Shown piece after piece: positions 1-64,000 of a stretch of DNA of 64,000 bases; position 1 is the first letter of the stretch, and every line of letters begins with the position of its first letter. The notes beneath the pieces are model-generated. The model was not told the origin of the DNA and ran no database searches. It worked only from the letters and a program-made list of their open reading frames with translations. A program made the translations under genes and the position numbers. The stretch is from a virus (taxonomy: Duplodnaviria > Caudoviricetes): the IMG/VR virus record IMGVR_UViG_3300031867_000049, positions 274-64,273 of that record; one strand, 5' to 3'.

Positions 1-2
1 CC

Positions 3-296
3 ACCACTCAAGAAGGCAGAGAGGCTCAATTGGTGGCTCTGGCATACGATAGAGTTGAGCAGCGTCTTTTGGATGGAACCGCATCCGGTCAAGAGATCAC
101 CGCTCTAATTAAACTCGGTTCGGAGAAAGCTAAGCTCGAGCGAGAGAAGCTTCGCAATGAAACCGAGGTACTTAAATCAAAGAAAGAAGTTCTCGATGCA
201 AGTAAGAGGACAGATGAAATGTATGAAAAGGCTCTGGCGGCAATGAGAGCCTACAGTGGTATTGAGGAGATGGAAGATGATCCGTACTTACTCTGA
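3..296 (+). CDS. Probable terminase small subunit, 5'-truncated by window edge
   Basis: Frame is open from base 3 (TTQEGREAQLVALA...); helical protein upstream of HNH and TerL. Confidence 0.55.
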   Translation, partial: TTQEGREAQLVALAYDRVEQRLLDGTASGQEITALIKLGSEKAKLEREKLRNETEVLKSKKEVLDASKRTDEMYEKALAAMRAYSGIEEMEDDPYLL

Positions 297-702
297 ATTA
301 ATCACGATACCGACATTCATTGAAAGGTATCGATATTTAAAACTAGGTGATAGAGTCGGAGAAGAAACATTCGGCTTTGACAGATACATCAATCAAGCAT
401 TCTACCATTCAAAGGAATGGAAGCAGCTTAGATCACAAATCATAGCAAGAGATTTAGGATGCGATTTGGCGTTCCCGACAAGAGAGATTCCAAAAGGTGT
501 AAAAGTATTTATTCACCATATGAATCCAATCGACGTGAACGATCTTTTATGCTCTTCGGATTATCTTGCAAATCCGGAGTACCTTATTACAACAATTAAA
601 GTAACGCACGATGCAATTCATTACGGAGACGAGTCCCTTCTTTTCGAAGAAGAGCCTGTGATTCGTACTCCAAATGACACTTGTCCTTGGAGGTTGCAAT
701 GA
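277..702 (+). CDS. HNH endonuclease (packaging-associated)
   Basis: RDLGCDL...IHHMNP...THDAIH motifs; RBS GAGGAG before ATG277. Confidence 0.85.
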   Translation: MIRTYSELITIPTFIERYRYLKLGDRVGEETFGFDRYINQAFYHSKEWKQLRSQIIARDLGCDLAFPTREIPKGVKVFIHHMNPIDVNDLLCSSDYLANPEYLITTIKVTHDAIHYGDESLLFEEEPVIRTPNDTCPWRLQ

Positions 703-1061
703 GTGATTTAAACACAGAAGATAGCATCTTGCTATCAATCAAGAAACTGATAGGCGGACTTGATGAAGAAGATACGAGTTTCGATATGGATCTCATAGTT
801 TTCATTAATTCTACCTTTACAGTTTTAGCCCAGGTTGGAGTAGGCCCTGCCGAACCATTTAGGATTTCAGATAAAACCGCTAAATGGTCCGACTTCGACT
901 ATGATGATCTTGAGGCGGTTAAAGAGTATATGTTTCTAAAAGTTAAGATGACATTTGATCCACCACTAAATGGTTCTGTTATGGATGCCTATAGGCAAAG
1001 AGCAAATGAACTTGAGTGGAGACTGAATGTTTTCTCGGAGGAACTACATGATGAAGAATAA
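699..1061 (+). CDS. Putative head-tail adaptor
   Basis: SILLSIKKLIG...KMTFDPP...EWRL; size and position in head module. Confidence 0.5.
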   Translation: MSDLNTEDSILLSIKKLIGGLDEEDTSFDMDLIVFINSTFTVLAQVGVGPAEPFRISDKTAKWSDFDYDDLEAVKEYMFLKVKMTFDPPLNGSVMDAYRQRANELEWRLNVFSEELHDEE

Positions 1062-2214
1062 ACCTGTTACAGAACTCGATAATGAACTTTATCATTATGG
1101 AGTTCTCGGAATGCATTGGGGAATAAGGCGTTTTCAGCCATATTCTCTTATACCTAGAAAGAGTGGTAAAGGCGGCAAGGAAACAGGGCAGGCAAAGAAA
1201 GCATCCAAATCAAGAGTTACTACGTCAGTTACTAAAACGGTAAGTAAACTCAAGAATGGAAAGGTAACAACTAAATCAACAAAGAAAGTTTCAGAGCTTA
1301 AAGAAGTATCGGAGCCAAAGAAGAGCAGAAATCAGAAATCTGCAGAAGCAAAAGCAGCTGTAGAAGCTCAGGCGAAAACAGCAAGGCAGAGAAAAGAAGA
1401 ACTTGATAATCTTGTTCGAACAGGAACGGCTACTGAGATTTATAATCATAGAAGCGAACTTACTAAATCGCAGCTTAATGATGCAGTAAATCGTCTTAAT
1501 ACAGAGAAAACGCTTCGAGCATTAGTTGCCGAAGAAAACCCTACAAAGATGCAAAAGCTTATCAAAGAACTTGATAATGTTAATGATCTTACTAAGAAAG
1601 GCCTTAACTATTACGATACAGTAAGTAAGGTGAAGAAGAATGTTGACGACATTAAGAAGGACATTAGTGACAAAGAGAAAGCTGACTTTTTAAAGAATGC
1701 AACGTTAGATGAAATAATGGAGCGACGTAAAGATTTCTCGAATAGCGATCTTACGGAGGCTAAGAACAAAGAAGCGACAGTTAAATCGTACTATGATGAT
1801 AAGTTCTTAAAGAATGCTTCATATGATGAAGTAATGAAACGTAGTAATGACTTCTCAGTGAAGCAATTAAGTGAATCAAAAGCTCATCAGAAATTTTATG
1901 ATGAGTATAAGGCTGATGTCGAGCAGAAGAAAGCGGCAGAAGCAGAAAAAAGAAGAATGAGAAATGAAGCTTTAGGAAAGAAGGCTAAAGAGAAATTTAA
2001 TAAAGATAATCCTTTTGATTATGTTTCTCCAGAATTTAAGAAAGAGCGTACCGATGCTGAGCGTCGTAATTATTTGAAGAAATCAATTAATGAAATCGAA
2101 AGTGGTAATTACGATCATGCAGAAGCAAAACGTCAAGGAGAGCAGAGGAAACTCTTTGATGAATACTTTGAATCTGAAGTAGCAAAAACTCAGCAAAAGA
2201 AAAAGAAGAAGTAA
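1048..2214 (+). CDS. Lys-rich putative internal head protein with LYH|YGVLGMHWG leader
   Basis: RBS GGAGGA at 1037; HYG..GM.WG motif; internal FLKNA..DE.M.R..DFS repeat; ends in KKKKK. Confidence 0.7.
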   Translation: MMKNKPVTELDNELYHYGVLGMHWGIRRFQPYSLIPRKSGKGGKETGQAKKASKSRVTTSVTKTVSKLKNGKVTTKSTKKVSELKEVSEPKKSRNQKSAEAKAAVEAQAKTARQRKEELDNLVRTGTATEIYNHRSELTKSQLNDAVNRLNTEKTLRALVAEENPTKMQKLIKELDNVNDLTKKGLNYYDTVSKVKKNVDDIKKDISDKEKADFLKNATLDEIMERRKDFSNSDLTEAKNKEATVKSYYDDKFLKNASYDEVMKRSNDFSVKQLSESKAHQKFYDEYKADVEQKKAAEAEKRRMRNEALGKKAKEKFNKDNPFDYVSPEFKKERTDAERRNYLKKSINEIESGNYDHAEAKRQGEQRKLFDEYFESEVAKTQQKKKKK

Positions 2215-2243
2215 TGATGTGTACTGTAGCATTTATGACTATT

Positions 2244-2274
2244 TTAGCTAGGTTACCAACTAGCTAATTTTTTT
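2244..2274 (+). terminator. Intrinsic terminator-like hairpin before terL
   Basis: TTAGCTAG-gttaccaa-CTAGCTAA followed by T-tract. Confidence 0.75.
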
Positions 2275-2288
2275 ATTTTGGAGGTATT

Positions 2289-4037
2289 ATGTCTTTATCA
2301 AACACAGCAACTCCATACTATTATGGCCTATTTAGAGATGCTGTAATACGAGGAGACATACCTGTAAACCGTGAGATTTCAATGGAGATGAATCGAATAG
2401 ATGCACTGATTGAAAATCCTGCAGTTTACTATGATGAAGATGCCATTAAAGGATGGGTTAAGTATTGTGAAAGCGAATTGACACTAACTGATGGCACAGA
2501 TCTTCATCTATTAGATACTTTTAAGTTATGGGGCGAGCAAATCTTCGGATGGTACTATTTTGTCGAGAAAGAAGTACCAGTTCCAGATGAAGAGGGAAGC
2601 GGTGTCCATTATGAGAGAAAGATTATTAAGAAGAGACTTGTTAATAAGCAGTTTCTGATAGTAGCAAGAGGTGCTGCAAAATCAATGTACGCGTCTTGTT
2701 TACAAAGTTTCTTTCTTAATGTCGACACATCAACGACTCATCAGATTACTACTGCTCCAACAATGAAACTTTCAGAAGAAGTATTGTCACCAATAAGGAC
2801 TTCTATTATCAGATCCCGAGGCCCGTTGTTCAAGTTCTTAACGGAGGGATCTTTACAGAATACTACGGGATCCAAAGCGAATCGAACAAAACTGGCATCT
2901 ACAAAGAAGGGTATTGAGAACTTTCTTACAGGATCGTTATTAGAGATTCGTCCGATGAGTATTAACAAGCTTCAAGGTCTTCGATGTAAAGTCGCTACAG
3001 TTGATGAGTGGCTTTCTGGAGATCTAAGAGAAGATCCAATTGGCGCTATAGAGCAGGGCGCCTCCAAGATAGATGATTATCTAATCGTAGCTACTAGTTC
3101 TGAGGGTACGGTTCGTAATGGGTCGGGAGACACAATCAAAATGGAGCTAATGAAGATTCTTAAAGGAGAATATGAGAATCTTCATGTGTCCATTTGGTAT
3201 TACAGACTCGACGATATTAAAGAGGTTGACGAACCTGAAGCATGGATTAAGGCCAATCCAAATCTCGGAAAGACAGTAAGCTATGAAACATATCAGCTTG
3301 ACGTTGAAAGAGCAGAGAATGCTCCTGCAGCAAGAAACGATATATTAGCAAAACGTTTTGGTATACCTATGGAAGGGTATACCTATTTCTTTACATATGA
3401 AGAAACGCTTCCTCATAAGCGTAAGCGAAATTTTTGGAAAATGTCATGTGCACTTGGAGCTGACCTTTCACAGGGTGATGACTTTTGTGCATTTACATTT
3501 TTATTCCCGTTGTCTAATGGATTATTTGGAGTTAAAACACGAAGCTACATAACAAGGCTTACTCTTGATAACCTCCCTTTGGCTATGAGGCTAAAGTATC
3601 AGGATTTTATGCAAGAAGGGAGCCTTATCGTTCTCGAAGGAAAAGTTCTCGATATGATGGAAGTTTATGAGGACCTTGAGCAGCACATAATTGATAAAGA
3701 TTACGATGTTGCTGCTTTTGGTTATGACCCTTATAATGCCAAAGAGTTTGTTGAGAGATGGGAAACCGAGAATGGTCCATTTGGCATCGAGAAAGTTCCT
3801 CAGGGATCAAAGACCGAATCAGTTCCTCTTGGAGAACTTAAGATTTTAGCTTCTGAAAGAGCACTTTTGTTTGACGAGGAACTTATGTCTTTTGCCATGG
3901 GTAATTGTATAACTCTTGAAGATACTAATGGGAACAGAAAGCTTCTTAAGAAGCGGCATGAGATGAAAATCGACAATGTTGCAGCGCTTATGGATGCTTA
4001 CATTGCTTATAAGGCTAATAAGGATGCGTTTGAATAA
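2289..4037 (+). CDS. terL: Terminase large subunit
   Basis: Walker A-like ARGAAKS, Walker B VATVDE, nuclease GADLS and KIDNVAA motifs. Confidence 0.95.
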   Translation: MSLSNTATPYYYGLFRDAVIRGDIPVNREISMEMNRIDALIENPAVYYDEDAIKGWVKYCESELTLTDGTDLHLLDTFKLWGEQIFGWYYFVEKEVPVPDEEGSGVHYERKIIKKRLVNKQFLIVARGAAKSMYASCLQSFFLNVDTSTTHQITTAPTMKLSEEVLSPIRTSIIRSRGPLFKFLTEGSLQNTTGSKANRTKLASTKKGIENFLTGSLLEIRPMSINKLQGLRCKVATVDEWLSGDLREDPIGAIEQGASKIDDYLIVATSSEGTVRNGSGDTIKMELMKILKGEYENLHVSIWYYRLDDIKEVDEPEAWIKANPNLGKTVSYETYQLDVERAENAPAARNDILAKRFGIPMEGYTYFFTYEETLPHKRKRNFWKMSCALGADLSQGDDFCAFTFLFPLSNGLFGVKTRSYITRLTLDNLPLAMRLKYQDFMQEGSLIVLEGKVLDMMEVYEDLEQHIIDKDYDVAAFGYDPYNAKEFVERWETENGPFGIEKVPQGSKTESVPLGELKILASERALLFDEELMSFAMGNCITLEDTNGNRKLLKKRHEMKIDNVAALMDAYIAYKANKDAFE

Positions 4038-4048
4038 TGGAGGTAATC

Positions 4049-4654
4049 ATGTACAGTAAAAACGATTACAGATATTACCTTGAAAGCCGTCTTGAAGAAT
4101 CGGATGATTACCTTGCTCATTACGGCGTGAAAGGTATGAAGTGGCATAAACATAAGTCCGGAGTAAAGGATTGGTTAAAAAGTCAGTTTAGTTTAAATAC
4201 TCCGATTGCGCAGAATACAAAAGTGGTTGATAATGTTCAAACCAAAAATAAACAAATTCAGTCGACAGGGCAGGATGTAAACAATATTCTTGTGGGCTCA
4301 ATAAGAAGGCAAAATAGGCCATTAAGTAGACTTAAGAGAACTGCTAAGATGTTTACAACTAGGGAGCCAAGCCTTGAAGAACGAAAGCTTAATAATATGC
4401 GTAAAAATGTCAATGCGACTGCCAATAATAAAACGGCGCATGGAAGAATTGATCACATAGCAAAGAAAGCTGCGTATAATACAGAGCTGAAAAATTATGC
4501 TGATTCTCAGAAGCCAAAGAAACGTAAAAAGAAACAAACAATAGAAACTCTTAATACACACAAGCGTTCCAAAAAAGAGGCTAAATGGAATAAAGAGATG
4601 CAAAGCTATGGAAAGGAATACCTTGCTAGCCAAAGTAAAAAGAAAAGGAGGTAA
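4049..4654 (+). CDS. Basic putative internal head protein A (LAH|YGVKGMKW leader)
   Basis: RBS GGAGGT at 4039; very Lys/Arg-rich; lies between terL and portal. Confidence 0.7.
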   Translation: MYSKNDYRYYLESRLEESDDYLAHYGVKGMKWHKHKSGVKDWLKSQFSLNTPIAQNTKVVDNVQTKNKQIQSTGQDVNNILVGSIRRQNRPLSRLKRTAKMFTTREPSLEERKLNNMRKNVNATANNKTAHGRIDHIAKKAAYNTELKNYADSQKPKKRKKKQTIETLNTHKRSKKEAKWNKEMQSYGKEYLASQSKKKRR

Positions 4655-4656
4655 CT

Positions 4657-5055
4657 ATGTATAGTAAAAACGACTATAGATATTACCTCGAGCATCGTCT
4701 TTCTAACTCTGATGATTATTTAGCCCATTATGGTGTCAAAGGCATGAAATGGAACAAACGAAAAGCTACCAGGACTATTGGCGATACAGCGCAATTTGTT
4801 TCCGATAAAGGCTTTCTTAGTTATGTCGATGCTGAGAAGAAGTCTAAAAAAGCATCTGCTAAATTGGCAAAAAAGCTTCGTATGGACAAAGTTGGCGAGT
4901 CTGCAAAAAAATCAGCTGAGAATGCGAAGATGCTCAGAAGAAAAGCTCCGCAGATTAAAGCCGCCTCAAGGCTACTTGTAGCTGAAACTGCTAATGCCGC
5001 TGAAAGTGGTATTAAAGGTGCGATTAAAACTAAAAGAAAGAAGAGGAGGCGTTAA
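4657..5055 (+). CDS. Basic putative internal head protein B (LAH|YGVKGMKW leader)
   Basis: First ~32 aa nearly identical to 4049 ORF; ends in KRKKRRR. Confidence 0.7.
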   Translation: MYSKNDYRYYLEHRLSNSDDYLAHYGVKGMKWNKRKATRTIGDTAQFVSDKGFLSYVDAEKKSKKASAKLAKKLRMDKVGESAKKSAENAKMLRRKAPQIKAASRLLVAETANAAESGIKGAIKTKRKKRRR

Positions 5056-6344
5056 TGGAATATAAATTTTCGGATCGCCTCCAGCATGCCTGGAGTGCTT
5101 TAACTAGAGCTCCGACGCCACCAACCCAGATCACATATGGCGAATCATCGTCATATCGACCGGATAGGCGAAGGCTTACACGAGGTAATGAGAGGTCTAT
5201 TGTGACCTCAATATACAACAGAATAGCAATGGATGTAGCGGCTGTTGACATTAAGCATGTAAGGCTTGATGAAAATGACCGCTTTTTAGATGAAATGGAT
5301 ACAGGTCTTAATGAGGCCTTAACTCTTAGTGCAAATATAGATCAGACAGGAAGAGCCTTTATTCAGGATGTTGTTATGTCAATGTTCGATGAAGGCGTAG
5401 TTGCTATTATGCCGACTGAGACAACAGTAACACCAAACGAAACAGGTTCTTTTGATGTCCTTTCGTTCCGTACTGCAAAGATTGTTTCCTGGTATCCACA
5501 GCATGTAAAACTTCGTTTTTATAATGAAGTAACTGGAAAACCAGCCGAAATAATCATGCACAAAAAGAGTGTTGGTATTATTGAGAATCCATTTTATGCA
5601 GTAATGAATGAGCCAAACTCCACTTATCAGAGACTCGTTAGGAAGCTCAATCTTCTTGATGCTGTTGATGAACAGAGCGGAGCTGGCAAACTTGATATTA
5701 TTATCCAACTTCCTTACACCGTTAAGAATGATACCAGAAGGAATCAGGCTGAAAAGCGTCGTAAGGATATAGAAACGCAACTTGCCGGATCTAAATACGG
5801 AATAGCATACGTTGACGCAACTGAAAAGATTACTCAGCTTAATCGTCCTGTTGAGAACAATCTTATGAAGCAAATCGAGTATCTAACGAGTACACTATAT
5901 GGGCAGTTAGGGATTACCGAGGAGATTCTTAAGGGAACGGCGGACGAGAAGACCATGCTGAATTACTACAATTCAACCATTGAGCCGATCCTTTCAGCTA
6001 TTACTAATGAGCTTAAACGTAAGTTCCTAACCAAGACTGCCAGAACTCGCGGTCAGTCTATTGAATTCTTCAGAGATCCGTTCAGGTTGGTACCAGTTAA
6101 TAGTATTGCTGACATTGCTGATAAGTTTACAAGAAACGAAGTCATGACGTCGAATGAAATCAGACAGGTTATTGGCATTAAGCCTTCTGATGATCCGAAG
6201 GCAGACATGCTTGTTAATAGTAATCTTAATCAGTCGCCAGAGCAGCTCGCAATGCAAATGGGTGTTCAACCAGGAATGTCTATGCAGGATGAAACAGTTG
6301 GAGCAGATTATGATCCGATGCAAACGCCTGTCAGCGAACTATAA
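5055..6344 (+). CDS. Portal protein (HK97-like)
   Basis: 429 aa, directly before protease/capsid; typical portal segments (LSANIDQTG, PIL.AI..EL.RKFL). Confidence 0.9.
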   Translation: MEYKFSDRLQHAWSALTRAPTPPTQITYGESSSYRPDRRRLTRGNERSIVTSIYNRIAMDVAAVDIKHVRLDENDRFLDEMDTGLNEALTLSANIDQTGRAFIQDVVMSMFDEGVVAIMPTETTVTPNETGSFDVLSFRTAKIVSWYPQHVKLRFYNEVTGKPAEIIMHKKSVGIIENPFYAVMNEPNSTYQRLVRKLNLLDAVDEQSGAGKLDIIIQLPYTVKNDTRRNQAEKRRKDIETQLAGSKYGIAYVDATEKITQLNRPVENNLMKQIEYLTSTLYGQLGITEEILKGTADEKTMLNYYNSTIEPILSAITNELKRKFLTKTARTRGQSIEFFRDPFRLVPVNSIADIADKFTRNEVMTSNEIRQVIGIKPSDDPKADMLVNSNLNQSPEQLAMQMGVQPGMSMQDETVGADYDPMQTPVSEL

Positions 6345-6367
6345 CAAACTTTTAAGGAGAATTCAAA

Positions 6368-8218
6368 ATGGCAAAGAAAACTTATGACTTTAGTGGCTGG
6401 GCTACTAAATTCAACATTAAGTGTGCCGATGGAAGAACAATCCGAGAGTCTGCTTTCAAACAGAATGATGGAAAAGTTGTACCGCTTGTATATATGCATG
6501 ACCATTACGATCCAGAAAATGTTCTCGGTCATGCGCTTCTAGAGTATAGACCTCCGGAAGGAGTTTATGCTTATGGAAAATTTAACAATACATCAAGAGG
6601 ACAGCATGCAAAAGAGATGGTACGAAACGATGACGTACTGTCTCTTTCTATTTATGCCAATAACTTGAAAGAAGACAAGACTACTGGGGAAGTTTTCCAC
6701 GGTGCAATCAGAGAACTCAGTCTTGTTCTTGCAGGGGCAAATCCTGAAGCTAGGATAGACATGCCTTATCTTGAACATGCTGATGGCGAATCTTTTGAAG
6801 CTGAAATTTTCTGCGGTGAACAAGAGCTTGAACTCTATCACTCAGAAGAAGCGGCAGAGAGTGAAGAAGGAGAAGATATGGCAAAGGATAACACCGAAGA
6901 AAGAACAGTTCAGGATGTTCTGGACGAGATGAGTGAAGAGCAGCAGAAAGTGGTCGCTTACCTGCTCGATGAAAAGGAAAAGGAAGTTCTCGAGTCTCTC
7001 GAAGATGAAGAAGAGTACGAAGACGATGAGGACTATGAAGACGAAGAAGACGATGAAGAAGAATATGATGATTCCGAAGAGGAGGAAGAAATGAAGCACA
7101 ACGCATTTGATTCTGCAACAAGAACCGATAACTATCTGAGCCACGATGACATGAAGGCTATCATTGATTCAGCAGTTCGTGGCAAAACATCGCTTAGAGA
7201 TACTGTTGAGGCTCATATTGAGGATGGCATCCTCTCGCACGCTGTTCCTATGGACGGAATGGTAGGCCCTTCGAGTGAAACAGCTAGCCAGACTTATGGT
7301 GTAAGAGATCTTGATATGCTCTTCCCAGAGCCAAAGTCACTTAACAATCCGCCTGAGTGGATCAAGAGAGAAACCGGCTGGGTTGACGTAGTTATGAATG
7401 GTGTTCACCACACACCTTTCTCGAGAATTAAGTCCCAGTATGCAAACATTACCGAGGATGATGCTCGCGCAAGGGGTTACATTAAGGGTAAGCAGAAGAA
7501 GGAAGAGGTCTTCACGCTGCTCAAGAGAACAACCACACCGCAGACAATCTACAAGAAGCAGAGACTGGATAGAGATGACATTACTGACATCACTGACTTC
7601 GATGTAGTAGCTTGGATCAAGGGCGAGATGAGAATGATGCTCGATGAGGAAATCGCAAGAGCTATTCTTATCGGTGACGGCAGAGAGTCAGATTCCGATG
7701 ACAAGATTCACGAGCTGAACGTAAGACCTATTGCTACAGATGTTGATCTCTTCAACATTAAGGCTTCTGTTAATGTTAAGGCTGACGCTACTGATGATGT
7801 TGTTGCTAAGACATTCATCGACACAGTAATAAGATCCAGAAAGAAGTATAAGGGATCCGGTAACCCTGTTATGTTTACAACAGCTGACATGCTGACTGAG
7901 ATGCTTCTGCTTGAGGACGGAATTGGTCACAAGCTGTATAAGTCCGTTGCTGAGCTGACAACTGCTCTGAGAGTATCAAGAATCGTTGAGGTTGAAGTAA
8001 TGGAAGGACAGACTATCAATGACAAGCCGCTTGCAGCTATTATCGTTAACCTTCAGGACTACAATGTTGGTGCTGATAAGGGTGGCGCTGTATCGCTGTT
8101 CGATGACTTCGACATCGATTACAACCAGTACAAGTACCTCATCGAGACACGTTGCTCTGGCGCTCTGATCAAGCCGTTCTCAGCTATCACAGTTACTGTT
8201 AACAGAGTAAGTGCGTAA
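6368..8218 (+). CDS. Prohead protease + acidic scaffold + major capsid protein fusion
   Basis: N-terminal HK97-type protease (YMHDH, ELSLV), Glu/Asp-rich linker at ~aa160-241, capsid-sized C-terminal domain ending ETRCSGAL. Confidence 0.9.
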   Translation: MAKKTYDFSGWATKFNIKCADGRTIRESAFKQNDGKVVPLVYMHDHYDPENVLGHALLEYRPPEGVYAYGKFNNTSRGQHAKEMVRNDDVLSLSIYANNLKEDKTTGEVFHGAIRELSLVLAGANPEARIDMPYLEHADGESFEAEIFCGEQELELYHSEEAAESEEGEDMAKDNTEERTVQDVLDEMSEEQQKVVAYLLDEKEKEVLESLEDEEEYEDDEDYEDEEDDEEEYDDSEEEEEMKHNAFDSATRTDNYLSHDDMKAIIDSAVRGKTSLRDTVEAHIEDGILSHAVPMDGMVGPSSETASQTYGVRDLDMLFPEPKSLNNPPEWIKRETGWVDVVMNGVHHTPFSRIKSQYANITEDDARARGYIKGKQKKEEVFTLLKRTTTPQTIYKKQRLDRDDITDITDFDVVAWIKGEMRMMLDEEIARAILIGDGRESDSDDKIHELNVRPIATDVDLFNIKASVNVKADATDDVVAKTFIDTVIRSRKKYKGSGNPVMFTTADMLTEMLLLEDGIGHKLYKSVAELTTALRVSRIVEVEVMEGQTINDKPLAAIIVNLQDYNVGADKGGAVSLFDDFDIDYNQYKYLIETRCSGALIKPFSAITVTVNRVSA

Positions 8219-8237
8219 TTAATCGGAGGAATTCAAA

Positions 8238-8570
8238 ATGGCCAAATTTCATGGAATAGTTGGCTACGTAAAGACTGAAGAAATTAGGCCTGGAGTATGG
8301 GAACCAGTCATTGCTGAAAAGGTGTACTTTGGTGAATTTAATAGACTTTCAAAGAGCTGGCAAAACGGTGCAAAAGTTAATTCCGATATCGTCATCAGAG
8401 CAGAAGTAAGTATCGTAGCCGACCCATACTTAATCAGCCATAAGCATAACATCAGGTATGTTGTGATTGATGGAACGCCTTGGGAGGTCTCGTCGATTGA
8501 GCCGAATCACCCAAGGCTTATTCTTAATTTGGGAGGTGTTTACAATGGCAAACGACCTGGAGACGAGTAG
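8238..8570 (+). CDS. Head-tail stopper (head closure)
   Basis: Follows capsid gene; IRYVVIDGTPWEVSSIE beta-rich pattern. Confidence 0.7.
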   Translation: MAKFHGIVGYVKTEEIRPGVWEPVIAEKVYFGEFNRLSKSWQNGAKVNSDIVIRAEVSIVADPYLISHKHNIRYVVIDGTPWEVSSIEPNHPRLILNLGGVYNGKRPGDE

Positions 8571-8871
8571 ACTTAAGCTTCATGAAGAGCTTGAGACTAA
8601 ACTCGGAATTAATAATCGTTACTTTCAGCCTCCTGAATCCGTTAAGCTCAAATACCCGGCAGTTATTTATGATCTTTATAGGCTGAATCAAAGATTTGCC
8701 AATGATGCTCCATATCGAAAGCTTCCATGCTATTCGGTATCAATTATAACCAGATCAGCAGATATCGATTACATAAGCAAGATGCTTGACAGTTTTAGAT
8801 ACTGCTCTCTGGAAAGAGTATATGTGGCAGACAACTTACAACATTACAATTTTATACTTTACTATTTATAA
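8545..8871 (+). CDS. Tail terminator
   Basis: YFQPPESVKLKYPAVIY motif; directly before major tail gene; start refined to ATG8545. Confidence 0.65.
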   Translation: MANDLETSRLKLHEELETKLGINNRYFQPPESVKLKYPAVIYDLYRLNQRFANDAPYRKLPCYSVSIITRSADIDYISKMLDSFRYCSLERVYVADNLQHYNFILYYL

Positions 8872-8885
8872 TAGGAGGAATACAC

Positions 8886-9542
8886 ATGGCTAGACTTGTA
8901 TGGGATAAAACAGGTGAGCGTTTCTATGAAACTGGTGTGAAGAACGGTGTTCTTTATCCGGTTGTTAATGGTTCATACCCTAAGGGTGTTGTATGGAATG
9001 GTCTTACATCTGTATCAGAGAGCCCTTCTGGTGCTGATGCTAATGCTATTTATGCTGACGACATCAAGTACCTCGAGCTGAGAGCTGCTGAGGAATTTGG
9101 TGCTACAGTTGAAGCATATACATATCCTGACGAATTCGCAGTATGCGACGGTTCTGCTTCTGTAGCTGAGGGTGTTACGATTGGACAGCAGGCAAGACAG
9201 CCATTTGGTCTTTGCTACAGAACTGTTCTTGGTAACGATTCTAAGAGAGATGAGTATGGTTATAAGCTCCACCTCATCTACAACGCTACAGCATCTCCTT
9301 CGGAGAGAAGCTATCAGACAATCAATGATTCGCCTGAAGCTATTACATTCAGCTGGGAGATGACAACTACACCTGTAGCTGTTGAAGGCTATAAGCCGAC
9401 TGCTTGCATGATTATCGATTCTACAAAGGCTGACGCTGCTAAGCTGAAGGCTCTCGAGGACATTCTGTATGGAACAGAGGAGAATGAAGCAAGACTCCCT
9501 CTTCCAGACGAAGTAATCACACTGATGAAGAAGACTGCTTAA
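8886..9542 (+). CDS. Major tail protein
   Basis: RLVWD..GERFYETGV..GVLY; position; followed by a terminator. Confidence 0.85.
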   Translation: MARLVWDKTGERFYETGVKNGVLYPVVNGSYPKGVVWNGLTSVSESPSGADANAIYADDIKYLELRAAEEFGATVEAYTYPDEFAVCDGSASVAEGVTIGQQARQPFGLCYRTVLGNDSKRDEYGYKLHLIYNATASPSERSYQTINDSPEAITFSWEMTTTPVAVEGYKPTACMIIDSTKADAAKLKALEDILYGTEENEARLPLPDEVITLMKKTA

Positions 9543-9561
9543 GTCTAATTAGTTATATTTT

Positions 9562-9587
9562 GGGGCTCTTTCAAGGGCCCCTTTTTT
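9562..9587 (+). terminator. Intrinsic terminator after major tail gene
   Basis: GGGGCTCT-ttca-AGGGCCCC + T6. Confidence 0.8.
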
Positions 9588-9606
9588 ATATGAAAGGAGT
9601 AACAAC

Positions 9607-10032
9607 ATGCTTAAGAAGACTATCAAGTATGTAGATTTTAATGGCGATGAGCAGACTGATGAGTGCTATTTCAACCTCTCAAAGACAGAGCTCACAGAAA
9701 TGGAAGCATCCGAAAAGGGCGGATTTGAGAATTACATCAACGCTCTGATTGCTGAAAAGGATACAAAGAAGATATTCGCCCTTTTCAAGGAAATCGTTCT
9801 TATGAGCTACGGACAGAAGTCTGCAGATGGAACGAAATTTGTTAAGAAGAAAGTCGTTGATGGCCAGATGATAAGACTCAGAGATGAATTTGAGCAGTCT
9901 ATAGCTTTCGACGAACTTATGATGGAGCTTATTAATGGTGGAGATTCTGCAGTAAGTGACTTTATTTCTAAGGTAATTCCTAAGGAAGTCTCAGAGCAGG
10001 TCGCAAAGCAGATGGCGTCCACTAAGGCCTAA
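9607..10032 (+). CDS. Tail assembly chaperone 1
   Basis: Between major tail and tape measure genes; MLKKTIKYVDFNG. Confidence 0.75.
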   Translation: MLKKTIKYVDFNGDEQTDECYFNLSKTELTEMEASEKGGFENYINALIAEKDTKKIFALFKEIVLMSYGQKSADGTKFVKKKVVDGQMIRLRDEFEQSIAFDELMMELINGGDSAVSDFISKVIPKEVSEQVAKQMASTKA

Positions 10033-10053
10033 CTTTTGCATGGAGGGACTAAA

Positions 10054-10596
10054 ATGCTTACAATCACAGTCCCTGGTATGGAATCATATGATCCATTAAC
10101 CGAAACATTCTTCACTACGAAGGAGCAAAAGTTAACATTAGAGCACTCGTTGCTGTCTATAGCCAAATGGGAGGCTAAATGGGGGAAGCCTTTTCTAGAC
10201 CGGAAGGCACCAAAGACACTTGAAGAGAGTAGAGACTATATAAGGTGCATGACAGTAACACAAAATGTTGATCCGCTTGTGTATCTTGCTCTTACAGAGC
10301 AAAACTACAATGATATTTTGGCATATATGGAAAATCCAATGACAGCAACGTGGTTCTCTCAAGACAATAGGCCGCCTGGAAGAGAAATAGTGACCGCCGA
10401 GGTCATTTATTATTATATGGTAGCTCTTCAAATCCCATTTACTTGTGAAAAATGGCATTTCAATAGACTTATGACTTTGATTCGAGTATGTAATGAAAAG
10501 AATAAGCCTCCTAAGAAAATGGGTAAGAAAGCAATAATGTCGAAGAATCAAGCATTAAATGCTGCTAGAAGACAACGTTTAGGTTCTATGGGGTAG
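10054..10596 (+). CDS. Tail assembly chaperone 2
   Basis: Own RBS GGAGGG; LEHSLLSIAKWE...WHFNRLMTLI. Confidence 0.65.
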   Translation: MLTITVPGMESYDPLTETFFTTKEQKLTLEHSLLSIAKWEAKWGKPFLDRKAPKTLEESRDYIRCMTVTQNVDPLVYLALTEQNYNDILAYMENPMTATWFSQDNRPPGREIVTAEVIYYYMVALQIPFTCEKWHFNRLMTLIRVCNEKNKPPKKMGKKAIMSKNQALNAARRQRLGSMG

Positions 10597-10600
10597 CTTA

Positions 10601-10984
10601 ATGTCGTTTATAAAATTTGAACATAAAGGAGATTTCTCTAAAACAGAGAAGTTTCTTAAAAATGCTAAGAATGCAGAATTCTATAAGCATATGGAGCAAT
10701 ATGCTCAGATGGGGGTAGAGGCTTTACGGGAAGCAACCCCGATAGATTCAGGAGAAACAGCAAATAGTTGGACATATGAAATAGATGTTTCAAAGAATTC
10801 TGCTGAAATAACCTGGATCAATACACATACAAATAAAGGTGAGAATATAGCCATCCTTATTCAGTACGGACATGGTACTGGTACGGGTGGCTATGTTTCT
10901 GGTCAGGATTATATCAATCCTGCAATGAAGTCAGTATTTGACAAAATTATAGAGGGTATTTGGAAGGAGGTAACTGAGCTATGA
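10601..10984 (+). CDS. HK97 gp10-like tail completion/neck protein
   Basis: TPIDSGETANSW and QYGHGT motifs. Confidence 0.65.
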   Translation: MSFIKFEHKGDFSKTEKFLKNAKNAEFYKHMEQYAQMGVEALREATPIDSGETANSWTYEIDVSKNSAEITWINTHTNKGENIAILIQYGHGTGTGGYVSGQDYINPAMKSVFDKIIEGIWKEVTEL

Positions 10985-13900
10985 ATAATGTTGAGAATCG
11001 AATAGTTGAGATGAAATTCGACAACGAGCAGTTCGAAGCTGCAGTTGCCAAAACTATGGATACTCTTGACAAATTTAAGCAGAAATTAAATTTTGAAGAT
11101 GCCGGAAAGGGCATGGAAAAGCTTGGTAAAGCCAGCAGTAATTATCAGTATTCTTTGAACGATATTGGTCAGTCGCTTGACCAGCTTAATGGCAGATTTT
11201 CTGCTATGGGCACAATCGGTCGAAGGGTTCTTGAGAACTTGACCGATAAAGCTGTAAATTTCGCCACTAAAGGAATAGGCGGAATGTTTAGTGGAATAAC
11301 ATCTGGAGGTCTTTCAAGAGCGATGAATCTTGAACAGGCCCGTTTCCAGATGCAAGGTATCTATAAAGATGCTAGTAAGGTTAAAAGCGTCATTTATGAT
11401 GATATTTTACCAGAACTGCAGGGAACACCATATTCATTGGACCAGGCCGCTGTTGTAATTGGTCAGCTTGGAGCGTCAGGAATTCAGTCATCTGAAAAAA
11501 TCAGAGAGGCAACAAGAGCCATTGCCGGTCTTGCTGCTATGTCAGGAAGAGGATTTGATGAAGTAGGTCGTATTTTCTCGAAAGTGGCAGGTCAGGGCAA
11601 CATGATGGGAGGAGAGCTACAACAGCTTTCTTCTTATGGTATTAATGCTGCTGCTGATATTTCTAAATATTTTAAGCAGGTTGATAAAGGAACCGCAAGT
11701 GCGAGTGATAGTGTAAAGCAGCACATTGCTGAAATAGCAGACGCTTATGGCGATCTTTCAGAAGGAACCATAAGAGAAGCGGCGTCAAAGCGAATGATCC
11801 ATTATGAGGATATGGCTGCTGCTATGGATACTCTTTATGGCGAGCACGCTAAGAAGTCTACAGAAATGTATACTGGTGCTCTTGAAGACCTTAAAGCGGC
11901 GCTTGCAAGAATTGGCGCTGAGCCAGCTGCTGTTGGGCTTGAAGTTCTTAGAAATGCATTTAATGCTCTTGTTCCAGCTGTTGATGCTGTAAATGCAGTA
12001 CTTAAACCGTTTACAAACGCAACAAAAGGTATTGTTAAGGATGCCAATGGCGATGATATATTTGGCGGCCAGATGTACGGTAAACTTGCAAAAGAGGTTC
12101 AAGGTCTTGGTATTCAGTTTGCTAATCTTTTCGTTCAAATGGATGAAAATGGAAAGATTACCAGATGGACTGACGATAGCATCAAGCAGTTTACTAAAAC
12201 AGTAACTGATGCTGACGGTGCTGTGCATAATATGACCGAGTGGGGCCAAGATGTATCCTCTGGTGACGCAATCATGAATCCTGCTATGTGGCGTACAATT
12301 ACTGCTTCAACTCAGTCATTTGTTAACGTTTTAAAAGCTGTTAGAAATGTTATCGAGCCAATAGCAAGAGGAATAGCTGGTGCATTTCCTAAACTTACGT
12401 TAGAGACAATTGCTAATATGACTGAAGGAATCGAAAGATTTACAAGCCATCTTATTTTAAGCGGAGACAATATGGAGCGCCTTAGGTGGATAACTCAAGG
12501 AATATTTACTCCTATTAGTCTTGCTTTCCAAGGTCTTGTAGCATTAGCCAAAGGTCTTATTAAAGTTCTTGCTAATGTCTATCAGGTTATTTCTCCGGTA
12601 TTAAATGCTATGTTTGCCTTCGCTGCTTCTGTTGGCAAAACGATTTCCGGAATGGGAGATGCGATAAAGTATTTAGTAGGTGATACAGCGGGATTCGCTA
12701 AGTTCGTAGCAAAAATCGCTGTGGGAATTGCTCAATTCTTGCGCTTAGATAAGGCTTTAGGCTTAATCCTTTTTGGTTTTAGCAAGTTAGCTTCGATATT
12801 TGATACCGCAGGAGATAGAATACGGAATTTCGTAAGCAATGCAATTCCTAGGATTCATGATTTTATTAAGAGTGCTGGCGAGATGCTTCGTGTTAAAGAA
12901 GCAGTCAACGCTGTTAAAACTATATTTGAAAACTTAAGATCAAGTCTATCCAAAGCTTTTCATATAGAAGGCATTTCCAAAGGTTTTAAACAGTTTACTG
13001 ACGCACTTAAAGATTTATTTAAAACGGATAATTTATTCGGGAAATTACTTGAAAATCTTCAGAATTTCTTGAAATGGCTTGGTGATCGTATACCGTATCA
13101 GAAAATAGTAGAGAAAGTTAGTAGCGCATTTGACAGACTGGCAACATCAGTAGGAAGACTTACTAAGAAGCCTGCTGGAGCTATCAAGCAATTCTTTATT
13201 GACTGGGCTAATGATATTAAGGAATTTATAAAGAATCTTGATAAAGGTAATGCTTTCCAGGTTCTTGCTAAGAGTATGATTCCTGTCTATAAATCATTTA
13301 AAAATATACAGAGCAATTTTAAACAAATAATAAAGCCTCTTGGAAAGTCGATAGCCGAATTAATTCCTAAACTGTTTGGTTTTAAAACTTTTGGGGATAT
13401 GGTGCAGACAGTTGCATCAAAAATAGCATCGGCTATAAAAGTGTTCCTAGAATTTATTGGCATTCTTGGAGGCATAGCTCGCGCAAAAACAAGTGAGCAG
13501 GTATCGAAACTATCGGATAGTCTTAGTAACCTTTTCGACACCAAGATTCTTGCAGGAGCTAAAGCATTAGGTAAGTCATTAAGCATGACTGGAGAAGGCT
13601 TTGCCGCCGGACTTGTAAAAGTAGGTGAATGGATCAGAGACACTCTTACTAATATGTCTCCAGCTTCTGTTAAGAAATTTATTTATACTGTAACGCTTCT
13701 TATACTTGCATACCGATATATGGGCATGCTTCGCTCACTTAAATGGGCAGGAGAAGCATTTGCAGGCCTTCTAAAGGATTTTGGTAGCTTAATGAATGGA
13801 TTAGCAGGCGGCTTTGGACTTAGAAGTTTAGCCACAGCTATTGCAAATACAGTAAAGCTTACTGGTTTAGCTACTGCTTTACTTATATTTGCAGGAGCAG

Positions 13901-16788
13901 TATTCGTCCTTGGCAAGATGGACTGGCAGACAGTTCTCGTCGGAAGCGGTATATTATTGGCCGCTATGCTTAGTTATTTAGGAATTATGCAAGTCCTGAA
14001 TAAAATGGATCTCAATAAAGGTGGTGCCGAGAAAGTCCGAAATCTTGCTTTATCTATGGCAGCAATTGGCGGAGGATGCCTCCTGCTCGTAGAGGCTATT
14101 AAGCAACTTTCAAGCGTGTGGGATCGAGAGCACCCGGACAAATTAATAGCTCCGATTATTTCGATTACATGGTTAATGATTGCTTTTGTTGCAGCCGCTC
14201 GAGTACTTGGTGGTATTGATGGTGCAAAGAACACAGTAGCACTTGGCAAAGCATCGTTTGCTATTATCGGTATTGCTCAGGGTATGAAAATGATGGCTGA
14301 AGCTTGTCAGGAATTCGGCGAGGTTGATCCTGATCATTTTGAGCAGGGGCTTGAAGCAATCATCATGATTATGGCTTTCTTCTCATTATTTGCTGTATCT
14401 GTAAGATCAGGAGCAAAAGTGTTCTCGGCTGCCGCAGGTATGATGGTTTTGGCGGCAACGCTGATGGTTATACAGAAAGTTCTTGACACTTTCGGGAATA
14501 TGAAGCCAAAGGTGTTGGAACAGGGAGGAAATGCCATAGGAACAATTCTTGCGGGTCTTACAGCATTTTCATTAGTTGCCGGTAGAGCTGAGAAAGGTAT
14601 ATTTGGCGCTGCTGTTGGAATGGTGGCAGTTGCTGGTTCGATAATGATAATAGCTGATGCTATGAATAAGATTGGGTCATTAGATGAAGGCCAATTTGCT
14701 CAGGCATTAGCTACATTAATAGCTATATTTGTTGGCTTTGCTGTTATATCTAGTAAAGCCGGAGGTGTACAAGGAGCGGCTGCAGGTGGAAGTTTCCTTC
14801 TTATGGCGGCTGGAATTTTAGCATTAGCATATGCATTCCAGGTTCTTGCATCTGTTAATCCGCTTCAAATACTTGCAGGCATGGGTGAGATGCTTGCAAT
14901 TTGCTGGGCGGTTGCTCAGGGAATAATTATTCTTAAGGCTGCGATTGAGTCGTTAGATCTTGAGGATGCTGCCAATTTAACATTAATTGGCGCAGGCTTA
15001 TTCTTATTAGCTAATGCAATTGGTATATTAGCCGGAATCCCAATTGCTGCATTTGCTATAGCGATTTTAGGACTTGCCGGAGCATTAGTTGTTTTAGGAC
15101 TTGGCATGAGCCTTTTCACTGCTATAGCTCCGGGGCTTTTGGTTGTAGCGGGCGCATTTGCACTTCTTGGTGTTGGCGCATTATTTGTTGGTGCCGGTTT
15201 GATGTTCTTGACGCTTGCATTAGCATCGCTTATACCGCTTTTATTATCGCTAAGTGTTGTTGACCAGCAGGCGCTTGTTCAGGGACTTCAAGTACTTGGA
15301 ACGGTGGCTAAGAGTCTGGCTGAAATGTTCTTTACTTTAGCTAAGGGCGTTCTTGCATTTGGTGCTGCATGCATTGTTTCTGGTATAGGATTAGTTCTGA
15401 TCGGTGCCGGACTTGCAGCGATCGGTGTCGGTGCAGGTCTTGCTGCTTTAGGTGTTGCGTTATTTGCAGGCGCTTTAGCATTACTTGCAATAACGATTCA
15501 GAAGTTCTTTGGCGGTGGCTTACTTGAGATGATTTCTGGCGGATTCGAATCATTTGCCGGAGGCTTCGGAAGTCTTGTTAAAGGCCTTTGGCAGAAAATC
15601 AAAGGTGATTCAGTTACAGAGGCTGGAACAACCGGCGAGGAAATGGGCAAAGCAATGCAGGATGGCGCCGTAAAGGGAGCAACGTCTAAGCAAGATAAAG
15701 TCAAAGATACATTAACAAGTGGACCTGAAGATGCACTTTCCGAAATTAAAGGAATGTATCCGGAATTTTCTACATCCGGAGGCGATTTAAATGCGATGCT
15801 TGCTGAAGGTTATGGCGATGGTACGCCGCTTTCGGATGCACTTGGTGGCGATTTAACGGAATTTAGCAAGCTCCTTGGCAATCAGGAATTGGATGCTTAT
15901 ATGAAATCTAATGGCATTTCCGGTGCCCTTGGCAAAGGTTATGATTCTTCAGAGTTTCTTAAGCAAATCGATCAAACTAAGAAGGATACGGCTAGTAAGC
16001 TTGGAACAATTCCTGGAATTGCCAGTAAGCAGGGAAGTAACACTGGTTCGAGTCTTGCTTCAGGAGAAAGAAGTAAACGCGGTGATGTTGCTTCCGCAAC
16101 TGCTTCTCTTAACAGTGCGGCAAAGCCTGCTGACCAGTCCGGTAAAGCATACAATATAGGTAGTGGTATCGCCAGCGGACTTGCTAGTGGTATTAATAGT
16201 GGTTCTTGGGCTGTTAAATCTGCAGCAACAACTGCGGTTAACAATGCTATTGCAGCAGCTAAAGCAGCTGCCCAAGTAAACTCACCTTCAAAGAGAACGA
16301 TTCCAATTGGTAGTGCTATTGGTGAGGGACTTGCTGTCGGTATGAATCGTAGCCAAAGAATGGTATCGCATGCCGCTACCGATTTGACCAATGAAGGCGT
16401 CAATGCCGTTGCGACAGCTATGCAGCAAGCTGCTAGTCTTTTCGACACAGACATGGATTTCAATCCGACAATTACCCCGGTGGTAGATTTGTCAGAAGTC
16501 CGCCAAAGCGCTAATAGTATTGGATCCATGCTTGGAGGAAACTTTGGATTAACAACACCGTATTCTGGTTTTGTTAATGCTCAGATGGCTGCTTCAACAT
16601 TTCAAAATGGATCTAATTCTCCAGAGTTTGATGCTATTAATAAGCTTGCAAAGGAAATCGGTTCCATGAACGAAACTATGAATGCTCGTCAGCTTGTAAA
16701 TAATATCCATATCGAAGGCTCTGAAGACCCAGACGCCTTTGCCGATAGATTAACACGTAGATTTAGATTGAATGCGAGGACAATATAA
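10981..16788 (+). CDS. Tape measure protein
   Basis: 1935 aa, Ala/Gly-rich helical with long hydrophobic central region; follows chaperones. Confidence 0.95.
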   Translation: MNNVENRIVEMKFDNEQFEAAVAKTMDTLDKFKQKLNFEDAGKGMEKLGKASSNYQYSLNDIGQSLDQLNGRFSAMGTIGRRVLENLTDKAVNFATKGIGGMFSGITSGGLSRAMNLEQARFQMQGIYKDASKVKSVIYDDILPELQGTPYSLDQAAVVIGQLGASGIQSSEKIREATRAIAGLAAMSGRGFDEVGRIFSKVAGQGNMMGGELQQLSSYGINAAADISKYFKQVDKGTASASDSVKQHIAEIADAYGDLSEGTIREAASKRMIHYEDMAAAMDTLYGEHAKKSTEMYTGALEDLKAALARIGAEPAAVGLEVLRNAFNALVPAVDAVNAVLKPFTNATKGIVKDANGDDIFGGQMYGKLAKEVQGLGIQFANLFVQMDENGKITRWTDDSIKQFTKTVTDADGAVHNMTEWGQDVSSGDAIMNPAMWRTITASTQSFVNVLKAVRNVIEPIARGIAGAFPKLTLETIANMTEGIERFTSHLILSGDNMERLRWITQGIFTPISLAFQGLVALAKGLIKVLANVYQVISPVLNAMFAFAASVGKTISGMGDAIKYLVGDTAGFAKFVAKIAVGIAQFLRLDKALGLILFGFSKLASIFDTAGDRIRNFVSNAIPRIHDFIKSAGEMLRVKEAVNAVKTIFENLRSSLSKAFHIEGISKGFKQFTDALKDLFKTDNLFGKLLENLQNFLKWLGDRIPYQKIVEKVSSAFDRLATSVGRLTKKPAGAIKQFFIDWANDIKEFIKNLDKGNAFQVLAKSMIPVYKSFKNIQSNFKQIIKPLGKSIAELIPKLFGFKTFGDMVQTVASKIASAIKVFLEFIGILGGIARAKTSEQVSKLSDSLSNLFDTKILAGAKALGKSLSMTGEGFAAGLVKVGEWIRDTLTNMSPASVKKFIYTVTLLILAYRYMGMLRSLKWAGEAFAGLLKDFGSLMNGLAGGFGLRSLATAIANTVKLTGLATALLIFAGAVFVLGKMDWQTVLVGSGILLAAMLSYLGIMQVLNKMDLNKGGAEKVRNLALSMAAIGGGCLLLVEAIKQLSSVWDREHPDKLIAPIISITWLMIAFVAAARVLGGIDGAKNTVALGKASFAIIGIAQGMKMMAEACQEFGEVDPDHFEQGLEAIIMIMAFFSLFAVSVRSGAKVFSAAAGMMVLAATLMVIQKVLDTFGNMKPKVLEQGGNAIGTILAGLTAFSLVAGRAEKGIFGAAVGMVAVAGSIMIIADAMNKIGSLDEGQFAQALATLIAIFVGFAVISSKAGGVQGAAAGGSFLLMAAGILALAYAFQVLASVNPLQILAGMGEMLAICWAVAQGIIILKAAIESLDLEDAANLTLIGAGLFLLANAIGILAGIPIAAFAIAILGLAGALVVLGLGMSLFTAIAPGLLVVAGAFALLGVGALFVGAGLMFLTLALASLIPLLLSLSVVDQQALVQGLQVLGTVAKSLAEMFFTLAKGVLAFGAACIVSGIGLVLIGAGLAAIGVGAGLAALGVALFAGALALLAITIQKFFGGGLLEMISGGFESFAGGFGSLVKGLWQKIKGDSVTEAGTTGEEMGKAMQDGAVKGATSKQDKVKDTLTSGPEDALSEIKGMYPEFSTSGGDLNAMLAEGYGDGTPLSDALGGDLTEFSKLLGNQELDAYMKSNGISGALGKGYDSSEFLKQIDQTKKDTASKLGTIPGIASKQGSNTGSSLASGERSKRGDVASATASLNSAAKPADQSGKAYNIGSGIASGLASGINSGSWAVKSAATTAVNNAIAAAKAAAQVNSPSKRTIPIGSAIGEGLAVGMNRSQRMVSHAATDLTNEGVNAVATAMQQAASLFDTDMDFNPTITPVVDLSEVRQSANSIGSMLGGNFGLTTPYSGFVNAQMAASTFQNGSNSPEFDAINKLAKEIGSMNETMNARQLVNNIHIEGSEDPDAFADRLTRRFRLNARTI

Positions 16789-19700
16789 TGGCTAAAAAAC
16801 CAACTGTTGTTGCGACAAAGAAGCCAACCGGCATGAGTATAACTCGCAACGGAAATGTTTTTACGTTTTCCTGGAAAATCGGCGATTCGGATTATGATGA
16901 TGGGCAGATGTTCTATTGGAATCTGAATAATAAGCGCCAGTGGGGAGCAAAGAAAATAGGTGTTAAAACAACAACATATGTGACGAAGATAGATTTGAGC
17001 AAGGTAGCGTGCAGAACTATTCGATTTGCAGTTCAGGGAAATAAAAAGAAACAAAAAAAGAGTAATCCTGGATGGTCGGGTTATCAAGTCAAAGACTATA
17101 CTATGCATCCTCCTAAAAACCCAAGAGTTACATATACTCTTGATTCGGAAAATGCATATTGTGGTACTTTTTCATGGGAAATTCCAGATGTTAACACGAC
17201 CAATAGTTATCATTTTAGAAAATATGAATGGCAATCAATTCTTGTTTCTAAATGGAATAGCAAAGATCCACCGGTAAAATGGACAGCAGAAGCTTCAGCA
17301 GATGGCCAAATCTTTAAGAATGAGGGTAGTGGCGTTTCTGGCAGTAAATTAATAAAAGAAAATAGTGCTCGTTGGAATAATATCGATGCTTCATATTCAA
17401 GATGGTTTAGAGTCAGAGCGATTGGCGCAGGCGGGACTACAGAATGGAAGTACTCGTATCATGTATATGCACTACCGAGAGCTTCAGAAAATGTTACTGC
17501 TATAGCAACACCTACATCTGGAGACTCTGGTTATACTATTACCGCACGGTGGACGGCACCTGAAAGTATACCATATCCAATCGAAAACGATTTGATTATG
17601 TATGCCATTGTTAAACCGAGAACCGCAGTTACAAAATCTGGCGATACTATGGTTACAACAATGGACTACCCTGTCGAAAGCCCTAGTTGGACTCAGGCAG
17701 GCATGATTCGTGATACGGGTGACGGAGATGCAATGACCTTTTCTATACCAGAAGTTCTATCAGATGATGAGTGCATATTTGTAAAAATTGATACAAAACA
17801 TGATTCATTTATCACTTCTGGCGCTCCTGTACTAGTAGAAAATGGCGTTGGCAATCTTCCGGATCCGGTAGTTACTTCAATAACATCTAATCCATCTACT
17901 CATAGAATCACCGTTTCTGCGCAGAATACTTCAGACCTCGAAGCATCTTTCTTAGCTATATATTATAGAACAGAAGATGCTCCTGATGCGTATCAGACAA
18001 TTGGTGTTTTAAAGCACTCCGAACAGCAGGGGACATTTCAGTGCCCTAATTGGGGTGATAAAGCATTTTCGATTGGTATTCAGTCGTTTATTGCGGACTA
18101 TTCTCCTGCTGAAAAAGCGTCAAGCGGAATCACAAATTATACAATAACAAACATTCGTATGACGTCAGACATCATATGGGATGAAGGTTCTGTTCCAAAG
18201 CCCCCAAAATCAGTAGAACTTTTGCCGATTAATTCGACCACAATCCGAGTTCTTTGGGATTGGACCTGGACAGAAGCAAATAAAGCTGAAATTTCATGGG
18301 CCGATCATGCTGATGCTTGGGAGTCGACCGATGGGCCTCAGACTTACGAGGTTACAAATGTTCATACAGGAGCATGGAATATCGCAGGACTTTCTGTTGG
18401 TACTTGGTATGTTAGAGTTCGATTGATTCGTGAGCAGGAAAACAGTACCATATATGGCTTATATTCCGATGCTAAGACCATAAAGCTTTCATCTGCTCCG
18501 GCTATTCCATCATTGGTTCTTTCTAGTGGCGTTGTGGCTGAAGATGGAGAGGTAACGTGCTACTGGGCTTATACGTCGACGGATGGAACTGCTCAGATGC
18601 AGGCTGATATTTGTGAAGCAACTTACGATGAAACCACACAAAAGTATTCCTATGGCGACATAATTGATAAAACCGCATCTGCTCAGCACATTACATTATC
18701 TATATCAAGGCTGGGATGGCATGCAGGAGAGCTTCACTATCTTGCAGTTAGAGTTATTTCTGCTTCTGGAGAACAGTCTCAGGGTTGGTCCTCACCAGTA
18801 CCTGTACGTGTAGCAGAGCCTTTAACTGTTGCATTCGATAGTACATCTCTGGTAAACAAGACGATAGTTATTGACGAAGAAACATCAGCTTCTGAGTTAT
18901 CGCTGACACAACTTCCTCTGACTTTTACTGTCAATAGCAATGGAGCGTGCAGTAGTATTACCGTTGTGATAGAACGTTCTGAAGATTATCATATGGATCG
19001 TCCTGATGAAAGTAATTTCGATGGCTACGAGGGAGAAATGGTAGTGACTAAGACCTTTGAAGGCGATGGAAATTATGAAATAGCAGTAGAGGATCTTATA
19101 GGCTATCTTGATGATAACGCTAAATATCGTTTAATTGCGATGGGTAAGGATGCATACGGTCAAGCAGCAACATCTGAACCAATAAACTTTACAGTTCATT
19201 GGGACCATCAGGCTGTTGTTCCGTCTGCTCAGTGTGAAATGGACAATCAGCATTATGCGTCCATTCTTACTCCGCTTTTGCCTGAGGGATATGAAAAGCA
19301 GCCCGGAGATGTTTGTGATATTTATAGGTTATCCATTGACGCCCCGGAACTTATTTATGAGAATGCTGAATTTGGTGAGAGATATGTTGACCCGTATCCT
19401 ACTATTGGAGATATGGGTGGACATAGGTTCGTATTTAAGACGGCAAATGGTGACTACACAACAGAGGATAACACAATCGCGTGGTATGATACTCGAAATG
19501 ACGATGGCGACTTTCTTGATATTTTTACAGTGCTTATAGATTATAATGGTGAACAAGTCTCGTTGCCATTTAATGTTCAGCTTTCAAATAGATGGGCTAA
19601 AGATTTCCAGCAAACAAACTATCTTGGCGGATCAACGCAAGGCGATTGGAATCCGGCAGTCAATAGAACAGGATCTGTTACTACTGTTGGAATCGTAACG

Positions 19701-19955
19701 GATGAATTCGGCGATGAAGAATTAGATGGCACTATAGAATCAGTAAGGCGTCTTGCTACATATCCTGGTATATGTCATGTAAGAACTCCGGATGGATCCA
19801 GCTATTCGGCGAATATTAATGTAACTGAAGACAGAGAAGAAAAGATGATAAATAAATTAGCCAAATACTCGCTTGAGATAACAGCCGTTGACTCTCAGGA
19901 GCTTGACGGAGTTACTTATGAGGTTTGGCAGGAAATGCACCAAGGAGAAGAATAA
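16788..19955 (+). CDS. Minor tail protein with fibronectin-III/Ig-like domains
   Basis: 1055 aa, Trp/Tyr beta-strand repeats (IRVLWDW, WYVRVR); directly after TMP. Confidence 0.75.
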   Translation: MAKKPTVVATKKPTGMSITRNGNVFTFSWKIGDSDYDDGQMFYWNLNNKRQWGAKKIGVKTTTYVTKIDLSKVACRTIRFAVQGNKKKQKKSNPGWSGYQVKDYTMHPPKNPRVTYTLDSENAYCGTFSWEIPDVNTTNSYHFRKYEWQSILVSKWNSKDPPVKWTAEASADGQIFKNEGSGVSGSKLIKENSARWNNIDASYSRWFRVRAIGAGGTTEWKYSYHVYALPRASENVTAIATPTSGDSGYTITARWTAPESIPYPIENDLIMYAIVKPRTAVTKSGDTMVTTMDYPVESPSWTQAGMIRDTGDGDAMTFSIPEVLSDDECIFVKIDTKHDSFITSGAPVLVENGVGNLPDPVVTSITSNPSTHRITVSAQNTSDLEASFLAIYYRTEDAPDAYQTIGVLKHSEQQGTFQCPNWGDKAFSIGIQSFIADYSPAEKASSGITNYTITNIRMTSDIIWDEGSVPKPPKSVELLPINSTTIRVLWDWTWTEANKAEISWADHADAWESTDGPQTYEVTNVHTGAWNIAGLSVGTWYVRVRLIREQENSTIYGLYSDAKTIKLSSAPAIPSLVLSSGVVAEDGEVTCYWAYTSTDGTAQMQADICEATYDETTQKYSYGDIIDKTASAQHITLSISRLGWHAGELHYLAVRVISASGEQSQGWSSPVPVRVAEPLTVAFDSTSLVNKTIVIDEETSASELSLTQLPLTFTVNSNGACSSITVVIERSEDYHMDRPDESNFDGYEGEMVVTKTFEGDGNYEIAVEDLIGYLDDNAKYRLIAMGKDAYGQAATSEPINFTVHWDHQAVVPSAQCEMDNQHYASILTPLLPEGYEKQPGDVCDIYRLSIDAPELIYENAEFGERYVDPYPTIGDMGGHRFVFKTANGDYTTEDNTIAWYDTRNDDGDFLDIFTVLIDYNGEQVSLPFNVQLSNRWAKDFQQTNYLGGSTQGDWNPAVNRTGSVTTVGIVTDEFGDEELDGTIESVRRLATYPGICHVRTPDGSSYSANINVTEDREEKMINKLAKYSLEITAVDSQELDGVTYEVWQEMHQGEE

Positions 19956-19958
19956 TAA

Positions 19959-20978
19959 ATGGACTGGCGAAAAGGATTTAGCTCCCGGTATTACATCACA
20001 ATAGTTGATCAAGATACCTGGAAAGATATCAAGAGACTCGAGATTACTGGGGGCTCAATCAGGCGGTCCTCAACTGATCTTAGGCATTCCGCAGATTTAA
20101 CTGTAGTCAATTACAATGAAACCGGAGAAAAACTTATAAGAGTATGGTTTGACGCTAAGCAGAATAGCGAATCAAGCCATACTCCTTTGTTTACAGGGTA
20201 TGCGACATCTCCCGGACGTGACATTAATGGGATGCGCGTGAGTAACTCACTTCAGTGTTACTCTGTTTTAAAAGCGGCAGATGATGTACGACTTCCAAAG
20301 GGCTGGTACGCTCCTGCAGGAGCAAGCGCTGTTTGGCAAATACAGGAGCTTTTAAAGGTCACAAAAGCCCCGGTGAGAATTTTGGGAAATACCTCTGATC
20401 TCTCTAAAATTAATTTAAAGAAAGCCATTGTTGCTGAGCAAAACGAGACAAACCTATCAATGATTGAAGTTCTCTTAAAAACTATAAACTGGAGAATGAC
20501 ATTAACAGGGCAAGGTGAAATAGTCTTAGATAATTATCCGAAAGAGGCGGCCGTTGTGTTCGACTCGAGGGAACATGACGTGTTGGAACCGTCATTATCA
20601 GATGATTACGACTGGTTTGATTGCCCTAATGTATTTAGAGCAGTAATGGATGATGATTATGCTGAAGCTCGAGATGAAGATCCGAATTCTCCTTTATCAA
20701 TTCAAAATAGAGGAAGAGAAGTATGGGCAGAAGAAAGTTCATGCAGTTTGAATGAGAATGAAACTCTAGCTGAATATGCACGAAGACGATTAAAAGAACT
20801 TCAAAAGGTAGGAAGAGTTGTCAGCTATGACAGAAGATTCAGACCCGATCTAACAGTAACAGACCTTGTAAGACTTAATTATCCAGCTCAGAAAATTACA
20901 GGGACTTTTGTTGTCACATCACAGGGAATCGATCTTGGTTTTGGAGCTAAGACAAGTGAGGAGGTAATGCAGGTATGA
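19959..20978 (+). CDS. Minor tail/baseplate hub protein
   Basis: 339 aa; position in tail tip module. Confidence 0.6.
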   Translation: MDWRKGFSSRYYITIVDQDTWKDIKRLEITGGSIRRSSTDLRHSADLTVVNYNETGEKLIRVWFDAKQNSESSHTPLFTGYATSPGRDINGMRVSNSLQCYSVLKAADDVRLPKGWYAPAGASAVWQIQELLKVTKAPVRILGNTSDLSKINLKKAIVAEQNETNLSMIEVLLKTINWRMTLTGQGEIVLDNYPKEAAVVFDSREHDVLEPSLSDDYDWFDCPNVFRAVMDDDYAEARDEDPNSPLSIQNRGREVWAEESSCSLNENETLAEYARRRLKELQKVGRVVSYDRRFRPDLTVTDLVRLNYPAQKITGTFVVTSQGIDLGFGAKTSEEVMQV

Positions 20979-23575
20979 GTACTGGAATAGATAAGCTTGC
21001 CTCTGAACTACAGAAAGTTATAGAGGAAAAAGACAGTAAAAAGAAGTCACCATATGAATCTGAAGCGAAAGTTTTACGAGTAGAAGATGATACCGTATGG
21101 GTAAAAATCCCTGGGGGGACTGACGAGACACCTGCTCAGAGGACCATCGATGCTAAACCTGGTGATTCTGTAAAGGTAAGAGTATCAAATAATAGTACTT
21201 ATATTCTCGGCAATGCAACAAGTCCTCCAACAGACGACACAACAGCCTACATTGCAATTGATAATGCCCGAGACGCCAATCAGAATGCTACCGCTGCTGG
21301 AATTGCCGCAGAACAAGCTATAAATAGTGCGACAATCGCAAATGAAAAAGCGACAGAAGCTATATCTGATGCTGCAGATGCTCATCAAGCAGCGCAGGAA
21401 GCTAAGGCCGATGCGGCAGATGCTAAAACAGCTGCTACACAGGCCCGGACGGATGCTGATGCTGCTAATACGGCAGCCACACAAGCCAAACGAGATGCTG
21501 CGGATGCCAAAACAGCTGCTGCACAGGCTCAGATAGATGCTGCGGATGCAAAAACAGCTTCTTCTGAAGCTAAAACTGCCGCTAATGAAGCAAAAGCAGA
21601 TGCGACGCAGGCTAAACAAGATGCAGCAGATGCTAAAACGGCTTCGACACAAGCTAAACAAGATGCTGCGGACGCTAAAACAGCTTCGACCGAAGCTAAG
21701 GCTGATGCCGCTGACGCTAAAGAAGCTGCTACACAGGCCCAGGCAGATGCCTCTGATGCTAAAGAAGCTGCTACATCTGCGAGTCAGTCTGCCGAAAGTG
21801 CCGCCTCAAGTGCTAGCGCTGCTTCGACGTCAGCAAGTCAGGCTGCAACAAGAGCATCAAATGCTGAAGCATCAGCGCAGGCAGCAGAATCATCTGCTCA
21901 GTCGGCTCAAACATCGGCAAGCACTGCTGGTGAGAATGCATCAAGAGCTCAGGCTGCTTCTGAAGCAGCTCAAGCCGCCGCTTTATCATCTATAACAAGT
22001 GATACTTTACATTATCTTGCCACTAATCGATCTGAAGGTGTTAAAAAGACGGACGCTGGCTGGACTACTACTGTACAGACGATCGATTCTACGAATAGAT
22101 ATTTATGGACATACCATACATATACCGCAGCAAATGGAACCTCAACTGATACAAATCCTGTTATATCCGGTGTATATGGAGATCCAGGACAAGCGGGCGG
22201 TAAAGGTGATAAAGGAGATCCTGGTGAAACAGGACCTTCAGGTGATGACGGTGTAGGTGTTACATCTGTTCAGCCGCAGTACTATCTTTCGACATCAGAT
22301 TCAGTGGCAACTGGAGGTTCCTGGAGCAATTCACTTCAGTATGTTCCTGGAAAGTATATTTGGACCAGAGACATGGTGTCCTATGATGATGGGACAAGTA
22401 AATCATCTACAGAAATTTACAATCAGGCTCTGACACAGTCATGCAAAGATGCAGCAGAAGCACTTGGATTGGTTCAAGAGCAGCAGGAATATTTCTGGCA
22501 TGATTCTCAAGGAGCACATGTGCTGTCAAGTACAGATGCAAGCGGAACGCGCTACAGGCTCGATATGGTTGGCTCTGGTACGACGATTACACAGCTTAAA
22601 TCTAATGGAACAGAAAGTGTAATAGCCACATTTGGTGAAAATATTAACTTCAGCTCGGATCATGCCCAGTATATCGGAAACCAGAATGCTTACGTTATAT
22701 TTGATCCGACAGGAAATGGTGGACAAGGTTCTCTGACAATAGGCGGCTCATCAATTCAGATGGGTAACAGAACTCTTGACGATGTCCTCGGAAAGACGCT
22801 TATTTACGATCATACATATGAGTATGTTCGAGATTCAAATAATAAGCCTATAAGCGCAAACTTTACAGCATTTTTATACCGAGGTGGAGTCGACGTAAAA
22901 ACTGAATACGAACCATCTAATTTTACTTGGTACCTTAAGAAAGAGGAAAAAGGCACTGGTGCAATCAGCGAAATTCTTATAGCAACCGGCTATACATGCA
23001 GCGTTAATTTAAGCGACTGTGGCTATGGCGCTGAAATTGTCGGAAAGTTTACTATCGCTGATGATGCTTATGCGCTTAACGCAAATGGTGACAATCTTAC
23101 GGACGCAAGCAATATGCCAATGTCTGTAAGATCTACAGGCGAATCTGTAAGAGTAAGAGACCTGTCAACAAGTTCAACTATATTTCCAACAGACAAGATA
23201 ATGATTGTTGGAGGGGAAGATGAGCATCTTGTAAGTATTCAGACGCTTCAGGATTATCTGAATGCTAATCTCGATAAGCAAGTTATATTTGACACAACCG
23301 CCGGATGGTCTGCTCAGACATCGCTTGTATCGAAGAAGGATACTTTGTATGTTTATACGGATCATCAGACTGACGCTCAGGGCAACAAAGTAGCCGGTAT
23401 AAAGGCAGGTGATGGTCTTGCTTATGTGGTTGACCTGCCGTTTACCGATACTATTTGCACAGAGCATATAGCCGATAACACAAGGCACATAACGCAAACC
23501 GAAAGAGATTTTTGGAATAACAAGGTGCGCTGCTATTATGCGGGCACAGAGCAACTGATATTTACGACAGCATAA
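20975..23575 (+). CDS. Tail fibre/spike with Ala-rich coiled coil and short collagen segment
   Basis: DAADAK repeats, GxY run (GDPGQAGGKGDKGDPGETGPSGDDG), Ig-like domain. Confidence 0.75.
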   Translation: MSTGIDKLASELQKVIEEKDSKKKSPYESEAKVLRVEDDTVWVKIPGGTDETPAQRTIDAKPGDSVKVRVSNNSTYILGNATSPPTDDTTAYIAIDNARDANQNATAAGIAAEQAINSATIANEKATEAISDAADAHQAAQEAKADAADAKTAATQARTDADAANTAATQAKRDAADAKTAAAQAQIDAADAKTASSEAKTAANEAKADATQAKQDAADAKTASTQAKQDAADAKTASTEAKADAADAKEAATQAQADASDAKEAATSASQSAESAASSASAASTSASQAATRASNAEASAQAAESSAQSAQTSASTAGENASRAQAASEAAQAAALSSITSDTLHYLATNRSEGVKKTDAGWTTTVQTIDSTNRYLWTYHTYTAANGTSTDTNPVISGVYGDPGQAGGKGDKGDPGETGPSGDDGVGVTSVQPQYYLSTSDSVATGGSWSNSLQYVPGKYIWTRDMVSYDDGTSKSSTEIYNQALTQSCKDAAEALGLVQEQQEYFWHDSQGAHVLSSTDASGTRYRLDMVGSGTTITQLKSNGTESVIATFGENINFSSDHAQYIGNQNAYVIFDPTGNGGQGSLTIGGSSIQMGNRTLDDVLGKTLIYDHTYEYVRDSNNKPISANFTAFLYRGGVDVKTEYEPSNFTWYLKKEEKGTGAISEILIATGYTCSVNLSDCGYGAEIVGKFTIADDAYALNANGDNLTDASNMPMSVRSTGESVRVRDLSTSSTIFPTDKIMIVGGEDEHLVSIQTLQDYLNANLDKQVIFDTTAGWSAQTSLVSKKDTLYVYTDHQTDAQGNKVAGIKAGDGLAYVVDLPFTDTICTEHIADNTRHITQTERDFWNNKVRCYYAGTEQLIFTTA
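21368..21787 (+). repeat. 10 x 42-bp (14-aa) DAADAKTAxTQAKx tandem repeat
   Basis: Read directly from the translation. Confidence 0.85.
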
Positions 23576-23588
23576 AGGAGATTGATTA

Positions 23589-24845
23589 ATGGCAGATATA
23601 TCTAAAATCACGTTGCCTTCTGGAACAACGTACAATATAAAGGATGCGCATGCCAGGGAGCTGATTGACGAGATGTCAGGGTACACCGATTTCCTTGGCG
23701 TAACTACAACAGCTCTATCTGATGGCGCAACAACAAATCCAATTAAGATAAATAATGCAGATGTCACTGCTAAAAAGGGCAATATTGCTACATACGGTAG
23801 TGCTGAGTTCATATTCAATGGAACTGCTTGGCAAGCGTTCGGTGATTTGTCTGGGCTTGGTTCACTTGCCTATAAAAATTCAGCTTCTGGTAGCACAACT
23901 GTTGCTGTCCCAAAATCTTATACAACGACAGTAACGCCTAAAGCAAAGGATGTATCAGTTTCTGGTACAACAACAGGCTCGGTAAGTGTTACCAAAGGAA
24001 CTGTGACGGTAAGCAAGGCTTCGAGCGGTACAGCTACATATACACCGGCAGGAACAAATGCTGCGTCAAGTGTGAGTGGTTCTTGTACAGTAACTCCGAG
24101 TGGTTCTATAAGCACCGGGACCGGTACAGCTAACTACACACCGGCCGGGTCAAATGCGAGCTCGAGCGTAAGTGGTTCTTGCTCGGTTACTCCAAAAGGT
24201 TCTATCAGTACAGGCACTGGAACTGCGAATTACACGCCAGCTGGAACTGTAAGCACACCGACTATCACAGTAACACCAAACACAGCTACAAAGTATGTTG
24301 CATCAAGTTCTACTGGTGGCGGTTCTGTTACTGCTGGAAAAGCAGCAAGCTGTACATTACCATCGCTGACAACATCTGTAGCAAATGAGACGCTGACTAT
24401 CGGATGGTCTGCTGGAAGTTTCACGGCAAACACGCCGACAGCCGTAACTCTTCCATCATTTGCAAGCCAGACGATTGCGACGGGAATAAAGTCGGCAACA
24501 TCGAGTCAGCCGTCATTCACAGGTACTGGTGCTGAGCTTAAGTTTACAGGCTCATCAAGCAGTGGAACTATATCTGGAACAGCAGCGGCTCAGACCTTCA
24601 CAGGCACTGGCGCAGAGCTTAAGTTTACAGGTTCGTCAAGCACAGGAACCATATCCGGCACAGCGGCTGCTCAGAAATTCACTGGAACAGGAGCAAGGCT
24701 TGTAACTGATAGCGAGGTTGCTACAGGTGCATCATTTGTCGGCGCTTCTATGACTTCTACAGGATCATATACACCAGCGACTCCAACGGCTTCTACAACC
24801 ACAGCAACAACCGAGAATAAGACTGTTAGCATTACTGTATCGTAA
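23589..24845 (+). CDS. Ser/Thr/Gly-rich fibre protein with YTPAG and FTGT repeats
   Basis: Internal ~32-aa and ~27-aa repeats. Confidence 0.7.
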   Translation: MADISKITLPSGTTYNIKDAHARELIDEMSGYTDFLGVTTTALSDGATTNPIKINNADVTAKKGNIATYGSAEFIFNGTAWQAFGDLSGLGSLAYKNSASGSTTVAVPKSYTTTVTPKAKDVSVSGTTTGSVSVTKGTVTVSKASSGTATYTPAGTNAASSVSGSCTVTPSGSISTGTGTANYTPAGSNASSSVSGSCSVTPKGSISTGTGTANYTPAGTVSTPTITVTPNTATKYVASSSTGGGSVTAGKAASCTLPSLTTSVANETLTIGWSAGSFTANTPTAVTLPSFASQTIATGIKSATSSQPSFTGTGAELKFTGSSSSGTISGTAAAQTFTGTGAELKFTGSSSTGTISGTAAAQKFTGTGARLVTDSEVATGASFVGASMTSTGSYTPATPTASTTTATTENKTVSITVS

Positions 24846-24856
24846 GGAGGTGACTT

Positions 24857-26857
24857 ATGGCGGACATAAGTAAAGTTAAACTTCCTGATGGTAGTGTGTA
24901 TGATATTAAGGACGCAAAGGCATTACCGAAGACCACGTACGAATACAACAAGGAAATATCGTTCGGTGGTTCTGGAAAATTGCTGATTGGAAAGTTCAAA
25001 TGCTATGACTCTAACGTTACTATAGAAATCAACTCGACAACAGCTACAACTTATCATGCTGTAGCGATATTGGCCACACAGAACATAAATACGTCACATG
25101 GCGGGAGCATGACATGGAATGTCTATGGCGATGACAGTAATACAGTTGCATCTAATCTGTACCTATATTACCCGTCTAACAGCCAATGGATAGAGATATA
25201 TTTTTCGCCGTCAAGTTGGAGTAAGAACTTAATACATATACAATGCATGGGGATTCAAGCCGAAGCAACCAACGTATGTGAAAATGTCTCGGCAATTCCA
25301 GAAACGGCTACAGTAAAGCCAACGAACATATCAAGAGGCGCTTATGTTCTGAAGGCTGGAGATACAATGACCGGTGCATTAGCGGTAGATGGGTTCAACA
25401 TAAAACGGACTATGATTCCGACCAATACGTATTGCGTAGTTGGGTGGTATAGGATAGCCAAAATATATTCCGCGACCGATGCAACTAAAGGTGGATATCC
25501 TAATTTCCTTTTGTTTTACGGAGGACGATATAATAACTCTAATCCGTCCAATTGGATTGTTAGCATAAATGCAAATTATACAGTTGCATATCTTAACCAG
25601 CTAAATGGATATTTGAACGGGTGTTTTAGTAAGGTTCGGTTAGTCAAGATTTCAAATGGTTCATACTATGTCGATGCATATCAAAATGCGGATGCCCCTA
25701 CAAAAACGTTAGGGTATCAGCACTTTACTTTTATAGGAATGGGCACCGTAGAAACGTATTCGCCAACAGCGCCATTAGAAACCGAAGAAACGGCAGTTGC
25801 CTCTATAGATATTGCGACTAACAGAATCGTTTCCGATGTCGTAGGAAATGTAAGCGGACGTGCGAATGGTCTTGAAATCAACAGCGTGACAGGGGCAACC
25901 GTTGATGACTTTCGAGGTGATTCTTTAAGACATGCTAAAATCAGTAGCTATACCGATGTTGGCCTAGCTGGGAACGACGGATGTATCATTTGGGTTCCGT
26001 ATAGCGATAAATATGGCAGACAATTCCTTCTTGACGATACAGGGTATCTAATAAAGTCTCGATGCTATAGCAATGGCAACTGGTCATCTTGGAACGAACT
26101 TGCATTTAAGGACAAAGCAAGCGCAAACACGCTGATGAACACGCTTGACACTGGAAGTTCTACTCCAGTTGATGCCGACTATTATATTTCCCAGTATGTA
26201 GGAGGAGGCACATCCACCACGACTTATCATCGTAGACCGATGTCAGCATTGTGGGAGTATATAAAGGGCAAAATCAGTTCAATTTTGGGGCTTACTGCAT
26301 CAAATTATGGAGGTACTTCTGCAAAAGCAACGGCAGACGCAAGTGGAAATACAATTACGACTTATTACGCTCCAAAGTCTACGGTAGTAACGAATGTTGC
26401 CCTTGCAACGAACAAGATTACCAAGACCATAAACGGTACGACCACAGACGTTGTAACGGCGGCTACTACCTCGGGATATGGCATAACAAAACTCTCGACG
26501 GCTACTAACAGTACGGCTGTCGATGTAGCGGCAACGCCTTCCGCTGTCAAAACCGCATATGACCTCGCCAACTCAGCAAACACTACCGCTAACACAGCAT
26601 TGTCTGGGGTTAACGGTAATTTAATTTATGATCAAACCTTCACGATATCTAACGGAGTTGCAACCTTTACTCCGCATGTATATCAGAAGGGCGCTGAGGT
26701 TACGACAAACTATGCAGCAAGTTGCTTCAAATGGAAGTATAGGCTGATAGATGGTTCTGAGGTGAGTCTTACTACAAACAGTAACAGAGGTTGCACAGTA
26801 ACTATATCTGGAATGGGCTATGGCGGACATGTCATAGGTATATTTACACCGGCATAG
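24857..26857 (+). CDS. Tail fibre protein
   Basis: N-terminus paralogous to 23589 ORF; YYISQYVGGG..TTYHRRP segment; ATPSAVKTAYDLA fibre motif. Confidence 0.75.
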   Translation: MADISKVKLPDGSVYDIKDAKALPKTTYEYNKEISFGGSGKLLIGKFKCYDSNVTIEINSTTATTYHAVAILATQNINTSHGGSMTWNVYGDDSNTVASNLYLYYPSNSQWIEIYFSPSSWSKNLIHIQCMGIQAEATNVCENVSAIPETATVKPTNISRGAYVLKAGDTMTGALAVDGFNIKRTMIPTNTYCVVGWYRIAKIYSATDATKGGYPNFLLFYGGRYNNSNPSNWIVSINANYTVAYLNQLNGYLNGCFSKVRLVKISNGSYYVDAYQNADAPTKTLGYQHFTFIGMGTVETYSPTAPLETEETAVASIDIATNRIVSDVVGNVSGRANGLEINSVTGATVDDFRGDSLRHAKISSYTDVGLAGNDGCIIWVPYSDKYGRQFLLDDTGYLIKSRCYSNGNWSSWNELAFKDKASANTLMNTLDTGSSTPVDADYYISQYVGGGTSTTTYHRRPMSALWEYIKGKISSILGLTASNYGGTSAKATADASGNTITTYYAPKSTVVTNVALATNKITKTINGTTTDVVTAATTSGYGITKLSTATNSTAVDVAATPSAVKTAYDLANSANTTANTALSGVNGNLIYDQTFTISNGVATFTPHVYQKGAEVTTNYAASCFKWKYRLIDGSEVSLTTNSNRGCTVTISGMGYGGHVIGIFTPA

Positions 26858-26869
26858 AAAGGAGGCACA

Positions 26870-28702
26870 ATGGCAACATATACAAAAGAAACAGCCCTTT
26901 ATGACACTGCAGCTATTGCAGGTGATATTCAGGAGGCTGGAACTACTGCAAGCAAGTATATTGCGGCAGACAGCACAGGCATCATGGTCTATGACGGAAC
27001 AAGCGGTGCTCAGACTCCAAGTGCAGTTTCAGATGGCACTAACAACGTATTTATCGATGACGATTCTGTAGATGTACGAACAGGGAGCGATGTAAAAGCA
27101 TCCTTCGGCTCTATAACTACAATAGGCCCAGAAGATGCCGCACATGCTGAAATACAGAGCGATTCATTTACTATTTATAACGGGGTTCCAACAGAATGTT
27201 TTTCTATAGAATCGAGTGCTACTGAAGTATCGTCAGAGCGACAATACCCATACACTGATAGTACAAGTGGAATTACATTTACTGGGGCTGGGACAAAAAC
27301 AAGAACATATACTGCATTAAAAGATGTTGCTAATAAAGTTTCGATTACAGTAGCGCATGCTGGTTCCTTAGCGACAGCGACCAGAGTAGTTACTTCGAAC
27401 AGTCAGACGTTTACTTTCTCTTTCCCGAAAGATAGCACTGGAAATACCTTAAGAATCAAATTGACTGCTATATGGAATAAAAGTACGGGGGTGCTTTCCA
27501 TAACGTTACCTTCGGATTATATAGTATCGGGGCAAAGAAAAGGCATAATACGAATACGCATTTCAAAAAGTTGGCAGACCCTTGTGCAACCAGCACCAGC
27601 TATGCTTTTCGGAGAACTAAGTGGGTCTATTGGAGGATATTCTACTGCGATGGGAAAAAGTGTTTCGGCAAGCGGAGATTATTCTCATGCAGAAGGTTAT
27701 GACGTAATTGTATCCGGAAGTTATTCGCATGCAGAGGGTCAGTATACAAGGGCTAGCGGAAATGCTTCTCATGCAGAGGGGCAGTCTACACAAGCGAGTG
27801 GTACTTACGGTGCTCATGCAGAAGGCGGCACTACAACTGCCAGCGGAAATTATTCGCACGCAGAGGGGCAATATACAACTGCAAGCGATTTTGCTTCTCA
27901 TGCAGAAGGCTTTTATACCACTGCGAGTGAACGTCATTCTCATGCAGAAGGCTTCTATACAACTGCAAATGGGTTTTGTTCTCATGCCCAAAACTATCAT
28001 ACAACCGCTGGATATTCAAGCCAAACAGCCATTGGAAAGTACAATAATAATTTAGAATCTAATGCCTTTGAAATAGGTAATGGCGATAGTACCACGCCAT
28101 CCAACGCGTTTTCTGTTGATTGGGATGGACGCATCTCCTGTGGTGATTACAATGGTAATTTTAAATCGATTTTCGATGTATTTTACCCAGTGGGTTCATG
28201 CTATACAACAAACACAAACACAAACCCATCCACTTGGCTTGGCGGAACATGGGTATTAGTCGATAAAAGATTCACTCCGAGTAATGGTGAGAACGGAATA
28301 ACTTGGAATGATACGAATACAAAAACGGAGAGGACTTTTGCGTGGATTAGAAACGATCATGATATTTGGCTCCGTTTCCGGTGGACAAATAAGGTAGCTT
28401 TTTCCGACACAGAGCAAGCAATATGCACGATTAACATGGCAACGCTTGGTTTTAAAAGTGGGGAATCTGGTTATTATCAGTGGATTACTGGTGCTTGCGA
28501 CGGTATCAATGCGGCACTTCTAATGAACTTATCATGGTCTGGATCGACTGGAACAGTGTATATACAAGATGTTGTAACGCGAGCCACAACTGTTCCAACT
28601 ACTACGAGCCAGCCTGCATACGCTACAATGCTTGTTAAATGTGACTTAAGTCATATGGATGATAGTGCATGCAATCAGTTTATATGGAAGAGAACAGCAT
28701 AG
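26870..28702 (+). CDS. Tail fibre/receptor-binding protein with YadA-head-like repeats
   Basis: ~9 x 14-aa (A)SG..SHAEG..T repeats at ~27655-28000; FYPVGSCY...NP...GGTW baseplate-fibre motif. Confidence 0.75.
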   Translation: MATYTKETALYDTAAIAGDIQEAGTTASKYIAADSTGIMVYDGTSGAQTPSAVSDGTNNVFIDDDSVDVRTGSDVKASFGSITTIGPEDAAHAEIQSDSFTIYNGVPTECFSIESSATEVSSERQYPYTDSTSGITFTGAGTKTRTYTALKDVANKVSITVAHAGSLATATRVVTSNSQTFTFSFPKDSTGNTLRIKLTAIWNKSTGVLSITLPSDYIVSGQRKGIIRIRISKSWQTLVQPAPAMLFGELSGSIGGYSTAMGKSVSASGDYSHAEGYDVIVSGSYSHAEGQYTRASGNASHAEGQSTQASGTYGAHAEGGTTTASGNYSHAEGQYTTASDFASHAEGFYTTASERHSHAEGFYTTANGFCSHAQNYHTTAGYSSQTAIGKYNNNLESNAFEIGNGDSTTPSNAFSVDWDGRISCGDYNGNFKSIFDVFYPVGSCYTTNTNTNPSTWLGGTWVLVDKRFTPSNGENGITWNDTNTKTERTFAWIRNDHDIWLRFRWTNKVAFSDTEQAICTINMATLGFKSGESGYYQWITGACDGINAALLMNLSWSGSTGTVYIQDVVTRATTVPTTTSQPAYATMLVKCDLSHMDDSACNQFIWKRTA

Positions 28703-28715
28703 AAAGGTGAAAACA

Positions 28716-29042
28716 ATGAATAAAGAGACAATACTCAGAACAATTGCGAGAATCGCATTCTCGATTTATACAGCCTTTTGCATATGGCAGGTGTCTATAG
28801 GGGAGCTTAGTAAACTTCTCAATGCGCCTGTCTTAGCTGTTATATTTACATGTGTAATCGTTCTTTGCGGGATCATCGTAGATGCCATCACGACCTATTT
28901 TAATAATGACTATACAAAAATAGCGGCTCAGCATACAGCAGAAATGAGACAGCATAAGGCTGAACTTAAAGAAGATTACGTTGGTGACAGATTCTTTACT
29001 GAGGAGGTGCCGGATGAATACGAAGATATTCAGACAGTATGA
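28716..29042 (+). CDS. Holin
   Basis: Two hydrophobic segments, charged C-terminus, overlaps endolysin start. Confidence 0.7.
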   Translation: MNKETILRTIARIAFSIYTAFCIWQVSIGELSKLLNAPVLAVIFTCVIVLCGIIVDAITTYFNNDYTKIAAQHTAEMRQHKAELKEDYVGDRFFTEEVPDEYEDIQTV

Positions 29043-30459
29043 TGGACCATGGGCTAAGAAGCCATATCCTACAAGAGGCTGCACAGTATCCGGTGCTGGT
29101 TGCGGACTTGTGGCTCTGACTCACATAGCAATTGAGCAGGACAGTAAAAAGAACTGGACACCGGAAACACTCAGACCATATATGCTGAAGCATGGCTATG
29201 CTATAGCCGGTCAGGGAACGACCTGGAATGGTATGACTCAGACGCTTCACTACCTTGGTTATGAGAATGTACGTTATATTACAGAAGCAACACCAATGAA
29301 AGATGCCTTTGCGGAGCTCAATAAGGGTAACCGCATAGGCATTATTCTTTTCTATGGCGGATATTCTAAGCGCTATAAGAAATGGTATAGGACTCCGGAC
29401 GGAACTGTATGGACGGCAAGCGGCCATTATATTATGTTCGGAAGTTACAAATACGAAAACGGTAAGCATTGGTTCTATCTGAAGGATTCGGGCGGACGTA
29501 AGCACGATGGATGGTACAGTTATGAAACCTCTATGAAGGGCTGCGTTGGTCAGATGTGGATCGTAGAGAGAACCGGTGTGCAGACCACTCCTGCTAAGGC
29601 TACAACCGCAGACGGAAAGCTTGTGGTTGATGGCATTGGCGGAACCGGAACTGTTAAAGCTCTTCAGAAATTCCTCGGGGTTACAGCTGATGGAATTATA
29701 TCTTCACAGGATAAGAATCTTAAGAAATACTATCCGGCTCTTAAATCCGTATCATTTGCTGACAAGCCAATTGGCTCTGTGACAGTAAGGATGCTGCAAA
29801 AGTGGCTCGGAATTTCCCCGGATGGACTTTTGGGAAAACAGTCTGTAACTACTCTTCAGAAGAAGCTTGGCGTGACTGCTGACGGAGTACTTGGAGCAGC
29901 AACGATGAAGGCTCTGCAGAAATACCTGAATGAGCATACAAAGGCGGTGTATCCCAAACTAACCATGGTTCAGAAGATCATGCAGGCATGTGTTGAGCAG
30001 TCTGTATGGATGAAGAATTCTAAATATGGCTGGGAAGGTGATCCGACTGTAGCAAAGTCAAAATTTAAAGCGACTTGTGTAACTTATGTTGCTTGCGTTC
30101 TTCAGAGACTCGGCATACTCAAGCCTGGCGAATTTATTTGGCAGAGTGGCAGAGGCTATGGAACAGGCAAGGTTTACGGCACAAATAGCAAAATGAAAGT
30201 GACTTATATGGGCAATAAGACTCTTAAATCACTTAAAAATCAGCTTAAAGCCGGCGACATAATTCTTCTTGACGATAACAAAAGTGGAAAGAAAGGCAGT
30301 GGTGGACATATATTCATTCTCGAAGGAAGATGGACAAAAGATGGCGATCCTTATATTTGGGATAATGAAACTGCTTATAAGAACCGCCGATCGAGAGTTT
30401 ATGATGGAAACAGAAAAGTTCTTGCCAGGGTAAGAATTGATGAACAGGCGGTGAAGTAA
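29014..30459 (+). CDS. Endolysin: C39-like Cys peptidase + peptidoglycan-binding repeats + second Cys/His domain
   Basis: GAGCG...SGHY; ALQKFLGVTADG repeats; TCVTYVACVL...GHIFI. Confidence 0.8.
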   Translation: MNTKIFRQYDGPWAKKPYPTRGCTVSGAGCGLVALTHIAIEQDSKKNWTPETLRPYMLKHGYAIAGQGTTWNGMTQTLHYLGYENVRYITEATPMKDAFAELNKGNRIGIILFYGGYSKRYKKWYRTPDGTVWTASGHYIMFGSYKYENGKHWFYLKDSGGRKHDGWYSYETSMKGCVGQMWIVERTGVQTTPAKATTADGKLVVDGIGGTGTVKALQKFLGVTADGIISSQDKNLKKYYPALKSVSFADKPIGSVTVRMLQKWLGISPDGLLGKQSVTTLQKKLGVTADGVLGAATMKALQKYLNEHTKAVYPKLTMVQKIMQACVEQSVWMKNSKYGWEGDPTVAKSKFKATCVTYVACVLQRLGILKPGEFIWQSGRGYGTGKVYGTNSKMKVTYMGNKTLKSLKNQLKAGDIILLDDNKSGKKGSGGHIFILEGRWTKDGDPYIWDNETAYKNRRSRVYDGNRKVLARVRIDEQAVK

Positions 30460-30815
30460 TGGAAAACTGGACAGTTGAACAAATCGCTACAGCAATAGCG
30501 CTGATGGTAGCTGTTGTATCGGGGGTAACATATTTGACAAAGCAGCTTAAAGACTGGATCGAGAAGCTTCTTGACAGCAAATTTAAGGATCTCGGTATCA
30601 GAATTGACTCGATAGAAGCTAAGATCGATAAGGTCGATATGGAAACATGCAAGAATTTTCTCGTACGTTTTTTAGCTGATGTCGAAAATGGTGCCGTGAT
30701 CCTTGACGCTGAGAAGCAGAGATTCTGGGAAGAATACGAACATTATATTTCGGCCGGGGGCAACTCTTATGTTAAAGAGTGGGTCGATAGATTAAAGAAA
30801 AAGGGGTTGATATAG
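30459..30815 (+). CDS. Membrane protein (second holin or lysis accessory)
   Basis: One N-terminal TM + coiled coil; ISAGGNSYV motif; in lysis cassette. Confidence 0.55.
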   Translation: MENWTVEQIATAIALMVAVVSGVTYLTKQLKDWIEKLLDSKFKDLGIRIDSIEAKIDKVDMETCKNFLVRFLADVENGAVILDAEKQRFWEEYEHYISAGGNSYVKEWVDRLKKKGLI

Positions 30816-30998
30816 ATGCGGTATAAAAAGGTAGAAACTTATCAATTCTCAGTGCCCCAGGAATTTAAGGCATATCTTGATTTTAAGAACGATCTGACCG
30901 CTTCAGGCGTAACGTTCACTGAGGATGGCGGATCGCATTATCAGACAATAACGCTCGTAACCACGGGCAATTTTGATAAAACGGAGGAGGTTAAGTAA
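30816..30998 (+). CDS. Hypothetical protein
   Basis: Tiles between flanking genes. Confidence 0.45.
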   Translation: MRYKKVETYQFSVPQEFKAYLDFKNDLTASGVTFTEDGGSHYQTITLVTTGNFDKTEEVK

Positions 30999-31708
30999 TG
31001 GCACAGACAATTGCTGAAAAACTCGCAGAAAAATATGATGTAACTCCTAGCACAACCATTGCTGGGACTCTTAAGAAGATCACGAACGATGAGACCGGTG
31101 ATGTCAACATTGCTAGCCTCATAAGTAAGATGGAAGCTGGTGGAGATGAAACGTTCGCCAACTTTTTAATGGTTCCTGACGAAACAATTTTGCCAAAAGG
31201 CATAACAAATATTACTAGTGATTTTAATGCTATTATGAAAGCCGCAGGCATTGTAGATATAGAAATTCCGGGAGATTTCTGCAACGGTATTGTTAATGGA
31301 TTTACTACTTGCAACCAATTAACTAGAGTTAAAATTGGTGACGGAATTAATAAGATTGGAGACGAAGCTTTTATGTCTTGTACAAATCTAACAAACGTAA
31401 TACTTCCACAGTCATTAACTATTGTTTCTGGTTATGCGTTTCAGAGTTGCACTACATTATCGACTATCGATTTTCCAGGACATATTAATAAAGTAATGAA
31501 TCGTGCTTTCTATGGATGCAGTAGTCTGTCACGCGTTATATTTAGATATGTAGAACCGCCAACAACTGTTGGAAGTAATGCCTTTACCGGATGCTCAGAT
31601 TCACTGACTTTCTATGTTCCTGATGAAGCAGTGGACGCGTATAAGGCAGTTAGCGGTCTTTCTTCATTTGTAAATAAGATATTACCAATTTCAGCATTGG
31701 AGGCATAA
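30998..31708 (+). CDS. BspA-type leucine-rich-repeat protein
   Basis: IGDEAFMSCTNLTNVILPQSLTIVSGYAFQSCTTLSTIDFP repeats. Confidence 0.85.
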   Translation: MAQTIAEKLAEKYDVTPSTTIAGTLKKITNDETGDVNIASLISKMEAGGDETFANFLMVPDETILPKGITNITSDFNAIMKAAGIVDIEIPGDFCNGIVNGFTTCNQLTRVKIGDGINKIGDEAFMSCTNLTNVILPQSLTIVSGYAFQSCTTLSTIDFPGHINKVMNRAFYGCSSLSRVIFRYVEPPTTVGSNAFTGCSDSLTFYVPDEAVDAYKAVSGLSSFVNKILPISALEA

Positions 31709-31709
31709 T

Positions 31710-33641
31710 ATGGCAGGAGGAACAACAATAGTTGACAGACTAAATAAACTGTCAGGAAAAGATGCCACCACTATCGCTAAGGCTCTTGAGAATGTAGAAG
31801 AGGCTGGTGTTGGTGGAGAGGTCAATTTGCCAATGGACCTATCTGATTTGTTGGACCGTTCTTATTATGGATCATATTCATCATCGGCACCACGCCTCGG
31901 TGCGAGATCTATTTCAACAAATCGAGAAGCTGGCATTTCTATGGAGTTTGCTCCTGAATGCCATGTCGATTACAAGAACAATAAAATATATGGAAGCGGC
32001 TATATACCACAAGTAACTTCAGAAGGCAGCATTGATTACTTCCTAAAAGCTTGGACGAATGATTATAAAATAACCCATACTACATTAAATAGCATTGATG
32101 ACTTGCCTTATTCGTCTAATAATTTTGGAATATATGCATATGGAACATATAAGGATAAAGATGGAAATAAAAAAACCTGGAGTACATCTCTAACCGATAA
32201 TCTTAATGGAAAAATATTACGTATCGATCGATACAAAAAGACATCGGATATGCTTCGAGATGGCTACAAAGTATCTTTTGGTGATTCATATTTTGTAACC
32301 TCTGCAACAAACATTTTTACACGTGAAGATGAATATGGAAAGAAATATTACCAGTATTTGAAATACGAACTTCCAATCTATTTTCCTGATGATGCATCAG
32401 ATGTTTACCTTACTGGCATAGGAGTTGTCCCGCTAATTTCAAAAATACGTACGGATTATATACCTTTTAAAGAACATAACATTCTGTTTTTATGGGACAA
32501 CGATTTTGTCGATGGCGTTCCAAACATTAGCAACCCAGATAAAACTGCTATATATATTCACAATGTCGCCGGAGAAGCAGGTAATGTATATGAAGAATGG
32601 GTGTTTATTAAAGGTAGTTGGGAAAAACTTGGAACAACCAATATGAAATTCCCTGCTCCGGATTGGAACGTAAATGATGAAAACGATCCATCCTACATTA
32701 AAAACAAACCATGTTATTATGTCGATAACAGTGAAATATTATATGAAGGTGATTTATCCTTTACTAGCAATGCTGGCACAAACTATTATGGGCAAAGCAA
32801 TGTGGAATTTTCTCGCAGCGTTGAATTTGGAACAGCCATAACTTTAAATATTGATGGCTTAGAGTATACAGATACTGTAACTAGTAGCCATATGTATGTA
32901 GGAGCAGCGAATCCTGGTGATAGCGCTATCACAACTACTAAAGTTGGTGCACAAATGTTTCAAAACGGAGCCAATACATTTGGCGGCATGTATATGCGTA
33001 TGGTTTCCAGTAGTGAACGTGGTTCAGGAACATATCACGTTAAAGTATTCATAAAAGCTGAGCCGATTATTAAACAAATTGACGATATATATCTTAAAAA
33101 TAGTAATATTAAAAACGGAACTGGAAACTATTCGGTTCAACACGGTTATTCTGGAACAGCTTCAGGAGATAACTCTCATGCAGAAGGCAGCGGTACAACA
33201 GCTTCAGGAATCCAATCTCATGCTGAAGGAAATGGGACAATTGCAAATGGCAGGAACAGCCATGCAGAGGGATGGTCGACGGTAGCATTCGGAAGTAATA
33301 CGCATTCCGAAGGTTCTGGAACTCACGCAAAGGGAACGGATAGCCATGCCGAAGGGTACTATACAATAGCTAAGAATAAGGCTCAACATGTATTTGGAAG
33401 ATTTAACGAACAAGATCCTTCATCTTATGATTCCGAGAGATACGGAAAGTATGTTGAGATAGTAGGGAATGGCGACACTAATACTCGTTCTAATTGTCGA
33501 ACATTAGACTGGAGTGGTAATGAAACTTTGGCTGGATATCTTATGATAGGAGGTTCACTAATATTAGGAAATGGCACCGAAGATAAAGTCACAGTTACTG
33601 CAGCCCAGCTTAAAGCGCTTCTGGCGCTTCTTGATGCATAA
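31710..33641 (+). CDS. Adhesin-like protein with YadA-head-like repeats
   Basis: ASG..SHAEG..T repeats at ~33140-33370; DWNVNDENDPSYIKNKP linker. Confidence 0.7.
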   Translation: MAGGTTIVDRLNKLSGKDATTIAKALENVEEAGVGGEVNLPMDLSDLLDRSYYGSYSSSAPRLGARSISTNREAGISMEFAPECHVDYKNNKIYGSGYIPQVTSEGSIDYFLKAWTNDYKITHTTLNSIDDLPYSSNNFGIYAYGTYKDKDGNKKTWSTSLTDNLNGKILRIDRYKKTSDMLRDGYKVSFGDSYFVTSATNIFTREDEYGKKYYQYLKYELPIYFPDDASDVYLTGIGVVPLISKIRTDYIPFKEHNILFLWDNDFVDGVPNISNPDKTAIYIHNVAGEAGNVYEEWVFIKGSWEKLGTTNMKFPAPDWNVNDENDPSYIKNKPCYYVDNSEILYEGDLSFTSNAGTNYYGQSNVEFSRSVEFGTAITLNIDGLEYTDTVTSSHMYVGAANPGDSAITTTKVGAQMFQNGANTFGGMYMRMVSSSERGSGTYHVKVFIKAEPIIKQIDDIYLKNSNIKNGTGNYSVQHGYSGTASGDNSHAEGSGTTASGIQSHAEGNGTIANGRNSHAEGWSTVAFGSNTHSEGSGTHAKGTDSHAEGYYTIAKNKAQHVFGRFNEQDPSSYDSERYGKYVEIVGNGDTNTRSNCRTLDWSGNETLAGYLMIGGSLILGNGTEDKVTVTAAQLKALLALLDA

Positions 33642-33887
33642 GGAGGATTATATTTATGTCAGAAAACTTAAACGAACCTCAAAGCAGAACACCACCCGGT
33701 GCAAAAATGGTGCGCAAAGGTAGAAAAAGAAGTAAAAATAAAGATCAGGGTCGACCAATATGGAAAGCCCTGATCTGTGTATGTTGTTGGTATAACAGTG
33801 TGTTCTTTGTTTTCTTTTAACTTCTTTAATACCTATACGTTGAAGAGGAAATGAACTATATATTTCCTCAAATTTCAACACTTATAA

Positions 33888-34994
33888 TTAGAATAATGCA
33901 TCCATGGTGCAGATGGCTTTTTGTTTCTGCTCCGCCATTACATCCTGGTAGATATTCATGGTAGTGATGACATTCTTATGACCTAAAATACTACTAACCA
34001 CTTTCACATCTATACCAGATTCCAGCGCTCTGGTTGCAAAGGTATGCCTCAGCGCATGCATACCTTTATATTCTAATCCATTCTTAATACAGAAATTCTT
34101 CCAGGCGAGGATCGCATTCTGCTGATTTATGATGTTATACCGCATGTTCGGGAACACCAGATTTCGGTAGTTTGCATCCTCGTCTAAAGTGGTCTTATGA
34201 CGTCTGAGCCACTCAAGAGTTGTCGGTGCTAAGTAAATTGTACGGACGCCGGCTTTAGTCTTAGGATGCTCTTGAATAGTCATGCTGCCATGGATGGCTA
34301 CGGCTGTCTTGTGTATATTTACTTCTCCGGTTTCAAGATCCACATCATCCCACGTCAGGGCAGTAGCTTCTCCGAAACGCATACCCGTGCTGATCAGAAA
34401 GTAAAAAAGCTTTTGGTTCGCCTCCTTTCCCTCTTTACATTTATCTACTATCCTCTTCTGGTCGGCACTGGCATACGCTTCGATCTTCTTAGGTGGTCTA
34501 AGTTTGTGAAGCTCAACGCCATTATGCGGATTCTTTCCGATGATATTTCGATCGACTGCAAATTGGAGGCACTTTTTCATCTGTACAGATAATCCGTTTA
34601 CTGTGGAATGAGAGTAGGTTTTGATTTGGTAATTTTTCCCGGTTGGTTTTTTCAGAAAAACTTTTGCATACATCTCTTCCAAAATAAATGGCGTCAGATC
34701 CGTCAGCTTTAATTCTCCGATATAAGGGTATATGTGGTTTTTAAACTGGGCTTCTAATCGGATAAACGACTGCTCAGTTAATGCAGGCTCTTTACGTGTC
34801 TTAAGCCAGTACTCACACCACTCTCTGACAGTTATATTTGATTCTTCTAAAGGCAGACCGCCGTTAGCCTGCACTCTTAATTCTGCTAGCTTTTGCTCAA
34901 CCTCCTTTTTAGTCCTGCCTGATACACTCTTACGTTTACCATTAAGTGATATTTGGCCCCTCCAAGAGTTGCCTCTTTTGTAAATGCTACCCAT
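33888..34994 (-). CDS. int: Tyrosine integrase
   Basis: N-terminal arm-binding domain; catalytic R (TGMRFGE), K, HxxR (HALRHT), H (LGH), Y. Confidence 0.95.
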   Translation of the reverse strand: MGSIYKRGNSWRGQISLNGKRKSVSGRTKKEVEQKLAELRVQANGGLPLEESNITVREWCEYWLKTRKEPALTEQSFIRLEAQFKNHIYPYIGELKLTDLTPFILEEMYAKVFLKKPTGKNYQIKTYSHSTVNGLSVQMKKCLQFAVDRNIIGKNPHNGVELHKLRPPKKIEAYASADQKRIVDKCKEGKEANQKLFYFLISTGMRFGEATALTWDDVDLETGEVNIHKTAVAIHGSMTIQEHPKTKAGVRTIYLAPTTLEWLRRHKTTLDEDANYRNLVFPNMRYNIINQQNAILAWKNFCIKNGLEYKGMHALRHTFATRALESGIDVKVVSSILGHKNVITTMNIYQDVMAEQKQKAICTMDALF

Positions 34995-35110
34995 TATTTC
35001 TCCTTTCTAACTCGCGTTTAAAACATGGTCTCTCGTTTTTTGCCTGGTCTAAATAAAGTGCATTGTGTGCTTATATTTGCCAAGCTTTTCGAACGTTTAA
35101 CGCTGTGTTT

Positions 35111-35164
35111 CATCCTGCTCCATCCTTTGCGGGATTGTGCCATCCTGTCACTTTGACCCATCCT
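35111..35164 (+). repeat. Phased CATCCT repeats (35111, 35121, 35141, 35159) between int and xis
   Basis: Read directly; first three lie on a 10-bp register. Confidence 0.7.
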
Positions 35165-35181
35165 CCTTTCGGCGTTATATT
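35153..35181 (+). promoter_or_regulatory. Host sigmaA-type promoter for xis
   Basis: TTGACC-17 nt-TATATT, upstream of RBS AGGAGG. Confidence 0.6.
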
Positions 35182-35216
35182 TTGTCTCACCGATAACTAT
35201 GCCTAGGAGGTAAAGA

Positions 35217-35402
35217 ATGGAAACAGATATTGAAATAATAGGTATTAAAGAAGTAACACAATTATACGGCTTTTCCAGAAAAGAAGCAACGAGGCTATTA
35301 AATACGAGGGGGTGCCCGGTGCTGCCTAGAACATCCGGTCAGCCGTATAGAATAGTAAAGGAGGAATTTGAGAATTGGCTGAGAAGCAGACGAGCTATGT
35401 GA
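35217..35402 (+). CDS. xis: Excisionase-like HTH protein
   Basis: 61 aa winged-HTH pattern (IGIKEVTQLYG...YRIVKEEFENWL); divergent from int. Confidence 0.75.
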   Translation: METDIEIIGIKEVTQLYGFSRKEATRLLNTRGCPVLPRTSGQPYRIVKEEFENWLRSRRAM

Positions 35403-35605
35403 CGAAGGAGCATGCTGTGGCTCCGGACGAGAAGATGCTAGAGGAACTATATGAGCTTCTTGGGTTATATTTTGGGATAGAGATCGGAAACGGCATAGTA
35501 AAGCCGGGAGAACGAGTAGACATAGAACCTCAGCTTGACAGGGTTATATTTCGTGAAGAGATTCTCGCACGGATTACAGCGCTGATAGTAGGAGGTGAGA
35601 AATAA
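35375..35605 (+). CDS. Hypothetical protein
   Basis: Tiles after xis; possible GTG start at 35417 after AAGGAG. Confidence 0.45.
   Translation: MAEKQTSYVTKEHAVAPDEKMLEELYELLGLYFGIEIGNGIVKPGERVDIEPQLDRVIFREEILARITALIVGGEK
35564..35591 (+). promoter_or_regulatory. Phage promoter motif copy 1
   Basis: CTCGCA-cggatt-ACA-gcgctga-TAGT|AG. Confidence 0.75.
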
Positions 35606-35823
35606 TGAATAAGACTCTTTATGTATTAATCGTGATTGATGACTGCGTGTATCAACCTAGTATTGTGGGGATATTCGAAACTGAGCAGGACGCTAAAAAC
35701 GTAATTGAGCGAATTGAACAGAACGAACACTCTGAATTAGGTCATGCATGCTTGGAAATCGAGAAGCACGAACTTAATGCTATTGATGAGGAATTACTTG
35801 GTTATAATAATCTCTTTATCTAA
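35605..35823 (+). CDS. Early cassette protein, hypothetical
   Basis: RBS AGGAGGT starting at motif +1. Confidence 0.75.
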   Translation: MNKTLYVLIVIDDCVYQPSIVGIFETEQDAKNVIERIEQNEHSELGHACLEIEKHELNAIDEELLGYNNLFI

Positions 35824-35844
35824 AAATCGTGAGGTCTACATGGC

Positions 35845-35872
35845 CTCGCATTTTTTGCAACCTCTAGTATAG
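35845..35872 (+). promoter_or_regulatory. Phage promoter motif copy 2 (fused with terminator hairpin 35829-35856)
   Basis: CTCGCA-tttttt-GCA-acctcta-GTAT|AG. Confidence 0.8.
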
Positions 35873-35885
35873 GAGGTGAGAAATA

Positions 35886-36176
35886 ATGAATAAATACACA
35901 AAAAAGCAGCAAGAGCAAATAAACATGTGGTCAAAAGTGGAAGAAGAACTTACTAATAAACTTATAGAAGTAAATGAGGAATTACGCATATTATACGGTC
36001 ATAGTATGAATATTTATAATAGCGATGAAATTCTCGAATTTACTGATTTAAGAAAAAAGATAGTAAATAGACTTCATTTTGCAAGTAAACGACGTGAAGA
36101 AGCAATGCAAGCAAAAACTTTGTATGAAAAAAAGAAAATGGAACTCGCCGAGATAAAAGAAAAATGGGGCTTTTAA
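35886..36176 (+). CDS. Early cassette protein, coiled-coil hypothetical
   Basis: RBS + ORF between motif copies. Confidence 0.75.
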   Translation: MNKYTKKQQEQINMWSKVEEELTNKLIEVNEELRILYGHSMNIYNSDEILEFTDLRKKIVNRLHFASKRREEAMQAKTLYEKKKMELAEIKEKWGF

Positions 36177-36190
36177 TAGCCTCTTTTTTT
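36166..36190 (+). terminator. Cassette terminator
   Basis: GGGGC-ttttaata-GCCTC + T7. Confidence 0.7.
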
Positions 36191-36216
36191 CGCATAATGA
36201 ACAACCTCTAGTATAG
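36189..36216 (+). promoter_or_regulatory. Phage promoter motif copy 3
   Basis: TTCGCA-taatga-ACA-acctcta-GTAT|AG. Confidence 0.8.
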
Positions 36217-36229
36217 GAGGTGAATAGAT

Positions 36230-36436
36230 ATGATTCTAAATATTTTAAACACTTATGACGAATTAAATGATTGCACTAAAGAAGAACTAATAAAAATGGT
36301 AATTGCATTAGATCAGGTTGCTGATGAAGCAAAAAATACAATCAACAAATTGACCGATTGCAATAACGCATTATTAGGTGAACTTGGATATGATGATTTA
36401 AAAGTAAGTCAAAGGTTAGAATGGAAGGAATGTTAA
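36230..36436 (+). CDS. Early cassette protein, hypothetical
   Basis: RBS + ORF. Confidence 0.75.
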   Translation: MILNILNTYDELNDCTKEELIKMVIALDQVADEAKNTINKLTDCNNALLGELGYDDLKVSQRLEWKEC

Positions 36437-36467
36437 AAACCTATGAAAATCGCGAGGCATACAAGTC

Positions 36468-36495
36468 CTCGCATTTTTTACAGCCTCTATAATAG
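36468..36495 (+). promoter_or_regulatory. Phage promoter motif copy 4 (fused with hairpin 36452-36479)
   Basis: CTCGCA-tttttt-ACA-gcctcta-TAAT|AG. Confidence 0.8.
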
Positions 36496-36511
36496 CAGGA
36501 GGTATAAAACT

Positions 36512-36697
36512 ATGAATAAAGCAGTTATATTTAGATTTATTGCAGGCTTAATGCTTGTAGCACAGGGAATAGAGTTAGGAAGAACCCTAACGACTAGGAA
36601 ATATTGCTACGATGCAGAAAAGTACGGACATGGAATCATAACGTACACTGATATTCACGGTGTAGATCACCATGCAGTAGTAGAGGCTTATAAATAG
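36512..36697 (+). CDS. Early cassette protein with N-terminal hydrophobic segment
   Basis: Start refined to ATG36512 after AGGAGGT. Confidence 0.7.
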   Translation: MNKAVIFRFIAGLMLVAQGIELGRTLTTRKYCYDAEKYGHGIITYTDIHGVDHHAVVEAYK

Positions 36698-36709
36698 CCT
36701 CTATTTTTT
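36682..36709 (+). terminator. Cassette terminator
   Basis: AGAGGCT-tataaat-AGCCTCT + AT6. Confidence 0.75.
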
Positions 36710-36735
36710 CGCATTTTTTACATCTTTCTTAATAG
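36708..36735 (+). promoter_or_regulatory. Phage promoter motif copy 5
   Basis: TTCGCA-tttttt-ACA-tctttct-TAAT|AG. Confidence 0.8.
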
Positions 36736-36753
36736 AAAGGAAGGTGACTTATC

Positions 36754-37008
36754 ATGAAGGAATATAAAGTAAGTCTTGATATTAAATGTAGTTCTAAAAA
36801 TGAGGCATCGGACATAAAACGAATGATTACTGAATTGGGAGTCGAGTTTGGATATAGGAATTTGGAGATTGCTATATGCAAACCGTTAATCGATGATACG
36901 TATATGATTTCGGTTCAAACCGACGCTAAAACAAAAAAGAAGATTATTAAATATTTAGGATTAACAAAAGAACGTAAAGGTATATCACTATTCGTAATGG
37001 GGGCTTAG
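36754..37008 (+). CDS. Early cassette protein, hypothetical
   Basis: RBS + ORF. Confidence 0.75.
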   Translation: MKEYKVSLDIKCSSKNEASDIKRMITELGVEFGYRNLEIAICKPLIDDTYMISVQTDAKTKKKIIKYLGLTKERKGISLFVMGA

Positions 37009-37022
37009 GCCCTCTATTTTTT
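36999..37022 (+). terminator. Cassette terminator
   Basis: GGGGGC-ttag-GCCCTC + T-tract. Confidence 0.7.
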
Positions 37023-37048
37023 CGCACGAAACACATGTTCTATTATAG
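37021..37048 (+). promoter_or_regulatory. Phage promoter motif copy 6
   Basis: TTCGCA-cgaaac-ACA-tgttcta-TTAT|AG. Confidence 0.8.
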
Positions 37049-37060
37049 GAGGTGATAGAC

Positions 37061-37171
37061 ATGTTAAAAGGTTATTATGTACCGGCAGGATATATGGGCT
37101 GGGTTGGCAATGGATGGATGCTATTCGCAACCGAACAGGATTATTATGAGTATATGAATAGGAGTTTATAA
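37061..37171 (+). CDS. 36-aa microprotein MLKGYYVPAGYMGWVGNGWMLFATEQDYYEYMNRSL
   Basis: Hand-translated (below track cut-off); RBS AGGAGGT. Confidence 0.75.
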   Translation: MLKGYYVPAGYMGWVGNGWMLFATEQDYYEYMNRSL

Positions 37172-37172
37172 A

Positions 37173-37301
37173 ATGGACGAACATAAATACTTGATAAGAG
37201 ATGATTGGAAATGGATAGCAAGAGCAGCCAAAGTCACCAGAATTATATTCTACCCTATATTACTAATTTGGCATCTATTTGATCCAGAAGTAGAGCTCTA
37301 A
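37173..37301 (+). CDS. 42-aa putative membrane microprotein
   Basis: Hand-translated MDEHKYL...IIFYPILLIWHLFDPEVEL; RBS AGGAG. Confidence 0.55.
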   Translation: MDEHKYLIRDDWKWIARAAKVTRIIFYPILLIWHLFDPEVEL

Positions 37302-37318
37302 CAAGGGCTCTTTTTTTT
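37292..37318 (+). terminator. Cassette terminator
   Basis: AGAGCTCT-aaca-AGGGCTCT + T-tract. Confidence 0.75.
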
Positions 37319-37346
37319 CTCGCACCAAAAACACCTCGGTTAGTAG
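37319..37346 (+). promoter_or_regulatory. Phage promoter motif copy 7
   Basis: CTCGCA-ccaaaa-ACA-cctcggt-TAGT|AG. Confidence 0.8.
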
Positions 37347-37359
37347 GAGGTACACTATT

Positions 37360-37716
37360 ATGAACATTAACGAACTTAAAACAAAAGCTAATGTAAAAAT
37401 CACAGGCTGGAAGTGGAAGGCCAAGGTAAAGACTCAGGAGATTAAGAAATGGTGTAAAGAGAATCCTGAATCTGCACTGATTATTGGCGGAGGAATTCTT
37501 GGAGCAGCGAAATATATTGGAAAAGCTGCAATCAAGAGATCCAACATCAATAAGGAAGAGCAGATCAAGACTCATTACTGCTATGACAGATCTTTAGGTC
37601 ATTACTGGTCATTGAAACGCGAGCTTACGAACAGAGAATGGCTTGAGATTGACAAAAGGAAACGTGATGGAGAAAAAATGGCAGACATCCTGGATAGTAT
37701 GAAAGTACTGAAATAA
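37360..37716 (+). CDS. Early cassette protein with Gly/Ala-rich hydrophobic segment
   Basis: ALIIGGGILGAAKYIG; RBS. Confidence 0.8.
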   Translation: MNINELKTKANVKITGWKWKAKVKTQEIKKWCKENPESALIIGGGILGAAKYIGKAAIKRSNINKEEQIKTHYCYDRSLGHYWSLKRELTNREWLEIDKRKRDGEKMADILDSMKVLK

Positions 37717-37738
37717 GAAATCGCGAGGGCAATATGCT

Positions 37739-37766
37739 CTCGCATTTTTTTCAGCCCCTAATATAG
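37739..37766 (+). promoter_or_regulatory. Phage promoter motif copy 8 (fused with hairpin 37723-37751)
   Basis: CTCGCA-tttttt-TCA-gccccta-ATAT|AG. Confidence 0.75.
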
Positions 37767-37778
37767 GAGGTGAAAGAA

Positions 37779-38162
37779 ATGAATATACGAATTTTAGAAA
37801 GGAAACTGCCAGCAGAAATTAAGTACACTAAACGGAATCCTAATGAAACAAAATTCATGACACTCGACGAACTTAATAATGATTTTATCGTTTTACAATG
37901 GTCGAAAACGAGTCTTATGGTTTCTGAAGATTTAGCTAATGGATTATTTAACACCAGCAAAATTGGTGAAAAAGGTAATAGAATAGTATTTCTTGAAGAG
38001 ATTTTAGAGATTATTTTCGGCATAGATGTGGATCTTGATAAACCATATTATTATGAAGAAGGTGAAAGAATTGAATGGGATTATGAATTAATAGGGCTTA
38101 AAACTGGATCGGTATTTATTGAAAGAGCATATGTAATTAGATTTCATCCAACACATTATTAA
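37779..38162 (+). CDS. Early cassette protein, hypothetical
   Basis: RBS + ORF; start refined. Confidence 0.75.
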   Translation: MNIRILERKLPAEIKYTKRNPNETKFMTLDELNNDFIVLQWSKTSLMVSEDLANGLFNTSKIGEKGNRIVFLEEILEIIFGIDVDLDKPYYYEEGERIEWDYELIGLKTGSVFIERAYVIRFHPTHY

Positions 38163-38166
38163 AAGT

Positions 38167-38196
38167 AGGAGGCGCAATGCCTCTTATTTTTTTTTT
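38167..38196 (+). terminator. Cassette terminator
   Basis: AGGAGGC-gcaat-GCCTCTT + T-tract. Confidence 0.75.
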
Positions 38197-38222
38197 CGCA
38201 CTGGATACATGCTCTCTAATGA
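38195..38222 (+). promoter_or_regulatory. Phage promoter motif copy 9
   Basis: TTCGCA-ctggat-ACA-tgctctc-TAAT|GA. Confidence 0.8.
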
Positions 38223-38256
38223 AAGTTATAGGCAGCTATTAGAAAGGAGAAATGAT

Positions 38257-38736
38257 ATGGCTGAAATGTATAACGAAGCTTATGAAGGCGAGTTATTTAT
38301 TACTGAAGGTTTGGACGATGAAGTAGAAAGATACAACCTACTTGAAGATGGGACCGAAAAGAAATTAAATGCCGCTAAAGCGCTGCAAATAAGGCACACA
38401 CTTGGAATCGAAGAGTTTAAAGCCGGTCAGCAGGCAGAAGACATGGCAGAACGCAGACAACTTGAGCGTGAAAGATTAGAACTGGAGCGTGCAAAGATGG
38501 AAGCAGAAGCTGATGAACGAGCTATGCAGGCTAGAGCAGAAGCAAAACGAGAAAAGTTTAGAAACGGAGTAGCGATTGGCGGATTTATATTCACAGGAGC
38601 CCTTCAGATAATAGGACTTGTATTGGATCATGGACATGCGTTCCAGGATACTATCAGGAATAGAAACGCTGAAAATGAAGCGAAGGATACAAGAAGAGCT
38701 TTAGAAAGATTAACTGACAGAATAGCAAACCGCTAA
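38257..38736 (+). CDS. Coiled-coil protein with C-terminal TM
   Basis: Start refined after AAAGGAG; GVAIGGFIFTGALQIIGLVL. Confidence 0.75.
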   Translation: MAEMYNEAYEGELFITEGLDDEVERYNLLEDGTEKKLNAAKALQIRHTLGIEEFKAGQQAEDMAERRQLERERLELERAKMEAEADERAMQARAEAKREKFRNGVAIGGFIFTGALQIIGLVLDHGHAFQDTIRNRNAENEAKDTRRALERLTDRIANR

Positions 38737-38742
38737 CTTTAA

Positions 38743-38781
38743 ATGGGGAGTTCGTGTTAAATACATGGGCTCTCATTTTTT
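38743..38781 (+). terminator. Cassette terminator
   Basis: ATGGGGAGTTCGTGT-taaat-ACATGGGCTCTCAT + T-tract. Confidence 0.7.
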
Positions 38782-38807
38782 CGCATATTTTACACCTCGG
38801 ATTATAG
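38780..38807 (+). promoter_or_regulatory. Phage promoter motif copy 10
   Basis: TTCGCA-tatttt-ACA-cctcgga-TTAT|AG. Confidence 0.8.
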
Positions 38808-38820
38808 GAGGTACAAAGAT

Positions 38821-39072
38821 ATGATTAGACGTAAAAAATACAACAAAAACGTAAATCTACCAATGGATCGAGAAGAGAAACTTGTAAAGGATGTTTGGGA
38901 TGATGTTGCGGAAATGATGATGTCATTACAGGAACTCGAGGGAGATGAAGAAGTAATAGAACATATTGCTGATGGAATCCACGAGTTAGCTGATTTGATA
39001 GAAGCAATCGCATATCAGGGGCAACTCCCTAAGAAACTTAAAAGACCATGGAGAATAAAGGAAATGAGCTAA
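38821..39072 (+). CDS. Early cassette protein, acidic hypothetical
   Basis: RBS + ORF. Confidence 0.75.
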   Translation: MIRRKKYNKNVNLPMDREEKLVKDVWDDVAEMMMSLQELEGDEEVIEHIADGIHELADLIEAIAYQGQLPKKLKRPWRIKEMS

Positions 39073-39123
39073 TAGTTATATTTGAGTATTATTAACCGCG
39101 GGGCTAACATGGCCTCGTATTTT

Positions 39124-39151
39124 TTCGCATGCTTTACAGGTTCTATAGTAG
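39124..39151 (+). promoter_or_regulatory. Phage promoter motif copy 11
   Basis: TTCGCA-tgcttt-ACA-ggttcta-TAGT|AG, preceded by hairpin 39098-39118 and T-tract. Confidence 0.8.
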
Positions 39152-39195
39152 AAATAACACTGTTATTGTAAAGTATATTCAAAGGAGGAACTAAT

Positions 39196-39510
39196 ATGGA
39201 TACTCGTAAGAATTATGAAGAACTTGGAATGGCAATAGTCGAACAGGCAGCGACGGACTACCACAATGCAAGATTCTTTCTTGAAACTGAAGACTTGAGG
39301 TCATATAAAGATACTGCAAGTAAAAACAGTAGACATAATATGGCGAAAAAGACTTTGGCGGAAATAGAAAGTTTCTTTCATAGTGAATGGTTTCGAACAG
39401 TATGCCCGGATCTTGACGGAAAAAAAGCATTTGAAGCTTTGAAAGAAACTTACGACAGAGAAGTTAGGGACGATAAAATGGAAAAATTTATGCGTAACAG
39501 AAATAATTAA
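39196..39510 (+). CDS. Conserved phage hypothetical protein
   Basis: YEELGMAIVEQAATDY...EIESFFHSEWF; RBS AAGGAGG. Confidence 0.8.
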   Translation: MDTRKNYEELGMAIVEQAATDYHNARFFLETEDLRSYKDTASKNSRHNMAKKTLAEIESFFHSEWFRTVCPDLDGKKAFEALKETYDREVRDDKMEKFMRNRNN

Positions 39511-39516
39511 GAATAT

Positions 39517-39550
39517 GAGTTCTTGTAGAAATACAAGGACTCTATTTTTT
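39517..39550 (+). terminator. GAAA-tetraloop terminator with no promoter after it
   Basis: GAGTTCTTGTA-gaaa-TACAAGGACTC + T-tract. Confidence 0.8.
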
Positions 39551-39555
39551 GCCTT

Positions 39556-39894
39556 ATGAAATACTACTACGAAAAACCAACTGAATACACCGTTACAAAA
39601 GCTAAGACGATCCATACGGATGATAAGTTATATTCTGAATGCACTCTTTATGAGGTTGATGGTAAAGGACTCAAAGTAGTGCAGCTCAGATTCAACCCCA
39701 AGCTAAAAGTTTTCTTTTACGGCCCAATAAATCCTTGGCTTATTGATGATATTTTCTCCAGAGAAGGATTTTTAGAAAACCTCTCAGATCCTCCGTATCC
39801 TACTATGACCGTACGGACGCTTATGTGGAAACTTCGGATGAAACCCCTTAAAAAAGAATGGTGGGAAAACTCGCAAATTTTACATAGTAGATAA
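39556..39894 (+). CDS. Hypothetical protein
   Basis: 112-aa ORF; no clear RBS. Confidence 0.6.
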   Translation: MKYYYEKPTEYTVTKAKTIHTDDKLYSECTLYEVDGKGLKVVQLRFNPKLKVFFYGPINPWLIDDIFSREGFLENLSDPPYPTMTVRTLMWKLRMKPLKKEWWENSQILHSR

Positions 39895-39897
39895 TGA
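39870..39897 (+). promoter_or_regulatory. Phage promoter motif copy 12
   Basis: CTCGCA-aatttt-ACA-tagtaga-TAAT|GA, inside 3' end of upstream ORF. Confidence 0.75.
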
Positions 39898-39926
39898 AAA
39901 GTACAGGAGAATTGAGGAGGTGTATT

Positions 39927-40136
39927 ATGAATAACAACATTAAGAATTATGTGTTACTTTACCTTATGCTTATGAAGGCACATGCAGAACTAGTAGTAGA
40001 TATAGTTAAAAATAGTTACGGCAAGACTAAATTGCTGAACCTATTATTAGCTATACCATTTCTGGTTCACTCAGTATTCTATAACATTTGGTGGATAATA
40101 AAATTCGGAAAAAAGTATAAGCCAATCTTTGATTAA
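39927..40136 (+). CDS. Small membrane protein
   Basis: RBS GAGGAGG; hydrophobic segments. Confidence 0.7.
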   Translation: MNNNIKNYVLLYLMLMKAHAELVVDIVKNSYGKTKLLNLLLAIPFLVHSVFYNIWWIIKFGKKYKPIFD

Positions 40137-40145
40137 ATGTATTGC

Positions 40146-40175
40146 ATAAAGGTCGAACAACGGCCTTTATTTTTT
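40146..40175 (+). terminator. Cassette terminator
   Basis: ATAAAGGTCG-aacaa-CGGCCTTTAT + T-tract. Confidence 0.75.
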
Positions 40176-40201
40176 CGCAAATATTACAGCCCATATAATG
40201 A
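40174..40201 (+). promoter_or_regulatory. Phage promoter motif copy 13
   Basis: TTCGCA-aatatt-ACA-gcccata-TAAT|GA. Confidence 0.8.
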
Positions 40202-40232
40202 AAAATACCGGAGATCATGAAAGGAGAAAATC

Positions 40233-40544
40233 ATGGGTATTGTTAATAAAATAAGGGCGATTAGAAAAGGAACAGAGAAAGTTAAAGATTTTGATAACGC
40301 AAAGACAGAAAAACACAATGTTCATTATTCGAGATATATAGCATCTTGGATTAATGCTGGTGGAGATTTGTCAACGTTAGACGGATGGTACAGCTTTGCA
40401 TTTTGGCTGGATACACTTGGACTGACGGCTGATGAAATCTATCACATTAGAGTGATGGCTACAAACGGAAAACTTGAACTTGAAAATTCTGCAAAAGAAT
40501 TTATCAAAAGAGCAAACGAGATTTCTCTCGGACTTAAGGGCTAA
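40233..40544 (+). CDS. Early cassette protein, hypothetical
   Basis: RBS AAAGGAG + ORF. Confidence 0.8.
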   Translation: MGIVNKIRAIRKGTEKVKDFDNAKTEKHNVHYSRYIASWINAGGDLSTLDGWYSFAFWLDTLGLTADEIYHIRVMATNGKLELENSAKEFIKRANEISLGLKG

Positions 40545-40562
40545 TCAGCCCTTTTATTTTTT
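40536..40562 (+). terminator. Cassette terminator
   Basis: AAGGGCT-aatc-AGCCCTT + T-tract. Confidence 0.75.
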
Positions 40563-40588
40563 CGCATTTTTTACATCTACTATAATGG
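40561..40588 (+). promoter_or_regulatory. Phage promoter motif copy 14
   Basis: TTCGCA-tttttt-ACA-tctacta-TAAT|GG. Confidence 0.8.
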
Positions 40589-40621
40589 AACGTAGTGCTA
40601 AGAAGTGAAAGGAGTACGGAA

Positions 40622-40774
40622 ATGAAAAAAGCACTCATAATTACAACACTGGCTTATGAAGTAGCGTATATAGTAGTAGCTATATATGCACTGAAGAATC
40701 CGGAGAAGTATGGTGAATGGAATGCTAAATTTATTGGCAGTATGACAAGCACACTTGAGAAACTAGGTTTATAA
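40622..40774 (+). CDS. 50-aa membrane microprotein
   Basis: Hand-translated MKKALIITTLAYEVAYIVVAIYALK...; RBS AAAGGAG. Confidence 0.65.
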   Translation: MKKALIITTLAYEVAYIVVAIYALKNPEKYGEWNAKFIGSMTSTLEKLGL

Positions 40775-40789
40775 AGGAGGAAGAATCAA

Positions 40790-40903
40790 ATGATGACAGT
40801 ATGGAATGTAATTAAAGGTATATGCACGATTACTGGAGCATACGTTTGGATCAAAGCAATCAAAGAAACGATTGAAGAATACAACGAAGCTCCAGAGAAG
40901 TAA
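40790..40903 (+). CDS. 37-aa microprotein
   Basis: Hand-translated MMTVWNVIKGICTITGAYVWIKAIKE...; RBS AAGGAGG. Confidence 0.6.
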   Translation: MMTVWNVIKGICTITGAYVWIKAIKETIEEYNEAPEK

Positions 40904-40923
40904 ATATAGCTAAAGCAAGCCAT

Positions 40924-40950
40924 AGGGGAGCCATTTGGTTCCTCTTTTTT
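40924..40950 (+). terminator. Cassette terminator
   Basis: AGGGGAGCC-attt-GGTTCCTCT + T5. Confidence 0.75.
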
Positions 40951-40963
40951 CTCTGAACATATG

Positions 40964-40991
40964 TTCGCAAAATTTACATCTTCTTTAATGA
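40964..40991 (+). promoter_or_regulatory. Phage promoter motif copy 15
   Basis: TTCGCA-aaattt-ACA-tcttctt-TAAT|GA. Confidence 0.8.
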
Positions 40992-41016
40992 GAAATCAGA
41001 AAAGGAGGATGGACTG

Positions 41017-41184
41017 ATGATATCGTTTGAATTAATATTATACGTTATAGTTTATGGATTTGAATTCTTCATACTCGCACTGATGGGTATAGGATTATTC
41101 GGATTTATATGCGGTAAGTTTAATAATGAGACGTTACAGGCGGTTCACGACTACATATTCGTGATTGACGACGAGGAGCTTTAA
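41017..41184 (+). CDS. 55-aa membrane microprotein
   Basis: Hand-translated MISFELILYVIVYGFEFFILALMGIGLFGFICG...; RBS AAGGAGG. Confidence 0.65.
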   Translation: MISFELILYVIVYGFEFFILALMGIGLFGFICGKFNNETLQAVHDYIFVIDDEEL

Positions 41185-41198
41185 GGCTCCTTTTTTTT
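41174..41198 (+). terminator. Terminator with no promoter after it
   Basis: AGGAGC-tttaag-GCTCCT + T7. Confidence 0.75.
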
Positions 41199-41212
41199 CT
41201 AAGGAGGAAGAA

Positions 41213-41443
41213 ATGGGAAACGATCTTAATAATAGGCCATATGAACAGCCACGCTTAATGCATGTCTATTTAACATCGGGAAGACCGGAACTTATATTTG
41301 GATACCCATCGGCAATAGCCCAAATGATGCGGGTGATGTATGGCTATGATAGTTTAAAGGCTGTAAGGGTTTTGAAATTATGGAAGCCGACAGAGGTAAC
41401 GCGATATGAAGCGCAGTCATCATGGTCATCTACGCTAGGATAA
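41213..41443 (+). CDS. Hypothetical protein
   Basis: RBS AAGGAGG; start refined. Confidence 0.6.
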   Translation: MGNDLNNRPYEQPRLMHVYLTSGRPELIFGYPSAIAQMMRVMYGYDSLKAVRVLKLWKPTEVTRYEAQSSWSSTLG

Positions 41444-41458
41444 AAAAGGTGAAGAATT

Positions 41459-41782
41459 ATGAAGCAACTTTTATATGTGTATAGCTGGGACCCGACCAGA
41501 AGAAAGATACATGAGTACACAGGTTATTATTACCCAGCTTGGCCTGCGCCACTTCTTACACGACTGCCAGATGCGCATGATACGTGGTTCAGAAAGATAC
41601 CAGAACATTGCGGCGAGTTCTATGGAAATGCAGTATGGTTTTTGGAACCTAATCCTAAAAAGGCGCAACTTATATTTATTGAAGCTGAGCTTAAGAAGAT
41701 AGACGCATGCAAAGAAATTATAAGAAAAGGAGAAGAAAACATACGATATTTGTCGTCATATACATATGAAGAAGAATATTAG
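41459..41782 (+). CDS. Hypothetical protein
   Basis: Tiles in operon. Confidence 0.65.
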   Translation: MKQLLYVYSWDPTRRKIHEYTGYYYPAWPAPLLTRLPDAHDTWFRKIPEHCGEFYGNAVWFLEPNPKKAQLIFIEAELKKIDACKEIIRKGEENIRYLSSYTYEEEY

Positions 41783-41792
41783 AATCCTTATT

Positions 41793-41820
41793 CTCGCAGT
41801 ATTTACAACCTATGTTATAG
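41793..41820 (+). promoter_or_regulatory. Phage promoter motif copy 16
   Basis: CTCGCA-gtattt-ACA-acctatg-TTAT|AG. Confidence 0.8.
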
Positions 41821-41837
41821 CAAAGGAGGTAAATGCT

Positions 41838-42122
41838 ATGAAGATTTTTGACAACTCAGAAAGATGGTACCTAATTAGAATGACACAGGAAGGTGCATTG
41901 AAATGGACGTCAATTCTGAATCAGAGATATGCTAATGGGCATTTTGCGCTTGTAACAACGCAGGAGACCTATTCGGACAATGTTGAAGAGATCAGGAAAA
42001 GAGATGTGATATTTCACTTGTACACCACGCCTAGAGACATGAAGGCATTAGAAGTACTACTGAAAGATTTTATAGTCAAATATGGAGAATTGGCAAAACC
42101 AGTAAAGGCAGAGGTTAGATGA
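41838..42122 (+). CDS. Early cassette protein, hypothetical
   Basis: RBS AAGGAGGT; start refined. Confidence 0.75.
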   Translation: MKIFDNSERWYLIRMTQEGALKWTSILNQRYANGHFALVTTQETYSDNVEEIRKRDVIFHLYTTPRDMKALEVLLKDFIVKYGELAKPVKAEVR

Positions 42123-42131
42123 TAACCGATA

Positions 42132-42165
42132 AGAAGGTCAGCGAAAGTTGGCCTTTTATTTTTTT
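42132..42165 (+). terminator. GAAA-tetraloop terminator with no promoter after it
   Basis: AAGGTCAGC-gaaa-GTTGGCCTT + T-tract. Confidence 0.8.
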
Positions 42166-42188
42166 AACTTTTGAAAGGAGCAACTAAA

Positions 42189-42446
42189 ATGGCAAACTAC
42201 ACACCGAGACAGAAGAGCGAGATCGAGTACCTTATCAATAAGGGGAAGGCAGTCTATAAAAGACTCACAAATAAAAAGAATATGGCTGAATCAGAAAAGC
42301 TTAATGATGAGCTCAACCAGATCAAGATGCAGCTTAATGAAGCTCTTAATGCAGAGGCTATGTATAGAGCGCATCTTAGAGCAGCCGAAGAGCATATCAG
42401 AGCAGCTGAAGCGCTTAGAGATAAATGGGTGAAAGGAGAAATGTAA
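42189..42446 (+). CDS. Coiled-coil hypothetical protein
   Basis: RBS AAAGGAG; start refined. Confidence 0.7.
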   Translation: MANYTPRQKSEIEYLINKGKAVYKRLTNKKNMAESEKLNDELNQIKMQLNEALNAEAMYRAHLRAAEEHIRAAEALRDKWVKGEM

Positions 42447-42613
42447 TGGATTATATTTTTAAGGAAGTCTATTTCGACAATTTTTGTGCAAAATGCGTGC
42501 ATAAGGAAAAAGAAGAATGGGAAGAGCCATGTGATGAATGTCTGGAAAATCCCGTAAATGAATATTCTCACACACCTGTAAAATTTGTTTTGAAAGAAGG
42601 AAAAGATGATTAA
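42446..42613 (+). CDS. Small Cys-rich (Zn-binding) protein
   Basis: CAKCVH...CDEC. Confidence 0.65.
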   Translation: MDYIFKEVYFDNFCAKCVHKEKEEWEEPCDECLENPVNEYSHTPVKFVLKEGKDD

Positions 42614-42875
42614 GTATTTTGAGATCATACCGTACGAGCCGGGATTCAAAGATCCATTTCATGAAATAGCAAGAAGGACGCATATGTCAGATAACGAACT
42701 TGCTAAAGCTATGGGCTTTAAAGACGAGAACGACCGCTTTTCAAATCTTATATTTGAGGATATGAGCGATCCGGCATACATCCGTAGAATGAATAAGTTT
42801 TTAAAGGAGAAAAATCTCCCGCTTAGAATTTCTCAGACAATGCTGAAAAGGAGATACTATGACAAAGCTAACTAA
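42606..42875 (+). CDS. Hypothetical protein, possible HTH
   Basis: MSDNELAKAMGF segment. Confidence 0.6.
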   Translation: MIKYFEIIPYEPGFKDPFHEIARRTHMSDNELAKAMGFKDENDRFSNLIFEDMSDPAYIRRMNKFLKEKNLPLRISQTMLKRRYYDKAN

Positions 42876-43215
42876 GAATGGTGATATTTTGTTCCGGGAG
42901 TCATTTTGCGGCACATTCTTTAAATCCAGTCCTTTAGCGGTTCTGGAGGCCGAATATGAGTTCAATAGAAAATATGCGCTGGGCGAAGGAGATGAAAGCC
43001 TGGCGCTTTTTTATTCTCTATTAGACTTAGAGCCTCCAAAACAGTCTAAAGATGTTGGCTGGTGCTATGACTACATGTCCGCAGAGTGGGAAACTATGTG
43101 GATTGATTTTATCCATAGGCCAATGATGACAAAAGAAGGACAACCATACACAGAAATTTATTATCCAATCCCGCCGGTAAGTTTGTATTACGAGGTGGAC
43201 AATCCGTTTATGTAA
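42859..43215 (+). CDS. Stand-alone copy of the C-terminal domain of the DUF6353-like paralogues
   Basis: EAEYEFNR...SL..FY.LL.L....VGW pattern shared with 48132, 49260 and 52243 ORFs. Confidence 0.6.
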   Translation: MTKLTKNGDILFRESFCGTFFKSSPLAVLEAEYEFNRKYALGEGDESLALFYSLLDLEPPKQSKDVGWCYDYMSAEWETMWIDFIHRPMMTKEGQPYTEIYYPIPPVSLYYEVDNPFM

Positions 43216-43227
43216 AGGAGAGAAAAG

Positions 43228-43578
43228 ATGGTTCTACGTGCTGAACAGACATTCGACAAGGTGTATCTCGATAGAGAACATCCTTCAGATTTTATAGATT
43301 ATATTTCCCATGCCGTTGAAAGAGAATTGGTTAGTAAGTTTATAGATCAACTCGAAGATCACAAGCTTCATGTTGTTGTTCTGAAAGAGCCTGAGTTTAT
43401 AGAAGATGCACCAGGATCATGGTGGAATCAGAGCGCTTATAGACAGAGTCTGGAATATATTGAGGTTGTTCAATGTAAAAACTGTAGAATGCATTTTCCA
43501 TGGTGCCATAAATTTAGAGAGGAACTAGGAGGAAATGGATTCTGTCCGTATGGAAAGGAGATAGAAGATGGAAGATAA
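43228..43578 (+). CDS. Hypothetical protein with C-terminal Cys cluster
   Basis: CKNC..C...FC. Confidence 0.65.
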   Translation: MVLRAEQTFDKVYLDREHPSDFIDYISHAVERELVSKFIDQLEDHKLHVVVLKEPEFIEDAPGSWWNQSAYRQSLEYIEVVQCKNCRMHFPWCHKFREELGGNGFCPYGKEIEDGR

Positions 43579-43828
43579 AGCAATAGCAATTGTCCGTAAT
43601 TACATACTTAATCATCTGGATAAATCGGATGATATTCCTGCGTTTGATGTATACACAGTATGGAAATGCAAGGCTTTGCAAAACTGGAAGTTCCTCATAT
43701 CCAGCACACTCCTGGATGGAATGTACTATGAGGTGACGTTCAACGGGGATAAGCAGGAGTGGTATCTTGATGCTTATAAGAAGTTTGAGAATAAGGTTAT
43801 TGCTGATTGGAAATATATGAAGCGATGA
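43568..43828 (+). CDS. DUF6275-like phage protein
   Basis: VYTVWKCKALQNWK.L.S....DGMYYEVTFNGDKQEWYLDAYKK recognised. Confidence 0.7.
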   Translation: MEDKAIAIVRNYILNHLDKSDDIPAFDVYTVWKCKALQNWKFLISSTLLDGMYYEVTFNGDKQEWYLDAYKKFENKVIADWKYMKR

Positions 43829-43844
43829 TAGAAAGGAGCAATAA

Positions 43845-44135
43845 ATGATTATAAACATACCACTAAACATAGATGATGAACTCTGGGCAAGTGCATTGGC
43901 CAGAGATTATGAATCGAAAGTAACTGAACGACTGACGGCCGAAGTTCGAAAGGCTATCTGCGATCATGATGTGTACAAGGATCAAAGACGTGGAATGCAG
44001 ACATGGGTTGGCGATAAGATCGATAATATTTTGAAGGAGTATAAAGATGAAATTATTGACGCCGCAGCAGAGAAGCTGGCTGAGAGACTTGCACGAACAA
44101 AGAGAGGAAAGGAGATACTCAATGAGACTTTATGA
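43845..44135 (+). CDS. Hypothetical protein
   Basis: RBS AAAGGAG. Confidence 0.7.
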   Translation: MIINIPLNIDDELWASALARDYESKVTERLTAEVRKAICDHDVYKDQRRGMQTWVGDKIDNILKEYKDEIIDAAAEKLAERLARTKRGKEILNETL

Positions 44136-44691
44136 TTTTGATGAATGTGTTCTTCTGGATAACAAAGGGAAAAATACAGTTAAGGTAGAGCCTACAGAAA
44201 TATCTATAGGATATGACATGTGTTCCGCTACAGAGATTGAAATACGGGGAATAGTACGAGATGACGATTGGAGACCTAATAATTTTCATTTCGAACCAGC
44301 GCGTAGAAAAGGTAGAAAAGTCGATTATAGCAAACTGTATTTGTCTATATTTGGGGATATGCCGAAAATCAAGGACGTTATATTTAATGACCCAGCGACT
44401 ATAGTATTCTGGGCCGACAGAACCAAAACTGTAGTACAGTGTCAGGACGGTGATATTTTCGATCCTGAGAAAGGTCTCGCTATGGCGATTTCTAAAAAAG
44501 CTCTAGGAAATAAGGGCAATTATAGCAACGAGCTTAAAAAGTGGCTGCCGAAAGATAAAGATGTGACATTGGAATACACACTGAATACGTCAGTGACATC
44601 AACATCGATAAACGATATGGGACAGAGCATAGTCGACGCAGTCAACAAGATGATGAATCAGCTTGAAAGAGGGCCAGTAAATGAACGATGA
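44122..44691 (+). CDS. Conserved phage protein
   Basis: IKDVIFNDPATIVFWAD.TKTVV...FDPEKGLAMAI motif; start refined. Confidence 0.7.
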   Translation: MRLYDFDECVLLDNKGKNTVKVEPTEISIGYDMCSATEIEIRGIVRDDDWRPNNFHFEPARRKGRKVDYSKLYLSIFGDMPKIKDVIFNDPATIVFWADRTKTVVQCQDGDIFDPEKGLAMAISKKALGNKGNYSNELKKWLPKDKDVTLEYTLNTSVTSTSINDMGQSIVDAVNKMMNQLERGPVNER

Positions 44692-44885
44692 GTAACGCAA
44701 ACAAAATAATAGAACATTGCCGTAAAACAGCAGGGTTAAGTGCAAAAGAGCTATCAGATAAAACAGGTATAGCATATACCACAATTCGCAAATATGAACG
44801 AGGATTAATTGACCCTACGTACGGAAAAATGGAGCAAATACTTAAAGCATGCGGATGCAAACTATATGTAAAAAGGAGCGAATGA
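44688..44885 (+). CDS. XRE/Cro-type HTH transcriptional regulator
   Basis: CRKTAGLSAKELSDKTGIAYTTIRKYERG..DP. Confidence 0.85.
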   Translation: MSNANKIIEHCRKTAGLSAKELSDKTGIAYTTIRKYERGLIDPTYGKMEQILKACGCKLYVKRSE

Positions 44886-45022
44886 TGTCACGTTATATTT
44901 TCGATCTAAAGAAATGCCCTAAGTGCGGAAGATTCATGATGGATGATTCCATGCGCATTCAGGGTGGATGGAAGATAAGATGGTACTGCTTATGCGGATA
45001 CCAAGTGGAGGAAGAGAAATAA
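44882..45022 (+). CDS. 46-aa Zn-ribbon microprotein
   Basis: Hand-translated: KKCPKCG...WYCLCGY. Confidence 0.6.
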   Translation: MMSRYIFDLKKCPKCGRFMMDDSMRIQGGWKIRWYCLCGYQVEEEK

Positions 45023-45231
45023 TGTTCATTATTAAAATAGTGGTGACCTTCTTTCTTATTCTTTGTTTCTATTGGGGCGCAATTGAACTTCTTTGGGAAG
45101 AAGATAAGATTAGCGACGAATGGCATGACTTTATTCAAGCAATAGGAACTTCATGCATGGCTTTGTTCTTTATTGGAGGAATAGTAGCAGTTGGGCTCAT
45201 GCTTATTTGGTGCCTATGGAAAGGAGTTTGA
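45022..45231 (+). CDS. Two-TM membrane protein
   Basis: Hydrophobic segments; start refined. Confidence 0.65.
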   Translation: MFIIKIVVTFFLILCFYWGAIELLWEEDKISDEWHDFIQAIGTSCMALFFIGGIVAVGLMLIWCLWKGV

Positions 45232-45245
45232 GTAGGTGATTATAT

Positions 45246-45485
45246 ATGATCGATATTTCAAGAATAGATAAAGTAAAGAGAGTTATAAAAGACAGATATA
45301 ACGATGCAGATTGTGGTCTATTCTTTACTCCGAATTGGGCTGGTGATCCAATGTCAACGATTTGGGAAGAAGACGGAGTGACTATAGATATATGCTATAA
45401 CTATCAGTATTTTGAGGTCTTTGGGCTTACAGAGAAAGAAGAAAATGAACTTTTAGCATTCTATAACTCTCTGATTGTGAGGTGA
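45246..45485 (+). CDS. Hypothetical protein
   Basis: RBS AGGTGA; tiles. Confidence 0.65.
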   Translation: MIDISRIDKVKRVIKDRYNDADCGLFFTPNWAGDPMSTIWEEDGVTIDICYNYQYFEVFGLTEKEENELLAFYNSLIVR

Positions 45486-45491
45486 TTATGT

Positions 45492-46157
45492 ATGATACCA
45501 GAAACATATTACAAACTGTACCCATATAATTTGGCAAAACACATGTTTGACGACATAGTAACTTTAGAAATGATTCTTCCAGGAAAGCTCATTGAAGAAG
45601 TTGAGATCTCGCTTACGGAACGTGAATCCAAGTGTATCAAGCTTCGATATTCTGAAGGGATGACTCTCGATCAGATAGCCGCCGAGTTCAAAGTAACCAG
45701 GGAGAGAATTCGTCAGATCATAGCAAAAGCGGAGCGAAAACTTAAGAGTGTTGCACGCACAAGCCGATATTTTGCAACAACCGCCGAATCATTGAAGAAA
45801 GCTCAACTTGAGATCATCGAGCTAAAGCAGTATATCAAAGCCAATGAGAATATTGATCCAACGCTTGAGTTAGCCTGGGCAGCAACCCCAATAGATGAGC
45901 TTGAGTTATCCGTTAGATCTTATAACTGCCTGAAACGTGCTGGATTTAACGTACTTGGTAAGTTTAAGGGCGTAAAGATACGTGACATAGCAAGAATAAG
46001 AAATCTCGGACCTAGGAGCTTTAGTGAAATAATGGGTAAGCTTTCTGATGTTGGTTTTATGGCTTCGAACGGAACTGATATTTATCCGATTAATGATTGG
46101 ATTGATTACTTCAGCGATGACACTCTTGTATGGATTGTAGATAAGGAAAATGAGTGA
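45492..46157 (+). CDS. Sigma70 region-4 HTH fused to RNA polymerase alpha-CTD-like domain
   Basis: LTERE..CIKLRY..GMTLDQIAAEFKVTRERIRQI; TPIDELELSVRSYNCLKRAG...RNLGPRSFSEI. Confidence 0.85.
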   Translation: MIPETYYKLYPYNLAKHMFDDIVTLEMILPGKLIEEVEISLTERESKCIKLRYSEGMTLDQIAAEFKVTRERIRQIIAKAERKLKSVARTSRYFATTAESLKKAQLEIIELKQYIKANENIDPTLELAWAATPIDELELSVRSYNCLKRAGFNVLGKFKGVKIRDIARIRNLGPRSFSEIMGKLSDVGFMASNGTDIYPINDWIDYFSDDTLVWIVDKENE

Positions 46158-46872
46158 GGTGATGTTTATGTACAACATGGTTAATACTGATGTAATTTGC
46201 CCTAACTGCGGAGAAGGTTTTATGGTCCGCGAAGAGCCAAAAGTTATAAAATCCAACACAGAGAGATATGCATATTTATGCCCAATTTGTGGATTTGTAC
46301 ATACGGCCAGATCTGACGAAGATATGAAGGAATGGATCAATAGTCTTGATAAACCAGTCTGTTATACTGAAGCACCTCAGAAATGTTTGAACGAACATTG
46401 TGAGCATGCTGAGGTATTCAAAGATAAACTTATGTGTACACGTCATAATAAATGGTTCGATTTAACACCGGTTGAGAAAGGAGAAACAGATTACCATGCC
46501 AAACAAGACTACGGAAAAGCCAAGCTGTCTCTCGTACCTAGACGAATCATCTGGGATGTGGCAGCCATTAGGGAATATGGAAACAATAAATACCCTGACG
46601 GAGGACCTGATAACTGGAGAGGAGTCGAACCAGAACGATATAGAGATGCGGCTTACAGACACTTTCTCAGGTACCTTGACGATCCAAAATCCGTTGACTC
46701 TGAGTCAGGTTTACCACATCTTTGGCATCTGGCCTGCAACATTGCTTTTCTTTGCGAGATGGAAGACAGGTATCTCAGCAAAGATCCGGAAGTGGCGGAG
46801 AGACTAAAGAAAGAATTTCGAGGCTATCAGCCACCAAGCGAGGAAGGAGAAGAGGGATTAAGCAATGAATGA
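46150..46872 (+). CDS. Zn-ribbon + dATP/dGTP diphosphohydrolase (DUF5664-like)
   Basis: CPNC/CPIC; KQDYGKAKLSLVP...YG..KY...NW...RH...DSESGLPHLWHLACN. Confidence 0.8.
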   Translation: MSEVMFMYNMVNTDVICPNCGEGFMVREEPKVIKSNTERYAYLCPICGFVHTARSDEDMKEWINSLDKPVCYTEAPQKCLNEHCEHAEVFKDKLMCTRHNKWFDLTPVEKGETDYHAKQDYGKAKLSLVPRRIIWDVAAIREYGNNKYPDGGPDNWRGVEPERYRDAAYRHFLRYLDDPKSVDSESGLPHLWHLACNIAFLCEMEDRYLSKDPEVAERLKKEFRGYQPPSEEGEEGLSNE

Positions 46873-47089
46873 TATTTTCAAATGGGTTGCGGACCATCCG
46901 GACGTTGAGCTAATGATGGCAATGCATCGTGAATCTTTTATTGTCCAGCTAACGCATGTGGACAGCCGATATAGGCTCAAGCATGCGTTTTATGTTGAGC
47001 AGATGGAGCCTTATATTTTGGATGTTCTTTACGATGAGCTTATGCGCCGTATAGGACAAGTAGTGTTTATGGAGGAAAGTGATGATTAA
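46865..47089 (+). CDS. Hypothetical protein
   Basis: Tiles. Confidence 0.6.
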   Translation: MNDIFKWVADHPDVELMMAMHRESFIVQLTHVDSRYRLKHAFYVEQMEPYILDVLYDELMRRIGQVVFMEESDD

Positions 47090-47345
47090 GATAGCATATC
47101 TTTGTGACCAATGCAGACGATGCTCAGGATATAAAAGTTGCGGTAATGAATGCACACATACATTTGATGAATTCCATACTCTCAACGGAATAATCCATAA
47201 CGTAGATGAACTTGAAACTGAGAGATTCAGAAAAGTATGCAGTGTGAATGAAGACACATATTATGAGGAGGTAGACGGATGGTCAAATACTATTGCGACA
47301 GATGTGGAAAAGAAAGAAAACAACACGAGCAGCTCTTCACAGTGA
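47079..47345 (+). CDS. Cys-rich hypothetical protein
   Basis: CDQC..C...C..ECTHT. Confidence 0.6.
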   Translation: MMIKIAYLCDQCRRCSGYKSCGNECTHTFDEFHTLNGIIHNVDELETERFRKVCSVNEDTYYEEVDGWSNTIATDVEKKENNTSSSSQ

Positions 47346-47473
47346 CGATCACGCCGCCGGAAGTATGGGCCTATAGCGATCCTATGGCTGAATACTATGA
47401 AGGAGATCTACACTTCTGCACAAAATGTATGCAGGAAATAACAAATTTTATAAATGCGGAGGAAACAGAATGA
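47279..47473 (+). CDS. Zn-finger protein
   Basis: YYCDRCGKE...HFCTKC; RBS GAGGAGGT. Confidence 0.7.
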   Translation: MVKYYCDRCGKERKQHEQLFTVTITPPEVWAYSDPMAEYYEGDLHFCTKCMQEITNFINAEETE

Positions 47474-47748
47474 AAATTATACCACACGTTAAGCTGTTCA
47501 CTTCTACAAAAGCTACACTGTTAGAAGATAGAATTGAGCAGGAAATGAAAAAGCTTCAGGATGAGGATTATATTATCGACTGCGTCACAAGCAACATATC
47601 ATTCGCTGGAAAAGAAGGCTATATGATACTTGCGCAAATGGATTATCACGAGGAGGTTATGGATGACGACATTCAGATTGGTTTTGATATTGGCTCTGAT
47701 ACTGGCATGCATTTTGATTGCCCTTCTACTTCGGTTCCTGAGGCCTAA
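47470..47748 (+). CDS. Hypothetical protein
   Basis: Tiles; start refined. Confidence 0.5.
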   Translation: MKIIPHVKLFTSTKATLLEDRIEQEMKKLQDEDYIIDCVTSNISFAGKEGYMILAQMDYHEEVMDDDIQIGFDIGSDTGMHFDCPSTSVPEA

Positions 47749-47905
47749 CGGATTACTGCATATCGACGAGTATTTGGATAAAGATTTCTACAGAATGTTA
47801 TATTTTACCCCGATTGAAGACATCAAGAAATACCGCTGGGTGGTTCTTAAGGTCGAGAGGCAAAGCTGGGGTACCAATTCAAATGACTATGAGGAGGATT
47901 ATTGA
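47663..47905 (+). CDS. Membrane protein (N-terminal TM)
   Basis: RBS GAGGAGGT; LVLILALILACILIALLL. Confidence 0.6.
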   Translation: MTTFRLVLILALILACILIALLLRFLRPNGLLHIDEYLDKDFYRMLYFTPIEDIKKYRWVVLKVERQSWGTNSNDYEEDY

Positions 47906-48000
47906 TGAAAATACTTGGAGGGTTTATCACAATATGGCTCACAGTATTCACAGTGGCTTCTGCAGTATTAGCAGCCATGAAGATATTCGGTGTGATCTAG
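47905..48000 (+). CDS. 31-aa membrane microprotein
   Basis: Hand-translated MKILGGFITIWLTVFTVASAVLAAMKIFGVI; RBS GAGGAGG. Confidence 0.55.
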   Translation: MKILGGFITIWLTVFTVASAVLAAMKIFGVI

Positions 48001-48028
48001 TTCGCAAAAATTACAGACCATATAATAG
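48001..48028 (+). promoter_or_regulatory. Phage promoter motif copy 17
   Basis: TTCGCA-aaaatt-ACA-gaccata-TAAT|AG; +1 is first base of tRNA-like element. Confidence 0.8.
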
Positions 48029-48096
48029 AGAAGTAGCTTAATGGTAAAGCATCTGGTGAAAGCCAGTTGATAGAGGTTCGATTCCTCTCTTCTTTT
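48027..48096 (+). tRNA. Atypical tRNA-Phe(GAA)-like element, 6-nt anticodon loop, no CCA
   Basis: Acceptor AGAGAAG/CTTCTTT; D-arm GCTT-aatggta-AAGC; T-arm AGAGG-TTCGATT-CCTCT; anticodon arm CTGG-tgaaag-CCAG. Confidence 0.6.
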
Positions 48097-48131
48097 TATT
48101 TTTTGTTTTTTAAGTAAAAAGGAGGAAGAAC

Positions 48132-48989
48132 ATGAATTTAGGAATTGTAGGAAATGCACTTAAAAAAGTGACAAGAGTGGTTTCTAAAAACAGCCCTACG
48201 ATCCTGACAGGCCTTGCGGTCGGTGGTGTTGTAGCAACCGGCATAATGGCTGTAAAGGGAGACAGAAAAGCTCAGGATATGAAAGTTGCTCATGAAATGG
48301 ATTCCGAGCTTCTTGTAGAAGGTCAGGCAATATTCGATGAGGATGGTGTAACTGAGCAGAAACCCTGCAGATTCAGAGAAAGAACAACAGCAGAAACAAT
48401 CAAGCTTACCTGGAGATGTTATGTTCCAGCGGGGCTTATGGGAATGGCAACAATCTGTTGCATCGTCGGAGCTAATACGATCAATGTCAAACGGAACGTT
48501 GCTTTAGCTACGGCATATTCTTTATCTGAAGAAGCAGCAAAAGAATTCAAAGATAAAGTGAAAGAAACCGTCGGGGAAAAGAAAGTCCAGAAGATGGAAA
48601 ATGAGATAATGCAGGAAAAAGTAAATAATAATCCTGCACCTGACGATGAAAATATATGCTATACAGGTAAAGGTGACCAGCTTATGTATGATGCATGGTC
48701 AGGAAGATATTTCAAATCCGGTCAGATGGAAGTAGAAAAGGCTGTAAATGTTCTGAATAAGATGATGATTGCGAAAAAGCAGTCCGTATCGATGAATGAA
48801 TATTATGAAATGATCGGCCTGCCGCTTCTGTCAAATGCTGTTGGTGATGAATTTGGATGGAATTTCCACCAGTTTAATGAGGGTGAGGATATTACCGTGG
48901 ACTTCTATCCGGTATTCAGTAATGACCAGACGCCATGCATAGGCGTAAAATTCGAACCGGAGCTTCTCTACACGTATGGAGAGGTGTAA
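48132..48989 (+). CDS. DUF6353-like protein (paralogue 1)
   Basis: KNSPTIL.GLAVGGVVATG...A.K hydrophobic N-terminus; NVLNK...SMNEYY..IG...GW. Confidence 0.7.
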   Translation: MNLGIVGNALKKVTRVVSKNSPTILTGLAVGGVVATGIMAVKGDRKAQDMKVAHEMDSELLVEGQAIFDEDGVTEQKPCRFRERTTAETIKLTWRCYVPAGLMGMATICCIVGANTINVKRNVALATAYSLSEEAAKEFKDKVKETVGEKKVQKMENEIMQEKVNNNPAPDDENICYTGKGDQLMYDAWSGRYFKSGQMEVEKAVNVLNKMMIAKKQSVSMNEYYEMIGLPLLSNAVGDEFGWNFHQFNEGEDITVDFYPVFSNDQTPCIGVKFEPELLYTYGEV

Positions 48990-48991
48990 AG

Positions 48992-49273
48992 ATGCGGGCA
49001 ATGGCTAAAAACAAACTGGAAAGAGCACTCGAGTCGAAAGGCTGGGTGCTCTTAAACGAGTCTGAAAAAGGCTTCGAATATATTAAAAAGTATGGTGAAT
49101 ACGGCGGAGTACAGAGCGTAAGGTATAACCCGGAAAACGGATTTATAAGTTTGGATCCGGGCATACCGTCATATACAGGCACAGGTTACTCAGCCGCGCC
49201 AATAAATGACGAAGACTTAATGCTTTTTTACAAGAGGATAAAAGAATGGAGACGAACTTATGGTGAAATTTAA
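48992..49273 (+). CDS. Hypothetical protein
   Basis: RBS GAGGT; start refined. Confidence 0.6.
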   Translation: MRAMAKNKLERALESKGWVLLNESEKGFEYIKKYGEYGGVQSVRYNPENGFISLDPGIPSYTGTGYSAAPINDEDLMLFYKRIKEWRRTYGEI

Positions 49274-50135
49274 ATTCATTTCCTTCCTTTCTAAGAAAGC
49301 CGTAAAGCACGCCCCTGCAATATGTGTGGGGGTTGGTGCTTTCGGCGTAGCAGTCGGAGCAGGACTCATTGCTAAGGCTACATATGATCACAAGGAAGAG
49401 ATAGAGGAATGCAAAAATAATATTGAGGTAGTAAAAGAATGGGCATCGACTACGGAGAGCTCGGAAAAAGAACAAAAGAAAGAGATTGCGAAATCTTACG
49501 GAAATTTCGCGAAGTCTATGGCGAAGATATACCTGCCTGGCAGTACGTGTATGTGTGCTGGGTTGTGCAGCATTATATTTGGCCACAGGATACTAAGCAA
49601 AAGATATGTTGCCGTGATTGCAGCTTACGAATCCGTAAATAAAAGCTATAAAAACTACCGTACGAACATCCGGGAAAAGTATGGCAAAGAAGAAGATATC
49701 GAAACCGCGTATGATCTGAAGGCTGAAAAGCTGAATGACGAAACTGTTTATGTCCCAAAAGATGATATTTTCATTCCGGACAGAGATCTAAGTGACTTCG
49801 CTGTATTCTTTGGTTCTGGGTATTCAACACTTATTGACAGTGACACAAATCCTGAAAATGACCCGGAAAGAAACAGAGAAATACTACGAGACATCGAGGA
49901 TATGGCTAATGACATATTCAATCAGCAAGGATATCTGTTTCTGAGTGATGTTTATTCTATGCTTGGCATGATTTACAAATACCCGCCGGACGGAATTGGA
50001 TGGGTCAAAGGTCGTGGTGATGATTTTGTAAGTTTTGGAATATTTGACGTACGAAATGCCAATGCAATAAGCGGTGACGAAGACATATTTCTTCTCGACT
50101 TCAATCATGACGGATATATCCTGCCATATATTTGA
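49260..50135 (+). CDS. DUF6353-like protein (paralogue 2)
   Basis: KHAPAICVGVG...; AN.IFNQQGYLFLSDVY..LG...IGW...F.LDFNHDG. Confidence 0.7.
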   Translation: MVKFKFISFLSKKAVKHAPAICVGVGAFGVAVGAGLIAKATYDHKEEIEECKNNIEVVKEWASTTESSEKEQKKEIAKSYGNFAKSMAKIYLPGSTCMCAGLCSIIFGHRILSKRYVAVIAAYESVNKSYKNYRTNIREKYGKEEDIETAYDLKAEKLNDETVYVPKDDIFIPDRDLSDFAVFFGSGYSTLIDSDTNPENDPERNREILRDIEDMANDIFNQQGYLFLSDVYSMLGMIYKYPPDGIGWVKGRGDDFVSFGIFDVRNANAISGDEDIFLLDFNHDGYILPYI

Positions 50136-50158
50136 ATGGCAGGGTTAAATGCTCCTAA

Positions 50159-50186
50159 TTCGCACGAAATACAGCCTCTATAGTAG
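50159..50186 (+). promoter_or_regulatory. Phage promoter motif copy 18
   Basis: TTCGCA-cgaaat-ACA-gcctcta-TAGT|AG. Confidence 0.8.
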
Positions 50187-50199
50187 GAGGTACACTATT

Positions 50200-50358
50200 A
50201 TGTTTAAGAAAATATTAACAGTATTAGGAGCAATAGCTTTGGCAGGAGCCGTAGCAGCACTTATAGCAGTGCTTCTACCGGTGATATCGGTGCTTATTGT
50301 TCCGGTGATCTTAATAGGAATCGGAATATTAATAGGTAAATTCTTGTTGAAAAAGTAA
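50200..50358 (+). CDS. 52-aa two-TM membrane protein
   Basis: RBS at motif +1; almost entirely hydrophobic. Confidence 0.7.
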   Translation: MFKKILTVLGAIALAGAVAALIAVLLPVISVLIVPVILIGIGILIGKFLLKK

Positions 50359-50370
50359 AGGAGGAATGAA

Positions 50371-50460
50371 ATGCTAACAGTATTTTGTGGAGGCGGCTTT
50401 ATCGCCGTTGGAGTTGCATTGATTGTAAGAGAAATCATGCGCAAAGACGACGATAAGTAA
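50371..50460 (+). CDS. 29-aa membrane microprotein
   Basis: Hand-translated MLTVFCGGGFIAVGVALIVREIMRKDDDK; RBS AAGGAGG. Confidence 0.55.
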   Translation: MLTVFCGGGFIAVGVALIVREIMRKDDDK

Positions 50461-50466
50461 CTTGAC

Positions 50467-50507
50467 AAAAGGCGAAGGGGTTTCAGCTCCTTTGCTTTTT
50501 ATTTTTT
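50467..50507 (+). terminator. Cassette terminator
   Basis: AAAAGGCGAAGGGG...CTCCTTTGCTTTTT + T-tract. Confidence 0.65.
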
Positions 50508-50533
50508 CGCAGTTTTTACAACCCATATTATAG
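50506..50533 (+). promoter_or_regulatory. Phage promoter motif copy 19
   Basis: TTCGCA-gttttt-ACA-acccata-TTAT|AG. Confidence 0.8.
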
Positions 50534-50574
50534 GATTAAATCTCAACCATATAATTTAAAAGGAGGAAAATGAG

Positions 50575-50892
50575 ATGGCAGATGAAATCAGAACAGAAGA
50601 TATTGTTGTAACTGAACTTGAGGCAACTGACGACGTGAAGGAAGGTCTTGAGCTTAAGGATTACGCAATTCTTGGCGGAATTATGGCCGCGGGAGCTGTA
50701 ATTTACGAAGGAGGTAAGAAGGTTTACAAACTTGGTAAAGAGAAGGGACTCCCATGGGTCAAGGAACACAACCCGTTCAAGAAGAAGGAATCCAAAGCTG
50801 AAGAAACTCCGGAGCATGAGGCTGAATCTAAGAAGGATACAGGCAAATCCAAAGGGAAGAAATCGGAAACCAAGGAGTCTACCGAAAAGTAG
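50575..50892 (+). CDS. Membrane-anchored protein with charged tail
   Basis: YAILGGIMAAGAVIY; RBS AAGGAGG. Confidence 0.75.
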   Translation: MADEIRTEDIVVTELEATDDVKEGLELKDYAILGGIMAAGAVIYEGGKKVYKLGKEKGLPWVKEHNPFKKKESKAEETPEHEAESKKDTGKSKGKKSETKESTEK

Positions 50893-50916
50893 ATTAATGG
50901 GAAGATGAAACTGAAA

Positions 50917-50950
50917 TGAGGGATCATGGAAACATGGTCCTTTATTTTTT
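50917..50950 (+). terminator. GAAA-tetraloop terminator with no promoter after it
   Basis: AGGGATCATG-gaaa-CATGGTCCTT + T-tract. Confidence 0.8.
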
Positions 50951-50973
50951 GTCTTGAGTTGAAAGGAGCAACA

Positions 50974-51183
50974 ATGACGGATGTATTTAATATATTTAAG
51001 CTCGGAAAAGTGGCAATGATAGGGCTTAAAAAAGGTGAAAAATTCATTCCGCTGGCAAAATCGCTTGGAAAACCTATGGGCGTTTTATTTGCAAGTGGAG
51101 TAATTGATAGTGCAATGGATGATGTTGTAAGTTATTACACTAAAAAATTAGAGGAGAATAACGATGGCGGAAGTGAATCCTGA
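50974..51183 (+). CDS. Hypothetical protein
   Basis: RBS AAAGGAG; start refined. Confidence 0.65.
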   Translation: MTDVFNIFKLGKVAMIGLKKGEKFIPLAKSLGKPMGVLFASGVIDSAMDDVVSYYTKKLEENNDGGSES

Positions 51184-51775
51184 AAAATATAAATCAAACT
51201 CTTATCGGTCTAAGGCAGAGGCTGAAGAGAAGAAAGCTAATGAAAAAGTAATAAAAGGCTCGGCAAAAATCCATCAGAAAACCACAGGAGAGAAGCTTAA
51301 AGAAACATTATTCGGAGAAGGCGTAGATAATGTTGGCGATTATGTCATATTTGATGTAATCATTCCTACCTTAAAAGAAATGGTAGTCAATTCTGTCAGC
51401 GATGGAATAAATATGCTTCTCTTTGGTGAAACAAAACGCGGAAGAAGCAGTAACAGAAATAATAGAAGCGGATATGTTCAGTACGAATCATATTCCAGAA
51501 ATAGAGATCGTGATTCCGGCAGAAGAGCGCAGTTCGATTTTTCAGATATTGAATTTGAGACTCGTGCCGATGCTATAGATGTTCTGGATGCAATTGAGGA
51601 TACGATATCCATGTATGATGTCGCGTCTGTATCAGATTTATATGAATTTGCCGGTATAACGCCTCGCCCTACGGATAATAATTACGGCTGGACGAGCGTA
51701 AATACTGCTGAGATCCTGATGAAGAGGAATGGCAGTTATATTCTGTCAATGCCGAGACCGAAGCCACTTAGATAA
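51164..51775 (+). CDS. Conserved phage protein (C-terminus resembles DUF6353-like C-domain)
   Basis: VLD.I...I..Y..ASVSDLYEFAGI....DNNYGW. Confidence 0.7.
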   Translation: MAEVNPEKYKSNSYRSKAEAEEKKANEKVIKGSAKIHQKTTGEKLKETLFGEGVDNVGDYVIFDVIIPTLKEMVVNSVSDGINMLLFGETKRGRSSNRNNRSGYVQYESYSRNRDRDSGRRAQFDFSDIEFETRADAIDVLDAIEDTISMYDVASVSDLYEFAGITPRPTDNNYGWTSVNTAEILMKRNGSYILSMPRPKPLR

Positions 51776-51776
51776 T

Positions 51777-51947
51777 ATGACAAGAAAAGAATATTGTATC
51801 TCCAAAGGCTTAATGTTCGAAGGGTTGGTCGAACCGGATAAGGAGGCTGACCCTTCTTTCATTAAGCATTTAGAGGCTATTGAAAAAGCTATGGACGAAT
51901 TTGAGTATCACTATCTGGAAGGAGATAGGGATAAGTATTTAAGTTAG
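51777..51947 (+). CDS. Hypothetical protein
   Basis: Start refined; tiles. Confidence 0.5.
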   Translation: MTRKEYCISKGLMFEGLVEPDKEADPSFIKHLEAIEKAMDEFEYHYLEGDRDKYLS

Positions 51948-51955
51948 GAGAAATT

Positions 51956-52240
51956 ATGAGGTACAGAAGAAAGCCCAAATATGTCGATGCCATAAAATGG
52001 ACCGGCGAAAACTATTCGGAAATAAAGGAATTCGCAGAGGATAATATCCATTCATACGGCGGCTGCTTATTTCTTCACACAAGTGGAATAAGAGGAAGTA
52101 TTGACAGTGCTGTTGTGAATCAGGGTGACTATATCGTAAAAGGAGAAAATGGTCACTTTTATTCGCTGGATGATAAGGCTTTTAACACAAGTTATGAGCC
52201 GGATGAGAAAAAGAAGGCAAAGCAAAATAAGGAGGTTTAA
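51956..52240 (+). CDS. Conserved phage protein
   Basis: YRRKP..VDAIKWTG...GDYIVKGENGHFY....F..SY. Confidence 0.75.
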   Translation: MRYRRKPKYVDAIKWTGENYSEIKEFAEDNIHSYGGCLFLHTSGIRGSIDSAVVNQGDYIVKGENGHFYSLDDKAFNTSYEPDEKKKAKQNKEV

Positions 52241-52242
52241 GC

Positions 52243-53079
52243 ATGGTTTTTGAGACTGTGGGTAAAATTGGTCTGATGGTAGGAAAAAGTCTCTCTAAGG
52301 GCAAATTTTGGGCTTGTAAGCATGCTCCAGAGCTACTACAGATAGCAGGCACGGCTGGAGTGATTGGAACAGCTGCTTTGGCATGCAAAGGAACCAAGGA
52401 AATAATGGAAAAAGAAGAGCCTGAAGTAAAGGATTATGCTAAGGCGTATGCGCCTACGGCTATTTGCGGTATCGGCACTGTTGGATGCTTTACGGGCGGA
52501 CATTATATTCTGAAGAAGAGAAATATTGCTCTCGCATGTGCATATAAAATGATCGATGACAGCTACAAAAATTACAGGAGTAATGTCATCGAGAAATACG
52601 GCGAGGAAGAAGACTTCAGACTTAAAAATAATGTGCATACAGAGAAAATCGCTGTTACTGAAGTCGGTGAAGATGGTAAAAAGCATAAGAAAAAGGTCGA
52701 TGTAGATATCCTTGATGATGATCCTGATGCATACACATTTATATATGATGATAAGCACTCGATGAAAAGCGTCATTGATTCCGTCACAGCAAGAAATGAC
52801 CTTGTGATAGCTGAAAATAATGCCAATAGAATTCTTCTTGGAAGAGGATATATTACTCTTAATGAGGTTCTAAGAGGTCTTGGCCTTCATGAAACATCGG
52901 TAGGTCAGATCGTAGGCTGGCAGACAAAAGGAAATGGTGACGGATATGTTAAATTAAATGTTAAGCAAATAAGAACTGCTATGGATCCTGAAGGTGTAGC
53001 ATTTGCTGTTGAATTTAATGTCGATGGGCCTATTTATCAGGATATCGATAAATACACAAGAATGTGGGGTGAGCAGTAG
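52243..53079 (+). CDS. DUF6353-like protein (paralogue 3)
   Basis: KHAPELL.IAG..GVIG.A..A.KGT; AN.IL..RGYITLNEV...LG....GW...EFNVDG. Confidence 0.75.
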   Translation: MVFETVGKIGLMVGKSLSKGKFWACKHAPELLQIAGTAGVIGTAALACKGTKEIMEKEEPEVKDYAKAYAPTAICGIGTVGCFTGGHYILKKRNIALACAYKMIDDSYKNYRSNVIEKYGEEEDFRLKNNVHTEKIAVTEVGEDGKKHKKKVDVDILDDDPDAYTFIYDDKHSMKSVIDSVTARNDLVIAENNANRILLGRGYITLNEVLRGLGLHETSVGQIVGWQTKGNGDGYVKLNVKQIRTAMDPEGVAFAVEFNVDGPIYQDIDKYTRMWGEQ

Positions 53080-53681
53080 TGAAATTCTTGAAAGGGGCAA
53101 TTATCTTTGCTTGTGGAGCCGGGATTGGATTTGCAGGCGGAATGGCGTTTGCTAAAAACAAATATGAAGACAAATTCAATTCCGAAATGTCAGATATGAG
53201 GCAGCATTATCAGGAGAAATTAAATAATCTCGAAGAAAAGATAGATATTGCCAAATCGAAAAAGGCCGCAGCAGAGATAATCACGCAGGAGAAATATGTT
53301 AGCTATGACCGTATGAATGAAACGGAGGTCAGAGATAGAGTGAAAACGATAATGGAGAAAGCTGTGAATGGCGATAAGCCTCCTGAAGATTATCCGGACG
53401 AGCCGTTTATTATAACGGAGGAGGATTTCTCAGAGAGGGAGTTATATTTCGAGAAAATCGAATGTGATTATTATCTCGGAGATGGAGCTCTCGTCGATGA
53501 GGCAGATGAACTTCTGAACATCGACGATACTATAGGATATGACAATCTTGAGAGCTTTATAAATAGTGATGAGAGTGTAATATACATAAGAAATGCACAT
53601 CTCTCTACAGATTATTTGGTTACTAAAATGGGCGGTAACTACAGTGAAATAATTGGAGTAGGAGGTGATGACGAAGAGTAG
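53079..53681 (+). CDS. Membrane-anchored acidic protein
   Basis: IIFACGAGIGFAGGMAFA; PFIITEEDF. Confidence 0.75.
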   Translation: MKFLKGAIIFACGAGIGFAGGMAFAKNKYEDKFNSEMSDMRQHYQEKLNNLEEKIDIAKSKKAAAEIITQEKYVSYDRMNETEVRDRVKTIMEKAVNGDKPPEDYPDEPFIITEEDFSERELYFEKIECDYYLGDGALVDEADELLNIDDTIGYDNLESFINSDESVIYIRNAHLSTDYLVTKMGGNYSEIIGVGGDDEE

Positions 53682-53691
53682 GAGGTAAGAA

Positions 53692-54189
53692 ATGAGTAAC
53701 TATATAGTGGACACTGAATATTATCAGTGGCTGCTTGATCAGATAGATTATTACGAAGGTGACGGATTTGATGAAGCACTGGAAATAATGTTCGAAACAC
53801 CGTTCGAGTGGGATATTCCGAATGATGATAACCGTGCGGAAGATGGGATAGGGCTTAGAGCAATATTTATGGATGAGGAAAATTGGCATACAGAACCTCT
53901 GTTTGAGAAGGAATGCAACACCCTCGAAATGTTTGTTGCTCTGGCTATGCGTATCGAAAATGACATCATGTGGGATGGAGAAACCGACCGGACGAGTGAG
54001 TGGTTTTGGATGATGATCCGTAATATGGGCATAAAAAGAGGTGATTTACCTGGATATGTTTACGGTAAATTAGAGGATTTTATGCATCATAGGGGTGTTA
54101 CGCCGTTTCCGCTTCGTGAAAAGAGCAAAAAACCATGCGAAATATGGTTTCAGGCGCAGCAATATTTGATGGAAAAGTATGACTTCTAA
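53692..54189 (+). CDS. Conserved phage hypothetical protein
   Basis: DDNRAEDG..LR...LEM.VALA.RI motif; RBS AGGAGGT. Confidence 0.75.
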   Translation: MSNYIVDTEYYQWLLDQIDYYEGDGFDEALEIMFETPFEWDIPNDDNRAEDGIGLRAIFMDEENWHTEPLFEKECNTLEMFVALAMRIENDIMWDGETDRTSEWFWMMIRNMGIKRGDLPGYVYGKLEDFMHHRGVTPFPLREKSKKPCEIWFQAQQYLMEKYDF

Positions 54190-54228
54190 AAGGACGATTT
54201 TTGGTGATTTTTTTCCAAAAAGTGGTCT

Positions 54229-54396
54229 TGGACCAGTTTTGGACCAGTTTTGGACCAGTTTTTAGAGGCCTCAACCCCAGTAATTGCAAGGGTTTGACCA
54301 GTTTACCAGTTTTTTTCGCTCTGTTAATAGAAAAAGTGTAAAAAAAGTCATAAATAATAATATAAAGTAAGAAAAATTTCTGGTTTTCTGGTCCAA
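54229..54396. repeat. Candidate replication origin: 3 x TGGACCAGTTT iterons, partial copies, AT-rich stretch, inverted copies
   Basis: 54229-54261 tandem 11-mers; ACCAGTTT copies at 54295-54312; inverted TGGACCAGAAAACCAGAA at 54379-54396; directly upstream of replicase gene. Confidence 0.65.
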
Positions 54397-54424
54397 CGAT
54401 AGGAAAGGGGGAATTTAATGAAAA

Positions 54425-57400
54425 ATGTATGATTTCTTTAAAATTTGCACTAAAGAAGTCGAAAAAAGAGGCAGATTGGAGTCCGTGACAATATATCCTA
54501 AGTTCATTATTAATGGCCGCTCTAAAGATCTTATGATACGGGGCGGCGATTTTTATGCAGTTTGGGATGTTGATGCAGGGCTTTGGTCTACCGAGGAAGA
54601 TACAGTTAGTGAGATAATAGACCGCGAAATAAGAAAAACGGTCGAGGAGCTAAAGAATAAATACCCGGAGACGGTGAAAATAGTACCACAATATATGTGG
54701 GACTCGGATTCCGGCAGTATTGACAAATGGCATAAATATGTTCAGAAGCAATTACGTGATAGATATGTCCAGCTGGATAATAAAGTTATCTTTCAGAATA
54801 CTGATGTCAAAAAAGAAGACTACGCCAGTAAGAAATTAGGATACTCGATAGTTGAATCTGAGATACCTGCTTACGACGAACTTATGTCGACATTATATTC
54901 CGATGATGAAAGAGCTAAATTAGAATGGGCTATTGGGTCAATAATAAATGGTGACTCGAAACATATTCAGAAGTTTATAGTTTTGTATGGTTCAGCAGGA
55001 ACAGGAAAGTCGACAGTACTGAATATTATTCAGGAACTATTTGATGGATATTGTGCTACGTTTAATGCTAAGTCTTTAGCTTCTTCAAATAATGATTTTG
55101 CGCTTGAAGATTTTAAGTCCAATCCTCTAATTGCTATTCAGCATGATGGTGATTTAAGCAGAATCGCTGATAATACAAAATTAAACAGCATTGTATCTCA
55201 TGAAACTATGGTGGTGAATGAGAAATTCAAAAGCAAATACAGTGCTAAGTTTGATTCGTTCATATTTATGGGCACAAATAAGCCGGTTAAAATAACGGAA
55301 GCAAGATCCGGACTTTTAAGAAGGCTTATCGATGTAAGACCCACCGGTGAGAAATTGTCATTTACAAAATACAATAGGCTTACAAAAGCTATTAAATATG
55401 AGCTTGGTGGAATCGCATATCATTGCCTGAAAGTTTATGAGGATATGGGTGAGGATTATTACAACAGCTATATTCCAAAAGATATGATGTCAGTAACAAA
55501 TGATTTCTACGACTTTATCGATGAATATCTTGATCAGTTTATGGTGAAAGATCCAATGCTTTTAACCTGGGCATGGACAAAGTATAAGGAATATTGTGAA
55601 TCAGCGAACATATCTTATCCAATGCCAAGAAAGAATTTTAAAGAGGAGCTTAAGAACTACTATAAAAGGTATGATGACCGAACAAGAATTGATGGAGAGT
55701 ATAACCGGAATGTATATTCGGACTTTAAGTACAATATGTTTATCGGTGGTACTGAGAAAAAACAAGAAGTAGATAGCGAGTTTGAATTAAAAGAACAGCC
55801 ATCTATTTTTGATTCTTATTGTTCCGGTTGTCCTGCACAGTATGCTTCTAAAAGAGAAACACCACTTAAGAAATGGGACGATGTTACTACCAAGCTTGAG
55901 GATATTGATACTTCGCAGCTTCATTATGTGAAACTACCAGAGAATCATATTGTTATTGATTTTGATCTAAAAGATGATAATGGCGAGAAATGCTTTGAAA
56001 AGAATTTAAAGGCTATTTCAAACTGGCCGGCAACATATGCTGAAGTAAGTAAAGGTGGAGCCGGAATTCATTTGCATTACATCTATGATGGTGATACATC
56101 GAAGCTTAGCAGCATATTTGCACCTAATATCGAGGTGAAAACATTTCTTGGGAAGTCATCATTAAGAAGAAAGCTGACAAAATGCAATAATCTTCCGATA
56201 GCGCATATTAATTCGAATCTTCCACTAAAGGAGGAGAAAGTGGTTAATTATGACATAGTGAAAGACGAGAAGCATCTTCGGAATATTATTAAGAAATGCC
56301 TTAAAAAAGAGAATCATGGCGCCACTGCACCGGAAATCGATCTTATTAAGAAAGTTCTTGACGATGCGTATAATTCCGGAATGGAATATGACGTGTCTGA
56401 TATGAAGCAAAACGTTATGGCTTTTGCTATTAAAAGCACCCATCAGGCACAGAAATGTATGAAACAAGTCCGGAATATGCATTTTATGTCTGAAGATAAA
56501 GAGGTCGAGGCAACGAGTTTATCAGATAATCAATATAAATCTGACAAGCTCGTCTTTTTTGATGTGGAAGTATTTCCTAATTTCTTCGGAGTATGCTGGA
56601 AATTCGAGGATGATGAGCATGTGACTAAGATGTTTAATCCTACACCTGAAGAGATACGAGATATTCTGGATTACAAATTAGTAGGCTTTAATAACCGAAG
56701 ATATGATAACCATATTCTTTATGCAAGGCTGCAAGGATTTAGCAATGCAGAATTATTTAATTTGTCGCAGAGGATTGTCGATAAAGGTGACAAAAATGCA
56801 TTTTTTAGAGAAGCATACAACTTGTCATATACTGACATCTATGATTTCGCTGCTACAAAGCAGAGCCTAAAGAAGTGGGAAATAGAACTTGGCATACACC
56901 ATCAGGAATTAGGAATGAAATGGGATGAGCCAGTTCCTGAAGAAATGTGGGATCTTGTCATGGATTATTGTGCAAACGATGTAATTGCAACAGAAGCTGT
57001 ATTTAAGCATTTAAGTGCTGACTTCGAAGCCAGGGAAATATTATGTGCAATAACAGGTAGTTCGCTGAATACAACTACAAATCAGAATACAACAAAATTG
57101 ATTGTTGGAAATGATAAAAATCCACAAAGTTCATTTGTTTATACTGATTTAAGTGAAATATTTCCTGGATATACGTTTGAAAATGGCAAATCCATATATA
57201 AAGGTGAAGAAGTTGGGGAAGGAGGATATGTTTATTCAGAACCAGGAATGTATACAAATATTGCCTTACTGGATATTGCAAGTATGCATCCTAATAGTGC
57301 AATTAACCTTAACATATTTGGCCCATATACCAAGAATTTCCAAGAGCTTGTTAATGCTCGTCTTTACATTAAACACGGTGACTACGATTCTGCTGGCAAG

Positions 57401-58228
57401 CTATTTGATGGAAAGTTAAAGCCGTATCTTAAAGATAAAGACCAGGCTAAAAGATTGGCATATGCATTAAAGATAGCTATCAATTCTGTATACGGATTAA
57501 CCGCTGCCAAATTCGACAATAAATTAAGAGATCCTCGTAATGTAGATAATATCGTTGCAAAGCGAGGAGCTTTATTTATGGTCAATTTGAAAGAGGAGGT
57601 CCAGAAACGTGGATACACAGTCGCTCATATTAAAACCGATTCTATTAAGATTCCAAATGCCGATCAAAAGATTATTGATTTTGTTATGGAATATGGTAAG
57701 AAATATGGCTATACATTCGAGCATGAAGCAACATATGACAGAATGTGTCTTATCAATAAATCCGTATATATTGCCAAAGATGCAGCAGATGGGCATTGGT
57801 CAGCTACTGGTGCACAGTTCCAAGTACCATATGTCTTTAAAACATTATTCAGTCACGAGCCGATTGAGCTTAAGGATAAATGCGAAACCAAAACTGTTAC
57901 TTCTGCTTTGTATTTGGATATGAATGAAGAACTTGGTGAAGGCGAACATAATTATCAATTCGTTGGAAAAGCTGGTTCATTCTGTCCGATTAAACCGGGA
58001 TGCGGTGGCGGATTATTAATGCGTGAATCTGAAGGCAAATTTGATGCGGCAACAGGAACTAAAGGATATCGCTGGCTCGAATCTGAAACAGTGCAAGCAT
58101 TAAATAAAGAAGATGACATTGACGTATCTTATTATAACAAACTAGTTGATGAAGCTGTTTATGTTATTTCCAAATATGGAGATGCAGAATGGTTTATTTA
58201 TAGTGACGATGATGAAAGGAGCAACTAA
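54425..58228 (+). CDS. SF3 helicase - AEP primase - 3'-5' exonuclease - family B DNA polymerase fusion
   Basis: GSAGTGKST; IVIDFD and SKGGAGIHLHY; FFDVE, GFNN..YD, YCANDV; DIASMHPNS, KIAINSVYG, IKTDS. Confidence 0.9.
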   Translation: MYDFFKICTKEVEKRGRLESVTIYPKFIINGRSKDLMIRGGDFYAVWDVDAGLWSTEEDTVSEIIDREIRKTVEELKNKYPETVKIVPQYMWDSDSGSIDKWHKYVQKQLRDRYVQLDNKVIFQNTDVKKEDYASKKLGYSIVESEIPAYDELMSTLYSDDERAKLEWAIGSIINGDSKHIQKFIVLYGSAGTGKSTVLNIIQELFDGYCATFNAKSLASSNNDFALEDFKSNPLIAIQHDGDLSRIADNTKLNSIVSHETMVVNEKFKSKYSAKFDSFIFMGTNKPVKITEARSGLLRRLIDVRPTGEKLSFTKYNRLTKAIKYELGGIAYHCLKVYEDMGEDYYNSYIPKDMMSVTNDFYDFIDEYLDQFMVKDPMLLTWAWTKYKEYCESANISYPMPRKNFKEELKNYYKRYDDRTRIDGEYNRNVYSDFKYNMFIGGTEKKQEVDSEFELKEQPSIFDSYCSGCPAQYASKRETPLKKWDDVTTKLEDIDTSQLHYVKLPENHIVIDFDLKDDNGEKCFEKNLKAISNWPATYAEVSKGGAGIHLHYIYDGDTSKLSSIFAPNIEVKTFLGKSSLRRKLTKCNNLPIAHINSNLPLKEEKVVNYDIVKDEKHLRNIIKKCLKKENHGATAPEIDLIKKVLDDAYNSGMEYDVSDMKQNVMAFAIKSTHQAQKCMKQVRNMHFMSEDKEVEATSLSDNQYKSDKLVFFDVEVFPNFFGVCWKFEDDEHVTKMFNPTPEEIRDILDYKLVGFNNRRYDNHILYARLQGFSNAELFNLSQRIVDKGDKNAFFREAYNLSYTDIYDFAATKQSLKKWEIELGIHHQELGMKWDEPVPEEMWDLVMDYCANDVIATEAVFKHLSADFEAREILCAITGSSLNTTTNQNTTKLIVGNDKNPQSSFVYTDLSEIFPGYTFENGKSIYKGEEVGEGGYVYSEPGMYTNIALLDIASMHPNSAINLNIFGPYTKNFQELVNARLYIKHGDYDSAGKLFDGKLKPYLKDKDQAKRLAYALKIAINSVYGLTAAKFDNKLRDPRNVDNIVAKRGALFMVNLKEEVQKRGYTVAHIKTDSIKIPNADQKIIDFVMEYGKKYGYTFEHEATYDRMCLINKSVYIAKDAADGHWSATGAQFQVPYVFKTLFSHEPIELKDKCETKTVTSALYLDMNEELGEGEHNYQFVGKAGSFCPIKPGCGGGLLMRESEGKFDAATGTKGYRWLESETVQALNKEDDIDVSYYNKLVDEAVYVISKYGDAEWFIYSDDDERSN

Positions 58229-58722
58229 TGGAAAATAATCAGACTATTACAATTTGGGATGCTAAGCTTTATTTCAAGAACTTTGCAGGTGCAGAAGGTA
58301 GATATAACCAGAAAGGAGACAGAAACTTTGGAGTATTCATCGATGATGAAACAGCAAAGCAGCTTGAAGAAGATGGATGGAATGTAAAATACACAAAGCC
58401 GAATGAGGATGGATATCAGAGGCCTTATCTCAAAGTTAAGGTGAGCTATAAGGGTTATCAGAAGCCTAGACTTTATCTCGAGGATGAAGAAGGGCATAAG
58501 GTAATACTCAAAGAAGAAGATGTTGCAGACCTCGATGAGTATGTGTTTGACAAAATCGATCTTAAGATTCGCCATGCATATCTTAAGAATTATGATGTGT
58601 GGACACAGTATCTTGATAAAGGATATTTCGTAATGGTTGAAGACGAGATTGATAAGGCTCATGGAAATAATCCTGCAATGTCAGGTCCTATCGAAGACGA
58701 TCTGGATGACATTCCATTTTAG
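58228..58722 (+). CDS. ssb: Single-stranded DNA-binding protein
   Basis: FKNFAG...GDRNF; acidic C-terminus DDLDDIPF. Confidence 0.8.
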   Translation: MENNQTITIWDAKLYFKNFAGAEGRYNQKGDRNFGVFIDDETAKQLEEDGWNVKYTKPNEDGYQRPYLKVKVSYKGYQKPRLYLEDEEGHKVILKEEDVADLDEYVFDKIDLKIRHAYLKNYDVWTQYLDKGYFVMVEDEIDKAHGNNPAMSGPIEDDLDDIPF

Positions 58723-58725
58723 GAG

Positions 58726-59925
58726 GTGAAAACGGTGTCCGTAGAATTATATGAACACCAAAAGCTCGCAGTTCCTAAATTAAAAAATGGATCAATATTA
58801 TGTGGCGGGGTCGGCTCTGGTAAATCCAGAACGGCCCTTGCCTATTTTTTGGAAAAGGAATTGGATGGATCATTAGAAACATTAAAAGTAAAAAAGCATA
58901 AAGACTTATATATAATAACTACTGCTAGAAAAAGAGATACTAATGAATGGCTTGATGAATGTACTCCGTTCGAATTTCCAAAAGAAATAAACATAGTTAT
59001 TGATTCTTGGAATAACATAAGAAAATATACTAATGTGTGCAATGCCTTTTTTATTTTCGATGAGCAACGAGTAGTTGGATATGGAGCATGGACAAAAGCA
59101 TTCTTGCAAATAACAAAAAAAAATCGATGGATTTTACTTAGTGCAACTCCTGGCGATACATGGTCTGACTATATTCCGGTGTTTATTGCAAATGGGTTCT
59201 ATAAGAATAAAACAGAATTTGTAAGAAGACATATTGTGTATAATCGCTTTTCTAAATTTCCAAAAGTTGATAGATACCTTGATACTGGGAGACTTATGAA
59301 ATTAAGAAAAGACATTTTGGTTAATATGAAATTTATGAAACCGACACAGGTTCATCATAAAACATTAATAGCCAAATATGACACAGCAGCATATTCTTAT
59401 GTGACAACCGAAAGAAAGAACTATTACACAAAAGAGCCATTTAAGAATATGGGAGCGCTTTGTTTGAATTTAAGACAAATAGTGAATTCCGATCAAGACA
59501 GGGTTGCGCTTCTTAGAATGCTTATTTTGCAAAATCCAAAAGTAATTGTTTTTTATAACTTTGATTATGAGTTAGAAATACTAAGAGAATTAGGAAAAGA
59601 GCTTGAAATTAAAACTGCTGAATGGAATGGGCATATTCATGAGCCGATACCAGATGAGAAATATTCTGAGTGGATGTATTTAGTTCAGTATACTGCCGGA
59701 GCCGAAGGGTGGAATTGTATAGAAACGAATGTCATAATTTTTTATTCACAAAACTATTCTTATAAAATAATGACTCAGGCGGCCGGAAGAATAGATAGAT
59801 TAAATACTCCATTTTCAGACTTGTATTATTATCATCTACGTTCTAATTCGAGCATAGATATTTCAATCATGCGGGCTTTAAGGAAAAAGAAAAATTTTAA
59901 TGCAAGCGGTTTTTCATTAGATTAA
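58726..59925 (+). CDS. SF2 (SNF2/DEAD-like) helicase
   Basis: GGVGSGKS, FDEQR, LSATPG, QAAGRIDR. Confidence 0.9.
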   Translation: MKTVSVELYEHQKLAVPKLKNGSILCGGVGSGKSRTALAYFLEKELDGSLETLKVKKHKDLYIITTARKRDTNEWLDECTPFEFPKEINIVIDSWNNIRKYTNVCNAFFIFDEQRVVGYGAWTKAFLQITKKNRWILLSATPGDTWSDYIPVFIANGFYKNKTEFVRRHIVYNRFSKFPKVDRYLDTGRLMKLRKDILVNMKFMKPTQVHHKTLIAKYDTAAYSYVTTERKNYYTKEPFKNMGALCLNLRQIVNSDQDRVALLRMLILQNPKVIVFYNFDYELEILRELGKELEIKTAEWNGHIHEPIPDEKYSEWMYLVQYTAGAEGWNCIETNVIIFYSQNYSYKIMTQAAGRIDRLNTPFSDLYYYHLRSNSSIDISIMRALRKKKNFNASGFSLD

Positions 59926-59948
59926 CATTTACAAGGCTTCTTTCAAAA

Positions 59949-59976
59949 TTCGCGCGAAAAACAAGGACTCTAATAG
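59949..59976 (+). promoter_or_regulatory. Phage promoter motif copy 20
   Basis: TTCGCG-cgaaaa-ACA-aggactc-TAAT|AG. Confidence 0.7.
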
Positions 59977-60005
59977 AAGGAGAAGAGTAACTCCTTCTTT
60001 TTTTT
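59975..60005 (+). terminator. Terminator/attenuator beginning exactly at predicted +1
   Basis: AGAAGGAG-aagagtaa-CTCCTTCT + T7. Confidence 0.8.
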
Positions 60006-60023
60006 GTGCGAAAGGAGTAACCA

Positions 60024-60317
60024 ATGGCTAAAGAAAATAAATTTCAAGCCAATCTTATTAAGGAATTAGAAAAAGAATTTCCAGGATCTATTATTACAAA
60101 ATTAGATCCTAATCATATCCAAGGAATTCCAGATCTTTTAATTCTTTATAAAGATAAATGGGCAACTCTTGAATGTAAGAAGTCATCTAATGCTAAACAT
60201 CAGCCAAATCAGGATGACTATGTGGAGAGAATGAATGAGATGTCATTCTCTTCTTTTATTTGTCCTGAAAATAAGGAGGAAGTATTAAATGAACTTCAAC
60301 ACGCATTACGAGATTAA
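60024..60317 (+). CDS. VRR-NUC-like PD-(D/E)XK nuclease (Holliday junction resolvase-like)
   Basis: GIPDLLIL...LECK...Q. Confidence 0.85.
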   Translation: MAKENKFQANLIKELEKEFPGSIITKLDPNHIQGIPDLLILYKDKWATLECKKSSNAKHQPNQDDYVERMNEMSFSSFICPENKEEVLNELQHALRD

Positions 60318-60846
60318 AGATAAGCATGCGTTTTTGAGTCCAAGCAAACATTACTGGATCAATTGGGATATCGAAAAATTAAGAACTTCATTTAAAAATG
60401 CTCAAGCTGCAGAAAGAGGGACAAGACTTCATGCGTTAGCAGCAGAATGCATTTCCCTTGGCGTAAAACTGCAAAACAACAAAACAACTTTGAGCATGTA
60501 TGTAAATGATGCGCTTGGCTACAAAATGACTGCTGAAGTTCCATTATTTTATTCTTCAAACTGTTTTGGTCATGCTGATGCTTTGTCATTCAATCGAAAG
60601 TTATTAAGGATTTTCGATTTAAAAACGGGAACCGTGTCTCAAGGGTCAATGGATCAGCTTCTTATTTATGCTGCATTATTTTGCCTTGAATACCATATCG
60701 ATCCACGAACCATCAAATATGATTTACGAATTTACCAATTTGATAAAGCGGTCTGTTATGAACCAAGCGGCGAAGAAATAAATGAAATTATGGACATTAT
60801 TATCGAACTTGATACTTACCTTGAAGAAATGAAAGTTGAGGAGTAA
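60289..60846 (+). CDS. PD-(D/E)XK (Cas4/RecB-like) exonuclease
   Basis: AFLSPS..HW; GTRLH; AEVPL; GHADAL; IFDLKTG; QL.IYA. Confidence 0.8.
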   Translation: MNFNTHYEIKDKHAFLSPSKHYWINWDIEKLRTSFKNAQAAERGTRLHALAAECISLGVKLQNNKTTLSMYVNDALGYKMTAEVPLFYSSNCFGHADALSFNRKLLRIFDLKTGTVSQGSMDQLLIYAALFCLEYHIDPRTIKYDLRIYQFDKAVCYEPSGEEINEIMDIIIELDTYLEEMKVEE

Positions 60847-60848
60847 TT

Positions 60849-63596
60849 ATGGAAAAAGACGAATTAATGCACTATGGTACTCCTCGGCATTCTGGGAGAT
60901 ATCCGTGGGGCTCAGGAGAAAATCCTTATCAGCATAGTTATGGAGGTTTTTTAGGGCAATACGAATATTACAAGAAATCCGGTGAATTTAAGAATAATAC
61001 TGAAATTGCTCGTGCTATGGGTATGAGCACAACAGAATTCAGAGATAAGCTGTCTAATGCAAAATCTGAAAAAAGAGCTGCTGATAGAGCAAAAGCCATC
61101 GAATTACTAAATCAACAGAAAAATGCTTCTGCTGATGGAAAAGCCAATGTTTCACAAATTGCTCGAGAAATGGGCTTAAATGAGTCTTCAGTAAGAAATC
61201 TTTTGAAAGATACTCTTAATGAAAGAGCTCAAATTACTAAAAATACAGCAGAATTGCTAAAAAAGAACGTTGACGAAAAAAAGTATATCGATGTTGGTAC
61301 TGGCGTTGAAAATCATTTGGGAATAAGCCAAACAAAATTAAGAGCTGCTATAGATCAACTTAAATCTGAAGGCTATCACGTAGAAAATGTATATGTTGAG
61401 CAAGTAGGCACAGGAAAACAGACAACTGTTAAAGTGCTTGTTGGACCAAAATGCACATGGAGTGAAGTTAACAGAAATAAAGATCAAATACAGCTCATAA
61501 ATGGCTATTCTGAAGATAAAGGCAGAACTTTTCTTAATATTGAGCCTCCAGTAAGTGTCGATTCTAGCAGAATAAAAATTAATTATGATTCGCCTAAAGA
61601 TGGAGTAATTGAACTTCGAAGAGGTGTTGATGACATATCTTTAGGAAATGCTAGTTATGCACAAGTTCGAATTGCTGTAGATGGAACGCATTATTTAAAA
61701 GGAATGGCTATGTATTCCGATAATATGCCAAAAGGTGTTGACATTATGTTCAACACAAATAAGCATGAAGGAACGCCAATGATGGCACCAAATAAAGATG
61801 ATAAACAAGTATTAAAAATGCTTAAAACAAACAAAGACAATGTATTTGGTGCAACTATCAAAAATGATGAGGATGTTATTCTGACTCAAAGACACTATAT
61901 TGATAAAGATGGCGTTAGAAGACAGTCAGCAATAAACGTTGTTAATGAAGAAGGAGATTGGGGAAAATGGTCTAAGAGCCTATCTTCACAATTTCTTTCT
62001 AAACAATCGCCAATGCTAGCAAAAAAGCAGCTTGAAATAACATCAACACAGCAAAGAGCTGAATTAGATGAAATAAAGAGCCTTACGAATCCAGTAGTTA
62101 AACAAAAGCTACTGGATTCTTTTGCTAATGACTGTGATTCTAAAGCAGTACATTTAAAAGCAGCAAATTTACCAAGACAAGCAAGCCATGTAATTCTTCC
62201 TTTCCCTAATATGAAAGAGAATGAAGTATATGCTCCAAATTATAGAGATGGAGAAAACGTAGTCCTGATTCGTTATCCTCATGGAGGTAAATTTGAAATT
62301 CCACAGTTAAAAGTAAATAACAATAATAAAGAGGCTAGAAGTTTATTAGGAAATGCACCAGATGCTATTGGAATAAATCCAAAAGTAGCAGGTAAATTAT
62401 CTGGTGCTGACTTTGATGGTGATACAGTTCTTGTTATTCCTGTAAATAATAGAGTTAAAGTTCAAACACAGAATTCGCCAGCATTTAAAGCTCTTCAAAC
62501 CTTCGATCCACAAGAAAGTTATCCAGGATATGAAGGCATGAAGAAAATGACAGCCCATCAAAAGCAAATAGAAATGGGTAAAGTATCGAATCTTATTACA
62601 GATATGACACTTTACAGAGCTAGTGATGATGAAATAGTGCGCGCTGTTAAACATTCTATGGTAGTTATTGATGCTGAGAAGCATGGTCTTAACTGGAAGC
62701 AATCAGAAATAGATAATGGAATTCCTCAGCTTAAAAAGAAATACCAAGGAAAAGAAACTGGTGGTGCTGCCACTCTTATTTCGAGAGCCAAGTCTGAGTC
62801 AAGACCTAATGAAAGAAAAGAAATATTTAATACTAGCCGCATGACCCCTGAACAACTAGCTGATTGGAAGGCTGGTAAAAAAGTATATGTTGATACTGGT
62901 AAATCATATGTGGATAAAAATGGAAATACTGTCGTTCGTAAAACAAAATCCACACAGATGGCAGAGACAGATGACGCATATAAAATAACAAGCGGGGGGT
63001 CTAAAAATAATCCAGGCACAGTTATGGAGTCTATATACGCCCAGCACGCCAATACCCTCAAGGGGATGGCGGATGAGGCACGCCGGGAGTCAAGGTCTAT
63101 AAAAGGAACGCCTTACAATCCTCAAGCAAAGAAAATATATGCTAACGAGGTGGCCTCCTTAGATGCTAAATTAGACCGGGCTATGAAAAATAAACCGTTA
63201 GAGAGACAGGCCCAGCTCATAGCAAATAAGACCATATCTGATCAGACTAAGGCCAATCCGGATATGTCTAAGGATGAGAAAAAAAGATTAAAACAGCAGG
63301 CCCTATCAGGGGCTAGATATAGAGTGGGTAAGGAGCCTTACACCATAAATATTACAGAAAAAGAATGGGATGCTATTCAATCTGGAGCTATTTCTAAGTC
63401 TAAACTCTCATCTATATTAGACAATGCGGATATGGATCAAGTTAAAAAATATGCAACTCCAAAACAATCAAAAGGATTATCACAAGCTAAAATAAGTAGA
63501 GCTAAAGCCTTACTTAATGCAGGCTTTACACAAGCAGAAGTCGCTGATGAATTAGGAATATCTACAACCACACTGTCGAGAAGTCTTAATAGTTAA
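60849..63596 (+). CDS. Putative single-chain two-barrel DNA-dependent RNA polymerase with HTH domains and LMH|YG leader
   Basis: VLIRYP (R475), IGINPKVAGKLSGADFDGD (D521-D525), YAQVRI...LKG (K284); HTHs at ~aa50-66, ~100-119, ~893-913. Confidence 0.8.
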   Translation: MEKDELMHYGTPRHSGRYPWGSGENPYQHSYGGFLGQYEYYKKSGEFKNNTEIARAMGMSTTEFRDKLSNAKSEKRAADRAKAIELLNQQKNASADGKANVSQIAREMGLNESSVRNLLKDTLNERAQITKNTAELLKKNVDEKKYIDVGTGVENHLGISQTKLRAAIDQLKSEGYHVENVYVEQVGTGKQTTVKVLVGPKCTWSEVNRNKDQIQLINGYSEDKGRTFLNIEPPVSVDSSRIKINYDSPKDGVIELRRGVDDISLGNASYAQVRIAVDGTHYLKGMAMYSDNMPKGVDIMFNTNKHEGTPMMAPNKDDKQVLKMLKTNKDNVFGATIKNDEDVILTQRHYIDKDGVRRQSAINVVNEEGDWGKWSKSLSSQFLSKQSPMLAKKQLEITSTQQRAELDEIKSLTNPVVKQKLLDSFANDCDSKAVHLKAANLPRQASHVILPFPNMKENEVYAPNYRDGENVVLIRYPHGGKFEIPQLKVNNNNKEARSLLGNAPDAIGINPKVAGKLSGADFDGDTVLVIPVNNRVKVQTQNSPAFKALQTFDPQESYPGYEGMKKMTAHQKQIEMGKVSNLITDMTLYRASDDEIVRAVKHSMVVIDAEKHGLNWKQSEIDNGIPQLKKKYQGKETGGAATLISRAKSESRPNERKEIFNTSRMTPEQLADWKAGKKVYVDTGKSYVDKNGNTVVRKTKSTQMAETDDAYKITSGGSKNNPGTVMESIYAQHANTLKGMADEARRESRSIKGTPYNPQAKKIYANEVASLDAKLDRAMKNKPLERQAQLIANKTISDQTKANPDMSKDEKKRLKQQALSGARYRVGKEPYTINITEKEWDAIQSGAISKSKLSSILDNADMDQVKKYATPKQSKGLSQAKISRAKALLNAGFTQAEVADELGISTTTLSRSLNS

Positions 63597-63673
63597 GAAG
63601 AAATATGCAGTGACTAAGTATGTACCTATGAGAACAATGGACAGTCGAATGAATCAAATGAAAGGAAAGTTTT

Positions 63674-63931
63674 ATGGCTTCAATGTTAACAACGATTGAC
63701 AATCCTTTTAATCCTTTCACTCAATACGATGAATGGTTCCAGTTTGATGAAGAAAAAGGTTACCATACGGCTCAGTTTCTTGCAAAGATTGCAAAGACTT
63801 CATCGAACATGAGTGATTCTGATTATGAAAAGGAAGTTGAGCGAGCAATAGATGAGATTGTTAAGTTTAATGTTCGCGGAATTGATAAGAAAGTTTCTGA
63901 TAATTCTGAAACGATATCAAATAAGGCATAG
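63674..63931 (+). CDS. Conserved small phage protein
   Basis: MLTTIDNPFNPFTQYDEW...GY.T...LA.IA..S. Confidence 0.75.
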   Translation: MASMLTTIDNPFNPFTQYDEWFQFDEEKGYHTAQFLAKIAKTSSNMSDSDYEKEVERAIDEIVKFNVRGIDKKVSDNSETISNKA

Positions 63932-63934
63932 GGT

Positions 63935-63997
63935 CTAAAATTTTAGGGGTAGAGGGGGGTATCTGTCAAAACACCCCCCTCCCTGCATCGCGGCCCT
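63935..63997. other. Candidate cos/packaging region
   Basis: Palindrome CTAAAATTTTAG, 9-bp G/C inverted repeat 63952-63981, GC-rich 9-mer CGCGGCCCT; lies just upstream (circularly) of terS and HNH. Confidence 0.4.
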
Positions 63998-64000
63998 CTT

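Follow-up and report, generated by a model that had tools for sequence, protein, structure and literature searches.

A predicted single-chain two-barrel RNA polymerase with fused helix-turn-helix modules in a temperate siphovirus

Genomic context and family

The gene at 60849-63596 (+) raises the question of whether a long phage protein with helix-turn-helix (HTH) modules at both ends is an RNA polymerase and, if so, which template it copies and which sites it reads. The open reading frame (ORF) starts with ATG and encodes 915 aa followed by a stop codon. It lies in a window (the whole 64,000-nt stretch of DNA analysed here) that is a complete 64-kb temperate siphovirus, the underlying virus record being complete at 64,273 bp with a GC content of 40%. 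The best overall explanation, which we regard as probable, is that the gene encodes a DNA-dependent, single-chain two-barrel phage RNA polymerase with a promoter of its own, and that this enzyme may be packaged in the virion.

The gene closes a replication and recombination block that encodes a primase-polymerase (1267 aa), an annealing protein, a helicase, an endonuclease and an exonuclease. This block is syntenic with those of Streptomyces and Lactococcus phages, and in the linear records examined the polymerase gene lies close to the right end. No near-identical DNA to the region 58000-64000 was found in the phage collection. Directly 3' of the polymerase gene, an 85-aa ORF (63674-63931, +; phrog_4303, E 3.4e-34) was detected as a possible partner; all four phages examined have an ORF at this spot, those of RosaAsantewaa, P162 and 1706 being 34-47% identical to it, and it has 1102 homologues. 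Its model (pLDDT 80.8) gave no usable fold match (Foldseek best E 2.1; VIA-wide best Z 3.8).

The polymerase matched phrog_4291 at E = 0, with aa 2-914 aligned to positions 8-906 of the 909 in the profile. In a tblastn search, 250 phage records matched at 40-54% identity, 249 of them over at least 80% of the query; the closest relative in an isolated phage was 54% identical and the closest in metagenomes 98%. Clustering of the family gives at least 8000 groups when the cut-off is 90% identity and 889 when it is 50% (E below 1e-30). The preliminary description had called the polymerase core hidden and had expected automated annotation to see only the HTHs. The core is not really hidden, as the available text of a 2021 preprint (10.1101/842583) already describes in silico an RdRP-like core, a DxDGD loop and terminal HTHs, with function inferred there from HHpred and motifs only. 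Thus, the two-barrel reading is not new, the family having been recognised computationally in 2021, and a literature search found no bench work on it, nor biochemical or transcript evidence for this polymerase or any family member. The expectation about annotation holds in part, since most GenBank records do say 'helix-turn-helix DNA-binding protein', but PHROG 4291, PF05183 and several RefSeq records say 'RNA-dependent RNA polymerase'. The actinophage-Lactococcus-Faecalibacterium HTH RNA polymerase family of that preprint has the same N- and C-terminal HTHs, DxDGD loop, replication neighbours and right-end location as the present protein, which is a new diverged member of this PHROG 4291 family from a 40% GC temperate phage in a cattle-gut metagenome. 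The available text of the preprint describes no structure model, promoter or virion link. For the window itself, the result is mostly confirmatory.

A two-barrel catalytic core

Every motif quoted in the preliminary description was located in the 915-aa ORF at its expected place. The segment AIGINPKVAGKLSGADFDGDTV corresponds to aa 506-527 and contains D521, D523 and D525, and YAQVRIAVDGTHYLKGMA corresponds to aa 270-287. VLIRYP ends at P477, with R475 46 residues upstream of D521, in agreement with the gap of 46 aa that had been read between this motif and the catalytic loop. In an alignment of 64 sequences (relatives at 44-61% identity), S518, G519, A520, D521, D523, G524, D525, R475, P477 and H478 were invariant, as were Q272, R274, K284 and G285. 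Across the polymerase and 269 relatives, [SA]GADxDGD was kept in all 270 proteins, R[YHF]PH in 268 and Q[VIL]R..KG in 258. Conservation of the DFDGD loop, on which the initial reading depended, was thus complete in both sets, and, judged from the sequences, the polymerase motifs are not chance matches.

The preliminary description had also proposed a comparison of the predicted structure with known two-barrel polymerases, and its outcome was positive. The AlphaFold2 model was confident (pLDDT 86.7, pTM 0.77) and showed two groups of strands, one at aa 242-367 and one at aa 445-532, with single-chain two-barrel polymerases as its best PDB matches. QDE-1 was the best of these (Foldseek E 1.3e-10; VIA Z 15.3, rmsd 4.7, 373 residues aligned, model 231-751), followed by maize RDR2 (VIA Z 14.5) and the phage proteins P32 gp64 (Z 13.6) and P74 gp62 (Z 13.2), the latter two at about 1e-6 in Foldseek; P23-45 gp96 was matched at 9e-4. 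The Foldseek probability was 1.00 for QDE-1, gp64 and RDR2, while the further PDB matches were Pol II, Pol IV and bacterial beta-prime, and those in BFVD were phage 'RNA dependent RNA polymerase' and P23-45 proteins. The multisubunit beta-prime/RPB1 barrel ranked after the single-chain enzymes (Z ~10.9) and aligned on aa 435-639, bearing out the reading of the catalytic loop as beta-prime/RPB1-like. The analysis therefore establishes both the fold and the invariance of the catalytic motifs.

In the model, two double-psi barrels are predicted within one catalytic core, the feature by which the superfamily is recognised. The first, beta-like barrel spans aa 240-370 (61566-61958, +; model strands 242-367), inside the QDE-1 alignment, and carries QVRIAVDGTHYLKG at aa 272-285 (nt 61662-61703, +), in which Q272, R274, K284 and G285 are candidate counterparts of the basic active-site residues of the beta-like barrel. 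The second, beta-prime-like barrel spans aa 440-532 (62166-62444, +), as indicated by the RPB1/beta-prime alignment and the Pfam RdRP match, and holds the conserved RYPH (nt 62271-62282, +) and the invariant SGADFDGD (nt 62400-62423, +). Past the catalytic loop follow conserved helices with MGKVSNLITD and HSMVVIDAEKH (aa 569-633; 62553-62747, +), identified by alignment and hhalign, with M576, G577, N581, L582, I583, D585, M604, D608, K611 and H612 invariant. As such, the enzyme would consist of a single polypeptide with a beta-like barrel (aa ~240-370) and then a beta-prime-like barrel (aa ~440-532) bearing the Mg-binding loop D521-x-D523-G-D525. The Asp triad probably sits at the barrel interface, a placement that follows from the QDE-1 alignment across both barrels and not from measured distances.

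The Pfam match to PF05183 was marginal and partial (24.5 bits against a cut-off of 23.8; aa 512-635 only, profile positions 426-558 of 582), and PDB searches with the whole protein, the 64-sequence profile and aa 432-640 returned HTH or chance matches but no polymerase. The likeness to cellular RdRP and YonO-type enzymes that had been noted was supported for the former by QDE-1 and RDR2 as best fold matches, whereas membership in the YonO family by sequence failed: the hhalign probability was 1.8% against YonO alone and 2.1% (E 0.023) against a 24-sequence YonO alignment. That non-significant alignment with the YonO family pairs RYPH with RSPH, ADFDGD with FDNDGD and MGKVSNLIT with IGEISNNIT. 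YonO, a DNA-dependent RNA polymerase (PMC5467207) from the Bacillus prophage SPbeta, is likewise a one-chain two-barrel phage enzyme (839 aa against 915 aa) and has in the same order R-x-P-H, DxDGD and a G-x-[VI]-SN-x-IT helix; unlike the present protein, it has no Pfam HTH match (and no Pfam match at all) and carries conserved C-terminal cysteine pairs. The alignments with QDE-1 and RDR2 span both barrels and the post-loop helices at model positions 221-753, outside the HTH modules, with 11-18% identity over aligned residues. These two enzymes use RNA or single-stranded templates in RNA silencing, whereas here a phage protein is accompanied by a DNA motif. The Thermus phage proteins P32 gp64 and P74 gp62 (non-virion type) and P23-45 gp96 (virion) are also single-chain phage two-barrel RNA polymerases; they are ~600 aa long or fused to a tape measure protein, their description makes no mention of HTH domains, and they recognise their own DNA motifs, one of them being virion-delivered (10.1101/2022.12.01.518664). 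Taken together, the protein belongs to the QDE-1/RDR/phage single-subunit branch of the two-barrel RNA polymerase superfamily.

HTH modules and the N-terminal peptide

Three HTH modules precede the core, and one or two follow it. The preliminary description had listed two N-terminal HTHs and one C-terminal HTH; Pfam HTH models matched aa 76-130 and aa 875-914, and the structure model added an HTH at aa 34-56. Two tandem modules (aa 34-93 and aa 94-144; 60948-61280, +), each followed by a long helix, were defined from Pfam matches (HTH_23, HTH_29, HTH_28) and model helices, and the consensus G-x-S-x-x-(E/A)-I-A-x-x-x-G-x-S is visibly repeated in the alignment. Sigma region 4 models also matched here (Sigma70_r4_2, 26.4 bits against a cut-off of 25.7, aa 102-120 only; Sigma70_r4, 24.1 against 24.1), with matches covering ~20-25 residues amid more than 20 generic HTH models of similar score; the profile search against PDB sigma factors gave E ~1. 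A search of the ESM Atlas with aa 30-215 returned one uninformative HTH_23 cluster (score 0.76). A winged-helix-like module follows at aa 150-200 (61296-61448, +; model helices 153-173, beta hairpin 177-198), with weak GntR, HTH_11 and RPA_C matches. At the other end, a C-terminal helical pair of modules (aa 837-914; 63357-63590, +), supported by Pfam, PHROG and model helices, terminates in an HTH, aa 875-914 matching HTH_24, MarR_2, HTH_7 and HTH_3, and aa 875-913 phrog_664.

Ahead of the first HTH lies a conserved peptide of low model confidence (aa 4-28, DELMHYGTPRHSGRYPWGSGENPYQ; 60858-60932, +; pLDDT ~50), with G10, S15, G16, R17, G21 and G23 invariant in the 64-sequence alignment, which is a candidate address tag. 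A profile of this peptide found as its next-best matches DUF7211 ORFs beside TerL in three phages, all weak (E 0.006-0.3), and even with E values as high as 10 allowed, Pfam DUF7211 (PF23847) matched neither aa 1-60 nor aa 1-234 of the polymerase. DUF7211 was matched at 33-44 bits by three ORFs from the head module of the window, and a literature search on it found nothing. In the record that its depositors submitted for Lactococcus phage 1706 (EU081845), both the homologue orf75 (39% identical over its full length) and the DUF7211 protein orf7 bear the label 'structural protein'. These labels hint at virion delivery as in the Thermus phage virion RNA polymerase. The N-terminal peptide may serve to load enzyme copies into the virion, from which they would reach the cell together with the DNA, a prospect that we rate somewhat below even; such entry would explain the first use of promoters that the host enzyme should not recognise. 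The polymerase gene is positioned at the end of the replication module and not among the obvious late genes, which counts against virion loading.

A promoter-like motif before early genes

The window contains 19 strong copies of TCGCA-N5-TTACA-N5-TATAAT, all on the + strand and before early genes. Sixteen of them, each 36 nt long with the form TTTTTT-CGCA-N5-TTACA-N5-TATAAT, cluster within 35558-41822 (+) and were detected by both repeat families and a PWM scan, starting at 35558, 35839, 36183, 36462, 36702, 37015, 37313, 37733, 38189, 38774, 39118, 39864, 40168, 40555, 40958 and 41787. The clustered copies correspond to families D3-D7, D10 and D13 of the repeat finder, and most come after a hairpin and T-run. 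Their PWM scores were 21-43, with 0.3 hits per shuffle; as 17 of the 19 strong sites in the window went into building the PWM, independent support comes from the repeat finder and the hits in other phages only. Further copies were located at 47995-48030 (+, PWM 27.3), 50153-50188 (+, PWM 35.6) and 50500-50535 (+, PWM 43.0). In addition, a weak copy followed by a hairpin (59975-59998) and T-run at 59943-60007 (+, PWM 14.6) precedes the endonuclease-exonuclease-polymerase block, and in RosaAsantewaa the corresponding place also holds a copy (position 38679).

The boxes of the motif are 9-10 bp apart, with 5 bp between the hexamers TTTACA and TATAAT and 14 bp from TTCGCA to TATAAT. Terminator-like hairpins were abundant (18 against 4.0 expected), sigma-70-like sites were not enriched (20 against 25.4 expected), and neither was TTTCGCA alone. 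The core TTTACA-N5-TATAATGA was present in 12 copies in Lactococcus phage P162 (33% GC) and in seven in Streptomyces phage RosaAsantewaa (59% GC). All of these copies lie on the + strand where the early region starts, and both phages carry the same enzyme. A sigma-70 reading of the motif was rejected because of its spacing and its conservation across phyla. Metatranscriptomes yielded only short contigs of relatives over 35400-42200 (two runs and one doubtful), which as contigs cannot show transcript starts.

Considering this distribution, we lean slightly towards the polymerase as the reader of TCGCA-N5-TTACA-N5-TATAAT before early and middle genes. On this view, promoters would be recognised by the fused HTHs with no need for a sigma factor, and transcription would start at or just past the AT-rich box, because a Shine-Dalgarno sequence often directly follows that box.

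Alternative explanations

The most serious alternative is that the polymerase is real but that something else reads the motif, such as host RNA polymerase with a host or phage factor, the HTHs serving autoregulation or genome tethering. The motif does hold the sigma-70-like hexamers TTTACA and TATAAT with a T-run upstream, the phage encodes a sigma-region-4/alpha-CTD protein (45492-46157; Sigma70_r4 57.3 bits, RNA_pol_A_CTD 63.5 bits), and the link between HTHs and motif was reached by inference and not by experiment. However, the spacings of 5 bp and 14 bp depart from the usual 16-18 bp, and the same core is found in phages of Lactococcus and Streptomyces, hosts that differ greatly in promoters and GC content. 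The sigma4/alpha-CTD protein was rejected as a general reader, having no full-length match in any phage record, with the motif-sharing phages absent among the partial matches listed; the HTH-bearing polymerase, by comparison, is a conserved DNA-binding candidate identified in the phages examined. This alternative is therefore considered unlikely, albeit well ahead of the others. A role of the core in replication, either as a PolD-like DNA polymerase or as a producer of primers or of transcripts at the origin, would suit a gene that closes a replication and recombination block, and archaeal PolD shows that a two-barrel core is able to make DNA (PMC7708050). It is nevertheless very improbable given that the phage already encodes the 1267-aa primase-polymerase, that PolD was absent among the fold matches listed while RNA polymerases filled the list, and that a single-origin role leaves the many repeated promoter-like sites unexplained.

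The template of the enzyme is a separate issue, since among solved structures its nearest relatives, QDE-1 and RDR2, copy RNA or are dual enzymes. An RNA-dependent RNA polymerase that copies phage or host transcripts, for example into double-stranded or antisense RNA, instead of transcribing DNA would accord with the RNAi polymerases QDE-1 and RDR2 and PF05183 as best structure and profile matches and with the RdRP names in PHROG, Pfam and RefSeq. Those names, however, come down from the Pfam family and not from assays, YonO, the characterised phage single-chain enzyme in the literature covered, is DNA-dependent, and QDE-1 takes DNA templates too, according to the available text of PMC9508822. 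Furthermore, three to five fused HTHs and a co-inherited DNA motif before early genes fit a DNA-templated, promoter-directed enzyme, leaving RNA copying improbable. The label of HTH DNA-binding protein in most curated phage records would also suit a multi-HTH transcription regulator with a catalytically dead polymerase-like core, but the catalytic loop and barrel motifs are invariant over 270 proteins diverged to ~45% identity, a pattern that indicates selection on catalysis and makes this the most improbable of the alternatives. An active DNA-templated RNA polymerase that transcribes phage genes is thus the probable function of the protein.

Implications

A fuller scenario is more tentative than any of its parts: a self-sufficient, sigma-independent RNA polymerase might be packed into the capsid via the HYG...WGSG peptide, as a diverged DUF7211 tag, and injected with the DNA, its tandem HTHs reading a ~26-bp promoter that accompanied the enzyme as it travelled among the phages of Firmicutes and of Actinobacteria. 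Under this scenario, the DUF7211 tag would be carried by basic proteins encoded beside the terminase and portal. N4 vRNAP, crAss gp66 and P23-45 gp96 represent the functional class of virion-delivered phage RNA polymerases. If true, the scenario would provide the first HTH-guided two-barrel RNA polymerase and, in ordinary temperate siphoviruses, a new virion RNA polymerase system.

Among the relatives of the transcription enzyme common to all cells, single-chain two-barrel RNA polymerases are the minimal forms, and to our knowledge few have been characterised (YonO, crAss gp66, P23-45 gp64 and gp96). The present family stands out because its members bring DNA-binding modules of their own and are accompanied by a recognisable promoter-like element, and some of the phages that carry it infect hosts that can be cultured (Lactococcus, Arthrobacter, Gordonia and Streptomyces). 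It makes testable by what means a minimal two-barrel enzyme may locate promoters when neither sigma nor TFB assists it, whether a polymerase is injected by temperate siphoviruses, and whether an orthogonal expression system for Gram-positive bacteria could be built on the enzyme and its promoter.

A predicted two-barrel polymerase core in an HTH-bearing protein

The open reading frame at 60849-63596 (+) starts with ATG and comprises 915 codons plus a stop, exactly as placed in the preliminary description, which proposed that its product conceals a single-chain two-barrel RNA polymerase core together with sigma-like helix-turn-helix (HTH) modules, and all three strings quoted there were found in the protein. 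AIGINPKVAGKLSGADFDGDTV occupies aa 506-527 and YAQVRIAVDGTHYLKGMA aa 270-287, and VLIRYP ends at P477, with R475 lying 46 residues upstream of D521. Within aa 76-130 and again within aa 875-914, Pfam searches returned numerous HTH models that overlap one another, and PF05183 (RdRP, QDE-1/RDR family) was matched at aa 512-635 with 24.5 bits, barely exceeding the curated cut-off of 23.8.

In an alignment of 64 relatives at 44-61% identity, the catalytic loop (S518, G519, A520, D521, D523, G524, and D525) was invariant, as were R475, P477, and H478 upstream and Q272, R274, K284, and G285. Two helices following the loop also contained invariant residues, namely M576, G577, N581, L582, I583, and D585 in the first and M604, D608, K611, and H612 in the second. 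In a motif survey of 270 proteins (the 915-aa protein and 269 relatives), [SA]GADxDGD was present in every member, R[YHF]PH in 268, and Q[VIL]R...KG in 258, indicating that the DFDGD loop, on whose conservation in homologues the polymerase interpretation had been made to depend, is kept throughout.

The protein was modelled by AlphaFold2 using the 64-relative alignment, which yielded a confident prediction (mean pLDDT 86.7, pTM 0.77) in which strands cluster in two regions, aa 242-367 and aa 445-532. QDE-1 was matched by Foldseek (E 1.3e-10, probability 1.00) and by VIA-align (Z 15.3, rmsd 4.7, 373 residues, model 231-751 vs QDE-1 522-1189), followed by maize RDR2 (Foldseek ~5e-6, Z 14.5) and the Thermus-phage proteins P32 gp64 and P74 gp62 (Foldseek ~1e-6, Z 13.6 and 13.2, respectively). 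P23-45 gp96, a tape-measure-fused virion RNAP, was matched by Foldseek at 9e-4 and was absent from the VIA-align list. Weaker Foldseek matches were obtained to Pol II, Pol IV, archaeal, and bacterial beta-prime subunits, and VIA-align superposed the beta-prime-like barrel (aa 435-639) on the largest subunit of each of Pol II, Pol I, Pol III, and ASFV RNAP at Z ~10.9. A viral structure library returned phage 'RNA dependent RNA polymerase' entries, a P23-45 protein, and crAss-like proteins, and sequence-only PDB searches gave no polymerase match. As the QDE-1 alignment spans both barrels, the Asp triad would be positioned at the barrel interface. The proposed two-barrel interpretation is thus supported by the confident fold prediction and by conservation.

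Relationship to known polymerases and prior recognition

A profile comparison with the YonO family (24 sequences, yonO being taken from the SPbeta record) was not significant (probability 2%, E 0.023), and the single alignment reported paired RYPH with RSPH, ADFDGD with FDNDGD, and MGKVSNLIT with IGEISNNIT. YonO had no HTH hits and carried conserved cysteine pairs at its C-terminal end, whereas the 915-aa protein has HTHs. Given the non-significant match and these differences, the protein lies outside the YonO family, and by analogy it appears YonO-like in its working. Judging from the model, the proteins of solved structure closest to it belong to the QDE-1/RDR group and to the gp64 group of Thermus phages, a placement that agrees with the reported division of two-barrel RNAPs into one clade of multisubunit enzymes and another of single-subunit enzymes from phages, plasmids, and RNAi (10.1101/2022.12.01.518664).

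The family itself is large. PHROG 4291 ('RNA-dependent RNA polymerase') matched the protein end to end (E=0), and when 50,697 phage records were searched by tblastn, 250 matched at 40-54% identity, 249 of which covered at least 80% of the query, their hosts being Arthrobacter, Gordonia, Streptomyces, Lactococcus, Curtobacterium, Microbacterium, Rhodococcus, and Faecalibacterium. In most of the linear records among the matches listed, a few hundred bases separated the gene from the right end. Metagenome relatives numbered at least 8000 at 90% clustering, with all 8000 scored candidates matching, and of the 50%-identity representatives 2473 matched at E <=0.001 and 889 at <=1e-30. Most depositors labelled the gene 'HTH DNA-binding domain protein', and some records and the RefSeq copies carried 'RNA-dependent RNA polymerase'. 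Moreover, a 2021 preprint (10.1101/842583) already describes the family, reporting an HHpred match to PF05183 (95.7%), HTH domains at both termini, and a DxDGD loop common to this family and to crAss-like and YonO-like enzymes. A literature search found no published biochemistry, structure, or transcript mapping for the PHROG 4291 family. The 915-aa protein adds a new, divergent representative to a family that databases and one preprint had already recognised.

Genomic context

The source record is a 64,273-bp IMG/VR virus rated complete by CheckV, nearly all of which is spanned by the window (GC ~40%), and the stretch 35400-42200 was found whole in one run only, a bovine gut metagenome that is possibly the sample of origin. 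From the left end, genes for an HNH endonuclease, a connector protein, and a basic protein precede the large terminase (TerL), followed by two small basic proteins, the portal, a capsid-protease fusion, and tail genes. Within two ORFs of the tail region, a 42-nt unit is repeated in tandem (ten copies at 21309-21817 and five at 27673-27971), in frame, each repeat corresponding to 14 codons. Downstream of the integrase (33888-34994, minus strand) lies a long series of small early genes, and the middle region harbors three to four phrog_2152 paralogues (48132-48989, 49260-50135, 52243-53079, and a partial copy at 42859-43215). The replication block encodes a 1267-aa primase-polymerase, an annealing protein, a helicase, a small endonuclease, and an exonuclease, and at the right end the 915-aa gene is accompanied by an 85-aa ORF. 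From the replication genes to the right end, gene order is identical in Streptomyces phage RosaAsantewaa and Lactococcus phages P162 and 1706. The 85-aa ORF (63674-63931, +; phrog_4303; 1102 homologues) lies immediately downstream of the polymerase gene here and in the Streptomyces and Lactococcus phages, to whose counterparts it shows 34-47% identity with an invariant start MLT-x-DNP-x-NP-x-T; its model was confident, yet neither Foldseek nor VIA-wide returned a fold match.

A promoter-like motif shared with related phages

A repeat finder reported an element of 30-55 nt, divided among several overlapping families, on the plus strand at 35.5-50.5 kb, and the site contexts gave the consensus TTTTTT-CGCA-N5-TTACA-N5-TATAAT, often with a Shine-Dalgarno sequence and start codon directly 3' and usually with a G+C-rich hairpin and T-run 5'. 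A weight matrix built from 17 window sites recovered 19 on the plus strand (scores 21-43; two outside the training set), against a background of 0.3 hits per shuffled sequence. A weak copy at 59943 lies upstream of the endonuclease-exonuclease-polymerase block, and a hairpin and T-run immediately 3' of it (59943-60023), upstream of the ribosome-binding site, may be a leader or attenuator governing polymerase expression. In 34.8-42.2 kb, terminator-like hairpins were enriched (18 vs 4.0 expected) and sigma-70-type sites were not (20 vs 25.4 expected). The three boxes of the motif start 9 and 10 bp apart, approximately one helical turn, and a sigma-70 promoter reading was rejected because the spacings of 5 bp (TTTACA to TATAAT) and 14 bp (TTCGCA to TATAAT) differ from the usual 16-18 bp.

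The same matrix found five plus-strand sites each in P162 (33% GC) and RosaAsantewaa (59% GC). Once the matrix had been refined separately on the sites of each phage, P162 showed 12 copies of TTTTACA(T/C)(A/G)CCCTATAATGA and RosaAsantewaa seven copies of TCGCA-N5-(T/C)ACA-N5-T(A/T)(A/T)(A/G)ATGAGACCCC, all situated where the early region begins, and RosaAsantewaa has a copy upstream of its endonuclease-exonuclease-polymerase block. Because the element is kept in phages of very different hosts alongside a shared HTH-bearing polymerase, we infer that this AT-rich motif is best explained as the polymerase's own promoter. In addition, related-phage contigs from a gut run skip 3252 nt (37318/40571) and 446 nt (37743/38190), and since the break points of both skips fall within motif copies, the sequences suggest that early-gene cassettes are swapped through recombination at this conserved element.

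Another candidate reader of the motif was a 221-aa protein (45492-46157, +) whose single chain combines sigma-70 region 4 (aa 40-85, 57.3 bits) with an RNA polymerase alpha-subunit C-terminal domain (aa 130-185, 63.5 bits). It had no full-length match in any phage record, only single-domain hits, and the motif-sharing phages were absent from these partial hits among the matches listed; it thus cannot be the general reader, and it may serve as a decoy for, or an adaptor to, host RNA polymerase. The adjoining ORF (46150-46872, +) encodes a PF18909 dATP/dGTP diphosphohydrolase-like domain (79.9 bits), with a weak zinc-ribbon signal N-terminal to it.

Other roles for the 915-aa protein were also considered. 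A truly RNA-templated enzyme, as its nearest solved structures (QDE-1/RDR) would allow, is possible but less likely in view of the fused HTHs and the DNA motif. A function in replication is unlikely, considering that the phage already encodes a primase-polymerase, and a core devoid of activity is at odds with the invariance of its catalytic residues.

Possible delivery of the polymerase by the virion

If the motif is the promoter of the 915-aa polymerase, nearly all early genes would carry promoters not expected to be used by the host enzyme, and the first polymerase molecules would need another source, possibly the virion. Three observations point weakly to such delivery. The N-terminal 30 residues of the protein (DELMHYGTPRHSGRYPWGSGENPYQ) are poorly structured in the model and highly conserved, with G10, S15, G16, R17, G21, and G23 invariant. 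DUF7211 (HYGVKGMKW) was detected by Pfam (33-44 bits) at the N-terminus of three very basic, lysine-rich, low-complexity proteins encoded beside the terminase and portal genes (1027-2214, 4037-4654, and 4657-5055, all +), and the Pfam model had no match on the polymerase. The latter two ORFs, between TerL and portal, are paralogues whose first 116 nt are 76% identical, and the tag also heads ORFs adjoining TerL in P162, 1706, and RosaAsantewaa. When a profile of the polymerase N-terminus was searched against 1121 open frames of three phages (the window, P162, and RosaAsantewaa), the three polymerases ranked first, followed by six hits that were exactly the TerL-adjoining DUF7211 ORFs (E 0.006-0.3). 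Furthermore, in phage 1706 (EU081845) the depositors labelled as 'structural protein' both orf7, the DUF7211 protein upstream of TerL, and orf75, which shares 39% identity with the 915-aa protein over its full length and is labelled RdRP in RefSeq. The HTH-bearing polymerase may thus be carried into the host by the virion.
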